Below are positions 1 through 64,000 of a stretch of DNA of 64,000 nt, piece after piece. This DNA is from Azolla caroliniana (Eukaryota > Plantae > Polypodiophyta). Under the pieces are notes generated by a model. It ran no database searches and was not told the origin of the DNA. It worked only from the letters and a program-made list of their open reading frames with translations. How positions within the stretch are numbered: position 1 is the stretch's first letter; every line of letters starts with the position of its first letter. The stretch covers positions 20,708,001-20,772,000 of the forward strand of contig JBHGNT010000002.1 in NCBI GenBank assembly GCA_043228905.1, read 5' to 3'. The position numbers were made by a program, and so were the translations under genes.

Positions 1-2877
1 ATCTCAGTCTCGCTGACCTCATCGTCAGAGCTCGGATTGGAGTTGAGATCCGGAGTCGGAGGCAAGTACCAGGACGCGGACTCATCAAACACAACGTTGC
101 GGCTCACACGTGCTTGTTTGGTGCGCGGGTTATAACACTTATAATCCTTTTGCTCGTCCGAGTAACCGACCAAGATACATTTCTCGGCCTTCGCGTCCAC
201 CTTCCTCCATTTCTCCTTCGGCACATGCACATACGCAATGCTACCAAAAACTCGTAAGTGTCCCAGGTTCGGCTTCGTTCTGAAGTATAGCTCGTGCGCC
301 GACACTTTTTCTCCGATCCGATTCTGGATGTATATCGCGGTCCTTACCGCCTCGGCCTAGTAGAACTTGGGCAAGCTCTTCTCCTCCAGCATTGCCCGTG
401 CCGCTTCCACAACCGACCGATTTTTCCTCTCGGCCACGCCATTTTGCTCCGGCGTGTATCTACAACTGAATTCGTGCCGAATTCCCATCTGTTGTAGATA
501 ACCGTTGAATTGACCGGAAAAGTATTCCTTTCCGCCATCCAACCGCAGACACCTGATCTTTCTTCCTGTTTCCGTTTCCACGAACCCTTTGAGGTCCCGG
601 AAACAGTCGAAGACTTCGCTCTTCCTCTCAATGAGGTAGATCCACGTGTGCCACGTGTGCTATGTGTAGTCGTCGATGAAGGAGACGAAATATCGGCTCC
701 CGCCAAGACTAATATTTTTTGTCGGCCCCCACACATCGAAGTGTATCAAGTTGAGCTTGTTCCGACTCCGGTTACGCTCATTGGGGAAAGGAAGTCGGTG
801 TTGCTTCCCAAGCTGGCAGGCTTCACAAATTTTTGCCTTCCGGCCACTAAATTTGGGCAATCCGAACACCACTTGTTTCGATTGCAGGTCTTGAAGCTGC
901 TGGTAGTTGACGTGGCCTATCCGCTTGTGCCATAAGTCGATGTTCGACTCGACTTTTTGTCCCTTTGCAAACATTGCGGTGCCACCGTCAATAGAGTTGA
1001 GGATGAACATCCTCCCATCTCTATGCCCTTGCGCAATAACACGGCCTTCTTCCTCAATGAAGCACCCGAGGTGTGTAAACCGGACCTCCATCCCTTGGTC
1101 GACGACCTATCCGACCAACACCAAGTTCTTCGTGATTGTTGGGACGTGTAGCACGTTCATGAGTTTCCATTTCTGCCCGACATGGCTCAGGGGAACTTCA
1201 CCGACATTCACGATCGGATGCGGAGTGTCGTCTCCGGTTGCGACAACTCCCGGTTGCATTGGTTTTTCTAGGTACAAGAACCACTCCTTATGGCTTGTCA
1301 TGTGATTTGACGCGCCGGAGTCGACGTACCACACCTCATCCGATTTTGGGGTGCTCTGCTTCATTGAGTTTGCTTCGTGTCTCGTCACGAAGACTGACCC
1401 TTTTCCGGCTTCTCCACATCCTTCGGCGTAATGCGATCGTTGCCGATTTCCTTTGTTGGTCTGTCCGGAACTTGATCCGGAGCCAGTCCTCTCTGACTCG
1501 ACGCGCTTTTTCCAGCACTCGCTCTCCATGTGTCCTTTCTTACCATAGTACCAGCATTCCGCGGCGGATTTCCCTTGCCGGTTCTCGTTGCCTTGACTCC
1601 CCCTGTTTCCGAAGGGTCCGGAATTGTTGTCGGCGTCACTTCGGTGCCTTCTTCCTTGATCCCGTCGGCCGCCTCCATTGTGTACTGACTCGCCTCGTCC
1701 ACCGCGACCACAGGGCCTATCTCCCTCCGTGTACAGCATCTTGTTGTCGGCATGCGTGCTTGTCCACGCACCCGCGTGGTTCTCCTCTATAAGGAGCATC
1801 GATTGTAAGTCGAAAAACGACGGTGTATTCTCCCATGTACACACAGCAGTTCAGAACGCTTCGAACTTTGACGCCAAACCCCCGAGACAGACTTGGACCA
1901 TCTCGTTTTCCTCGATGTTCACATCAATGGAAGCTAAGGAGTCGCAGATGTCCTTGATCATTGAGGTATAGTCAGCCACCAACAAATCGCGTTGTCATAG
2001 GTTGCTCAACTCCTGTTGGAGCTGAAGCTTCCTGGCTGTGGTGCTCGCGGCAAAGATCTTCTTCAGATTTTCCCACGCAGCCTTTGGCGTTTTTGCATTC
2101 CAAACGTACCTTAATAGATGTTCACCCACACAAGACGCGAAACAGTACAACACTCTGCTCGCCGATTGTTCCCACGTCGGGAAGTCTTTGTGTGTCGATT
2201 CGGGTGCCGTGTCATTCGCTCCTTCGACATAGCTCCAGTAATCGTGCCCAAGCAGGTACTGGTGCATCTTGTAGGACCAAGATGTGTAGTTGGTTCTGTC
2301 GAGCTTCTCTGTCGGAAGCGAGCTAGCCATTCCTCTGTCCATCGGTTTTCTTTTTCTTCTTCGTTGGTTTTTCTTTAAGCAAAGTTGGCTGCAGAGGTTC
2401 TCAACCCTCGCGCTCTGATACCATGTGAAAGATTATGTGCGGAAGCAATATAGGAAACCGAACAACAGAAAACGCATGTTTAATGGAAAGCTTAGGTTTG
2501 CACAGTATGCACATGAGAGACAGAGAGAGACAGAAAATTCAAAAAACTAACACTCTATACATACATCGTGCTCAGTGAGCACCTTTTATACACGCCCTGA
2601 CAATGGGCTGACACAAGTACTGACAGTACTTGATTGCTCATAAATGAGCCTCGACTCTTACTCCCAAAACTATTCCTTACGAGGAATATCTCTCTAACGG
2701 CCTTTCGGTTTACGCACCGAAACGGCCTTCCTACACACCGGTCTGCGTACCAGTTTACGCATCCGTTTTACGCACCGGTCCAGCCTAACCGATCCGGTCC
2801 CAACCGATCCGATCCCAACTGATCCGGTCCTCGGCTTGCTCAGCCGATCCGGCCGATGTTGAGCTTGTCTCTCAACA
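1..2877 (-). mobile_element. Ty1/copia LTR retrotransposon, 5' part (5' LTR, PBS, gag, protease, GAG-pre-integrase, integrase); degenerate, runs off the window start
   Basis: ORF fragments: gag (EKLDRTNYTSWSYKM, 1995-2342), zinc knuckle and protease (WYVDSGASNHM, 1107-1844), LWHKRIGH...CEACQLGK and DVWGP (660-1091), integrase (LRLDGGKEY...TPEQNGVAERKN, 357-581). tRNA-Meti PBS TGGTATCAGAGC at 2423-2412. Confidence 0.95.
2424..2877 (-). repeat. 5' LTR of the copia element
   Basis: On the - strand it reads TGTTGAGAGACAAGCTCAAC...TTTCACA, directly followed by the PBS. Homologous to the LTRs at 12766-13203 and 62650-63108. Confidence 0.9.
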
Positions 2878-5197
2878 TCTATGTTTTATCCTTATATAGA
2901 CAGCCCGACCCTCTACTAAACATCCTCTGCCTGTGAATGTTGCATTATACTTAGCTTTCATTGCTATGAGTACTCCCCCATGAATTTGTCTGTCCCCCAT
3001 AGCTGCCGACCATGTATTGGTCCAACTCCTAGGGCAAATGTTTCCAATTTTTTCAATCTTATCCCCATCTAGATGATGCTCTTGCACCATGATAACATCA
3101 GGCACTATTGCCTCAGTGCATCGCTGAATTTCAGTAGCTAATACATTCTTCTTCATGTGGAATTGGCTACCACCAATTCCTTGTATATTCCATGTTAGCA
3201 AGCTAAGATTCATTTCAGCATATACCTCTTTAGTGGCCCAGCCAATGCATTTTCAGCTTCCACTAGGTTCCCTAAGATCATATCTTGGAGATTATCCTCT
3301 TCTAGTGTCACCATTTCAAGGTGGTATACCATGAATTCTGTGATCATTCGAGGCAACTTCCTAAATTTCACATTTATATAGCATATGCCTTGCTCATTCA
3401 CCTTGCCCGAGCTCCATATCATGGCATCTTTTCATTTTCACACTTATTGCGGTACCATATGTTGAATCTACATGAGCACCCATTTGTTGTTCCAACCATC
3501 CGAGTGCTTCTTCTCTGTTGTGGAGCTCCTTATTTCCCGCAACCAGCATATAGGACAATCCAACGATTTGATCTTCGTCCTCACAATTACTATAGATATT
3601 GATTCTACGCATGTTTTCCTTCTTCATCTCAACCCCACACATTTCCTTGAACTACTTTCTGCCTGTCAGTTTCAATTTGATTTGTTGCCCAGTATTTGAT
3701 AGGGGGGTCACTTTGTATTGAGGATTCCATTTCACTCTTGACCATTTATGCATACCTTTATTTTTCTCCATCCCATTCTCTTCCTCTTTTCTAGCACGCA
3801 TGTGCCTTTTCATTTTTGCTATCCCCTTAATATGTTGGGTTGTCACTAGCGACTTATCTTGTTCTTTCAAGGGGCTTATATCGTTTTGATTTCTTATTTC
3901 ATACATTCTTGATGCATCTGATTAGTTTCAAACACTAACACATTGTCTTCCTGCTGCAATGTCTGCATATCATTAATAACATTCACAAAGTTGCTCTCTG
4001 TATGTGACTTTGATCTTGCTTCCTTGTCATTAGCTATGTTTTCATTGTCCTCTAAGGTTAAGAATTCATATTTGTTGCTAAGTGGAAGCCATTCTTGTCC
4101 GAGCATAATTTTTTGTTTTCCTTTATTGTTCATATACTTCCATCCATCTTCATTCATCCGCATTGCATGGTTTGTTCTCATATTTTTCTGTTGTGTCAAA
4201 CTTGTTGGGCTTTTCCATCCATGCTTCCCATTTCTACGATGCATGATCTCCTTACCTTTAGGGAATTCTCGGGCCATATGCCCCATTTGTCTACATACAA
4301 AGCATTGCCCTGGAAGTCCGGCATATTCCACTGGTTGTACATGGTCAGGCATTAGTTTGCTGCTTAGCACCATTGTTTGTGGTAAGGCCTTTACATCAGA
4401 GACAATTAGTTTCATCCTCGGCGTTTCACTTACTCTCTCTGCAAATGTTTTTTCCAAACATTGCCCTCCCATACTCTTCCCAATGGTTGGGAGAAAGGAC
4501 TCCCATTACTTAGGTAAACAAGGGAAAAAGGTCGTTATTACTATTGGATTTCCTACACAAGCATTTGCTTTACACATGTCGAAGTCGACATCCCATTTGA
4601 ATACATATGCTCTTGCATTGTGCCATGTCAACGGACTGCTCTCGATAATTTTGCATATATTCATTTCAGGCATCACAGTAACATGGTAAAACCCCTTTCC
4701 CATAAATGTGAAGTCCTTCATTCTTCCAAGGTTTTCTTGCAGGCAACTTTGCAACCAATCATGCAACAACAGGCGATTCGGTCGACTACCCACCACTTTC
4801 ACCACAAATGATTCCTGTCTAAGTCTTATGATTTCACTCTCCATGATGCATTCTTCTTCCGAGGAGAGAACGAAGGCTCCCATAACTTGCATTGAGTTAT
4901 CACCTAGCCTATTCATCCCCTCTATCCCCTGTTCCAGATCATCATCATAAGCATTAGAGGTTTGATCCTCACATACCTGCGTCCCCTTGTTGGCAAGAGG
5001 GTTTCGAGCTGCAGTTCGTGCAGCCTCCGATGGTTCTGAGACATTGGTTGATGCCCCCTTTGTTGTCATCACTGTTGTCATGACCGCCATCCCTTCGAGC
5101 TGTTGTTCGTGCAGTCTCCCGACGAGCTCCTCCTGTTGTTCGTGCAGCTTCCCGATGAGCTCCTCCTGTTGTTCGTCTATCGTCCTTCGAATTGTCT
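2878..5197 (-). mobile_element. L1-clade LINE, degenerate: ORF1 (DUF4283-like, CCHC knuckle) and start of ORF2 AP-endonuclease; interrupted by the copia at 2877
   Basis: ORF2 start MNLSLLTWNIQGIGG...PDVIMVQEHHL is the APE motif (2872-3213). ORF1 fragments at 4506-5090 (FMGKGFYHV, VFKWD) and 3894-4472 (CFVCRQMGHMAR). An upstream 33-bp repeat encodes HEQQEELxGxL in frame. Confidence 0.85.
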
Positions 5198-5379
5198 AAA
5201 AAATTGTGAGAATTTTCATTTGTATATTTGTTATAACTTATACCTTACATTGGTTTAAATTAATCTAATCCAATGTAAAGGTCATTCATTAATGATTTAA
5301 TTATATGTTGTGGTCTATTGGTGAAGTTTTTGTAATCTATCCCAAAATTTGCGGGTGTAAGATGTAATTAAATGAAAAT

Positions 5380-5591
5380 AATCTTTTTGTTCCTTGATCA
5401 TCACCTACAAATAGAGACCTAATGTTTGTTCTCACACATGCAACGTGCACTTCACAACATCTTTTTGTAAATATTTTGATGGGGAAATCTTTTTGTTCCT
5501 TGATCATCACCACAAATAGAGGCCTAATGTTTGTTCTCCCACATGCAACATGCACTTCACAACATCTTTCTGTAGATATTTTGATGGGGAA
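5380..5591. repeat. Tandem duplication, ~105 bp x2
   Basis: AATCTTTTTGTTCCTTGATCATCAC...ATATTTTGATGGGGAA occurs twice in tandem. Confidence 0.85.
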
Positions 5592-6158
5592 AGGAAAAAC
5601 ATCATCTTTGGGAACAAAAGAATATCGTTGCACCGAATCTTTCAAGAATTAGGGTGATTTTGGTCAACTATGTCACAATGCACACCGTCATCGATATACA
5701 AGCAAAGTGTTGTGAGAAATGAGGTCAAAGTAAATATGAAATACAAAACAATAGGTAGGACGGTGATGCATGTGGCTACTTCCTTGTTGAAAGATAGTTG
5801 TCAAAGAATGAAAGTAGTGGTTGATCCATGTTTTAAACATTTAAGAGGAACTAGTCACACCTTCACTAAAAATACATGAGGGAAGCTTTGAGTGTGTGGG
5901 GGTGAGTTCCTTTTTCTAGAGATAACGTGTGTTGACCCGGAGCTTATAAAGCTTATTTTCACATATATAAGTGTGAATTAGCTTAGCTAACATAAACATG
6001 ATGTATTTTTCCATTTTATTTTTTAACTTACTTTATTAAGTCTCTTGATTAACGTCCTTAGGATTTAGTACGTTGAAGTAATCGACACGTTTGCAACATG
6101 CTTAAGGATGGTTGACATTGTTCTTACCAAACTCATCCCCAATAAGCTAGATGCCAAC

Positions 6159-6497
6159 TAACAATCGGCAACGGTTCGGTTCAGTTTGAGATTGTCAAAA
6201 CCGAACCATTTAAAATTTTTGAAACTTGAATCGAACCGAACTGAACCACGAAACCGTTAAACCGAAACGTTTAAAAAAATCTAAACCGTTAAATATTTCA
6301 TTATTTTAAAATTTAAAGATTTTCCTAAAATGTGAGAACAAGGCTTCAAATGATAAGTTTGTTTTTTTTTTTTTTTTAAAGAAATAAAAAACCGCTAAAC
6401 TATTTAAACCGTGGTTTCTATCCACTTAAACCGTTAAGTTATTAAGCCGTGATTTCGTGGTCCGGTTCAATTCAAACTGAATCGTTGCAGACTGTTA
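6159..6497. mobile_element. Non-autonomous hAT-type DNA transposon (MITE)
   Basis: Imperfect TIR TAACAATCGGCAACGGTTC / GAATCGTTGCAGACTGTTA. 8-bp TSD ATGCCAAC / ATGCCAAT. Many internal AAACCG motifs. Confidence 0.75.
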
Positions 6498-6711
6498 ATG
6501 CCAATCTAAATCTCCAAACACAACCTCGATGTGGGAGAACTTCACAAGGTAAGAAGTGCACTTGAGGTAGCACCACTTCAAGGATAACATAGGAGGCCAC
6601 CTTTCTTCAACATAAATGCTTCAATAAACACAACTAGCCTTGTTGGACTTCTTGTTCAACATCAAATAAAACCCTGACCAATAAGTTCTTATTCTCTAAA
6701 TGTGGCCACCA

Positions 6712-7179
6712 TGTGATAGCAAGGTTCGAACTTGTGACATATGCGTACATATGCTATATATTTATTATATTGTAATATAATATAATAATCAGTAAAATCC
6801 TAGAACATTCTAGAACTTCCTAAAACGTTACTAGAACTTCTTGAAACATTCTAGAACTTCCTAGAACATTCTAGAAAAACCTTCAATGCTCCACACTATA
6901 TATGAAGCCCCCTCACTCTTTTCGCACCATTCTAGTTCAACATCAATTTCAAGTTCTCCAAGTAAGCTCTCTCGAGTCTCTTGTATCTCTTTATCTTAGT
7001 ACATATTTCCTTCAATCATTACTCTGTCTCTCTTTATCCATCTGTCTACCACTATCTCACTTATTTCCTTTAACTATCATTTTTCTCCCACAAGCTCTAT
7101 TCACTAGTATCTCATCTATCCCTTTTATCATCACTATTTCTCTTAGTCTTTCTATTCCCATCTTGTCTTGGTTCTAACA
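6712..7179 (+). repeat. Solo LTR, gypsy/chromovirus-like
   Basis: TG...CTAACA termini. TTCTAGAAC repeats before a TATA box (ACACTATATATG) and a CT-rich U5, the same architecture as the chromovirus LTRs at 38673 and 55606. CACCA flanks the left end and overlaps the right end. Confidence 0.6.
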
Positions 7180-7186
7180 CCAACTT

Positions 7187-7540
7187 TGTCACGAGTAGAA
7201 AATATACACAAGAGAGTAGAAGATAATGAAAGGGATGAGTTGATTAATTGAAAGACTCTATAGCTGGTGTTGTTCACCTTGATTATAATCTAGGTGAACA
7301 CACATATTTATACAAGTTCTGAGATTGAATATCTCTAGAATATACCTAAGAAATATCTCTAGAATATACCATAGAACATTTCTAGAATATAATAAAGACT
7401 AGAATATTCTATATGCTAGACTATATAATATTAACCATATACAATTTATATATAATTTAAGGGTTTCCAAATGGTTTATCTAATATTACATATTGGGTGT
7501 GTTATAGGTTAAAGGTTCGAGTCACATCTTAGATGTGACA
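7187..7540 (-). repeat. Solo LTR, gypsy-like
   Basis: Terminal inverted TGTCAC...GTGACA. TSD AACTT / ATCTT (4 of 5). TCTAGAA repeats and a B-box-like GGTTCGAGTC near the terminus. Confidence 0.65.
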
Positions 7541-8092
7541 ATCTTACCCATTGCTTGTTAAATAAGAGTTTTGAGATAATAGTTAATCCAAGGTTGTTCT
7601 ATCCTTTCATTACCGTTGGACACACTTGATCTATGAAACTCACCACCAATAATGTGCATTTGTGGTTCTCAAGTGGCAATAATGAGTTTTGTAAGGCCAC
7701 CATGGTAATGTAAGTAATATCTTCACCCCTTAACATTTTAGGCATGAGAAGCAAGCAAAAAGATCCAAAAGACACGTAATAACATAATTTTGTGCTCCGG
7801 TTGCATGCAAGATACATGGGATTTTGGTTTTTAAGATGGGATGCAACAACATACTTGCTTCATGATGTATCAATAGACTCCTCTAAGAGTGAGGCCTTTT
7901 TGCAATGAAAATGTATCATGACATGGTAAAAATGTGGAGGCTCATGCTTCACACATTATACTACTTATGTTGCACCTAACTACAAAATCATATTCTTCAC
8001 TGAAAGGGGAAACCACACACGTCAATATATGTTAAAGCCCATCCCGTTGTCTATCATCGTAACCTTTTCTTCTATGCAATTTAGCTCACACT

Positions 8093-8382
8093 CACTACAA
8101 TGTGAGATAGTGTTACATGCAAAACTTACCTAATGATTAATTATTTAACCATAATTGATCATGAGATAAGTTTGGATTATGCACGTGGCAGACAAGTAAT
8201 TAGGGCACAAGTGATGAGAGTAGTCAACTACGCACACTACGGTGTGAGATAGTGTTACGTGCAAAACCTATCCCATTATCAAATATTTCACCATAATTGA
8301 TCATGAGATAGGTTTTGGTTATGCATGTAACAAATGAGCTATTAGGGCACAAGTGATGAGAATAATCGACTATGCACACTAT
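8093..8382. repeat. Tandem duplication, ~143 bp x2
   Basis: CACTAC..TGTGAGATAGTGTTAC...TAGGGCACAAGTGATGAGA is repeated. Confidence 0.8.
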
Positions 8383-8544
8383 GCCTTAAACAAGTTTGGA
8401 AATGCAAATCAATATATTCTAGAACCCACTTTTAACTACAAGTTTAGGTTTTCTATGAGGCGCCTTTTTATCCTGTTTGATCACATTTGACTTTTCTTTC
8501 CACACAGCTTCAACCAAACCTATCTCTCTCTCTCTCTCGATCGA

Positions 8545-9180
8545 TGGAAACACACAATTGTATTTATTTAAATAATTGTGTGTGAAAAACGCTACTTACA
8601 ATGGGTGTCACAATGGAGTATGGTCACCCACTAGCTATATGGGTAATGGAACATGTCAAATTGCCAATAGGCAAGATGAACACTCCACTGAAGAAAGAAT
8701 TTCCACTTGCTCCAATAAAGAAAATTGTCACATTAGTACTCCCTTCAACTTTCGTAGATATGCTTTGACTCTATACCTACCATCAAATGCAAAAGCACTG
8801 CACATATGTATCCCAATTATGCCCAATACCTCAAACATAGGAAAACGATTTCCATTGAGGAGATTCAACAGAGCAATGATACAAAAGATTAGTAGTCACT
8901 TGTAAGATGATGTTTGATGCTATAAACACCAATCAATCCACAATTACTCTTCTATTTGTAAAGGTAAAGGACCTTGCACCAATGCAATATTTTGTAGTTG
9001 TTGTTAGATAAACCCATAAAATTAGGCGAGATGCGTAATAAGTGTTGCACTACAACAAACTCCAAAATTCTTTGAGATGGAGCCTCAACTATATCTCCCA
9101 CCTCTTTGACCCCCAAACGAAACAAAGAAACAATCTCTGCTTTCTAGGCTAACATAATAACTGTGACGGCACAAGTAATA
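8545..9180 (-). mobile_element. L1-like LINE 3' fragment with internal deletion, flanked by (CT)n
   Basis: Colinear homology with 45385-46253, which encodes a zf-RVT domain. Lacks roughly 45700-46070 of that copy. Confidence 0.7.
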
Positions 9181-9486
9181 TCTTTCTCTCTCTTTCGCTC
9201 TCTCTCTCTCAACTATGTTTCGTAAACAAGTTTAGGAGTTTGGCATTGATCACACTTTGATACAATGCTTTGTCGTTAATTACATTTGAGTAAGTTTTCC
9301 ATGTATCTTCAACCCAACCCAATCCTTGCACGAATTTTCCTTTTGAGTAACAATGTGCACTCTCAATTGTATCATTCATTTGTAAAGTTCTTCAACATTG
9401 AGAATCACTACTCACTTTCCCTTGGATTACATGACAACATTATATTTTTATCTCATAGCTCATATGTGACATCCAAAGTCCATAAT

Positions 9487-9532
<46 letters not shown>

Positions 9533-10842
9533 CTCACTTTCCACTCTATAGTTTATGCTTGTGATGAGCCAAAATTAATAAAGGTAAATTGTGCATTATG
9601 TACAATAAAGACCTAATAGAAACTATGAAAAGCTTTAAATACCTTGGTCTTGAAGTTTCCTCAAATCATAGATGGAATGAATGTGTGAAACAAGGAAACA
9701 ACATATAACGATACATGCGAGAGCCAATCCCATTATCTACCATCCAAATGATTGCTTCTATATTATTTTTTTCCATAGTTATAAATATTTAGGTAATGTA
9801 TGCGAAGTATTTTAAAAGTTTTCAACCTTTTTTTAAATCCATTGAATATGTATTCTAAAGAGAAAATATGTAGAATACGTGTAGCATATGTACTTTAAGT
9901 ACTTATATTTGTGTTGCACTTAACCATTGTTCTTCGACCATTTTTATTTTTATTTTTAGGAAACTAATATACCTATTAAATACACTAAATATGTAGAATA
10001 CATTACATACTTAGGAACGTTTTGAAATGGTGGTTTTAAAATGTAGAATACGTGTTAAATATGTCAAAGTATTCTAAACATAAAATGTGCATTATAACAA
10101 CTATGCTTAATTCACACTCATTTCCATGTGAGACAAGACATTTAGGTTTTGCCCTAAAAAAGTTTGAAAGTTTGAGTATCACACTTTAATATAATGCTTT
10201 GCCTTTGCTCACACTCAACTATGCTTTCCCCACACCATTAATCCAACCTCATCCTTGCACGAATTTCGCTTATATTATAGGTTGCACTGTCATTTGCAAT
10301 ACTCACTTTCACATGATAACGTTATATTTGTGGTCTCATGAGTCATAATTGACCACTTGAGAATATAATAATCTCTCTCTCTCTCTAACACACACACGAT
10401 TAAAAGTAAGTGCTTTACTAACATTTTCATCAATCACTTGTATTAATCTTGTTTAACTTAATTAACAGAGTTTTGCTTGCTCTGTTTTTTTACCAATAAG
10501 TGGTTTCTAGTGTTAGTTATTCATCATTCTCAAAGATGCTACAAGGGTTTGTCCTAATGATTAATATGTTCGTTATTATCTTAGGAACAATTATTGTTTG
10601 TTCCTACCCATGTTGTTGATAATAGGGTAGAAAAATTCTAGATCCACACATGACCTCTATGAGGAGGTATAACTTTGGCTAAGATTAGGACATGCACTTG
10701 GTGTTACTCACCTTGAGTCGACACGGTCACAATTGCAAAACACAAAAGGTGAGGATAACAATGTTTTTATGTTGTTTCATAAAGTGAAAAGTTGTATGGT
10801 TGCTTGGTAGAACTCCATGGTTGACAATGCAACACAATTAAA

Positions 10843-11225
10843 AGTGAGTACCTAAGAAACTTTCACTCCAAATTTCTTCATCCATAATATAAATATTACC
10901 AATTCATAAGATCTTAACATATACTTTCATATTCTTATTGGCATGGGTAATGTTGGATAGCAAAATGATAACATATTGTTACAATTTTCAAAGTATCATA
11001 CATATGATCTTAATGAATGTCATATCAACTAGTGAGTACCTAAGAAAACTTTCACCCCAAATTTCTTCATCCATAATATAAATATTACCAATTCTTAAGA
11101 TCTTAACATATACTTTCATATTCTTATTGGCATGGGTAATGTTGGATAGCAAGCAAAGTGATAACATATTGTTACAATTTTCAAGGAATGATGCATATGA
11201 TCTTAATGAATGTCATATCAACTAG
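10843..11225. repeat. Tandem duplication, ~190 bp x2
   Basis: AGTGAGTACCTAAGAAACTTTCAC...GAATGTCATATCAACTAG occurs twice, near-identical. Confidence 0.9.
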
Positions 11226-12765
11226 AGCCTTCCCAACCTTTTGTTTTATCTAGCTATATCGACGTCTCAAATCATTGAGTTTGAAGTTGTTCTTGAGAAC
11301 TTTGAAGATTCGAGAAAAACCAATACTAGATGCTTATGTTTTTTAAATGAGCTCCTAAAGCTATATAACGAACAAAAAATTATTTTGATTTTACCTTTCA
11401 ACTATACATAGTTATCTAATATGTACCTTATATGGATTGAAAATAGTTTTGTGACAATATAGACTATGGAAAACCAAGCTTATGCTTTTTATGTAATTTA
11501 ACAACCTATAAGAAAAATATTTTATATATTGATAGAGGTGGGTGCTCTTACACCCAAAAAAAAATTCTACTTGCATTATGTGTCATGCATACTTGCATAG
11601 AATAGTGTGTACATGTTGGAATATGTGCCCAAGAGAAACCTTAAGAGATTGAATACATGATCTCCACTGTAATGTCACAGATACATTAAAAAAATGACAA
11701 AAAAAAATAAAAATCCAAAAAAACACTATTTCCCATTAGTTAGCAAAAGAAGTACAGCAAAGATCAGCCATAATCAAAACAACATAATCCTGATTCCCCA
11801 CCCTACTATTTACAACAAAAGTATCCCGCTAACATAGTATCCCGCTAAAGAAATGACAATTATGTTTAATTTCATAAAACTTGTATACATGTAACATAGG
11901 TATTGTTTGAAGGAAATATTCTTGGAAGGATGCTAACAAAAGTATGCATCCTCATCATGCCAAACACATTTCCATTGCACTTGAATTTTAAAAAAGAGAA
12001 AATAGATGAAGTCAACCCTGGTGGGAAATTGGTCGTAAACCCTTAAAAGAATCATCTTGATCCACAAGTAAAAACCGTGAATACAATTAAGCAACTCAAA
12101 TATTTGCATTACAAAGTGAAACGTGCTCTGATTGCAATCCATATAAAAGTCATAACAAAAAACCATGTGGGAGTGCATAACTATCAATGTGCTTGAAAAG
12201 AAGACGTTGACTTGACAGAAGGATATCCTTTCCCATTACACATGGTAAGGTTAACACTTTAATTTCCACTAGCATTTAATAACAAAGTGTGATTCAGCGC
12301 ATGGACTTAATGTGCCGCAAACTTGTGTCTACAACCACACTTTATTTTAACATGAATGTATTGAAAGTGGGAAACTTCAAATTGAGATGAAAACCTCGAA
12401 GGAATGTTTACAACATGTGGTTGCCCACCAGTATCTTGGGAATAGATGGGAGTTTTCAACAAACAAGCAAAAAAGTATCAACAGGAAGAAAACAAATAAC
12501 AAAGTAGCCAAGTATTCAACACTTATTAGAATGAATGTCCCAATGGTTGAAAGCATTTTTGCTAACAAAATTAAATTTAGACATTACAAAGCACCTCAAG
12601 ATAGAAAGCAAAGCAAAAGTGCTAGCAGTAATACAATAATGTAATGAAAGAGAGTGACGCCCTTACTATATGCAAGCAAGTAGTGAGACATTAATGTCAT
12701 TACCTAAAGTAGAGCAAGAAGTAAGATTTTGAATGGAAACAAGCGTTGATAAAACTATGGCTCAC

Positions 12766-13203
12766 TGTTAAGAAGGAAGCTCAACATGGGCCAAATCAGC
12801 TGAATAAGCCGAGAGCCGGATCGGAGAGCAGGATCCGCAGGGAGCCAACATGCCGTTAGAGGCCTATGCTTCTAGTTTAGTAGGTAGTTATAGCGTTAGG
12901 AGCCTATATTCCTATACTAGTGAATAGGAATATTATGGGCCGAGTTAGTGTCAAGCTCATTCATGAGCATTAAAGTACTAATTGCACTCGTGTCAGCCCA
13001 CTGTCAGGGTTTGTATGAAAGTGCTCTCTGAGCACACTTCTATGTATAGAGCATATTATTTTGAATTTGAGTTTCTAGTCTTCTGCTCTCCCTGTCTCCC
13101 CCGCGTTCTGTGTGTTTCTCCATTGTTTTATCTGTATTTTTCTCTCTTGTTGTCTAGTTGAGTTGGTTGTGTTATGTTTAGCTTCCGCACATAAATCTTT
13201 ACA
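12766..13203 (+). repeat. Solo copia LTR with 5-bp TSD
   Basis: TGTTAAGAAGGAAGCTCAACATGG...GCTTCCGCACATAAATCTTTACA, with exact TSD CTCAC on both sides. Homologous to the LTR at 2424-2877. Confidence 0.9.
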
Positions 13204-16200
13204 CTCACCATTATGGTACAAGCCCAATATGAAAAAGACATAAATATATATAGAAATAGATGAATTGATTGATCAATATTATTATCGTCCTCATTTGTCA
13301 AACAAAGTCTATAGAACCACATGTGAAATATTTTCGTGTAATATGTGTGGAATTGAGGCACAACTCTCCTTGTTGAAGAATTTTATTAATGAGCATTGCC
13401 ATTCAGATTGCATATTGTGATTGTGAGAGAGTATGTGTATGAATAGGACCATAATGATAATGCATGTAAAGCAAACTTGAATGTTATTAAACATGGAGCA
13501 TTGTAATGATGGAACTTGTGAACTTGTTTAGGGCAAAATATGTATAGTCAATGACTCTCCTTACATATGCCCAATGCTTCATCTCACGTCGAAGAGAATG
13601 TGAGCTAAGTCATATGGATGCAGTGGTGTGGATATAACTATGACAAAAAATGGTGTGATATCACAAGGGTATTTGCAGTTGTTGTGTAGCCATTAACACA
13701 TAAACGACAATCATGAACAAATGATTTTCATTCGAAGAAGATTGACTTAGACGGGCACATGTGCACACTAAACAAAAGATGGGATAAACAAATAAAAACA
13801 TATGCATGCATTGTGAATGCCATGTAGCAAGTGTAATATTTGTAATAGACTCTTGAGCCAAATAAGGAAAAAGCTACGGAGAAAGAAAAAGGAACACTAA
13901 CTCACGATTTCATAAAGTATAAATAAGAGCTATTCTAAGTGTTACAAGGGGTTTTTTCATAATCTAAGGATTATTAGGGTTCTATTAATTGATCCTATGA
14001 TCAATTTGTTTCTACTTGGGTTTCCACATAATTCATCTATTTGAAACAACATCCTTATTGGGTTATAAGATATCTTACAATTGTATTTTGTACTCAAAAC
14101 CATTCTGACACTACATCTAATCCCTTTAGTACATATTTCCATTGTTTATTAACTTTCTTAATCTCTAAATATTGTTCAGATTTTTTGCTTATACAATCCT
14201 CTTTCCTAGATTATACACCTCTTGGTATAGAACCCCCATTAGTTCTGCCCAAGCACACAAATTTTAGAATGAAGAATAAAACCAGAAGACCACACATACA
14301 ATGATAAAAGAAAACAAACCTTTAGGAACCTATCTTGACATTATCAATTTATGGATGAGTAATTGTGGCATATGAGAATCACGATAAAATGTGCATGATA
14401 CTTTTGATCCTACTTGGTGACAATGATGGGTTGTTTTCTTTGAAAAAAGCAAACAAAGCTTTCGGTAATGTAACCAAAGTAGCATGTATTTCATTTATGC
14501 TCATTGGACTATCTAGGGGCTCACTTCATTCATATGTGTGGCTTAGTTTCTCCTCCAAATCTAGTAGCCATATTCTATGTTTCTCATCAAAAGTCAAGGT
14601 ATTTTGTCCTATGTGATGTATACCTATTTTCATTTAGTTTCACTACTATCTTAATATAGATGACATGAAGGGAGAAAAACTTTCTTTTGCTCCGCCTCCA
14701 CATTACCTCACCCAAGTATGTCATGACTCATAACCAATCAAATCCTTATTATGCTTCACGGCGCACGCCTCACTTTATCCTTACGCAAAATTTGACTTCC
14801 TTTCTAGATGTCAATAACATTAAATTATGGAAAAACCTTTTGGTTAACTGATAGTTGCTTGTCCCGATTCCTTCTAGTTTTTAAACAATATTATTTGGTC
14901 CTCACCTCATCGTACTTGCATTTCAAACATGAAAAAACAATTTCCTCTGGTTTTCTCAACGAAAATTTTGTCACTTTTGCATTGGGTTGTTAAGCTATTT
15001 TCTTGAAGCAACATACTATAATGTGCAATGATTTGTATATACATAAATATCTATGTATTGACATACAATATATATCCCAATGGATGGAATTCATGGACCA
15101 TGGCACCAACCAAACAAAGGAGGCCCATCATAAAGTTTGACTGTTTTAAAGAATGTGATGGACTTCATCATACATTTTTTGAATAATTTCAGTTGGTAAA
15201 ACATAGTTTTTCATTATGCCCCCTAGTTTTTAGAGTTTGGTTCTATGTACCTCTTGATGCACACGGTTCACAATGTTTACACCTCAAGATCATTAGCTAT
15301 ACTTATAAACATTTATTAATTGTGTAGACATGATATATGTATGCAATCTCATAAATATATATCTCTCTAAGCAACCCATGGCACAGCACATTTGGTGTTT
15401 ACAAGTAGTTGACTCCGACTCCATGAGCAAGATAATAAGGACATTAAAACCATCTTAAAGAACTTCTTCAAAACTATTAAGCTCTCTAATTGCCAAAGTT
15501 GACCAACAACAATTTTATCAATGTTTTCACCAAAATAAGTTCCAAGTTTATCAATACTTGAATATCAAGTTTTTAAAACAAAGAGGGAGAATGAAGATGT
15601 GGAATAATTGAGCACATAGAAAAGTTTAAGAGTTTTGAAGTGGAAACCTAATGTCCAATTTAGTCATCTCAACCTCACTTTCGAGAATCATCACTAAAGC
15701 ATGTTATATTATTGTAAAATATGATTGGTTTGCTCGGAGCTCAACACTTTTTGCTTTCTATAGAGAAATAGGTAATGAGAGGTTTGAGAAGTTTAATTTG
15801 GTGAAAATTGTTAAGAAGCATTACTATGGGCGTGCAGTTTTGAGTAAGGATTGTTGAGGGTTTGTTTTTCCTCATGCCAAAACTCATGTGCATCAAAGTC
15901 AACAATTATTATTCAATTGTTTCTATATTATGTCAATTCTCGCTTCAATAGTGTAGAATGAGAAAATTGCTTTGGAATGTAGAGTTGAGCATCAATTGAC
16001 AACAATTTCAGCCTGAAGAATATTAATTGCAATCAAATTATAATGATGGATTTGAAAAGTCAAACATATTGTGTGTCTTGTTTATTAGACATGGTGCACT
16101 CTCTTACTATCACCATACACCATTAAATAAGGCATATATAAATTTGTCAACCAAGCCAAAATATCTATTTTCTGCACCTTGATTGATAAGACGAACAACT

Positions 16201-16624
16201 TTAAGTACAAAGTTAGAAAAAAAAAACTTAGTGTTCACGCCCCTCTTTTGCTCGACCCCTCCTTTTATGATGAATAGGATGATGTTATATCATTGTAAGG
16301 ATTCCGCATGTCCATTGTGAGCTTCACATAACCAATAGGCATTTGATACAACATACCCGTCTAATCTAATATCATGGAGTGGTTGTGATATGGGCCCAAA
16401 AATCATGGTTTGAATTCCAACTAAAGGTATGAATGACTTCTCATATGCATGTGTGTTTATCTTAAACATTATGGTACAAAATTCTTGAATAGACCAAACT
16501 AAAATCATTTGAGAAGAGCCCATCCCGTGCAACCTTCAAAAGCAAATGGAGTATACAACGATTGTTTGTAGGGGCCATAGTATTTATTTCTAAACCCACC
16601 AAGGAGCATGTGCAATATTGAGTT

Positions 16625-17038
16625 TCTTCTTAGGGGTTCAAACAAGAGCTCACAAGTTGAAGTTGAAGTTGAAGTCCCAACTATACCAATACAATGCAAA
16701 TATTCCCACTCTATTAGACTTGATAAAGTCTCTTCAGCAATTTTTCAGATGGAAACCCCTTTTGCTTTTCAAGGTTACAAAATAAATGTTTTCCATTAAC
16801 ATTTTACATTGAAGATATGAAGTCTAGTGTGAATCACATTTTGCTTCTTAGGGGTTCAGACAAGAGCTCACAACTATACCAGTACAATGCGAAGATTCCC
16901 ACTCTACTAGACCTGATAAAGTCTCTTCAACAATTTTTCAAATGGAAACCCCTTTTGCTTTTCGAGGTTACATAATAAATGTTTTCCATTAACATTTTAC
17001 ATTGAAATTTGAAGGTATGAAGTCTAGTGTGAATCACA
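16625..17038. repeat. Tandem duplication, ~200 bp x2
   Basis: CTTAGGGGTTCA.ACAAGAGCTCACAA...TGAAGTCTAGTGTGAATCACAT is repeated. Confidence 0.85.
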
Positions 17039-18204
17039 TAAATTATTTAATATAACAAACTTGATGTTTGCTTTATGAGATAAAAGGAAATATTCGAGTT
17101 GCTAGGTAGACATTGCCACATCCATGTTAATTGGAAAGATGTGATTCGGTTTTGGCTTATCCCTTGTGGTTACTTCGTGACTCAGAGACTCTCTAGTGCT
17201 GACAAACGACTATACATAAGTTAGAACTTTGTGGTGATGCAAGTTTTTGAAAAAGTATAGGCATTATTAAACGAGGAAGCAATAAAGCAACACAAAATGT
17301 TTGTAAAATCATGCAAATTAAGTTAACACAAGTTGTTTGTAAATTCATGCAATTAAGTTTGACCCAAGTTATGGACGAAACCTTGGTTCTTAATTGTTGC
17401 AGCACAAGAAGAGCCATTTTAAACCAGAGTGTTATTCGGTCATAGGAATTTTGTAGAAATAAAGTTGGGATATACCACATAAGTGTCCAATAGGCCCCTT
17501 GGTGTAAGAAGCTACCTCATCATATTCCTTAATAACAAGATATAAGAGCTTTCATCCTTCTCTCTAAGTTTTACTACAATTATGACCGGAGAGGATATAT
17601 GGAGATAATTTTCGAAGCTTTTTATTTTCAACCAGATGTAAATTCCATCCCCGCTAAGGGTTTATCGATATACAAGACCTCAAACACATTGGACACCTAC
17701 AAAAATTAGGTGTTTCCATGACTCCAAGGCATTCAAAGCAACAAATTTCCCATGTTTAGGAGTTGAATATACCTATATATTTTTCTGCTTCCACATGTTC
17801 AAGCACATCTACAATTTCTTCGATCAAGTAAGAATTTGAAGCATCTTGCAAATTGAATCATATTAAAACAAACTTTAGGGGAAACAAGAAAACCACATTA
17901 ACCTATGATCAACTTCACTTTCTTCTTTGCTCCTAGTTAAAACACCCACATTTTTTAAGTCGGGAAATGTTTGAAAGTTGGAGGTATCTTCAAGTTCAAC
18001 ATAGACAATGAGACACTAAGAAGGCCAACAACAATGAAGATCATCTTTACAACAGATCCTCAGTACATGGGAAAACTAGCATTCACCATAGATCTAAAAT
18101 ATGTGGGGATAAGTATCCCACCAAAGAAGACCTTATATTTCCATTATCCCCTTTGGATGTGAACATAAAAGAGCTTTATCTATGTCCGCCCATCAATCAT
18201 ACTT

Positions 18205-20032
18205 TTAACATGGGACTGGTATATTAGTATCTTCATTAGTCGTTTGAGAATGGTTATGTTCTGCATCGTATGTGACAATCAACATGTTTGAGTCGTCCAG
18301 AGCACGTTCAACATGTTTTTTCGCCGGACAACCTCCTTTCACGCTACTACATCGGTAATAATTCCTACAACAAAGAAGATGGGACTTAATAATGTTTCAA
18401 ATCTCAAAATTTCTAGACACAAGTATTTCAGCATAAGGACAACAAGTACCTTGGGTGAGGTGACCCTTTAATTGGTTTCTGCCCATATTTCCTCCATGAA
18501 TACCCATCTCGAGGTATGTCGGACATCTTCGAGCTTATGGCTGGAACTCGAATCACCCTCTTGCTTCTTGATTTCCTGAAAACAAGAAGCTAAAACTTAG
18601 CATTGAAGAAAGAGTAATGGAATAAGTGTTACATTCTGAGATGCTTATATGGGGACATGGCATACATGTGGAGGGGATGGTTAATGTACACACATTAACA
18701 ACCACAATTACCACGTTCTAATCTTAGATGCTTATATATGTGTGTGTGTCTGGAAGATGCACTCATTGGCAACCAGATTGGGGACCATGCCCACATTCTG
18801 TTTCGCTCGACTATATATCGTATGGTGCACATGTGACGAAGGACATGAAACATATACACAACTAGCAATAGTGCATAGGTGAGTGGCAAAGACAGACTCA
18901 ATTCAACATCGGGTGGATACCAAAAGAAAAAACATTAGGATTAAACATTAGGAAACCATTTGGGGGACCGGAGAGAAAAAGCCGAACATTTGTTCAAACT
19001 TCAGGTATGGGGTACATACCTTCGATTGGATGGCGACGATTTCTTCTTTGAGGGTGGGCGACCACTACTCTGATTCAGAACCTCATTTTTGGCAGCATTA
19101 CCATCGATGCTCAACGAAGACAAGATCAATGAGCTACTAGTGTTGTTGTTGTTGTTGTTGTTGAGGCTACCTTGAATATATAATTTGTCATTGGTAGTAG
19201 GGGTAATCTTAGCAGTGTTAGTGGCAAGCAAGAGACCATTATTATGGTGGCCAATGTTATGATTGTAAACCATATGCTGGTGTGAGATAGCACCATAAAA
19301 AGATGCAGAAACAGCGTCAATTGTAGCTGAAGGGATGGATTCCATCATATCTCCAGCATAAGCCATGGCTATCAAGGGTATAGCCAACTCTTTGTCTTTG
19401 CTACTATCCAAGCTAAAGGTAGAGCAGTCCATAGCTACATTTGGTGGTATTGGTGGTGGTGGTGGTGGAGGTTGATGTTGAAAAGCTAAAAGTGGAGAAG
19501 ACGGCAGAGATGATGATGATGTCGATGATGATGACGATGAGAAAGATGAGGATGAAGATGATGCTCTGTTCTGATCATGTGTATAGAGAATAATCTGAGA
19601 AGCTTCCATAAGAGGTGTTTCTTGAAGAGAAGCCAGGGATACCTTCTTGTTTTGGCAGATCCCTCGTCTAAATCGGGCATGGCCTGATCGGGTGAGAAGA
19701 GAAACAACCTTCTTGAACTCAGATATGGTAGCTTCTACACAATCCTCTGTTCTCAACATAATATTACCTTCACTTTCTTCTTCTTCTTCTTCTTCATCAT
19801 CATCATCGTCGTCTTCTTCTTCTTCTTCTTCTTCTTCTGCTTCTTCTTTATTTTCTTCTTGTCCTTTCTCTGGGGTTTTCTCTTTATCTTGATCTTGATC
19901 ATGAACTTGTTGGGAGAGAATATGTATGAGTTTTTCCAAGCTTTTGAGACCTGCTGATGCAGCTTCTTGAGCATGCTTATCTCTCTCTAGGGTGTCTTGT
20001 AACTTGCTAAAGCTCTGTAGATCTATTGCCAT
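18205..20032 (-). CDS. WRKY: WRKY transcription factor, group IId (WRKY7/11/15/17/21-like). Exons 20032-19020, 18575-18450, 18364-18205; ~432 aa
   Basis: Exon 1 has [15 protein letters not shown], the calmodulin-binding C-motif [11 protein letters not shown] and the HARF motif (SGHARFRRG). Exon 2 reads [43 protein letters not shown]. Exon 3 reads [38 protein letters not shown]. Introns are GT-AG, phase 2, and include the conserved PR intron. The joined length of 1299 nt is in frame. Confidence 0.95.
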
Positions 20033-20084
20033 AGTCCCTAATTGTGTTCCCTTTTTTTAGTAGATGGGGGGGAACCCCCTAAAT

Positions 20085-21245
20085 TGGCGATGCAGAAACA
20101 GAGAAATGTTGAGATCTCAGGTGCTGAAACAGCGAGATGGAGGGAGCCCAAGTGCCAAAGCAGATAAATCTCGAGAACCCAAGTGCGAAAACAGAACCAA
20201 AAACAAAGAAATCGTCAGAACAAAGGAGGTAATAGAAGGAGTTTGTGAGGACCCAAATGCTAAAAAAGGGGGAGAAGAAAACGTTAGGAGGACTCAAGAG
20301 TTAAAACAGAGGAAATCAAGAGAACCCAAGTGCTAGAAACAGGGGAATCATGAGAACCCCAAGTGTTGGAACAGAGGAATCATGAGAACCCCAAGAGTTG
20401 GAATAGAGAAATCTTGAGGACCAAAAGTTGTTGGAACAGAGAAATCTTGAGAACCCAAGTGTTAGAACAAAGAAATCATGAGAAACCCAAGTGCTAGAAA
20501 CAGGGGAATCGTGAGAACCCCAAGTGTTGGAACAGAGGAATCATGAGAACTCCAAGTGTTGGAATAGAGAAATCTTGAGGACCAAAAGTTGTTGGAACAG
20601 AGAAATCTTGAGAACCCAAGTGTTAGAACAAAGAAATCATGAGAAACCCAAGTGTTGGAACAGAGAAATCTTGAGAACCCTAAGTGTTAGAACAAAGAAA
20701 TCATGAGAAACCCAAGTGTTGGAACAGAGAAATCTTGAGAACCCTAAGTGTTAGAACAAAGAAATCATGAGAAACCCAAGTGTTGGAACAGAGAAATCTT
20801 GAGAGCACCCAAGTGCTAGAACAGGGAAATCTTGGAGAACCCAAGTGCTAGAACAGGGAAATCATGAGAACCCAAGTGTTGAAACAGAGGAACCTTGAGG
20901 ACACAAGTGCTAGAACAGAGAAATCTTGAGAGCCCAAGTGCTAGAACAGAGAGAAATCATGAGAAACCCAAGTGTTGGAACAGAGGAAATCAAGAGAACC
21001 CAAGTGCTAGAAACAGGGGAATCATAAGAACCCAAGTGTTGGAACAGAGGAAATCAAGAGAACCCAAGTGCTAGAAACAGGGGAATCATAAGAACCCAAG
21101 TGTTGGAACAGAGAAATCTTGGAGAACCCCAAGTGCTAGAACAGAGAGAAATCTTGGAGGACCCAAGGTGCAGAGAGAGAGAGAGAGAGAGTTCAATTGG
21201 TGAAACAGAGAAATCTTGAGAACCCAAAGTGCAGAAAACAGGGAG
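20085..21245. repeat. Minisatellite, ~30-33 bp unit (GAGAACCCAAGTGTTGGAACAGAGAAATCTT), about 30 copies with higher-order ~62 bp dimers
   Basis: Directly visible tandem array between the WRKY ATG and the GA/CT-rich promoter-like region. Confidence 0.95.
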
Positions 21246-21496
21246 AGGGAGAGATCAAGAAAGGAATTCACAAAGAATGATGAGTAGATCAAGGGGGCAG
21301 AGAGAGAGAGAGAGAGAGAAGGTGAACCAAACCCAACACAACATTCTTATTAATAATCAGTTGCTCAAGTGCATGCCCAGATAAGTGGGTGGAGAGAGAG
21401 AGTTAAAGAAAAAGAAAAAGAAAAAGAAATTTGAAGGGGGGGGGGGGGGGGGAGAAAGAAGTCTGAAGAAGATGGTTTGTGTGTGTGTTTTTGTGG

Positions 21497-21570
21497 AGTC
21501 AACCGCACTCACACTTCAACATTCCCTTTCCTTTTTCTTTACCTTTTGTATTTTGTGGGACACGAGTCAA
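21497..21570 (-). promoter_or_regulatory. Two W-boxes (TTGACT) upstream of the WRKY gene
   Basis: AGTCAA at 21497-21502 and 21565-21570, both in a GAGTCAACC context, among GA and CA microsatellites. Confidence 0.45.
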
Positions 21571-22199
21571 CCTTCTATGCCTAGCAACCATATCTCTTCT
21601 AAGGGGAGGTACACACACACACACACACACACACACACCCACACCCCAACCCGAGTGCAACATGAGCGTGGCATATCGCCCCTATCTATGCCCATTGAAG
21701 AGGAGGAGATCACTGGGCTTCTTGCATCTATGGCCCCCAACCAGAGAAAAACTTCTCCCGATTACTCTAACTGATGAACGACGATTCTCTATGTTAAGTA
21801 GTCGTGTGTGTGCGTGTGCGATGTGTGCGAGAGGGGTTTGGTTCTGAAGCCGTTTATGTTAAGTGGTATGACCCACCTACCCTTGAGGAACTAGATTATG
21901 TTACCCGGGTTTCCCAATCTCCACATGAAAGATGAATTATGTGAGAGTTTTGCTACATTGTGTCTCTTACATACCATCACTTGTCTTAGGGAGCAGGTTT
22001 TAAGGTCCTATCTCATATGGGTTAGCTTAGGCTCATTGTTTTCCACGTTTATAAGTGTTTGGCTAAACACCTAAGTTGGCTACACAATGATTCTCTTAAT
22101 GCAATGTGTTGCAATTCCTTTCACTAGATAACACCCACCAATTAACTATTTGTCATTTGTTTTTTCAATATGGCCCTGTTATATCCAATAAATATCAAC

Positions 22200-24100
22200 T
22201 AGCCAAGATTATATTCACAAATAACGAGGACGAAGACACAAATTTGAAGTTGGTGATGGAGTTGCACACGAGAATGAAGTAATTATAGGGTAGAAATATT
22301 GATGATATTGATCGAAACAAGTTGCATTTCTAATCACATAGGATACTTTGGAGACTATAGCCTATGACATATTTTATGTTTGTGAGAATGCAAAGTTTGC
22401 CTTCTTGATTATGATAATACTACTCGTTGCTTACAACAAAATTTTGAGTAGATGTGTGGTTCTTCAATGAACAATTAATAGAATTGTTGATGGCATTCTG
22501 GTGGTGACTTATAATTATGGACAACCAAGGGTAATTTTGTAAGTGAATTGTAAATAATGCAACATTATCTAGGCTACTTAACATATGATATTGAAGGGCC
22601 TTAGATTAGAAAAAGATTGTCAATTAGGAAGCCCCTAATGATTAAGAAGTAAAGCTAAACAACTCAATTGTACTTCAAATTGTATATGTATAAACTATGT
22701 AAAAACACCTTAAAGGCAAGAAAGATAAAGAAAATTAGATAACCAACCAAAATAAGTAAGTTGTGGCGCGTCTCTACTTCCACATCCCTTTGCAATTCTT
22801 TTGAGTGAGTGATCTCTAATTGGAGAAGATTTATCAGCTTATTACAAACAAGCATTCAAGATTATGGTCAATGGTATATCTTAATCCAATGTGAAATTGT
22901 TGATGAAGCAAAATTAACATGCAAATCATTGATAGAATTATCACATCTTGCACCATTATCCAACATAGAAGAGGATGTTCTTTGTAGAGCAAAACACACC
23001 TTCTTGTCAGATAATAAGCACAAATTAGAAAAGTGGCGACTTAGGGCAAGACAAATTCAATTATGAGATATTGGTTTGTGATTATAAGTAGGTTTTGAAA
23101 AGATTACACTCTATATGCAAGAAAGAATCCATAACATGCATCAGGTTCAAGAATGATGTTTGTCACAAGGTTGTTTAGAAGTGGCATGCAAGTAGTTGAT
23201 ACCTTTTCTTGTATGTTCCAAACACCCTTGTTGAAGCAACTATATTGGATCATAAATGAAGCGTGTTCTTATCTTGCGCCAACCTATTCTTATAAAACAA
23301 GTAGTCTTACACGTAGAGTTTCCTAACCAAAGAGAAACTTTTGGGGGTATGAACTAGGTAAGAATGGTAGAAAAGAACCAATATGGGATCAAATTACTAT
23401 TGAATTTCTTATCAAATTTTTTGGTTGCTCAAGGAAAGTGTCATTATAGCAAATAGAGATTAACAACTGCTTAGTCCATGGAGATAAGGTTTGATTAGAT
23501 ATTTCTGCATAAAGAAGCTATAGCAAACACTTCAAATTCAAGACCCATATTGTTGTCGATTACTAGAGAGATAGTGAACACAATTAAAGTATGTGTATGT
23601 ACCATGCCTAGCATCCTAATCAATATGGTTTAATATTGTTAAAGCATATACTGGTATTGAGTGTGCCAAATACACAAATCAACATGTGATTATCCATGTG
23701 GATATTGAGAAAGCATGTGATACCATACAATGAAGTTTTCTAGATGCGGGGAGGCACAAGATGGGGTTTATGATTGCATGAAAATACTTCTATAGTCTAC
23801 TACATGCATATTGGATGGAGAAATCACAAATTCATGGCCTTGTGTTATTTTGTTGGATAGGTTATCTCATTAGTGCATTATTGTTATTATATATGGATAG
23901 TCTTGTGATATTAATCAATTACATGAGGTACCCGTACCAAATGGAAGGGATTTTTGGTTGTATTTATTGGTTGTATGAAGAAATACAAATTGGATGGAGA
24001 AATACAAATTCATGGGCATATTTTCATTCAGTTAGACAAAGGTTGTCCCATTAGTGCATTATTGTTATTATATTAATAGCCTTGTGATATCTAGTTAATT
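22200..24100 (+). mobile_element. Highly degenerate gypsy-like relic (tentative)
   Basis: Only faint protease-like (near 22485-22520) and RT-like (VVDY near 23550) traces, with no intact ORF. Confidence 0.3.
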
Positions 24101-27100
24101 GTATGTCCTACAAGCATAGAACGTAATAAACGTGTTTGTGCAAGCATACAAACGTTTGCAAACGAACACATTTGAAAAGGGAAAAATATATTTCCTATTT
24201 TTTTGTTTAGTTATTATTAGAAATTAGCTCACCCTAGTGGTAAGTTGTTGTGCTACTATTGCTTGTGTCTTGGGTTTGAATACCAATTATCTCTCTCTCT
24301 TGTAACGGCTCTTTCTACCGTTGTCGTCGCCGTCTGACGTCTACTGCTGTCACCATTGTCGTTAGTTCTTGGCCGTTGTTGTCCGCTGTTGCTATCACTC
24401 ACGCTTCTGACGATGTCACCGGTTGAGTAAACGAGAGGGCATACATGTGCTTCTACACTCAAACCTAGTGCGCAAGGCATCGATGCTCGACTAAGTTTTT
24501 TCTGTCCTCTTTGTCTTTTCTTTCCTTTATCTTTTGATTTACAACATGAATTCTAGACGAAACCATAAGGAAACACACAAAGAAAATATAAGTAAGGAAG
24601 AATTTTTAGATGTCCTTAACTGTTTAGTTAAAATAGAAAAATGGGCGAAAGAGATTGAAGCTGAAAAACAAAAAGATAAGGAAGAAAAAGAAGTGCTCAT
24701 TGCTAAAATAATGAAACTTAAAGTAGACAACATGAACCTTCAGAAACAAGTTAAGGACCTTGAGACTGTTGAGAACAGTGCAGAATATAGCTCGGCCACA
24801 ACCGAGTCTTGAATCACTTCAAAAGAGAATGAAACACAGAAATGGGAAATGGAGAGTACACAAGGAAATACACAGGATGTTTACGTGGAAAACCCTAATA
24901 GGGAAAAACCACGGGAGCCCATAGACTCCAAATTATCACAATATGAGAAAGGTACAATCAGAGTCTCAAAGGCAACAATCTCGAGCTCTGTATCTTTGCC
25001 AACCGGCGGTTACAATAGAGTTTCACTATGTATCTCACACACTCTCTCTCTATCGCTTACTATACAACAATTACAACAATATGACAACAACAATACAACA
25101 CCTAATGTAAAGTGATTGCCTTAAGTCATATTTATAGTTATATGAACTTAGGGCTATTTACAAATATAGCCTTAGTAGGCTTACTCAAAAAACATATTTA
25201 TAGATATGCTTTCTCTTTCGGTTCTCATCGGGTCTCCTCCGGTTTCCGGATTTCTTCCGGTTCTCACCGGGTCCTCTTTATTCATCACCGGATCCCATCC
25301 GGAGGGACCGATTTCCCAACAATCTCCCCCTTCACTCTGGCATGGAATGTCTTGCCAGCTCGATCCGCTTTCGACACGTGTCGAGCTTGTCGGTTGTCAC
25401 CACCTTGGTCAACGTGTCTGGCCCGTTCTCCTCCGTGTGGATCTTCGTCAACACGAACTCTTGATCTTCTACTCCCTCCCAGATCCAGTGGTACCTCCGC
25501 TGGATATGTTTCGTCCGGGAATGGTAGGCCGCGTTCTTTGCAAGGTGGATGGCACTTTGGCTATCGAAGTAGAGCCGGTATTCCTCCTGTTGGATCCCTA
25601 GCTCTCTGATGAAGTCCTTCATCCAGATTATCTCCTTGTCGGCTTCTACAACTGCCATGTACTCCGCCTCTGTGGTTGACAACGCAACCGTCTTCTGCAG
25701 CCTCGACTGTGACGAAACAGCTCCCCCTGCATAAGTCATGACATATCCGGATGTAGACCGGCTAGTATATGCATCAACTGACATATCCAAATCGGTGAAT
25801 CCGTCAAGTTGGGGATTACCGGAGCCGAACCGGAGGCACATACTCGAGGTGCCTTTCAGATACCGGTGTATCCACTTGCGGCTGTGGGTGTCTCTCTTTG
25901 CTTCTTCGAAGCTTTCCGACTCCCCCTCATCGGTTAGCAACACATGCTCTACATCTGGAAATCTCCGGGGGGCTCTTCTCTCTCGGAGAGGATATCTTCA
26001 TCCTCGGTTTCTGATTGCCGGTTCCTCCGTTTGTTCCTCATCCTCATCCGATTGCCGGTTCCAGTGTCTTCTTCTTCTTCTTCTTCTTCAGTCGGTTCGG
26101 TTTCTTGTCTGTATCCGGCCGGTTCGTCAAGTTTCATCCGGTTACCGACTAACATCTGGTTTTCAACTGGGTATAACTTTGTGTCCTCAAGCCGGTTTTC
26201 ATTGGATGATCCGGAGTTCATCATCTTCTTCTCCGACTCCCAGTCGGCAATGATCCTGTCTTCCATGAAGACTATGTCCCGACTCCGGAACACCTTCTTG
26301 TTGACCAGATCCCACACCCAATAACCGAACTCATCATCGCCGTATCCAAGGAATATGCATGGTTGGGACTTTGGATCCAGCTTTGCTCTCTTGTCCTTCG
26401 CCACATGCATGTATGCGAGACACCTGAACACCTTTAGATGCCGGTAAGATACATCTTTACCAGTCCATACTTTCTGAGGTGAGTCTCCTCCCAAGGGTAC
26501 TAAGGGTGATCTGTTTATCACATAGGTCGCCGTCGTTAGCGTCTCAGCCCAAAACGTCTTAGGTAACTTGGCATGTGTGAGCATGCACTAGATTATCTCC
26601 ATTATGGTCCAGTTCATCCTTTCAGCCAACCCGTTTAGTTCCGGCGCCTTCGGCACGGTAAATTCGAGCCGGATTCCCTTCGACCGGTAGTACTCCTCGA
26701 ACTGCCCCTAGTATTCTCCTCCGTCATCAGCTTGAACCGACTTCAGCTTCCGACTGGTTTTTCTTTCCACTCTCGCGTGGAGCTCCTTGAAGACGGATAG
26801 CATCTTATCCTTCGTCTTCAACGTTGAGACCCATAGCTTCCGGCTGTGGTCGTCTATGAATGTCACGAAGTATTGTGCTCCGGCATGTGACTTCGTATCC
26901 ACTTGACGCACATCAGTATGCACCAACTCCAGTGGTGCATTCCGTCTCATCGGTGGTCTTGACCGGAAGGAGGTTCGGTTTTGCTTGTTGGCCAAGAAAT
27001 CGGTGCACTTCTCAAGTTGCACATCCTTCACTGGAATGAGGTTGTCTTCGGCAAGCCTCGACATCCCCTTCTCACTCATGTGACACAACCTCTTGTGCCA

Positions 27101-27678
27101 CAACTCACTAGTAGTGTCAGATGCTACATTCACTTCTTCCCGGCATATCCGGGCATTCATCAAGTATAATGTGTTGACCTTCCGGGATCAAGCCACTATT
27201 AGGCTCCCTTGGCAGAACTTCATGACTTCGTGTAGCCTTCATCATTTGCCGACCGGCTGATATGAGGTTCAGTCGAACCTTCGGAACGTTTCAGACATCC
27301 TTCAACAACAACTTGCATCCGATTGATGTCGTCAACAACACATCTCCTATGCCGATAATTCGGCATGTACCTTCATTCCCCATCCAGACACAACCATGAT
27401 CACTGGCTGTGTAGGATTAGAAGCATTTTTGATCCAGTGTTAGGTGGGACAACGCTCCGGAATCGATAACCCACCTTGTCTCGTCTCCGACAAGGTTTAA
27501 CTCACTCTCCTCGGTAATGAGTATCAGTTCCTCTTCACTTGTCGCAATTGCCGACGTTCCTTTCTGATCCGGGCCTCTCTGGTCCGAACCGTTTCGGTCC
27601 GAACTCTTCTTCGAATTGGTGGTGCCGGTTTCTTTCTCTTTCCGAAAATGCTGACAATTCTTCTAGAAGTGCCCCGGC

Positions 27679-28429
27679 CATAGTATGAACCATATGTACC
27701 ATTTGTGCATTTGTGTTCGAGAATGATTCAATCATTCGAGAATGATAAACACCGTTGAAGAATGATAAATACCATACTTTTGGATAAATGAATTACTATA
27801 AGGTAAATATTTTTCACGGTAAAAAAAATTTTAAAATTTCAAAAAAAAAAACACATTACCTTCTTAATAACAATATGCTTTTTTTCGTAAATCTATTTAT
27901 TGTAAATTTTGTACTACATAGCTTAGTATGTGTGTATAAACATTACATGAATTACTTCAAAATGATAGAAATTATAGACAAATTAAAGCAATTACAAGCT
28001 TTATAGAATAATTACAGAAATTATAGAATAATTTCATTATAGAAATTTCAGAAATTTCATTATAGAAATTTCATTTCAGAAATCTTAGAAATTTCAATAC
28101 AGAAATCTTAGAAATTTCATTACAGAAATTTCATCAAAGAAATTTCATTACAGAACTTTAAACCCTATTATTAACCCTAAATATACTTGAATCTTGTTGG
28201 TAAGCAGATCATTCGAGACTAGGTGGGAGAGGAGAGGAGAGCGTAACGTTACGTTGATGTGCAGAGAAAAAGGGGGAAAAGGGGGAAAAAGAGGGAAAAA
28301 AGAAAAAAAAAGAAAAAAAAAGAAAAAAAAGAAAAAAAAACACACGAATATTTGAATATCATTCGTGTTCATTTTCCAACGTAGGAAAATGAATGATATG
28401 GTAGATGAACACGAATTTTACGTACTATG
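27679..28429. mobile_element. Non-autonomous hAT-type element inserted in the zinc knuckle of copia A
   Basis: TIR CATAGTATG / CGTACTATG and exact 8-bp TSD GCCCCGGC. AT-rich interior with AGAAATTTCATT repeats. Confidence 0.85.
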
Positions 28430-28904
28430 GCCCCGGCTTCCCACAATAGAAGCAAGTAGGCCTCCCCGACTTGTCCCGGTTTTGGGGACTCTGATACCGG
28501 CCTCTTCCTCGGTTGTGGTCATCTTCCGTGACCAAGGCCTTTGGATCGGTTCTGGTCTCCCAGTCCTTTTGGCAAGCTTCTTCATCTAGCCAGCTTGATT
28601 TTACCCTTGCTAGGGACAACTGTTTTCCTTCCGGCCTGGCGTTGCCCAACATGACAACTAACGTCTCCCAGCTATCCGGGAGGGAACCGAGCAGAAGCAA
28701 TGCGAGTACCTCATCAACAAGAGGTACTTCCAACGAGGTTGCCTGGTGGATCAATCCTTGGAAGGCATTCATGTGCTCCGACATATTGGAGCCGTCCTGG
28801 TACTAGAGCCTCACTAGCTTCCGAAATACCAAAACCCGATTGATAACATTCTTGTTCTGGAACATGATGCCGATCTTCTCCCAGAGTTCATGAGCCTTGC
28901 TCTT

Positions 28905-31900
28905 TGTTAGGAAATCGGTCTCTTCGGATGGGATCTGGTGATGAATAAAGAGAACCCGGTGAGAACTGGAAGAGATCCGGAAACGGGAGAAGACTCGATG
29001 AGAATCGGAAGAGATTCAGAAACTGGATCGGTGGACCCGGTGAGAACTGGAAGAGAAGACAGATTTGTAAATATGTCTTGAATAAGCCCATTGAGGCTAT
29101 ATTTGTAAATAGCCCTCAATTCATATAGCTATAAATATGACTTAGGGCAATCACTTTGTTGTGTGATTGTGTTGTTGTCATATTACTGTAACTGTTGTAC
29201 AAACGGAGAGGGAGAAAGAGAGAGAGAGAGAGATATAGAGTGATACTCTGTTGTAACCGCCACTGTGCGAAGAAACAGAGCTCAAGGTCGTTTCCTCTGA
29301 GTCTCTGATTGTACCCCTTCTCTTCATAGTGATAGTTCGGAGTCTGTGGGCTCTCGTGGTTTTTCCCTATTACACGTAAACATCCTGTGTCATTTTCTTG
29401 TGTACTCCCCACTTCGCATTTTTGTGTTTGATTCTTATAGATGTGATTTACTACTCGGTTGTGGCCGTGCGATATTCCGTGCATTTCTCTTCAAACTGGT
29501 ATCAGAGTGAACAACACAGAAGATGAAAGAATCTTACGGTGGCATGTTCAAGCTCACCGGCTCCAACTACTCAATGTGGAAGTCGAAGATGAGGGACATG
29601 TTGGTGGTTAAAGATCTTTGGTTGCCGGTTTAGTTCGGGGACAAGAGACCGGAGAAGATCGACACCACGGTGTGGGAGGTGATGCACATGAAGACGACGG
29701 CATACATCCGGTGCTTCATCGACATGAGCCTGTACAACAACTTCAATGAAGAGAGCAAGGCCCATGAACTCTGGGAGAAGATCGACATCATGTTCCAAAG
29801 AAGAAGAATGCCGTTAATTGGGTTTCGGAAGCTAGTGAGGCTATGGTACCAAGACGGCTCCAGTATGACGGAGCACATGAATGCCTTCTAGGGGCTGATA
29901 CACCAAGCAACCTCATTGGAAGTACCTCTTGCCGATGAGGTACTTGCTCTACTCCTGGTCGGTTCCCTCCTAGATAGTTGGGAGACGTTAGTTGTCACGT
30001 TGGGCAATGTCGGGCCGGAAGTAAAACAACTATCCCTAGCAAGAGTCAAGTCGAGCTTGCTAGATGAGGAGGCGCGTCGGAAAGACAAGGAGGTGATCTT
30101 CGACGCCAAAGCCCTCCATACCGAATCGGAACGTGGAAGACAAAGGAATCGGAGTCCCCAGAACTGGGAAAAGTTGGGGACACGGTCAAAGTCAAGGGGG
30201 AGGCCCACTTGCTTCTATTGCGGCAAGCTGAGGCACTTCCAAAAGAACTGTCGGCATTTCCGGAAAGACGAGGGAACCGACAGTACTGATTCGAAGAAGT
30301 CACCGGACCAAAATGGTTCGGATTGGCGAGGCACGGACCGGAAGGGAACGACGACGATCACGGCAAGTGAAGAAGAACTAATGCTCATCACCGAGGAGAG
30401 TGAGTTGAACCTTGCCTTCGATGAGACAACGTGGGTTGTCAATTCCGGAGTCTCATTCCATCTTACCCCGGACCAGAAATGCTTCTCATCCTACATAGCC
30501 GGTAAGCACGGCTGTGTCCAGATGGGGAATGAAGGGACATGCCGAATTATCGTCATAGGAGATGTGCTATTGAAGACATCAATCGGATGCAAGTCGCTGC
30601 TGAAGGATGTCCGACATGTTCCAGAGGTTCGACTGAACCTGATATCCGCCGGTCGGCTAGATGATGAAGGCTACATAGGTAGCATCCGGAACGGTGTCAT
30701 GAAGTTCTGCAAAGGGAGCTTAATAGTGGCTCGAGCCCAGAAGGTCAACACACTATACTTGATGAATGCCCGGATATGCCGGGAAGAAGTGAACGTAGCA
30801 TCCGATACTGCCAGTGAGCTGTGGCACAAAAGACTGTGTCACATGAGTGAGAAGGGGATGAAGAGGCTTGCCAAAGACAACCTCATTCCGGTGAAGGATG
30901 TGCAACATGAGAAGTGCACCGACTGCATGGCCGGCAAGCAAAACCGCACCACCTTCCGGTCAAGACCACCGATGAGACGGAATGCACCGCTGGAGTTGGT
31001 GCATACCGATGTGTGTCAAGTAGACACGAAGTCACATGCTGGATCGCAGTACTTCGTGACGTTCATAGATGACCATAGTCGGAAGCTTGTGGGTCTCACC
31101 GTTGAAGACGAATGATCAAGTGTTATCCGTCTTCAAGGGGCTCCACGCGAGAGTGGAAAGAGAAACTGGCCGGAAGCTGAAAGCGGTTCGAGCAGATAAC
31201 AAAGGAGAATACCGGGGGTAGTTTGAGGAGTACTGCCGGTCAAAGGGAATCCGGCTCGAATTCATCGTGCCGAACGGATGAACCGGACCATAATGGAGAG
31301 AATTCGAAGCATGCTCGCACATGCCAAGCTACCCAAGACGTTTTGGGCTGAGGCGCTGACGATGGCGACCTATGTGATAAACAGATCACCCTCAGTACCC
31401 TTGGACGGAGACTCACCGCAGAATGTATGGACCGGTAAGGATGTGCCTTACCAACACCTGAAGGTGTTCAAGTGTCTCGCATACGTGCATGTGGTGAAGG
31501 ACAAGAGAGCAAAGTTGGATCTGAAGTCCCGACCATGCATATTCCCTGGATACGGCGATGATGAATTTGGTTACCGAGTGTGGGATCTGGTTGACAGAAC
31601 GGTGTTTTGGAGTCGGGACATAGTCTTCATGGAAGACAAGACCATTGCCGACTGGGAGTCGGAGAAGAAGGTAACAAACTCTGGATCATCCATTGAAAAC
31701 TGGATGTTAGCCGGTAATCGGATGACACTCGACGAACTGACCGGATATGGACAGGAAACCGAACCGACCAAAGAAGAAGAAGAAGAAGAAGAAGACACCG
31801 GAACCGGACAAGATCCCGAATTGGATTCGGATGAGGAACAAATGGAGGAACCGGTAGTCAAAAACCAACGACGAAGATATCCTCTCTGGGAGAGAAGAGC

Positions 31901-34066
31901 CCCTCGAAGATTTCCGGATGCAGAGCATGTGTTGCTAACCGATGAGGGGGAGCCGGAAAGCTTTGAAGAAGCAAGGGGAGACCCACAACCACAAGTGGTT
32001 GAGTGCCATGCAGGATGAGATGGATTCCCTGCATGAGAACCACACATACAAATTGGTGGAGTTGCCGAAATGAAAGAGGGCACTCCGGAACAAGTGGGTG
32101 TACAAGCTGAAACCGGGAGACGCCGGAAATCCATCAAGGTATAAGACCCGAATCGTGGTGAAGGGCTTCCAGTAGAAGAAAGGAGTGGACTGGATGAGAT
32201 CTTTGCCCCGATAGTAAAGATGACATCCATCTGGACGGTATTGGGTGTAGCGGCAACCATGGACCTCAAGGTAGTGCAAATGGACGTCAAGACAGCATTC
32301 CTACACGGAGACCTCGAAGAAGAGATCTACATGCATCAACCGGAAGGATTTGAGAAGAAAGGGAATGAGCACTTAGTGTGCTGGCTGAAGAAGAGCTTAT
32401 ACGGACTGAAGCAAGCTCCCCGGCAATGGTACCAGAAGTTTGACTCCTTCATGACCGATCAAGGGTATCACAAGACGCAGGCCGATCACTACGTGTTTGT
32501 GAAGAAATTTGATGGAGGTGATTTCCTCATATTGCTCCTGTACGTGGACAACATGTTGATTGTCGGACGAGACCAAGTCAAGATACGGATGCTGAAGAAG
32601 GCCCTTAACTAGACCTTCTCAATGAAAGACTTGGGTTCGGCAAGACAAATACTGGGGATGCACATCATCTGGGACCGGTCGAAGAAGTAATTGTGGCTGT
32701 CACAAGAAAAGTATGTGACAAAGGTGCTTCAGCGGTTTAACATGTTAGAAGCAAAACCGGTCATATCGACACTCCCGGAAAACTGCAGATGATCAGGTAA
32801 GAAAAGCCCGAAGACAAAGGCAGAGAAGGTGGATACGATGAAGATTCCATATGCCTTTACGGTCAGGAGTTTGATGTACGCAATGGTGTGTACTCAACCA
32901 GATATTGGATATGCAGTCGGAGTGGTGAGTCGGTTCATTACCAACCCCGGAAAAGAGCATTGGAATGTGGTAAAATGGATACTCTAGTACTTGAAGGGCA
33001 CTTCGAGTAAGTTCCTCTGATACAGCTCTGGTAAACCCCTCATGGAAGGCTTTACCGATTCGGATATGTCGGCTGATGTGGACACTAGCCGGTCAACTTC
33101 CGGATATGTCATGACCTATGCAAGGGGAGCCGTCTCGTGGTTGTCGAGGCTGCAGAAGACGGTTGCATTGTCAACCATAGAGGCAGAGTACATGGCAGCT
33201 GTGGAAGCCGGCAAGGAAATATTATGGATGAAGGACTTCATCGGAGAGCTAGGGATCCGGCACGAGGAATACTGGCTCTACTACGACAGTCAAAGTGCCA
33301 TTCACCTTGCAAAGAACGCGGCATACCATTCCAAAACGAAGCACATCCAGCGCAGGTACCACTGGATCCGGGAGCGAGTTGAAGATCGAGAGTTCTTGCT
33401 GAGGAAGATCCGCACAGAGGAGAATGGGTCGGATATGCTAACCAAGGTGCTAACACCCGACAAGCCGGACGCATGCTGGTAGTGGATTGGACTTACAAGA
33501 CATCCCATACCGGAGTGAAGGGGGAGATTGTTGGGAAATCGGTCTCTCCGAATGGGATCCGGTGATGAATAAAGAGAATTGGTGAGAATTGGAAGAGATC
33601 TGGAAACCGGAGAAGACCCGGTGAGAACCGGAAGAGAAGACGTATTTGTAAATATGTCTTGAATAAGCCCATTGAGGCTATATTTGTAAATAGCCCTAGG
33701 TTCATATAGCTATAAATATGACTTAGGGCAATCACTTTGTTGTGTGATTGTGTTGTTGTCATATTGCTATAATTGTTGTACAGAGAGAGAGAGAGAGATA
33801 CAGAGCGATAGTCTGTTGTAACCACCACTGTGCGAAGAAACAGAGCTCGAGGTCGTTGCCTCCGAGTCTTTGATTGTACCCCTTCTCTTCGTAGTGATAG
33901 TTCAGAGTCTGTGGGCTCTCGTGGTTTTTCCCTATTAGGGTTTTCCACGTAAACATCCTGTGTCATTTTCTTGTGTACTCCCCACTTCGCATTTTTGTGT
34001 TTGATTCTTATAGATGTGATTTACTACTCGGTTGTGGCTGAGCGATATTCCGTGCATTTCTCTTCA
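28905..34066 (+). mobile_element. Ty1/copia element B (same family as A), full-length but degenerate, nested in the gag of A in opposite orientation
   Basis: LTRs 28905-29493 and 33529-34066, PBS TGGTATCAGAG at 29497, PPT GAAGGGGGAGAT at 33517-33528, TSD CTCTT / CTCTC. gag-PR-IN-RT-RH fragments at 29523-33518. Confidence 0.95.
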
Positions 34067-37000
34067 CTCTCTTCGTTGAAGTTGTCGTACAGGCTCATGT
34101 CGATGAAACACTAGATGTATGCCGTCGTCTTCATGTGCATCACCTCCCACACTGTGGCGTCGATCTTATCCGGTCTCTTGTCCCCTAATTGAATTGGCAA
34201 CCACAGATCTTTAACCACCAACATATCCCTCATCTTCGACTTCCACACTGAGTAGTTGGAGCCGGTGAGCTTGAACATGCCGCCGAACGATTCTTCCATT
34301 TCTTGTGTTGTTCGCTCTTATACCAGTTTGTTGAGAACAATGTGGAATATAGCTCGCCCACAACCGAGTCTTGAATCACTTCAAAAGAGAATGAGTCATA
34401 GAAATGGGAAATGGAGAGTACACAAGGAAACACACAGGATGTTTATGTGGAAAACCCTAATAGGGAAAAACCACGGGAGCCCACAGACTCCAAACTATCA
34501 CAATATAAGAAAGGTACAATCAGAGTCTCGGTGGCAATGACCTCGAGCTTTGTATCTTCGCCAACCAACGGTTACAACAGAGTTTCACTCTGTATCTCAC
34601 ACACTCTCTCTTTGTCGCTTACTATACAATAGTTACAACAATATGACAACAACAATACAACACCTAATGTAAAGTGATTGCCCTAAGTCATATTTATACT
34701 TATATGAACTTAGGGTTATTTACAAATATAGCCTCAATAGGCTTACTCAAAAAACATATTTACAGATATGTCTTCTCTTCCGGTTCTCACCGGGTCTCCT
34801 CCGGTTCCAGATTTCTTCAAGTTCTCACAGGGCCCTCTTTATTCATCACCGGATCCCATCCGGAGGGACCGACTTCCCAACAGAGACATCTAGGGGATAT
34901 CTTCCCTAGAGGATATTAAGGACGAGATAAAAAAGGTTAAGGAAGAGGTTAAAAGCGATATGAAATTAGCAAAAACTGGGTGGGTTGATGTAGTAAAACG
35001 TAATATTAAAAATGAACTAAAGGATGAAAATATTGTAAACACTACCCTTGAGGAGGAAAAAATGCGTCAAGCTTGACGCCTAAATGTACGAGTTACTGGG
35101 CTTAAGCAACGGGCATCTCCTGACGAAGATGCACAAACATTAGGGAAAATGTTGGGGTACGAAGCCGTACCAATCACTAAAACTTGGAGGGTAGGATGTG
35201 ACACCACAAGGAAAAGAGCTTTGGTCCTTCAGTTTAAGGACTCAGAATCTAGAATCACATTTTTTAAAAAGAGACCAATTCTTCGAGGATTGGGCGGGAA
35301 CCCTATCTACCTCGATCAAGACCTGACCAAGATGCAAATTGAGCATCGTAAAACGTGTATGCCACGAGTCATACAAGCTCATAAAGAGGGGCATTGTGCT
35401 TTTTACTGAGACGGACGTGTGATAATAAATGATCGCGCCGCCAATTGACGAAGTGTGGCCCATGTGACAGACAATAAACTTAGGATGACTTTATGGAACT
35501 GTAACGGTGCACTTTGGACACACCCTGTCCGTCTAGAGGAGATTCTGAAGGTATCTGACATACTTTTTTTAGTAGAAACACATCAGAGCCCAAATCGAGG
35601 ACTGCCACGAGTTGATGGTTTTCGTTGGGATTCTGTCTTTAGACAAACCTCACGTTGACATACTACTAGAGGGTCTAGAGGGGTTGCGATACTATTTCAG
35701 AGAGAGATACATAATAAGATAGAAATACTAAAGAAAGACCTAGAAGCCTGTTTTATGTGGATTAAAGTCCTCACTAGCAAGGATCAGGCGATATTTATCA
35801 CCGTGTGTTACTTCCCTCCCGAAAGGATTCCGGTATAATATGGCTGGAGAAATGAGTATAGTTGATGAAGGAACACCGCATGGGCCTTCTCCATACGAAC
35901 CTTTATCGGATGACATAATCCGATATTCTTCTTAAGGGGAAGTCTTCCTTGTAGGAGATTTCAATGCGAGGACCCAATCCCAACAATGCACAATATTTCA
36001 AATGGATAGAAACCTCGAAATGGTGAATGTCGACCCTTTAGACTTAGACATAACGCGTACATCAAACGATCAAGGTGCGGACGACACAAGCTTTGGCCAT
36101 CATCTGCTTGAACTTGGAGGCCGACACCAGATGATCATATATAATGGCTTAACCAAGTGGCCGGGCTCGGAAGCGCTCACATGTTTCCCACGTGGAGGAG
36201 GGGAAAGCACAGTTGATTACCTAATAGGACACCCTGAAGCTACCCACATGGTTAACTCCTTCCGGGTGGCCCCATGCCCCATTGGTGCAGACCATAGCTT
36301 CCTATACTTTGACCTAAAATGCGACACCTCCCACGCCACCAACTCTAGTCAACCAAACCATCACACCATAATACATTTCACGCATGAGCTCGTTGACATC
36401 TACTCTCGACATTTTCAAGCCCATTTTTCCTCTTTTGATTCTTCCTTGCCTTTAGAGAACCTCACTATAGAACTCGCACACAACCTTCACTCAGTAGCAA
36501 TTAGTAGCTTCCCATACATGAAACACTCCAATCATAGTAGGGTCTATGCCATAGAACAAGTGGTATGACGAGGATTGTAGAGAGTTGTATAGACAACTTA
36601 AAGTGTCGCGACTTAATGGTACTATTTCCTCAGTACTGGCTCGAAAAGAGATGCGCAAAGTGACATGTCGTAAAAGACGAGCTTGGTAAACATCCCAATA
36701 TTGGGAACTCTACCATATGCTCATGAGTAGGGATTGCACCCTTGCATGGAAGAGACTATGGGAACCGCGACCACAAACACCCATCGAGAATCCCAATATT
36801 TGGTACACATATATCGAGAGACTCTACCATGTCCCGAACCAACCACCCATCCCAATGCCTTCCACACCCTGATCTAACATGGGGACACTTTTCATGACCT
36901 CTAGGGTCACGAAGGTCATAAAAAAATTACAACATAGGAAATCCATGGACCACACAAGATTGCGAGCCAAGCACATCATATATACTCGAGAGTGCCTAGC

Positions 37001-38102
37001 CCCCTTTCTCACTCTACTCTTCAACCGTGCCCTCGCCGAGGGTTTTCCACCACAATGGACCATGAACACAGTGGCCCCTATACATAAAGGAGGGGACCCA
37101 ATGGACCCAAATACATATAGGACCATTATGATAGGTCATATGCTCGCTAAACTATATGTTGCGGTAATGGAAGCAGAGCTCAGCGATTATATGGAAACAT
37201 TAAGTCTTCGAGCACCTGAGCAAGCTAGCTTTAGACGAGCCTTCTCCACTATTGACCATATCTTCACACTTAGGTGCTTAATTGACCAGACGAAGGCTCG
37301 TAAGAAGAAACTATATTGTTGCTTTGTGGACTTCCGCAAAGCCTTTGACACAATTCCTAGGGAGAAGTTGTTTGATAGACTTAAGAAATTGGAGATACCA
37401 AATGACATGATCTGGGCCATTTATGCCCTATATGAGCAAGTCTCTGGGTGCTAAGATGCCCAGATGCCATATACAATTGTTTCACTAGCACCATTGGTGT
37501 AATACAGTGTTGCCCCCTATCACTGACTCTTTTTGGGATCTACATTGATGAGATCACTGATTTTATTGCTCGTAAGGGAGGCAAGAGAGTAACTATTGGG
37601 GATACGCAAGATAGTCTCTTATTCTACGCAGGCGACATTGTCTTGCTCTCATAGTCAGAGCACGACCTACAAAAGCATCTTAATGCCCTAGATGACTTTT
37701 GTACGCAATGAGGACTGGTAGTGAATCTAGCGAAAATTAAAGTCCTTATCTTTCATACATCGTCCCGAGTTAGGAGTAAATGTCACCTAATCCTCTCTCA
37801 TAAACTAGTTGAGGTAGTTGGATCATATGTATACTTCGGAGTCACTTTTAGTGCTCGCTCAGGTAAATGCTCGATGACCTAGGCAACCAAAGATAGGCTA
37901 ACGAGAGGGTCTGCATCCCTCTCACTCTTAGAGTCTAGACAATACCACCAGGCATACTTTCAATAGCCACGTACTAAAAGATGGCTCTTCGACTCATTAG
38001 TAACCCCTTCCCTCATGTATGCATCAGTAGTATGGGCCCTAGGTCTACAATCTTTTATGTGGACGTAATTAGAGAGACCTTTGGTGACGATGTTATCACA
38101 TC

Positions 38103-38672
38103 AAACACACACGGTTTACGTGGATCGTCATCGGCTTCCATCCAGTTTTAACATTGGAGATCGGGTATGGCTACTTCGACGACACATCAAGACTACTCGC
38201 CCATGCCAAAAGTTGGATTATCGGCGATTAGGTCCTTTCCGTATTATTGGAAAGATTAATGATGTCGCTTTTCGTCTCGATCTACCTCCACATATTCGGA
38301 TGCATCCGATGTTTCATAGTTCTCTCCTCAAACCCTATCAAGACAACTCCATCCCAAGTCGTATTAAACAACCTCCACCCCCAATCGAACTTGAAGATGG
38401 ACCTGATTACGAGGTTGCCGCCACCCTCGATTCCAAGATTGTTCGCAACAAGCTCTACTATTTAGTCGATTGGCCAGGATATAGTCCAAATGAGCGTACG
38501 TGGGAACCAATAGATTGGCCAGGATATAGTCCAAATGAGCGTACGTGGGAACCAATAGAGAATGTGACCAATGCTCGTGCTCTTCTTGAAGACTTCCATC
38601 GTCAATATCCAGAAAAACCGGGTCCTCAATCCAAAACGACTCATGACACCCGTCATTTTAAAGGGAAGATAG
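38103..38672 (+). mobile_element. Extra 3' segment of a chromovirus (IN C-terminus, chromodomain, PPT) lying upstream of the first LTR
   Basis: ORF 38081-38683 (GDRVWL, GPFRI, HPMFH, YYLVDW.GY...TWEP) is near-identical to 42970-43492. Confidence 0.9.
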
Positions 38673-41600
38673 TGTCATCTTGATATGGCAAGACTCGAAC
38701 CCATGACCTTGTGTTACATGGGTCGAGCTCTTGACCATTAAACTATATGTAGTAATACAAAAGATATTATTTTCATTTAAGTTTTACTATAGAAAATTGA
38801 TGTATATTCCAAATTTCTCTGGAACATTCTAGAAACTTCAAGAGTACTCCTGAGAACACTATAAAAGGAGGCACAAGGCATTATTTCGAACCAAATCAGT
38901 TCAACGCCGGACTTAAGCCTGATAGCTACTATTGTATATTCTCTTAACACAATATATATCTTTTGTTATCATCATTCTCTCTCTCTCTCTCTCTCACTCA
39001 CTCATTCTTTCCTTCTCTCGAGAGTTCTACACCTGCCTTAGTACTAATCCTCATCTTTTAGTACTAATTCCTTCTCTATCTTAGTATTGTTCGTGACAAT
39101 ACTTCTTTGTCTTAGTACTGCTCCTAACAGTTTGAACCAATTTTTTCCCGTCTCCTTTCTTCTCTTCCTTTATCTTCTTACTTCTCCGTCCCTTCATACT
39201 AATCTCTTATTCCTCTTTTCTCTCATACTATGGCCATTGTTAGCGCTCAAGAATATCAATCCGTTTTTTCGGAGTTGCAATGCTTGAAAGAGAAGTTTCT
39301 CCCATTGGAACAAGAAAATCAACAATTGTTGGGGGAGCTTCAACAAATCTCCTTAGAGAAGCAGCAGACACAAGAACAACATGGGGAACTAGCGTTACGC
39401 ATGCAATAGCTCGAAGCAACCATAATAGCAATGCAACAACAAGGACCCAGTACGCAAGGGGTTCATAAAGAACCCAAGATCGGCCTTCCAATGAAATTCG
39501 ATGAAACGCGATCACAGTTTAGAGGATTCCTTCATCAGGTACGATTAGTCATTAAAATGCATCAATCAAGTTTTGCAATGCTGTTGCCCCTAATACTTCT
39601 GGCAATACTCATGATATCCCAATGATGCATCACGAGTGGGTTTAGTAGGCATGGTGTTAAGTGGCTCAGCTTTGGCATGGTTCGCTCCGTTGTTAGAAAA
39701 GGAATCTCCTTTACTAAACAATTTTGAAGAGTTTTTAAGTGAGTTTAAAGCCTGTTTTGGAGATACTAACAGCATAAGGACAAAAATCAACAAAATCCGA
39801 CGATTACGTCAAGGTGATCGTCCAGCCTCTGCATACGTTGCAGATTTCCGCCTACTCACCTCCAATATCCCCTGGGATGACCAAGCACTTATGGAGCAAT
39901 TTCATTATGGTCTACGTAACGATGTTAAGGATTTAATCTTGACCTTCCCTGAAGAACCAAAGTCATTGACAGAAGCAATAAGTCGTGCGCTGAGATGCGA
40001 CAACCGTCTTTTCGAACGTCAGTTCCAAATGCCAAGGGCAAGATCAGAGCCCACCTATGCCTCAATGGTAGCAAAACCTTTTCCAAGGGAGTCATATAAT
40101 GCGTCTCCAGTGAATACTCCAAATCCGATGGAAATTGACACTACTGTCGTCGTAGACCATTATCAGAAGAAGAAAAGCAGCAACGCCGAGCAGGTACGAC
40201 TATGTCTTTATTGCGGTGGACCAGGGCATATTGCAATGAACTGTCCCCATAGGCCAAGAAGACAGGAGAACCAAATAGTTGCTAATTCCAATAGTCCTGA
40301 CAGTACTAATAGCCCAAATCTATCGAACAAATTTGATGTCCTTAGTCAGTTAGAAGAAGAGTTAAACGACTAAGTCCAGCCAAAATAGGAGCTGTTTGGT
40401 TGGATAGCCCTAGATCTGTGCAACCCATTAGTGGTTCCATTCCCTCTAAGAAAGTTAGCAATGTGTTCTTAGCCCAAGTAACCGTTAGTACTAAAAGTAC
40501 CTCTCCAGTACATGTCTCAACACTCCTAGATTGTGAAGCTAATTCTTGCTTCATGGATAGGAATTTTGCCCAAGCTCATCAGATATCCCTAAGAAAACTC
40601 CCGTGTCCAGCCTCTGTAGTAGTCATTGATGGTCGTCCCATTGCTTCCGGAAATATCATAGAAGAGTCAGAGCCCGTTAATATTGTCCTAGATAATTTAG
40701 CATGTGTAGTATCCTTTAATATAATTAGTATCCCAGAACATCCCATTGTTTTGGGATTACCATGGTTCGAATTACATAACCCAGACATAGATTGGAGAAC
40801 AAGAGAAATCCGGTATCGACAAACCCGAGGATCTACTCATAAGATTGCAACCATTTCGCTACATCAGTTGCGTGAGGAAGGACGCAAGGAAGAAATGTTT
40901 CTCTTCGCAGTATCAGTAAAACCCTCCAACACCACTAAAGAGTCCATCGTTCAACTTCCAGAGAAGTATCGTTATTATTCCGCCTCACTAATGCACCAAC
41001 AATCTTCCAACACATGGCAAATGATATATTCCGAGATCTCTTGGATGTTTGTTTGATTATCTATTTGGATGATCTACTGGTTTATTCGAAGACCCAAGAA
41101 GAGCATGATTCTCATGTACTATTAGTACTAAAATGACTTCGAAGAACATGGTCTTTATGCAAAGCTGGAAAAATGTAGTTTCGAGTGCAATTAGGTAGAA
41201 TTTCTGGGCTATGTCATTTCCTCGGAAAGCATCTCCATGGATCCAGCTAAGGTCAAAACGGTGGTAGAGTGGCAGACTCCAAGTTCGTTGCAAGATATGC
41301 AATGCTTTTTAGGCTTTGCCAATTTCTACCGCAAGTTTATACATGATTGCTCAAAGCTTCTTCTGCCTCTCACACAACTCACCAGGAAGGGACAATCGCT
41401 TGTTTGGTCTAATGAAACAGACATGTCTTTTGAGGGTCTTAAGAAGTCATTTACATCAGCTCCTATTCTGGCTCATGTTGATCTAGAAAAACCATTCATC
41501 ATCGAAGTAGACGTGTTAGATTTCGTGTTGGGTAGCATTCTATCACAACAAGGCGATGATGAAAAGCTCCATCCTTTGGCTTTCCACTCACACAAGTTTG

Positions 41601-43949
41601 ACGCCGCCGAAATCAACTATGAAATTCATGATAAGGAGATATTAGCAATAGTGGACTCTTTTACGCAATGGAGGCATTTTCTAGAGGGATCTTCTCATCA
41701 AGTCACTGTATTTAGTGATCACAAAAACCTTGCCTACTTTCAGAATGCTCGTGTGTTAAATCGACGTCAAGCTCGGGGGGCCCAATTCCTCACTCGTTTC
41801 GACTTCAAAATTACATCTCGTTTGGGGAAGCAACAAGGGAAGGCAGATGCATTATCACGGTGCTCGTATCTAGCATTGCGTCCTGGCGAGCTAGCTTTCA
41901 ATAACCAAAAGTAAGTAATCTTGGGACCAACACGACTGCAAGCAATGCAGTTCTTCGAAATGCCCTTGGATTCCCACATTATCGATACCATACATGAGGA
42001 CTTGAAGACAGATGCTTTCGCCCAAGCCATTCTAGCACAAATTGATCCCTCTCGAGCATCTTGTTCACTGTCGCAACAACCAGGTATGAACTATTGACAA
42101 TTAGAATGTCATGATGGATTACTATTCTTTAAGAAACTCTTGTATGTTCCTAAATTATGGTTCTTGTCACCTTCGAGTAGTCCAAATCTGTCATGACACA
42201 TATACAGTTGGGCATTTTGGTAGTACTAAAACATTAGATTTAGTACAAGGATCATTCTGGTGGCCCCATATGCTACAATTTGTCGAAGGTTTTGTTTGGA
42301 CTTGTGATATATGTTGCAGAGCAAAAATGCCAAGGCATCATCCATGTGGTTTATTAGAACCATTACCAATTCCAGGCAAGCCGTGGCACTCCATTGCTCT
42401 AGATTTCATCATAGATCTTCTGATCTCTAAGGGATTTGATGCGATCGTAACAGTAGTAGATCGATATACGAAGATGGCCCATTTTCTACCATGTACTAAG
42501 GAAATCTCCATTGAGGAAACCGCCGAAACTGTCATGCGTGAAGTATGTCGGCATCATGGCCTCCCCGATAGTATCATCAGCGATCGTGGACCCCAATTCG
42601 TCTCGAAATTCTGGAAGCACCTCTTTAAAATGCTCAAGGTCACTTGTAACCTCTCCTCCGGCTACCACCCACAAATAGACGTCCAAGCAGAACGAACAAA
42701 TCAAATGCTGGAGGGGTATCTTCGGTGCTTTCTAAGCTATCATCAAGATGACTAGGCAGATATTCTCCACTTCGCATAATTTGAGTATAATAACTTTTTC
42801 CACTCATCGACAAAGGTTACACCATTTTATGCTTATATGGGTTGTCACCTCCCGGTGATGTGTATTTGAAACCCCAAAGTTACTCATAAATCCTTGTGCA
42901 GAGGATCGTTTGGAGCGGTTACGCAAGATACAAGCGGATTTATCTACTCATCTATAGCAAGCTCAACAAACAGACAAGGTTTACGCGGATCGTCATCGGC
43001 TTCCATCTAGTTTTAGCATTGGAGATCGGGTATAACTACTTTGACGACACATCAAGATTACTCGCCTATGCCAGAAGTTGGATTATTGGCGATTAGGTCC
43101 TTTCCGTATTATTGGAAAAATTAATGATGTTGCTTTTCGTCTCGATCTACCTCCACATATTCAGATACATCCGGTGTTTCATAGTTCTCTCCTCAAACCC
43201 TATCAAGACAACACCATCCCAAGTTGTATTAAACAACCTCCACCCCCGATCGAACTTGAAGATGGACTTGAGTACAAGGTTGCCACCATCCTCGATCCCA
43301 AGATTGTTCGCAACAGACTCTACTATTTAGTCGATTGGCCAGGATATTGTCCCAATGAGCGTACTTGGGAACCAATAGAGAATGTGACCAATGCTCGTGC
43401 TCTTCTTGAAGACTTCCATCGTCAATATCTAGAAAAACCGGGTCCTCAATCCAAAATGACTCATGACACTCGTCGTTTTAAAGGGGAGATAGTGTCATCT
43501 TGATATGGCAAGACTCGAACCCATGACCTTATGTTACATAGGTTGAGCTCTTGACCATTAGACTATATGTTGTAATACAAAGAATATTATTTTCATTTAA
43601 GTTTTACTATAGAAAATTAATGTATATTCTAGATTTCTCTGGAACATTCTAGAAACTTCAGGAGTACTCCTGAGAACACTATAAAAGGAGGCACAAGGCA
43701 TTATTTCAAACCAAATCAGTTCAACGCCGGACTTAAGCCTGATAGCTACTATTGTATATTCTCTTAACACAATATATATCTTTTGTTATCATCATTCTCT
43801 CTCTCTCTCTCTCTCTCTCACTCATTCTTTCCTTCTCTCGAGAGTTCTACACCTCCCTTAGTACTAATCCTCATCTTTTAGTACTAATTCCTTCTCTGTC
43901 TTAGTATTGTTCGTGATAGTACTTCTTTGTCTTAGTACTGCTCCTGACA
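38673..43949 (+). mobile_element. Ty3/gypsy chromovirus (Tcn1/Tf1-like) element 1, degenerate, RT N-terminus deleted
   Basis: 457-bp LTRs at 38673-39129 and 43493-43949. gag with [14 protein letters not shown], protease (LLDCEANSCFMD), RT/RNaseH, IN and chromodomain. PPT AAAGGGGAGATAG. No tRNA PBS. Confidence 0.95.
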
Positions 43950-45384
43950 TCGACTCACTCATTCTTTCCTTCTCTCGAGAGTTCTACACCTCCCTTAGTA
44001 CTAATCCTCATCTTTTAGTACTAATTCCTTCTCTGTCTTAATACTGTTCCTGACAGTACTTTTTTGTCTTAGTACTACTCCTAACATCGACAGTACCACA
44101 TGACATTATTAGAGCAAAGTTTAGTCTGCCCCCGATGTTAGTAGAAGCACTATTTTAAGTGGTAGTTTTTATTCATCAGATACATAGCCAACCACAAGAT
44201 AGGATATCATGTCGAGCCTTTGAGGCATCTCGATCCCTAGATGCATCTGGAGACACTAGCTCTTGGTATAGCACTGTGGTGAGTTGGTTACTTGCTAACG
44301 GCATAGACATTAATAACCTACCCCCCCTTAAGTACAACAATGGGACTGACCAAACTCTAATATCTCATGAAGACCGTAATAAAGTGATACGCCAAGAAAT
44401 ATGGCAAATTTACACTCGATATAAATGGATCACCCCACGAGAGCCACTCCCATCTAAAATGTTGTACTATAAGGAACACTTCTTGCACTTCTCTCAGTTA
44501 GTTTTATTACACAACCAAGATATCTAGATACATTCTTATCAAATGCACTAAGGGTGGCCATTGGACAACTTAGGATATCATCTCACCAACTTGAGATTGA
44601 GAATGGTCGGGCTAATAGAGTCCCTAGGGAGGAAAGGCTATGTAGGTTTTGCCACATAGAGATAGAGGATGAGTATCACTTCACATGCAAGTGCCCAACT
44701 TATGCTGAGATACGAGTGGCATACCAAGACATATTAGGACCCTGTCCCACCCTCTTCAAACTATTAGATACCCTGGATGTAAAGAGACTAGGTAGGTATA
44801 TCTTAGAGCTAAAACAACATAGGGAGAACCCTAAATTATAAAGTATTAACCATAACCCTTTTACTATTCATCAACTTGTAACTAGTGTAATTTTTCAGGA
44901 ACAAGGGGAGACGATGAATGTGGATACACTTATGCCGCTTGGCCTCTCTCTTGAGGAAGCCGAAACGCAAAGAACAACCAAACGCCCTCGGATGTTGGGC
45001 TTCAAAATAAGTCGACACAGAGTAGAAAGGATTAAGACGATAAGGGAACGTGAGCTACGTCGACTAGAAGCTTTGGTTGGGGTACCTTTTACATTGGGGC
45101 AACGAGCCACATCCACATCGAAACCCTTTGATCTCCCACTTCTCTTCGAGAGACTTGGATGGAAATGAAATTAGGCCTAGTATAACATCATTTTCATTGT
45201 AGAACATGTTTGTTATTTTATTTTACTAGAACTATTTAGCTTAAAACTCTATTTTTATTTTTATCTTTTACTTTCGATGAATGGGTAAATATCCCATTTT
45301 TTGTTGTAAACCATTTGTCTCATGGGCCAATTTTGGTCTTAGAAGACGTTAATATATCTTTCTTTCTTTCTCTCTCTCTTTTTG

Positions 45385-46249
45385 GTGAAAACACACAATT
45401 ATATTAATAAATGTGTGTAAAAAACAGTACTTACAATTAGTGTGACAATGGAGTATGGTCACCCACTAACTATAGTACATGGGTAGTGGAATATGTTGAA
45501 TTGCCAATAGGCAAGAAAAACACTCCACTGAGGAAATAATTTCCACTTGCACCAATAAAGAAAATTGCCACATTAGTACTCCCTTCAACTTTCGTAGATA
45601 TGCTTTCACTCCATGGACCATGTCTACCATCGAATACAAAAGCGTTGCGCATGTTCCAATTATTACGCAATCCCCAATATCTTAGAAATAGAAAAACGAT
45701 CTCCATCTCTGATTTTAGGTCAACCTGTGTAAATTGTGCAAACACAACTGTCTAGGTGTCAAATAATATTGTGATAAAACTTGCCAAATTTGAGAAATGT
45801 AACTCCAAATCTGACAAGCAATCGAACATTGTATAAATCGATGAGTATTATCTTCCATTTGAGTAGTGCAAAGAAAGCAATTACCCGTTGCTAGTCCATG
45901 ATGCTTTAGAGCTAATCCCAAAGGTAATCCTCCAATCAAAACTCTCCAAATGAAGACCTTTGCCACAAGTGACAATTTAGAATGCCAACTACATTGTAAG
46001 ATCTATCACCACCCATTATCAGATTTGTGTATTTTCCATTCTTCTTCAGCCTTAGATAATAGTCATCCAAGAGACTGAACAGAGCAATGATACAAAAGAT
46101 GAGTAGTTACTTGTAACAATGATGTTTGACCCCGTAAACACCAATCAATCCACGGTTGTTCTCTTGTTTGTAGAGGTAAGGGACCTTGTATCAATGCAAT
46201 ATTTTGTAGTTGTTGCCAAATAAACCCATAATTAGGTGTGATGTGTAAT

Positions 46250-46253
<4 letters not shown>
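45385..46253 (-). mobile_element. 5'-truncated L1-like LINE (zf-RVT region and 3' end) within a (CT)n tract
   Basis: AKVFIWRVLIGGLP...CFLC...EDNTHRFIQCSIACQIW (45715-45975). (CT)n lies on both sides. Confidence 0.8.
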
Positions 46254-46289
<36 letters not shown>

Positions 46290-48328
46290 AGTGTCATGTC
46301 ATAATAACATTTTATGTTAGTGTCATGTTTTCTTCATATTCGTGAATATACGTTTTATGAGTTTTTGAACATTCAATTATAATTTGTAATGACATATTTT
46401 GATTCGATCTCTATAGTTCATACTCATTTTTTGTAAAGTTCTAAAGTGAAGAGATTGGCACCTTTACTAGTTGTGAGATGAGAACATCGATAATTGCAAG
46501 ATGAGCTCATCATCAATACAATTATGTATTTGAACTATTTGATTATTATGTTCGTGCTTTCTAATCAATTTTTATGTTCATGCTTTCTAATGTTTAGTAG
46601 TTTTAGTAATTCCTAAGTTTTGAACTTTCAATTGTGTTGACATTTGATTCAATCAATATATAATATAGACCATAGTCATTTTTTGAAATTCCAATCTTTA
46701 TTTTTTTTTCCAACTTCTAAATCCTGTCCAACTTTGATATGATTTACCATACACGTTTGATTGATTCATCATTCTTGAATGCGAATGTACGTATGGTATG
46801 TATGATTCATTCTATGCCTACAAGTATAAAATTCAAGGGATTTTGTGGCTAAAACATATGTAGATAAGTAATACTTTATGTTGCACAAAGTTCCCAAAGA
46901 TATACAAACAATAATGGATGCTTTTTGGTAGTATAGTTGTGTTGTTATGTTGCAAATCAACCTCACTAAGTTAAAGTTCTTACCTTTATGTTGTCAAAAG
47001 AATCTATGAGAAGGGTGCGAAAGACAAATGCATATAATGTATAAAGTGTTTTGCAACAACCCCTTGATGTGTGTATGCATGAGTTTTTTGATGCAAATTT
47101 GTTGGGTATTTGGAGAGCACAAAGCTCTTCAGGATCGAAGGGAAAGGTTGACGACATTGTCTGTTGTGGACACACCGTGGTCTACAACTCCACACTTCTT
47201 CTCCCTCCGTCATTGATCATGGAGAGGATCCCATGCTTGAAAGAACTTTTTGGGTTCTATTGTGTGGGTTCCGTTGTCATGAAGATTTTCAGCAACGGTA
47301 TGAAAATTGTGTGCAACGAATGAAATCGAGAAGGTGCAATGTGCACGTGTGAAAGGGGTGAAGGCCACACGCATATGCTAGCATGTTGTAAATAGGATTG
47401 AAATGAGAATCGTAAAAGAAAAGCTAGATGTAAAGTTAAACATGTGCACGTGTGATGTGCGCTCAATTGTAAATATAAAAATAAGACTAAGACCTAGTAA
47501 CATCTAAGTGCATACATAGGGATGGAAGCAAGGCTTGAACCTTGCACCTCCAAGATAGGAGACAAATTTACTTACCATTAAAGCCACTATTGAGTGCTTT
47601 AGAATTTGTATATTTTCTTTTTCATATTCGGTATTTTGTAGGAAGCAAACATATAGAAACCGTGGGCACAAAACCATGGTTTTAGCCTGTGGCTTTAGCC
47701 CATGGTTTTTGCATGGAGAGACCTATAAAAGCTTATAGTTGGGCTTGTGTAAGGGAGGCAAGTGATGTAAGTAAAAAAAGAAACTTTTAATCAAAGATCG
47801 GAGTTATCCTAATGGTGATGTGTGTTGTCTCGTAAAACTAAAGTCAAGGGTTCAATCTCTCTCTCTCTCTCTCTCTCCATCTATCTATCTTCAATACTTT
47901 CTCGCTTACACTGCAAAAAACATCGAATCCTTCCGGTCCAAGACCCCGGTGGTCCTACTTCATTTCACGAACACACGAGGATTTCCTTAACATCTTACTT
48001 GGTGAACCCGACGTGAAAGAAGCGGTAGGAAGGATCAAGTCGAGGATCAACCGATAATTGGAGATGGCGTCCTCAAGCAATCAAGCAAGAGAGTTCGAAA
48101 GGATGATGCTAATTGTTGAGCAAATGATGAGATCTCGGGACAACGATGCGACCGTGGAGAAGGCTATCGATCGTGTCGTGAAGATCGAGGGTCAATTTGA
48201 TGGAAGGAACATTACAAAGTTCCTTGACGCATATAAAAGGGAGATGAATCAGAGGGATGTGTTTGAAGCACGTCAAATCTCAAGTTTCAAGAGAGTTGCC
48301 GCCAACAACGTCCAAAGGCGGGTCATCG

Positions 48329-51300
48329 TGTTACGAATCCACGCTCCGATTCACCTTCACCGTTCGGCCACAACCGAGAAATCACGAATCAATGCAGCAG
48401 AAAATAGGAAACACAGAGAAAGACACGATAACACAGGGATTAACGTGGAAAACCCTATACGGGAAAAACCACGGGAGTGCAAGACTCCAAACCAAAACTA
48501 TGCACAGAGAAATATACAATGGCGAGCTGCAAGGCGACGACCTTGAGCTCGCTGTCCTCGCCACAGGCGGCGGTATTACACAGAGGCGTCGACCTCTTCC
48601 TCTCTCACGCTCTATCTCTCTCACGGCTGCTCTCTCTTCACTCCTCTAGAGTGGAAAAACAGAAAAATGAGTAGCAACATAAAACTGTTTGCCCTAAGTC
48701 ATATTTATACACATATGACTTTAGGGCTATTTACAAATATAGCCTCCAGGGCCCTTGGCAAAACATATTCACAAATATGTCCCCGCATCCGGATCTCTCT
48801 CCGGGTACATTCATCATCCGGCTCCGTAGCCGGGTCTTCATCATCCGGCTCCGTAGCCGGGGTCTTCATCATCCGGCTCCGTAGCCGGGGTCTACATCAT
48901 CCGACTCCGTAGCCGGGTACTCTTCATCCGGCTTCATGCCGGGTACTCTTCATCCTCCGGTTCCGTAACCGCAACCGGGCTTGCCGTCATTCATCTCCGG
49001 ACATCCCATCCGGAGGGACCGAAAATCCCAACAAACTCCCCCTTCACTTCGGCATGGGATGTCTCTCCAATCCGATCCTCTTCCGGCATGCTTCCAGCTT
49101 GTCGGGTGTGAGCACCTTGGTCAGCATATCCGACCCGTTCTCGTCCGTGTGGATCTTCGTCAGCACGAACTCCTTGTCTTCTATCCTTTCTCGGATCCAG
49201 TGGTATCTACGCTGGATGTGTTTCGTCCGGGAATGGTAGGCCGCGTTCTTCGCAAGGTGGATGGCACTCTGACTATCGCAGTAGAGCCGGTACTCCTCCT
49301 GCCGGATACCGAGCTCTCTAATGAATTCCTTCATCCATATTATTTCCTTGCCGGCTTCAACAGCCGCCATGTACTCCGCCTCCGTGGTTGACAACGCAAC
49401 CGTCTTCTGCAGCCTCGACTGCCACGAAACAGCTCCCCCTGCATACGTCATCACATACCCGGATGTGGACCGGCTGGTATCCGCATCAGCCGACATGTCC
49501 GAATCGGTAAATCCATCGAGTTCGGGCTTACCGGAGCCGAATCGGAGGCACATGTTCGAAGTGCCCTTTAGGTATCGGAGTATCCATTTGACCGCGTTCC
49601 AGTGCTCTTTGCCGGGATTGCTCATGTACCGGTTCACCACTCCGACTGCATATCCTATGTCCGGTCGGGTACACACCATTGCGTACATCAAGCTCCCGAC
49701 GGCAGAGGCATATGGTACTTTCATCATGACCTCCTTCTCAGCCTTTGTCTTGGGGCTTTGCTTCCTGGACAGCTTGCAGTTTGCCGGGAGTGTTGACCCG
49801 ACCGGTCTTGCTTCCGACATGTTGAACCGGTGAAGCACCTTTGTCACGTACTTCTCCTGTGACAACCACAACTGCTTCTTCTTCCGGTCCCGGATGATGT
49901 GCATCCCTAGTATTTGCCTCGCCGGACCCAGGTCCTTCATTGAGAAGGTTCGGTGAAGAGCCTTCTTCAACATCCGTATCTTGACCTGGTCTCGTCCGAC
50001 GATCAACATGTCGTCCACGTACAGGAGGAGTATTAGAAAGTCTCCTCCTTCGAACTTCTTCACAAACACGCAGTGATCGGTCTGCGTTTTGTGGTACCCT
50101 TCGTCTGTCATGAAGGAGTCGAACTTCCGGTACCATTGCCGGGGAGCCTGCTTCAGACCGTAGAGGCTCTTCTTCAACCGGCATACCAGGTGCTCCTTTC
50201 CTTTCTTCTCGAATCCTTCCGGTTGCTGCATGTAGATCTCTTCTTCGAGGTCACCGTGAAGGAATGCCATCTTCACGTCCATCTGTTCTACCTCGAGGTC
50301 CATGCTTGCCGCTATGCTCAGCACCGTCCGGATGGAGGTCATCTTCACTACCGGGGCAAATATCTCGTCGAAGTCGACGCCCTTCTTCTGCTGGAACCCC
50401 TTCACCACGATCTTGGCTTTGTATCTCGGGGGGTTTCCGGCATCTCCCGGTTTCAGCTTGAACACCCACTTGTTTAGAAGTGCCCGCTTTCCTTTCGGCA
50501 ACTCCACAAGTTCATATGTGTGGTTCTCATGCAGGGAATCCATCTCCTCCTGCATGGCACTTAACCACCTGCGGCTATGTGTGTCAAGCTCTGCTTCTTC
50601 AAAACTCTCCGGCTCCCCCTCGTCGGTTAGCAGCACGTGCTCTGGTTCCGGAAATCTCCGGGGGGCCCTTCTCTCTCTTAGAGGATATCTCCGTTCCGGG
50701 GCTTCGGTAACCGGCTCCTCCATTTCCTCTTCATCCGAATCCATTTCGGGATCGGGGCCGGTTTCGGTATCAGTTTCATCTTCCTCGGCCGGTTCTGTTT
50801 CTTCACCGTCTTCGGCCGGATCCTCGAGTGCTAACCGGTCCCTTGCCGGTCGGGACTGCTCTTCGTAGAGTTGATTCTCACCGGTCGACTTTGAGCTCTT
50901 CATCTTCTTCTCCGACTCCCAGTCGGCGAGTGTCTTGTCCTCCATGAAGATGATATCACGACTCCTGAATATCTTCTTGTCGACCGGGTCCCATACTCGG
51001 TAGCCGAACTCGTCGTTGCCGTAACCGAGGAATATGCATGGCCGGGTCTTTGGATCTAGCTTTCCTCTCCGGTCCTTTGCCACATGCACATATGCGAGAC
51101 ACCCGAACACCTTCAGATGCCGGTAGGATACTTCCCTACCGGTCCACACTCTCTGCGGCGTGTCTCCGTCCAAAGGTACTGAGGGTGATCTGTTTATCAC
51201 GTATGTCGCCGTCGACATTGCCTCAGCCCAAAACCCCTTGGGTAATTTCGCATGCGCCAGCATACTCCGGACCCTCTCCATTATGGTCCGGTTCATCCTC

Positions 51301-53852
51301 TCGGCCAGCCCGTTCAGTTCCGGCGTCTTCGGCACAGTAAACTCGAGCCGGATTCCCTTCGAGCGACAGTACTCCTCGAACTGCACCCGGTATTCCCCTC
51401 CGTTATCCGCTCGTATCGCTTTCAGCTCCTTGCCGGATTCCCTTTCCACTCTCGCGTGGAGTTCTTTGAAGACGGACAATACTTGGTCCTTTGTCTTCAA
51501 CGGTGCCGTCCACAGCTTCCGGCTGTGATCATCTATGAATGTTACGAAGTACTGGGCTCCGCCATGTGACTTCGTTTCTACCTGACACACATCAGTGTGC
51601 ACCAACTCCAATGGTGCGCTACGTCTCGTCGGTGGCCTTGAGTGGAAGGAGGCTCGGTTCTGCTTACCGGCCAGGCAATCAGTGCACTTCTCCAGATGCA
51701 CATGCTTCACTGGGATAAGGTTGTCTTCTGCAAGCCTCTTCATCCCCTTCTCACTCATGTGGCACAGTCTCTTGTGCCACAGCTCACCGGCAGTGTCGGC
51801 TGCCACGTTCAACTCTTCCGGACACAACCGGGCATTCATAAGGTACAGTGTGTTGACTTTCCGGGCCCGAGCCACTATCAGGCTCCCTTTGCTGAACTTC
51901 ATGACACTGTTCCGGATGCTACCCGTGTAGCCTTCATCGTCTAGCCTCCCGGCCGAAATCAGGTTCAATCGAACCTCCGGAACGTGTCGAACATCCTTAA
52001 GCAGCATTTTGCATCCGGTCGAGGTTGTCAACCACACGTCTCCTATGCCGGCAATCCGGCACGTACCTTCCTTTCCCATCCGGACACAGCCGTGCTCACC
52101 GGCTGTGTATGATGAGAAGTATTTCTTCTCGGGGGTCAGGTGGAACGACGCTCCGGAATCGACCACCCAGGTCATCTCTACATCGGCAAGATTTAGCTCC
52201 CTTTCTTCGGTAATGAGCATTATCTCTTCTTCACTTGCCGCGAGTGCCGTCGTTCCTTTCCGGTCCTGCCCTCGCCGATCCGGACCTCTCCGGTCCGTGG
52301 ATCCCCGGTATGCACCGTTTCGCTCCGGTGACTTCTTCGAATCGGTGTCGTCGGCTCCGTTGTCTTTTCGGTAATGCCGACAATTCTTCCGGAAGTGCCC
52401 CGGCTTCCCACAGTGGAAGCATGTGGGTCTTCCTCTTGACTGCGACCGGGTCCCCGACTTCTCTCGTCTTTGCGGACTCCGGTTCCATTGTCTTCCCCGA
52501 TCCGATTCGGTAAGCAGCGCCTTCGGGTCGGAGGCCGGTTCTTTATCTCTCCGACGCGCTTCTTCGTTCAAAATACTTGTCTTTACCGTTTGTAGAGACA
52601 AGTTATCTTCGGTGCAGGAGGTGCTGAGAGTCACCACCAAGTTCTCCCAGCTTTCCGGCAATGTACACATCAGAATGATGGCTTGCATTGCATCCTCCAA
52701 CGGGAACTTGATCGCCGCAAGCTGGTTCACGAATCCCATGAACGTGCTCACGTGTTCCACCATACTCTCGCCGTCCCGGTACTTGAGGTTCACTATCTTC
52801 CTCATCAGGGAGGTCCGGTTCAACGCATTCTTCCTCTCGTAGAGGCCCGACAGCTTCCGCCACATCTCATATGCGTTGGTGTCGTTCGCCACATGTTGTA
52901 GAACGCTCACGTCGACGTATTGCCGAATGGTTGCAACGGCTTTCCGGTTCAGAAGCCTCCATTCCGTCTCAAGTAGCCCCTTCGGTATTTCCGACCTGTC
53001 AATCGGTTCGTACAGGTCCCGAACAATCAGAAGATCCTCCATCTTGATCTTCCAATCGGCGTAGTTCTGCGCATTCAGCACCATCATCCCCGGCTGCCCG
53101 CTGCTGCCGCCTTCCATTTTCCGCACTGCCGTCGCTCTGATACCACTTGTTACGAATCCACGCTCCGATTCACCTTCACCATTCGGCCACAACCGAGAAA
53201 TCACGAATCAATGCAGCAGAAAATAGGAAACACAGAGAAAGACACGATAACACAGGGATTAACGTGGAAAACCCTATACGGGAAAAACCACGGGAGTGCA
53301 AGACTCCAAACCAAAACTATGCACAGAGAAATATACAATGGCGAGCTGCAAGGCGACGACCTTGAGCTCGCTGTCCTCGCCATAGGCAGCGGTATTACAC
53401 AGAGGCGTCGACCTCTTCCTCTCTCACGCTCTATCTCTCTCACGGCTGCTCTCTCTTCACTCCTCTAGAGTGGAAAAACAGAAAAATGAGTAGCAACATA
53501 AAACTGTTTGCCCTAAGTCATATTTATACACATATGACTTTAGGGCTATTTACAAATATAGCCTCCAGGGCCCTTGGCAAAACATATTCACAAATATGTC
53601 CCCGCATCCGGATCTCTCTCCGGGTACATTCATCATCCGGCTCCGTAGCCGGGTCTTCATCATCCGGCTCCGTAGCCGGGGTCTTCATCATCCGGCTCCG
53701 TAACCGGGGTCTACATCATCCGACTCCGTAGCCGAGTACTCTTCATCCGGCTTCATGCTGGGTACTCTTCATCCTCCGGTTCCGTAACCGCAACCGGGCT
53801 TGCCGTCATTCATCTCCGGACATCCCATCCGGAGGGACCGAAAATCCCAACA
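48329..53852 (-). mobile_element. Intact Ty1/copia (Tork/Tnt1-like) element C
   Basis: 705-bp LTRs (48329-49033, 53148-53852) differing at ~6 sites, TSD CATCG, Meti PBS at 53134-53145, PPT AGGGGGAGTT. Confidence 0.98.
49044..53117 (-). CDS. Copia gag-pol polyprotein (gag, CCHC, protease, integrase, RT, RNaseH), 1357 aa, uninterrupted
   Basis: Single ORF with CFHCGKPGHFRKNC, WVVDSGAS, HTDVC...IRADNGGEY...NGLAER, QMDVK, LYVDDM and FTDSD. The first ATG after the PBS is at 53117. Confidence 0.95.
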   Translation of the reverse strand: MEGGSSGQPGMMVLNAQNYADWKIKMEDLLIVRDLYEPIDRSEIPKGLLETEWRLLNRKAVATIRQYVDVSVLQHVANDTNAYEMWRKLSGLYERKNALNRTSLMRKIVNLKYRDGESMVEHVSTFMGFVNQLAAIKFPLEDAMQAIILMCTLPESWENLVVTLSTSCTEDNLSLQTVKTSILNEEARRRDKEPASDPKALLTESDRGRQWNRSPQRREKSGTRSQSRGRPTCFHCGKPGHFRKNCRHYRKDNGADDTDSKKSPERNGAYRGSTDRRGPDRRGQDRKGTTALAASEEEIMLITEERELNLADVEMTWVVDSGASFHLTPEKKYFSSYTAGEHGCVRMGKEGTCRIAGIGDVWLTTSTGCKMLLKDVRHVPEVRLNLISAGRLDDEGYTGSIRNSVMKFSKGSLIVARARKVNTLYLMNARLCPEELNVAADTAGELWHKRLCHMSEKGMKRLAEDNLIPVKHVHLEKCTDCLAGKQNRASFHSRPPTRRSAPLELVHTDVCQVETKSHGGAQYFVTFIDDHSRKLWTAPLKTKDQVLSVFKELHARVERESGKELKAIRADNGGEYRVQFEEYCRSKGIRLEFTVPKTPELNGLAERMNRTIMERVRSMLAHAKLPKGFWAEAMSTATYVINRSPSVPLDGDTPQRVWTGREVSYRHLKVFGCLAYVHVAKDRRGKLDPKTRPCIFLGYGNDEFGYRVWDPVDKKIFRSRDIIFMEDKTLADWESEKKMKSSKSTGENQLYEEQSRPARDRLALEDPAEDGEETEPAEEDETDTETGPDPEMDSDEEEMEEPVTEAPERRYPLRERRAPRRFPEPEHVLLTDEGEPESFEEAELDTHSRRWLSAMQEEMDSLHENHTYELVELPKGKRALLNKWVFKLKPGDAGNPPRYKAKIVVKGFQQKKGVDFDEIFAPVVKMTSIRTVLSIAASMDLEVEQMDVKMAFLHGDLEEEIYMQQPEGFEKKGKEHLVCRLKKSLYGLKQAPRQWYRKFDSFMTDEGYHKTQTDHCVFVKKFEGGDFLILLLYVDDMLIVGRDQVKIRMLKKALHRTFSMKDLGPARQILGMHIIRDRKKKQLWLSQEKYVTKVLHRFNMSEARPVGSTLPANCKLSRKQSPKTKAEKEVMMKVPYASAVGSLMYAMVCTRPDIGYAVGVVNRYMSNPGKEHWNAVKWILRYLKGTSNMCLRFGSGKPELDGFTDSDMSADADTSRSTSGYVMTYAGGAVSWQSRLQKTVALSTTEAEYMAAVEAGKEIIWMKEFIRELGIRQEEYRLYCDSQSAIHLAKNAAYHSRTKHIQRRYHWIRERIEDKEFVLTKIHTDENGSDMLTKVLTPDKLEACRKRIGLERHPMPK

Positions 53853-55929
53853 CATCGAGATTCAAGAAAGGAAGACAACGTGGTCAAAGTTTGAAAGAGC
53901 AATATTATCGGAGTTTGCGATGGAAGATTTGTCGTGGATGACTCGACATGTCTTGATGAAGTGGATAGAAAAGAAAAATAAGAAGATGAGCGCCTCAATG
54001 GTATACGACGAGTTCAACCAGATGTTTAGTCGTCTCCCTGCCACGGACCAAGTGCTGCTTGAGGAGGACAAGACTTTGTACTTCCTAAAAGTTTTGGATA
54101 TGAAGGATAGACGAGAATTGGGGACTCTCCTCGAAGATGATACCCAAGTGAATGGGCTTGTGGAAGACTGGGTTGCGGTGAAGAGAGCATGCAACAAGAT
54201 CGATAGGCGTCATGAATGGCTTGAAGATATTGACTTGGTAAGGTCAAACATAGAAAAAACAAGACCATCTAAAGAAGTCGAGTTGCCTAAACAAAGCAAC
54301 CTACATGAAAAGAAGATTGATGATGACTCGAGGACAGAGAAGGCCACTTCGAGGGAGGATGAATGTTTCGGAACATGCGTCGTGTTCGAAACATCGGATG
54401 ATGAAGGAGCAAGCTTAATCGAAGCTTGCATCAAGGGAGATAAAGAGTGTGAGGTCGACATGATGGAGGATCTAGCCACTAAAATCGACATCAAGGAGGT
54501 GGCTATGAAAGGAACAACAAGTGTCGGCAATGACCACGGCCAAATTTTCTCCGCACTTGTTCCAAAGACTTGGGCAATTGCATCCAAGAACCAACGTGAG
54601 ACCCAAGAGACGGAAGGTGTCGGCGAGGAGCCGAAGGTCAAAACTAATACATGAGACGAAGAGGGAAGCATAATCGAGGCTTGCTCGATCAAGAGGGTTA
54701 ATGGGTACGAGTTCCATGAGTCTATAGAGGTAGCCACGAAAGAAGCCATCGAGTCGGAGGTGGCTATGGACGAGTCAATGGAGAATGACCATGTTGAGAC
54801 TTTCCCGCCACTAACTCTAGAGACTTTGGCAGTTGCGTTCGAAAGGTAACATGAGACCGAAGAGACGGAAGGTGGCAGAGAGAAAACAAAGGTCAAAGTC
54901 GATGCATATGACGAAGAGATAGCCGAGAAGGTGGCTATGGGCGAAACGACGGAGGATGGTAATACCAATGATTCTTGCCCACTAATTCTAGAGACTTCAA
55001 CGGTTGTGTCCAAGAACCAATGTGAGACTAGAGAGACGGGAGGTGGCAGCAAGGAACGTAGAGCCGGAAGTGAGTTCGAACAGAAGATGATCCGGCCGGA
55101 ATTCCGGCCTAAACAAAAACCAAACCAAGTGGAAGTGGATTTGGCCGAAATCTGATCGGTTAAGCCCGACCCGGATGGAAATCGTTCCAGCCGGAAGCCG
55201 ATCAGACGAGACCAATCCGAAAAGAAGCTAATTCGACTCAACCGGAGGTCGAACCGGTCGAGGCCAGTAAACACGAGGAAATGGAAGCGAACCTGGACCG
55301 AAATCAATCGATCGAACCCGACCCGACCCGAAAGGGGGCCAACTCGGTTGAAACCAATCAGCCAAGTCCAATTCAGTCGAATACAAATCCGAATGGCAAC
55401 TGATTCAACCGAAAGTCGATCGGACGAGACTGATCTGGAAAGAAGTCAAGGTTGATGAAGACAAGGAAGAGGCCAAGCAAGCACACTACCATGGACAATA
55501 AGGGCCAAATGAGCCAAGCAGATTTGAAGGGTGTTACCGAGGATGAGATCTCGACTAAGGAGGGCTCTTACATGAAGATCATCAACTCTAACGCGAGATT
55601 GTACGTGTCAGGAATAGTACTAAGCAGAGATGGAATTAGTACTAAAGAAGAGCAGTACTATTAGTACTAAGAGGACGGGACTGCGTAAGACTCCCGAGAG
55701 AGAGAGAGGATGATAACAGCCAATATATTATGTGAAGGATACTTAGTACAAAATGGCTAATAGGCTTAAGACTGGCGTTGAACCAATTTGGTTCAAAACA
55801 ATGCCTTGTGCCTCCTTTTATAGTGTTTTTAGGAATAATCCTGAAGCTTCTAGAATGTTCCAGAGAGATCTGGAATATACATCAATTTTCTATGATAAAA
55901 CATAAATGAAAATAATATCCTACAAATTA

Positions 55930-56000
55930 CAATTCATAGTCTAATGGTAAGAGCTCGACCCATGTAGCATAAGGTCATGAGTTCAAGTCTTGCCATATCA
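55930..56000 (+). ncRNA. tRNA-like Pol III A/B-box module at the LTR U3 tip (copies also at 61105-61175 +, 38680-38750 -, 43500-43570 -, 47525-47590 -)
   Basis: A-box TAGTCTAATGG (55937) and B-box GAGTTCAAGTC (55979) at tRNA-like spacing, with partial D, anticodon and T stems. Confidence 0.55.
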
Positions 56001-56912
56001 TGACACTATCTCCCCCTTAAAGACGACAAGTGGAACGAGTCGGCGCTAATTGCGGACCGGGTTTGTCCGGATACTTTCGGTGGAAATCAGCAAGAAGATC
56101 CTGTGCATTGGCAACATGCTCGACGGGTTCCCAAGTACGTTCGCTCGGACTATAACCGAGCCAATCGACCAAGTAATAAAGTTTGTTGCGAACAAGTTTG
56201 GAATCGAGGATGGCAGCAACTTCATACTCCGGGCCGACGTCCAACTCCAGCGGGGGCGGCGGTGGTGTCACACGATCGGGAATGGTGTTTGCTTTATAAG
56301 GTTCAAGAAGAGAACAATGGAAAACCGGATGTATCTGAAGCTGTGGAGGGAGATCAAGGCGGAATGTGCCATCATTAATCTTACCCATAATACGGAAGGG
56401 ACCGAGTCGTCGATAATCCAACTTGTCGCACGGTCGAGTAGTCTTGATTTGACGACGTAAGAGCCATACTCGATCTCCGATGGCAAAAGAGGAAGGAATC
56501 TGATGACGATCCGCATAAGTCTTCTGTGTGTGTTGAGCATGACGAAGGTGAGTAGAGAGATCCATCTGGATCTTGCGTAGCCTCTCCAAATGATCCTTGG
56601 CACGAGGATTGGTAGGTAGCTCCGGGGTGTCGATCACCGACCAACGAGGATGGAAAAACCGGTATAAGCGAAAAATGGGGAGACCCGAGTCGAGGAGTGA
56701 ATAACATTATTATATACAAACTCCGCAAAGTGGAGAAGCTCGGCCCAATCGTCCTATTGATAACTCAGGAAACACCGGAGATATTGCTCCAGCGTTTGGT
56801 TTGTTCGTTCCGCCTGCCCGTCGGTCTGAGGATGGTAGCCGGAGGAGAGATTGCAGGAGACCTTGAGCATCTTGAAGAGATGCTGCCAAAATTTGGAGAA
56901 AAATTGCGGTCC

Positions 56913-59072
56913 TCAGTCACTGATGATACTGTCTGGGAGGCCATGATGCCGAAATACCTCACGCATAACAAGGGTGGCGGTTTCCTCGCTAGTGATGGCT
57001 TTAGTACAAGGCACAAAATGTGCCATCTTCGTATATCGATCGACAACGGTTAGGATAGCATCGAACCCCTTCGAGACCGGCAGATCTGTGATAAAATCAA
57101 GACAAATAGACTGCCACGGCTTACTTGGAATCGGTAAGGGTTCCAACAAGCCATATGGATGGTGTCGTGGCATCTTTGCTCGGTAGCAAGCATCACAAGT
57201 CCGAACGTAGTCGTCGACAAAACGGCGCATGTGGGGCCACCAAAAAGATCGTTGCACTAGCTCCAACGTCTTAGTACTACCGAAATGTCCCTCCGTATGG
57301 GTGTCGTGACAATGTTGGACAATTTGAAGGCGACAGGAGCAATCGGGGACATATACGCGCTTTTTAAAGAATAACAAACCATCATGATATTCGAATTGTC
57401 GGTAGTCAATACCTGGTTGTTGAGACCAAGAACAGGATGCTCGAGAAGTATCAATGTGCGCCAAGATGTCTTGAGCAAAACTATCCGTCTTCAAGGTTGC
57501 ACGTATGTCATCGGTAATCCGTGAATCCATCGAGGTGTGAAAAATCCGCGTTGTGTGCAATCGTGTTGGTCCCAAGATTACTTGCTTTTGATTATCAAAT
57601 GTTGCATCACCAAGACGAGGTGCAAGATATGAACGTCGTGATAGTGCATCTGCTTTTCCTTGCTGCTTCCCCGGTCGATATGTGATTTTGAAGTCGAAAC
57701 GCGTGAGGAATTGCGCCCACTGAGCTTGCCGTCGATTTAGTACGCGAGCGTTCTGAAAATAAGCAAGATTTTTATGATCGCTAAAGACAATGACCTGATG
57801 TGGAGAGCCCTCTAAGAAATGCCGCCATTGTACAAATGAATCCACGATGGCTAATAACTCCTTGTCATGTATTTCGTAGTTGATTTCTGCGACATCGAAT
57901 TTGCGCGAATGGAAAGCCACCGGATGCAACTCTTCTTTATCTCCTTGTTGAGAAAGGATGCTACCGAGGGCAAAATCTGATGCGTCGGCCTCCATGATGA
58001 ATGGTTTTCTTGTATCCACATGAGCTAGAATCGGTGCTGATGTAAAGGCTTTCTTAAGATGCCGAAAAGCCATATCTGCTTCTATGGACCAAAGAAATGC
58101 TTGGCCCTTCTTCGTAAGTTGTGTGAGAGGTAAAATAATCTTTGAGTAATCCTGTATAAACTTACGGTAGAAGTTAGCAAAACCTAGAAAACATTGTACA
58201 TCTCGTACCGACCGTGGAATTTGCCACTCTAGTACAGTTTGGATTTTAGCTGGATCCATGGCGATGCCCTTTGAGGAGATGACGTAGCCTAGAAATTCCA
58301 CTTGCTTGCAGTCAAAGCTACATTTTTCTAGCTTGGCATAAAGACCATTCTCGCGGAGTAGCTTTACTACTAATAGTACATGAGAATCGTGCTCTTCCTG
58401 GTCTTCCTGGGTCTTCGAATAAATCAATAGATCATCCAGATAAATGATCAAACAGATATCCAAGAGGTCTCTGAATATATCATTTGCCATGTGTTGGAAG
58501 ACTGCGGGTGCATTGGTTAGGCCAAACGGCATAACAGTATACTCGAAATGCCCATACCGCGTGCAAAAGGCGGTCTTCCATTCATCTCCCGGTCGGATCC
58601 ACACGAGGTTATACGCTCCTCGTAGGTCGATTTTAGTAAAAAACTTGGCACCATTAACTTGCTCTAAAAGACTTGATATAAGAGGAAGTGCATGCCTATT
58701 CCGGATGGTGACTTTATTCAATCCGTGGTAATCAACAACAAGACGAAGTGAGCCATCTTTCTTCTTGACAAAGAAGATGGGTGCACTGCCTGGAGATTTC
58801 GAATGATGGATGAACCCGCTTGCCAAGTTCTCCTCTATGTAGGCTCGAAGGACTTCTAACTCGATGGGTGACAAGTTGTAAACTGGTCCCCATGGTGGCT
58901 CGGTTCCTAGTTGTAAATCGATGGGACAGTCATAGGGACGGTGATGAGGAAGGGTACCGGCTTTTACCTTGTCAAATACATCGGCATAAGGATGATATTT
59001 TGCTGGAAGTTGTACTGAGGAGTCCTTCTTAATAGTGCTGGAAGGATGTACTGATATTGGAAATAGGAACAT
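56913..59072 (-). pseudogene. Chromovirus pol segment (RT, RNaseH, integrase N-part)
   Basis: KIDLRGAYN, MPFGLTNAP, YLDDLLIY, EADASD, HDKELLAI, H-H-C-C integrase zinc finger, LDFIT. Confidence 0.9.
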
Positions 59073-61629
59073 TGCCTCCTTGGGTCCTTCTTCGCGTAGT
59101 TGATGGAGTGAAATGGTCGAAACTCGGTGAGTTGATTCTTGGGGTGGTCGATATCGGACTTCTCTTGTTCTCCAATTTATGGCGGATTATGTAATTCAAA
59201 CCAAGGTATTCCTAGGACAATGGGATGCTCTGGACTACTAATTATATTAAATGATATTACACACACAAAACTACCTAGGACAACTTGAATGGGTTCTGAT
59301 TTTTCTACAATATGCCCGGAAGCAATGGGACGACCATCAATGACTACTACAGATGCGGGACAAGGAAGTTTTCTTAAGGATATCTGAGAAGCTTGGGCAA
59401 AATTTCGATCCATGAAACAGGAATTAGCTCCGGAATCTAAAAGTGCTAGGACGGGTACTGGGGGAGTACTTTTAGTACTAACAATGACTTGGGCTAGGAA
59501 CACATTGCTAACTTGCTTGGAAGGAATGGAACCACTAATGGGTTGTACAGATCTAGGGCTGCTGTCCAACCAAACGGCTCCTATTTTGGTTGGACTCAAT
59601 TGTTTAACTCTTCATCTAATTGACTAAGGATTTCAAATTTATTTGAGATACTTGGGCTATTAGTACTATGAATACTATCAAACACTCTATTAGTACTATT
59701 AATACTATCAAACACTCCTAAGGGAAGAATTGACTCGGGTTTAGTACAAGCTACAATTTGATTTACCCGTCTTCTTGGCCTATGGGGACAATTGATTGCG
59801 ATATGCCCTGGTCCACCGCAATAAAGACATAATCGATTTGCACGTCGTCGTTGCTTTTCTTCTTCCGATAACGGGCCACGTCAACGCATGGTATCGATCT
59901 CCATCGGTGTCGAAGTATTTGCTTGAGGTATGTCTTGTGCAAACGGTTTAGCCGCGACTGCGGCGTAAGTGGGCTCCGGCCTAGCGCGTGGTATCTGTAA
60001 TTGACGTTCCGAACGCCATTCGAAAAGGCGGTTGTCACATCGGACCGCTCGACTGATTGCCTCTGTAAGAGACTTTGGTTCTTCGGGGAAAGTTAGAAGT
60101 AGATCTTTGACACCGTTTCGCTCCATTAGTGCTTGATCATCCCAGGGTATGTCTGAAGTGAGTAGGCGGAAATCCGCCGCGTAGGCAGAGGCTGGACGAT
60201 CGCCTTGACGCAATCGCCGGATCTTGTTGATTGTCGTCCTGATGCTGTCGATGTCTCCAAAGCAGGCTTTGAACTCACTAATAAAATCTTCAAAGTTATT
60301 AAGCAAGGGCCATTGTTTTTCTAGAAGCGGAGCGAACCATGCTAAGGTTGAGCCGCTAAGCAATGTGCCTATTAAGCCGACTCGGGATGCATCAGTGGGG
60401 TATCGGGAAGGATGCATTTGGAGGACTAATCGTACCTGATTAAGGAATCCCCTGAATTGCGATCGCGTTCCATCAAATTTCACAGGAAGTCCAATCTTCG
60501 GCTCTTTATGAAATCCCTGGGGACTTGATCCTTGTTGTTGCAATGCCGCTTCGAGTTGTTGCACCCGTAACGCTAACTCCCCATGTTGTTGTTGCGTTTG
60601 TTGCTTTTCTAGAGCGATTTGTTGCAGATCCCCTATCAGCCATTGGTTTTCTTGTTCCAAGGCAACAAATTTTTCTTTTAAGCATTGTAGCTCGGAGAAA
60701 ATGGATTGATATTCTTGGGCGCTAACAGTAGCCATAGTATAGGGAAAAGGGTAGGAGGGAAAATTGGTTCAAACTGTCAGGAATAGTACTAAGCAGAGAT
60801 GGAATTAGTACTAAAGAAGAGCAGTACTATTAGTACTAAGAGGACGGGACTGCGTAAGACTCCCGAGAGAGAGAGAGAGAGAGAGAGAGGATGATAACAG
60901 CCAATATATTATGTGAAGGATAAGTACAAAATGGCTAAGAGGCTTAAGACTGGCGTTGAACCAATTTGGTTCAAAACAATGCCTTGTGCCTCCTTTTATA
61001 GTGTTTTTAGGAATAATCCTGAAGCTTCTAGAATGTTCCAGAGAGATCTGGAATATACATCAATTTTCTATGATAAAGCATGAAAATAATATCCTACAAA
61101 TTACAATTCATAGTCTAATGGTAAGAGCTCGACCCATGTAGCATAAGGTCATGAGTTCAAGTCTTGCCATATCATGACAGTACGACAAAGGTGGATGAAG
61201 TGCGGAGTGCCTTGACCAAGGAGATGGTTGGAATGAAGGTGGAACATGCATAAAGCCTAGATGGTTATGCTCAGAAGCAGACCAAGGGGACATGACAACT
61301 GGTCATGGTAAAGCAAAGAATGAGTGAATGATATGGTGGATTGGGTGGCGACAATGGTTCGAGTGAAGGGAATGGACATGCTTGGGAAAGTCTCGACACG
61401 GTCATCCGTTGTGGACTCTTCCATAGCCATTTGTGACTCGATGTCGTAAGGATAATCGCAATGGCAAAGCTTACTTCCATATTCCTCATGGTCGTGATCA
61501 TGCTCACCGCGTGTACCGCGGCCAATGCTAGGTCTGTAGGGCGGGACCGTGAAGAGGAGCGACAAGATCGACGTAGTGAGGGAGACATTGAAGAAGTAGA
61601 GACGCCTAAACAAAGCCACCACTTAATTA

Positions 61630-62417
61630 TGTCGTGAAAAATCTATCACTACGTGCGGATTGTGAGGCAGAACCGTGGGGGTTCTAAACCGGAAGGATTC
61701 GAAGTTTGCACTAGCTTTAGCGAGAAAGTATTTAAGATAGATTGAAAGAGAGAGAGACTAAGATAAGATAGAACGCTTGACTTTAGATTGAGAGAGATTG
61801 AAATGGAGAGAGAGATTAAGGTTGAACCCTTGACTTTAGATTTGAGGAACAAGATATATCATCAATTGGATAACAAATTTTCTTCTTATTAAATTCTTTA
61901 TTAATACATCGCTCCTTTTTCTTTTTCATCCACTCTTTTATAGATGACCCCATGCATATGATGCATGTGAGGATGAAAGACATGCATGTAATGGACAAAA
62001 TGCATGAGATGCATGAGCGCCAAATGGCAAACATGCATCACATGCATTCCATGCATTGTATGCATGTCTTGTACCCTCACGTGTATCATATGCATGGGGA
62101 CATCTATAAAAGAGTGGATGAAAAAAATCAAAAGGGGCGATGAATTAATCAAGAATTTAATAAGAAGAAAATTCATTATCCTATTGATGATATATCTTGT
62201 TCTTCAAATCTAAAGTCAAGAGTTCAATCTTAATCTCTCTCTCCATTTCAATCTTTCTCAATCTGTTTCAAAATTGGAATCTTAATCTCAATCTCTCTCT
62301 CTCAATCTATCGTAAATCCTTTCTCACTAAAGCTAGTGCAAACTTCGAATCCTTTTGGTCCAGGACCCCGGCGGTTCCGCCTCACGATCCGCTCGTAGTG
62401 ACGGATTTTTCACAACA
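61630..62417. repeat. 788-bp foldback built from two inverted LTR-like halves
   Basis: The arms are reverse complements throughout (TGTCGTGAAAAAT... / ...ATTTTTCACAACA). TATA boxes at 61935-61943 (-) and 62104-62112 (+) are symmetric about ~62023. Confidence 0.9.
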
Positions 62418-63108
62418 TCGTGACAACAAAGGAGTTGTGAAGGGCCTCGGTAATAGACACGCCGATTGCAAAGGTCGAGGTGCACGGGACCAAACGAGTC
62501 GAGGAGCACTAAACCGAAGGGGTCATGGGATGCATGTCCGGATTGGACGAGGAGCGCAAGCGAGGCGTCGGGACGCCAAGAGAGAAGGCGGGAGTGACGA
62601 ACCAGCCAGAGTTGACACAATGAGACCTCAAGTTGAGCTTGAGGGGGAATGTTGAGAGACAAGCTCAACATGGGCCGAATCGGTTGAAGAAGCCGAGAGC
62701 CGAATCGGTTGGAAGCCGATTGACTAGGCCCAAATCGGGTGAAGAATCTGAGAGCCAAGAGCCAAGAGCCGAGTCGAATGAAATATGAAAAGGTCGTTAG
62801 GGGCCTATAATCCTATTATAGTAAATAGGAATATTATAGGTAGAATTATTGTCAGGCTCATTTATGAACATTCAAGTACTGATGATACTTGTGTCAGCCC
62901 AATTGTTAGGGCTTGTATAAAAAGTGCTCATTGAGCACGGTGTATGTATAGAGTGTTCATTATTTGAAATTGAAGTATTGTTATCTGCTCTCTTTGTTTC
63001 TCTCTCACTGTGTATCATTCTTTGTGTTTACCTAACTGTCGAGTTCTGAACAATCGACTATGTACTCAGCGTTTATCGCACACACTTCTCCACACTAATA
63101 CTTTTACA
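62418..63108 (+). mobile_element. 3' end of a copia element: 3' internal region, PPT and 3' LTR (62650-63108)
   Basis: PPT TTGAGGGGGAA is followed by TGTTGAGAGACAAGCTCAACA, matching the start of the LTR at 2877. Ends CTTTTACA. Confidence 0.85.
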
Positions 63109-64000
63109 CACCGAATATACAAGGTAGGTGGGGTTTCTACTGTGATTGTGGATGGATGGGGACATTAGCCACTTTTTGACCTACTTTCGTCGATTCGTCA
63201 TCGCACATTTTGTTAGAGAAGGGGTTTGGGAGTTTGTGCCCGAGGTAGGGTTTCATTCTGAACCCATTGACCCATTTTGGCATTACTTCTCCTACTAAAG
63301 TACCGAGTTGGTACATCCTGTTCAATCCATCCACAATCTAGAAGGGTCCAGTCCACCAGAACCATAGTTTACCCAGCATATTCCCGAGTCGAGTCTAGAA
63401 GACCAAAACCCTTTGCCGATACCAAAGGATTGCTCCATGCCTTTTTGGTTCTGGTCGACAAAGGCTTTCCGCCGACGTTGATCCTACTCAAGGTTGCTCA
63501 GGCTGGTGATCCTGGCTTCCCCGACCTCGAGAAGTTGCTCTAACCACTTCAATTTGGACTCGGATTCCAATAGGCGTTCGATTGTTTGAACTCGTAAGCT
63601 CGGTACTTGAAATTCCACTGGCATCACTACTTCCAAGATGAATGCTAATCGAAATGGGGTAGATTTAATACTAGTTTTGTAGGACATTTAGTAGGTCCAA
63701 AGCGCACTATGCAGTTTCTTATCCCAATAAGTTTGATTCGCATTCATGATTTTTTTCAATATATTCTAGATTGGCTTGTTCGTGGATTCGGCTAGCCCGT
63801 TCGTCTGAGGGTAATATGGCATGCTCTTCTTGTGAACGACAGCGTAGTGGGCCGTGAGTTCATGGACCAACTTGTTGATGAAGTGACCCCCTTGGTCACT
63901 TACTAGTTTGATTGGACCGTTGTATCTACACCAAACGTGTTTGTACACAATTTTGGTCGTGGATGCGGCTATGTTGTCCCGGAGAGCTTTAGCTTCGACC
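63109..64000 (-). mobile_element. Non-chromovirus Ty3/gypsy integrase fragment, degenerate
   Basis: LVSDQGGHF...PYYPQTNGLAESTN, STPFRL...VMPVEF, WTGPF and VNGFRMKPY. Confidence 0.85.

Follow-up and report, generated by a model that had tools for sequence, protein, structure and literature searches.

Antisense A and B boxes of the tRNA-gene type appear, from sequence comparisons, to be a real and genome-wide feature of the long terminal repeats (LTRs) of gypsy elements in this plant, and a function for them is likely. The copy studied here lies in a window of 64,000 nucleotides of Azolla caroliniana DNA, which is a nest of LTR retrotransposons within a 523-Mb plant genome.

The element and LTR carrying the module

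A genome search with window positions 47400-48060 gave 41 scored matches. The start of homology fell at 47262-47294 in 29/29 other copies fetched. These starts, the LTR pairs and the left flank CCGT, which fits NCGN, define a 718-bp 5' LTR. The original prediction had placed the module at the left end of the LTR. Because the LTR ends were set at 47275 and 47992 by paired LTRs, the module was re-assigned to LTR positions 241-316, in U3. The features of the interrupted element are as follows.

47275..47992, + strand: 5' LTR, 718 bp, TG...CA, of a Trp-primed non-chromovirus gypsy element of Phygy type ("family A")
47477..47481, - strand: first T5 run downstream of the B box, a possible Pol III stop, in an AT-rich region
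47515..47590, - strand: tRNA-derived A/B-box module, antisense, mid-U3
47532..47541, - strand (read 47541-47532): B box GGTTCAAGCC, agrees with GTTCRANNC, 12.5 bits
47575..47586, - strand (read 47586-47575): A-box-like motif TGGCTTTAATGG; in family A it has one T more than the canonical box
47724..47731, + strand: putative TATA box of the element's own Pol II promoter, from motif and place
48000..48017, + strand: primer-binding site, 18 nt complementary to host tRNA-Trp(CCA)
48064..48328, + strand: start of a gag-like ORF, cut by a copia insertion
48329..53852, - strand: nested copia element, no A/B module, 5-bp duplication CATCG, LTRs 99% alike
53853..55605, + strand: remaining gag-like region of the Trp-primed element (53853-55054 is 81% identical to sibling L031)
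55606..61179, - strand: nested chromovirus (RT, RNase H, integrase, chromodomain), Tcn1-like, likely self-primed, duplication GTACG
61185..61382, + strand: last traceable piece of the Trp-primed element (61206-61382 is 92% identical to L031)

No polypurine tract or 3' LTR of the Trp-primed element was found after 61382 within the window. The tRNA-Trp primer site, as originally proposed, was confirmed: positions 48000-48017 match the 3' end of a host tRNA-Trp gene with CCA at 18/18 letters. The gap between LTR end and primer site (47993-47999) is 7 nt, and it is 4-8 nt in sister families. The usual gap is 0-3 nt, smaller than in the window element and its sisters.

Paired copies carry the module in both LTRs. 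Among 16 fetched stretches, both LTR matches cover the boxes in five family-A elements. In sister families the module is present in two LTR copies in 11/20 stretches; one paired element, L177, has it in neither LTR. The family-A elements recovered whole are short (3.9 kb) and carry gag alone. Gag-only short derivatives are abundant, for example L031:1200-5097 (3.9 kb) and L205:106-3624 (3.5 kb). Two loci with family-A LTRs (L032 and L033) have insertions of about 600-700 bp early in U3, at LTR positions 71-111. Elsewhere in the window, positions 61629-62418 form a 790-bp fold-back with arms 85% alike, in which the right half (TATA, R, U5) of a family-B-type LTR occurs twice, as inverted copies. 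It has TG...CA ends and no A/B module.

Sister family B is 7.3-8.7 kb long and encodes RT-RNase H-integrase with no chromodomain (Pfam); its gag piece is 79-88% identical to that of family A. The named homologues of the pol protein are from Riccia (liverwort) and Adiantum (fern). In eight paired sister elements a 4-bp NCGN target duplication is exact in 5/8, has one mismatch in 2/8 and is missing in 1/8. Phygy elements are described as having a tRNA-Trp primer in 81%, a 4-bp NCGN duplication, a length of 7.7-10 kb and no chromodomain (Neumann et al. 2019, PMC6317226). Phygy traits are shared by the window element in its Trp primer and by its sister elements in NCGN duplication and domain order without a chromodomain. 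By these traits (primer, duplication, domain order and size) the host element fits the Phygy lineage. Phygy-type and Tcn1-type elements occur together in this genome, a combination that, set beside PMC6317226, would suggest a moss as host. The Phygy passages of PMC6317226 describe no LTR module, and the term "tRNA-like" does not occur in its main text.

Boxes and scores of the module in the window

The minus-strand tRNA-like letters at 47515-47590 are as first reported, and the A-box to B-box distance of 45 nt holds when counted start to start. The weight matrix, made from 72 host tRNA gene sequences alone, gave the window module 19.1 bits. Scores of 19 bits or more occur in only 0.7% of 300 reversed 1,050-nt control windows. 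The 17-letter core of the module has 2,746 exact genome matches (control 0). The module agrees with the B-box consensus, which is expected of TFIIIC sites of the tDNA/ETC type (with or without an A box). The putative TATA box at 47724 follows about 135 nt downstream of the module, in the direction of the element. The window copy is old and may no longer work.

The D, anticodon-like and T stems that had been proposed all pair in the window copy, but shuffles and consensus fold do not support a tRNA-like RNA fold. The fold of the window module is weak (z -2.0), and 7/200 shuffles are equally good. No tRNA was called by ARAGORN in the window and no Rfam tRNA hit was obtained; with the weak fold, this rules out a tRNA gene. 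A conserved cloverleaf with acceptor stem and anticodon arm was ruled out by the fold, consensus and covariation tests. Real host tRNA genes (Lys, Trp and Gly) were seen in long tandem arrays elsewhere in the genome (G000 C5:17.99 Mb, C8:17.80 Mb, C9:17.8 and 19.7 Mb, C16:5.0 Mb).

The module is part of the LTR

Forty core loci, all on contig C1, were fetched from the first 100 of the 2,746 matches listed. With the module masked, Phygy-type LTR sequence was found on the TATA side at 40/40 of these contig C1 loci and also on the other side at 31/40. A candidate LTR start was located in 37/40 loci, 111-737 nt from the module; none of the 37 starts lies 30 nt or less from it. A second sample consisted of 60 evenly spaced stretches of 10 kb (600 kb). 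There, the module is present in 13/33 Trp-type LTR ends, all 13 antisense (reversed control 0), a count that is not independent of the Trp-primed families because the profile was partly seeded from them. The single unlinked match is a truncated LTR. A free-standing SINE outside the LTR, which the original prediction had named as the contrary case, is ruled out, since 40/40 core loci on contig C1 and 14/14 hits in the 600-kb sample sit in LTRs. The other contrary case, copies that lack the module, applies to branch F (below) and L177; the module is not universal.

A non-LTR repeat with a terminal hairpin bears its own tandem tRNA-type A/B modules (window 24117-24290, L281-L310, remnant 46270-46830). 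This repeat is probably Helitron-like.

An origin of the module by read-through of reverse transcriptase into the Trp primer was considered but finds no support in alignment: family B aligns to tRNA-Trp with a score of 39.5 and the shuffled maximum is 42. The best host tRNA for family B is Arg-TCT, with alignment scores of 54-61 (in an incomplete set of 96 tRNA sequences with 19 anticodon labels). The duplex rank leaves a weak case for a Trp read-through origin in families A and B.

Presence and absence among Trp-primed families

In the RT tree (38 rows), G branches off first within the Trp-primed clade, E follows, and F groups with B; family A, which lacks an RT, could not be placed. The module-bearing families G, E and B surround the module-less branch F. 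Family G is about 71% identical to B. Branch F (L229, L198, L213, L194:4306-5000 and L232) has no module, a short U3 and a long R/U5. Its LTRs are 99.1% alike, so it is young and was recently active, and it serves as a natural control without the module. Family D copies are 99-100% alike and were therefore recently mobile. In the 600-kb sample 20/33 Trp-type LTR ends are without the module, and many Trp-primed LTRs have no good one, because of 14 LTRs located through the Trp primer site only 2 reach 17 bits.

The young family G (L204:3880-4843 on the - strand, L311-L322) has two tandem antisense A/B modules in U3 in 11/12 loci. A third tRNA-like module, in sense orientation just behind the TATA box, was seen in 10/12 loci. 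The two antisense modules differ in sequence from those of other families, and they may represent a separate capture. For the Trp-primed clade, one gain and a loss in F is the simplest history.

Modules in chromoviruses and their absence from copia LTRs

Four further A/B modules in the window belong to chromoviruses.

38692..38745, - strand: A/B module of a second chromovirus, 18 nt from an LTR start, 27.4 bits
43512..43565, - strand: A/B module of the second chromovirus in its following LTR, 26.8 bits
55937..55989, + strand: chromovirus A/B module in the 3' LTR, antisense to the element, 16 nt from the LTR start
61111..61163, + strand: chromovirus A/B module in the 5' LTR

For one chromovirus core, 3,863 exact matches were counted in the genome. 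With the host-tRNA matrix, antisense boxes reach at least 17 bits at 11/18 chromodomain-anchored LTR starts, at a distance of 10-62 nt, and sense boxes do so at 0/18. The background of the 17-bit threshold is 1%. None of 32 copia-anchored LTR starts reached 17 bits on either strand, some low-identity anchors among them possibly being no true start. Nine of ten chromovirus-profile hits are clearly in LTRs. The tenth is L192:9200-9400, where two worn tRNA-type modules lie beside a repeat that resembles, by eye, window 45362-45706.

It had been proposed that the two gypsy lineages carry the same module. The alignments do not bear this out: scores of the window module against chromovirus modules are 22-40, no higher than against ordinary host tRNAs (38-45). 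Cross-lineage scores are mostly tRNA background, with one pair (D with T1, 54) above it. The best host match for the window chromovirus module is tRNA-Thr/Ile (in an incomplete tRNA set). Chromovirus modules differ among themselves and from the Phygy-type one, and what the two types share is only the A box, the B box, the spacing and the antisense orientation. The original prediction also held that different sequences occupy the same position and orientation. The difference in sequence and the antisense orientation stand; the position differs, at 111-737 nt from the LTR start in Trp-primed elements and 10-62 nt in chromoviruses. Judged on sequence, Phygy-type and chromovirus modules are best described as of the same kind and not as the same module. 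Read as a shared kind, the suggestion of a shared or convergent functional module across gypsy lineages seems fair, because the boxes lie in the LTR, in both LTRs and antisense in both gypsy lineages, while copia is without them.

In the window chromovirus the R region begins with sequence (about 60955-60965) complementary to the element's own primer site (60762-60774), as in Tf1-type self-priming. The chromoviruses here appear self-primed (PMC6317226). Self-priming bears on one alternative, in which U3 of the genomic RNA would complement the D and T arms of a tRNA and so grip the primer tRNA, like the split primer site of yeast Ty3. Pairing of this kind needs precisely the antisense orientation, Ty3 U3 segments do pair with the T and D arms (PMC5371799), and tRNA-Trp ranks 2/19 in duplex energy in families A and B. 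Yet in four other Trp-primed families (C2, D, E and G) its rank is 8-15 of 19, exact matches to Trp reach no more than 7-8 nt, the primer site alone is already a full 18 nt, and the apparently self-primed chromoviruses bear modules too. We consider primer gripping quite unlikely.

Conservation of boxes, spacer and fold

Within family A the module is 0.905 identical, compared with 0.918-0.929 for the rest of the LTR (27 LTRs; 3/29 copies were dropped as interrupted). There is no excess conservation, as expected for post-insertion decay, and this comparison gives function no support. Between families, the module is the sole blastn island (E<=1e-3) in the pairs A-D, B-D, B2-D, C-D, C2-D, B2-C and B2-C2. 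For the box test, 40 loci were picked by the B-side 17-mer alone, which left the A side free. The free A-box core TARTGG was found in 31/40 loci, RTAAG in 37/40 and C61 in 39/40. The spacer is 18 nt long in 32/40 loci and 19 nt in 5/40. A changed A box, AATGAT, is common to five loci of one subfamily. Families B and D/E are 0.8-1.0 identical at most A-box positions and about 0.3 identical in the spacer. The same holds in 14 family examples, in which the boxes are kept and the spacer differs.

In 26 metagenome contigs the motif lies within related LTR sequence (70-93% best match to own-genome LTRs). An unconstrained GTTYRA is present in 24/26; only this free B box counts, because the search pattern fixed the A box.

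The stems of the original prediction pair in 82% of cells. Compensating pair changes are no better than in shuffles (95-183/500), and the consensus fold is negligible (-0.57 kcal/mol, 0/8 pairs compensated). What is kept therefore looks like DNA boxes and not an RNA shape, because the boxes stay and covariation and a consensus fold are absent. The fold results also bear on a reading in which the product matters: Pol III would transcribe the module as an active gene, and its short antisense RNA, as a small RNA source or decoy, would modulate or restrain the element. Good boxes are kept in the young families B, D and G and in chromoviruses, T runs lie downstream of some modules, and single modules form stable hairpins (z -3.8 to -5.4 in three examples). 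The hairpins, however, differ between families without covariation, family B has no T4 run within 190 nt, and a chromovirus transcript would exit the LTR after 10-62 nt. A role of the transcript is improbable.

The best-kept stretch in families A-E is the 11-mer GGAGGTGCAAG, which adjoins the B box but is no TFIIIC motif. The kept island could be a site for a Pol II transcription factor (GGAGGTGCAAG / CTTGCACCTCC) that lies by chance in the relic of an old tRNA. The 11-mer is absent from family G and from the chromoviruses, which nevertheless keep the A and B boxes, and the A box, 18 nt away, is kept at a fixed spacing. We give this explanation a slim chance.

The module could also be a passenger, a SINE head or tRNA pseudogene that landed in an ancestral U3 and is copied without a role, with the G+C-richer boxes aligning better than the AT-rich flanks. 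The lack of excess conservation in family A agrees with a passenger, as do the loss of the module in branch F and by deletion in single copies and the presence of such boxes in non-LTR repeats of the genome. Against it, the boxes and their spacing persist while the spacer, equally a tRNA part, turns over. Two lineages have different module sequences in one orientation, family G has two antisense modules of yet other sequence, and no free SINE with the module head was found at the 40/40 core loci. On balance a passenger is unlikely.

Proposed function

By analogy with known TFIIIC sites, the module may be a selected A/B site of the tRNA type that is likely bound by TFIIIC as DNA and would act as a chromatin barrier beside the Pol II promoter; we put the chance of this at about even. 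A and B boxes recruit TFIIIC, which sets TFIIIB upstream (PMC13437025). tRNA genes and ETC sites are TFIIIC-dependent barriers (PMC12409998). In mouse, chromatin boundaries arise at mobile B2 SINEs (PMC8136502), and silent chromatin is the presumed target of chromodomain elements (PMC7466625). Taken together, these reports suggest that the module may separate the flank from the Pol II promoter as a barrier. The barrier data in PMC12409998, in its passages on TFIIIC, come from yeast and animals, with none for plants. Copia elements without the module nest in the same DNA, which argues against a selected barrier.

In the proposed sequence of events, the head of a SINE, or a tRNA gene, would have been taken up by an ancestor of the Trp-primed (Phygy-type) clade; chromoviruses, and perhaps family G, would have made one or more captures of their own. 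Purifying selection would then have acted on the boxes while the families were active. TFIIIC is predicted to bind the module, with TFIIIB then expected to assemble on its TATA-box side. A Pol III transcript, if made, would be about 115 nt long in the window copy and would run outward from the Pol II start. This would explain the antisense orientation, because Pol III would then not read across the start site of the element. Silent chromatin spreading from the flank would be slowed at the bound site.

A wider claim is possible and more doubtful: that two gypsy lineages separately recruited tRNA-gene boxes as a portable putative TFIIIC barrier, which would keep the Pol II promoter open in silent chromatin and would have seeded more than 6,600 TFIIIC sites across the genome. 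On this view autonomous retrotransposons would bring a tDNA insulator of their own. If TFIIIC binds, the module would suggest, in concrete and testable form, why elements located in silent chromatin can still be expressed. It would also give a first handle on plant TFIIIC barriers, with branch F, copia LTRs and deletion copies as natural controls. The at least 2,746 + 3,863 exact core matches could compete with real tRNA genes for the factor.

Comparison with known systems

A literature search, with thin coverage of subscription papers, found no account of antisense A/B boxes in the LTRs of autonomous gypsy elements from mosses. PMC10886601 remarks that tRNA-like parts occur in many LTRs of Repbase, and its analysis is confined to terminal-repeat elements of the TRIM type. 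The closest known system is the Helenus TRIMs (TRIMp3; Kojima 2024, PMC10886601). As in the elements described here, both Helenus LTRs contain a stretch derived from a tRNA that keeps boxes A and B, is no working tRNA and does not serve as primer; its proposed origin is a SINE insertion into an LTR, and Selaginella is given as the only plant case (PMC10886601). Unlike the present elements, Helenus TRIMs are non-coding, 311-1263 bp long and thought to be transcribed by Pol III (PMC10886601), whereas here 7-9 kb gag-pol and 3.5-3.9 kb gag-only elements keep a TATA box. Two Helenus/TRIMp3 traits are thus missing: the elements are not short and non-coding (3.5-8.7 kb, coding), and the module is not placed to transcribe the element. 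In all linked cases it is antisense in U3, upstream of the TATA box, and since it faces away from the element it cannot make genomic RNA. PMC10886601 argues that Pol II is required for autonomous elements.

Cassandra TRIMs also have a Pol III promoter from a small-RNA gene in plant LTRs, but that promoter is 5S-derived and drives its own transcript in a non-coding TRIM (PMC10886601). Barriers at tRNA genes and ETC sites resemble the module in having A/B or B-box motifs able to bind TFIIIC without making tRNA; they are fixed host loci in yeast and animals (PMC12409998), whereas the putative sites here are mobile and present in thousands of copies. The bipartite primer-binding site of Ty3 has U3 sequence complementary to the D and T arms of a tRNA. 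Its segments match its own primer (PMC5371799), while the tRNA-Trp match here is short and inconsistent, and self-primed elements are included. tRNA-derived LTR boxes were known before in tiny non-coding TRIMs; here they are found in full-length coding elements of two lineages, in a non-productive orientation.

What the first reader, a model, noticed from the sequence alone, without database searches (positions are those of the whole stretch)
55930..56005. Outward-facing tRNA-like Pol III cassette at the U3 tip of chromovirus LTRs
Seen: all four chromovirus LTRs (38673, 43493, 55606-56005, 60775-61179) carry, within ~70 nt of the U3 terminus and antisense to the element, TAGTYTAATGGT(C)AAGAGCTC-GACC...GGTC-ATGRGTTCRAGTCTTGCC. 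This is an A-box and a B-box ~43 nt apart (44-45 in tRNAs). It has D-like (GTCT/AGAG), anticodon-like (GACC/GGTC) and weak T-like stems, behind an AT- and CAA-rich leader. The module is well conserved between elements 1 and 2, whereas their U5 regions diverge. Known: Cassandra TRIMs carry 5S-derived Pol III promoters in their LTRs, and TFIIIC-bound B-boxes can act as chromatin barriers. Inference: an autonomous gypsy lineage may have captured a tRNA-type Pol III unit. It could make antisense RNA across the PPT/integrase end, or act as an insulator against silencing. I do not know a published description, but could not search.
Basis: partly seen in the sequence, partly recalled or inferred. Interest (0 to 1): 0.85.

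Follow-up and report, generated by a model that had tools for sequence, protein, structure and literature searches.

The report
Retrotransposon carries outward tRNA-type promoter
A group of self-copying retrotransposons in what is probably a moss carries, at the outer tip of its terminal repeats and facing outward, the two promoter boxes of a tRNA gene without the tRNA fold; these likely bind the host's tRNA-gene transcription factor and may help shield the element's own promoter from silencing, which is untested.

Summary
All four LTRs carry an antisense A box and B box 43-44 nt apart at the U3 tip. The elements are autonomous Tcn1-like chromoviruses with a self-priming site, in a moss-like host. 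Sampled by chromodomain or polypurine tract, 24 of 44 LTR types carry the unit, in two integrase clades whose U3 regions otherwise differ widely. G53, T55, C56 and A58 are fixed in 21 of 21 compared families while position 57 switches between A and G, the tolerance expected of a TFIIIC site. The cloverleaf is lost: the 'anticodon stem' is really the variable loop, part of the extended B box, and no terminator is conserved. A different hairpin forms in some families. The unit is dispensable: one family spread with A58G and several relatives lack it. There are no expression or occupancy data. Best reading: a selected, DNA-level tRNA-type Pol III promoter, likely acting as barrier or open-chromatin aid for the Pol II promoter about 110 nt inward. 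It differs from Helenus and Cassandra TRIMs (non-autonomous; Helenus examples seen are sense). Ten literature searches found no description.

The parts
55606..56005 (-). 3' LTR of element 2 (U3 tip at 56005)
   Evidence: TG...CA ends, target-site duplication GTACG at 55601-55605 and 61180-61184; 2 substitutions in 393 aligned bases against the 5' LTR
55930..55997 (+). tRNA-derived unit, antisense to the element, pointing out through the U3 tip; forms a non-cloverleaf hairpin
   Evidence: hairpin z -3.1 (this strand) and -3.9 (element strand)
55937..55947 (+). A box (T8, A14, G18, G19)
   Evidence: T8 and A14 each in 20 of 21 families
55974..55989 (+). extended B box GTC-nnnn-GTTCRA-n-YC; this copy has A52 and A57 in both LTRs
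   Evidence: motif as given in PMC3159450; G53, T55, C56, A58 in 21 of 21 families
56006..56020 (-). polypurine tract next to the U3 tip
   Evidence: sequence
55811..55822 (-). TATA box of the inferred Pol II promoter, 107 nt inward of the unit
   Evidence: the TATA-region pattern matches 3,294 places against 0 for the control
55778..55789 (-). inferred self-primer (first bases of the element RNA), complementary to the primer site
   Evidence: starts 33 nt after the TATA start
60761..60772 (-). primer-binding site, complementary to the LTR's own R region
56017..56706 (-). integrase end with SH3 and chromodomain
   Evidence: PF24626 E 9.9e-18, PF00385 E 9.8e-14
56913..59186 (-). RT, RNase H, integrase zinc finger
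59881..60768 (-). gag
   Evidence: PF03732, PF19259
60775..61179 (-). 5' LTR of element 2
61104..61171 (+). same unit in the 5' LTR (A box 61111-61121, B box 61154-61163), pointing into flanking DNA
38684..38752 (-). unit in the LTR at 38673, shared by two tandem elements (A box 38735-38745, B box 38692-38701)
   Evidence: score 31.3; hairpin z about -6 on both strands
43504..43572 (-). unit in the 3' LTR of element 1 (A box 43555-43565, B box 43512-43521)
   Evidence: score 30.0

Best explanation
The LTRs of these autonomous chromoviruses carry an antisense, outward-facing pair of tRNA promoter boxes that is conserved across diverged families while the tRNA fold is lost, and it likely works as DNA, binding TFIIIC and loading the Pol III machinery between the flanking chromatin and the element's Pol II promoter, where it would act as a barrier or open-chromatin aid. 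Shown: position, orientation, spacing, conservation pattern, loss of the cloverleaf, absence of a fixed terminator. Inferred: purifying selection on the boxes and TFIIIC recognition (about 0.7). Inferred, weaker: barrier or promoter aid as the benefit (about 0.4 overall), useful to an element whose chromodomain is expected to steer it into heterochromatin. Origin: probably one old capture of a tRNA gene or SINE head into U3, copied to both LTRs by reverse transcription, with later losses.
For: Sampling by chromodomain or polypurine tract, not by the motif: 24 of 44 scored LTR types have an antisense A+B unit within 6-53 nt of the tip (shuffle p<0.05); on the sense strand only 1 of 44 reaches 20 bits. 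Two starred integrase clades hold it (14 of 14 and 8 of 9 rows); the other 18 rows do not pass. In 21 module-bearing families G53, T55, C56, A58 are 21/21; T54, C61, T8, A14 are 20/21; position 57 is A 10, G 10, C 1; positions 27-37 reach only 8-14/21. The conserved GTC at 46-48 matches the B-box motif also seen in isolated B boxes (PMC3159450 passages). L145 against 10 copies of its sister family here: fixed differences at 0 of 10 critical sites, 9 of 43 other module sites, 22 of 307 other LTR sites; the two B-box changes are G57A and T60C, both degenerate positions. In 24 LTR pairs, the 10 critical sites show 7 post-insertion differences but 1 inherited allele, against 85 and 75 elsewhere in U3 (Fisher p=0.074); C56: 5 and 0. 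A fission-yeast tDNA barrier needs both the A box and Pol III (PMC2040200 passages), which fits keeping both boxes but no product. RLG1's chromodomain is proposed to target heterochromatin (PMC7466625 passages).
Against: No occupancy or transcript data. The B-box CpG decays in copies like a neighbouring CpG (C56T 7, G57A 3 of 76; the CpG near position 28: 6 and 5), so most copies seem methylated rather than protected. Within the window's clade the boxes are not clearly better kept than upstream U3 (mean majority 0.94 B box, 0.88 A box, 0.91 upstream), and the pair test is not significant. One family here has A58G in 7 of 7 copies printed (of 10 fetched) and a degenerate A box; its relative L148 lacks the unit; L129 has a shortened unit. 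SM-Tcn1 and the first 400 bases of the RLG1 transcript show no unit by eye, so the lineage succeeds without it. The spacing of 43-44 in 18 of 21 families is tighter than TFIIIC is recalled to need. The yeast barrier is orientation-independent, so it does not by itself explain the fixed orientation. I cite no plant evidence for tDNA barriers.
Confidence: 0.45

Rival explanations
1. The product matters: Pol III makes an antisense RNA with a 5' hairpin that runs from the 3' LTR over the polypurine tract and chromodomain region and would limit or tune the element's own RNA.
For: Both boxes kept; orientation fixed; a long hairpin pairs about positions 18-36 with 48-66 (z -3 to -6.6 in window copies; covariation reached by 3 of 500 shuffles). 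Derived tandem arrays of the unit have T runs 25-35 nt after the tip.
Against: First T4 lies 61-344 nt away or beyond 400 nt by family: about 116 nt in element 1, about 1,430 nt in element 2. The hairpin reaches z<-2 on this strand in only 5 of 23 units and there is no consensus fold. A self-limiting RNA is harder to select.
Confidence: 0.17
2. The unit works on the element's own RNA: the U3 sequence next to the polypurine tract would anneal to the D and T arms of a host tRNA, as in the Ty3 bipartite primer site, aiding packaging or strand transfer.
For: Ty3 precedent: T and D arms of the primer tRNA pair in U3 (PMC5371799 passages). tRNA-length spacing in 18 of 21 families; G57A is also tolerated by G-U pairing; 15-nt exact matches to host tRNA-Lys(CUU) and to a tRNA-Ile(UAU) copy in 6 of 23 units.
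Against: The element has a self-priming site, not a tRNA site (PMC6317226 passages). The middle changes faster than the rest of the LTR, A-box positions 10-13 vary freely, 7 of 23 units share at most 10 nt with any fetched tRNA, and no one tRNA is best for all (only 12 tRNA types compared). In the window's clade the stretch is tied up in a hairpin.
Confidence: 0.15
3. An RNA hairpin at the start of U3 in the element RNA is the selected feature (positioning the polypurine tract, packaging), built on an old tRNA relic.
For: Folding is stronger on the element strand (z<-2 in 11 of 23); own arms pair better than swapped arms (p=0.0002 over 22 units; within groups p 0.01-0.39); arms carry fewer inherited alleles than the loop (0.32 against 0.64 per column).
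Against: Box bases stay fixed in families without the hairpin (L145, L146, L261, L143); T8 and A14 lie outside it; the shuffle count is within what related unstructured sequences can give.
Confidence: 0.1
4. A neutral relic of an old SINE or tRNA insertion, carried along by LTR copying.
For: Several lineages lost or broke it; the within-clade tests are not significant.
Against: Only the promoter-critical bases persist across clades about 50% identical in the integrase end, including a CpG cytosine that mutates often in copies.
Confidence: 0.1

Closest known systems
Helenus TRIMs (TRIMp3; Kojima 2024, PMC10886601; main text parts 1-5 of 6 and supplement passages read)
   Same: tRNA-derived sequence in both LTRs, A and B boxes kept, tRNA function mostly lost
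   Different: Helenus is non-coding, 311-1,263 bp, tRNA-primed, and the unit is proposed to make the template RNA; in the supplement entries seen it is in sense, near the U5 end, followed by a T run. Here: 5.6-kb coding element, self-priming site, TATA promoter, unit antisense at the U3 tip. The paper notes that other Repbase LTRs hit tRNAs but analysed only TRIMs under 1 kb.
Cassandra and Ajax TRIMs (as described in PMC10886601; original Cassandra paper not read)
   Same: Pol III promoter captured in an LTR
   Different: 5S-derived, non-autonomous, drives the element's own RNA
Tcn1 clade chromoviruses (PMC2864245, PMC6317226; passages, SM-Tcn1 supplement)
   Same: chromodomain integrase, self-priming site, bryophyte-like host, about 5.6 kb with 400-bp LTRs
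   Different: no Pol III unit in the passages read; SM-Tcn1 and the shown start of RLG1 lack it by eye
Fission-yeast tDNA and B-box barriers (PMC2040200, passages)
   Same: A+B boxes placed at a likely chromatin border
   Different: host loci with intact tRNA genes and tested function; here mobile, no fold, untested
Ty3 bipartite primer site in U3 (PMC5371799, passages)
   Same: U3 sequence complementary to tRNA T and D arms
   Different: Ty3 is tRNA-primed and matches one tRNA; this element is not and matches none consistently

Membership tests
Tcn1-clade chromovirus | gypsy domain order with C-terminal chromodomain | tested here: met
Tcn1-clade chromovirus | self-priming site instead of a tRNA primer site | tested here: met
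   12-nt complement of the R region right after the 5' LTR; priming itself not tested
Tcn1-clade chromovirus | groups with named Tcn1 references in an RT/integrase tree | not tested
   the tree held unnamed loci only
Tcn1-clade chromovirus | moss or club-moss host | tested here: inconclusive
   5.8S rRNA judged moss-like from recall, no named comparison
Helenus / TRIMp3 | tRNA-like sequence with A and B boxes in the LTRs | tested here: met
Helenus / TRIMp3 | short, non-coding TRIM | tested here: not met
   5,574-bp element with gag and pol
Helenus / TRIMp3 | Pol III unit oriented to make the template RNA | tested here: not met
   unit is antisense; a TATA promoter faces the sense direction
Helenus / TRIMp3 | tRNA primer site | tested here: not met
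   primer site matches the element's own R region
tRNA gene | cloverleaf with covarying stems | tested here: not met
type-2 Pol III promoter | A box and B box at tRNA-like spacing | tested here: met
   43-44 nt in 18 of 21 families; 42-45 in short-arm host tRNAs
type-2 Pol III promoter | TFIIIC binding and Pol III transcription | not testable with these tools
   no RNA holder listed
SINE insertion | tail, own target-site duplication, presence in only some copies | tested here: not met
   73 of 76 LTRs carry it; no tail seen between B box and tip; a free SINE family was not searched for exhaustively
chromatin barrier | blocks spread of silencing in a reporter | not testable with these tools
   needs experiment

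The most novel reading that the evidence does not exclude
An autonomous, heterochromatin-seeking retrotransposon lineage domesticated a tRNA promoter as its own portable chromatin barrier: a back-to-back Pol III/Pol II LTR that recruits TFIIIC/TFIIIB at the integration border, scattering thousands of mobile tDNA-type insulators through a moss genome.
Probability: 0.3. Interest if true: 0.85.

Novelty: new variant of a known kind. Interest (0 to 1): 0.62.

Why it matters
The Pol III-bearing LTR elements in the papers read are tiny non-autonomous TRIMs proposed to use Pol III to copy themselves, and Kojima argues that their autonomous partners must use Pol II. Here a coding element keeps a Pol III-type unit that cannot make its template, so it must serve something else. 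If it is a barrier, it would explain how an element that lands in heterochromatin stays expressed and would give a compact test of tDNA insulators in plants. About 2,400 LTRs of the window's clade alone would hold both cores intact (56 of 76 scaled to 3,294; an estimate), a large pool of possible TFIIIC sites.

Tried and rejected
Functional tRNA: rejected. Primer role of the unit: the primer site is explained by self-priming. Targeting of Pol III genes as in Ty3 or TRE5: 0 of 38 U3-side and 0 of 62 U5-side host flanks score 20 or more. Donor tRNA: not resolved among 12 fetched types; Lys, Ile and Arg score alike. Single clade of carriers: rejected by AU test, p=0.0065, 23 rows against 13, 5 rows left out, group named after seeing the first tree; one gain with losses, two gains or LTR exchange all remain. 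Expression: no RNA holder listed; contigs of three runs were laid but cannot show strand or level. Spread to other hosts: L145 has 86-90% relatives in this genome, so the metagenome loci may come from close kin and do not show wide host range. Viral contigs gave one distant locus, not examined. Earlier findings were not open. Dropped rows: 42 loci with a chromodomain end but no recognised polypurine tract, 1 short representative, 3 short proteins, 2 of 26 LTR pairs, 3 of 10 loci without my anchor. The large element tables of PMC6317226 could not be read and may hold Tcn1 LTRs that bear on distribution; supplement cells of PMC7466625 were cut at 400 characters.

Full report
Observation. The window holds a 5,574-bp gypsy element on the minus strand (55606-61179, target-site duplication GTACG, LTRs differing by 2 substitutions in 393 bases) and a tandem pair on the plus strand. 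Pfam finds gag, RT, RNase H, integrase, SH3 and chromodomain. Each of the four LTRs has an A box and a B box 43-44 nt apart, antisense, with the B box 16-19 nt from the U3 tip. With a matrix trained on 28 host tRNA entries the four score 23.7-31.3; the 99th percentile of the best score in 100 shuffled windows is 24.4. A pattern for the element-2 type matches 388 places in the 523-Mb genome and its reversed control none.

The element. After the 5' LTR lies a 12-nt complement of the sequence that begins 33 nt after the LTR's TATA box: a self-priming arrangement, reported for most Tcn1 elements of mosses and club-mosses (PMC6317226 passages). The host 5.8S rRNA looks moss-like (recalled, not tested). 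The unit therefore cannot be the primer or the promoter of the element's RNA.

Anatomy. Together with the B box it matches GTCnnnnGTTCRAnYC, a motif also found in isolated B boxes (PMC3159450 passages). Cloverleaf pairing over 21 families is 32 of 105 (anticodon), 59 of 142 (acceptor), 56 of 84 (D) and 51 of 84 (T), against 56/60, 83/84, 42/48 and 48/48 in 12 host tRNA types; covariation equals shuffles (232 of 500; structure mapped by hand on the alignment). ARAGORN and Rfam see no tRNA in the window or in 10 loci. A different hairpin, pairing about 18-36 with 48-66, is strong in the window's clade (z -3.1 to -6.6, both strands) and in part of the second clade, absent elsewhere (z<-2 in 5 of 23 on the Pol III strand, 11 of 23 on the element strand), with modest covariation (3 of 500) and no consensus fold. 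The first T4 downstream lies at 61-344 nt or beyond 400; about 116 nt for element 1 and 1,430 nt for element 2.

Distribution. LTR tips were collected by chromodomain or polypurine tract from this genome and from metagenome contigs: 140 distinct junctions, 42 loci dropped for lack of a recognised tract. Of 44 scored types 24 carry the unit within 6-53 nt of the tip. On an integrase-end tree of 41 rows it fills one starred clade (14 of 14) and 8 of 9 rows of another, and no other row passes. One clade is rejected (p=0.0065). Shared leader and variable-loop words between the clades and the homologous but broken unit in relatives of L148 favour one gain with losses; this is inference. Of 76 LTRs sampled by a TATA pattern (from the first 100 of 3,294 places, one per element), 73 have a recognisable unit and 56 both cores intact.

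Selection. Among 21 carrier families (chosen as carriers, so box conservation is partly built in; the variable loop was not in the matrix) G53, T55, C56, A58 are invariant and 57 is A or G. Between L145 and its sister family, 0 of 10 critical sites, 9 of 43 other unit sites and 22 of 307 other LTR sites are fixed differences. In 24 LTR pairs critical sites have 7 post-insertion differences and 1 inherited allele, other U3 sites 85 and 75 (p=0.074). Against: within the window's clade upstream U3 is about as well kept as the boxes; the B-box CpG decays in copies like another CpG; a family has A58G in 7 of 7 printed copies; L148 lacks the unit; SM-Tcn1 and the shown start of RLG1 lack it by eye. 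The unit is selected in many lineages but dispensable.

Mechanism. Both boxes are kept, the fold, the middle and the transcript length are not: this points to protein recognition of DNA. In the 5' LTR the unit sits between host DNA and a TATA promoter (105-109 nt away in the window's clade, about 100-300 nt in other families where one was found), facing out, so that TFIIIB would load on the promoter side (established Pol III geometry, PMC2040200 passages). A fission-yeast tDNA barrier needs the A box and Pol III (same paper). Chromodomain elements are proposed to target heterochromatin (PMC7466625 passages). I commit to a barrier or open-chromatin aid at 0.45; antisense RNA 0.17, tRNA annealing in U3 as in Ty3 0.15, RNA hairpin 0.10, relic 0.10. 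No step after the sequence pattern was tested; no RNA data were available.

Known and new. Closest are the Helenus, Cassandra and Ajax TRIMs (PMC10886601, parts 1-5 of 6 and supplement passages). This element fails their defining features (short, non-coding, tRNA-primed, unit making the template). That paper says other Repbase LTRs resemble tRNAs but did not analyse them, so tRNA-like LTR pieces as such are not unprecedented. Ten searches of the held library listed no description of an antisense A/B unit in autonomous chromovirus LTRs; most subscription papers and Repbase notes are outside that library. PMC13570524 (passages) cites only Cassandra and Helenus/Ajax. Verdict: real, new variant of a known kind, function open; interest 0.62.

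Noticed in passing
L383-L387, L389, L397, L399-L401 (e.g. L384 895-2304); variants L388, L398: A dispersed non-coding repeat holds tandem copies (about 200-340 nt period) of only the last 100 nt of this LTR's U3, including the unit and the tip, mostly followed by T runs about 25-35 nt later; L384 and L399 are bounded by about 440-nt inverted repeats and also hold a piece of U5. It could be a short Pol III transcription array derived from the LTR.
   Followed up: partly
window 55778-55800 and 60761-60772: The self-primer region is a palindrome whose halves each resemble a B box core; in the second clade the primer differs, so this may be chance.
   Followed up: partly
window 47586-47525, minus strand: Another A+B-like stretch (score 24.3) outside the chromovirus LTRs, possibly a SINE relic; a further hit (23.9) at 55364, minus strand.
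   Followed up: no
L390, L391, L392, L394, L395: Single tRNA-derived A+B stretches with no hit to this LTR or pol, some followed by CT-rich tails; SINE-like.
   Followed up: no
SM-Tcn1 supplement of PMC2864245, bases 405-418 and 498-511: By eye the sequence after the 5' LTR complements the LTR's R region, a self-priming site that the paper reported as not found.
   Followed up: no
window 38099-44091: Two chromovirus elements in tandem share the LTR at 38673-39129; the last LTR has a duplicated U5 piece.
   Followed up: partly
L031, L032, L038, L039, L048, L049: Host tRNA-Lys(UUU), tRNA-Ile(UAU) and tRNA-Arg(UCU) genes lie in tandem clusters with many variant copies.
   Followed up: no
window 49044-53207: An uninterrupted 1,387-aa copia frame with LTRs 99% alike.
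   Followed up: no
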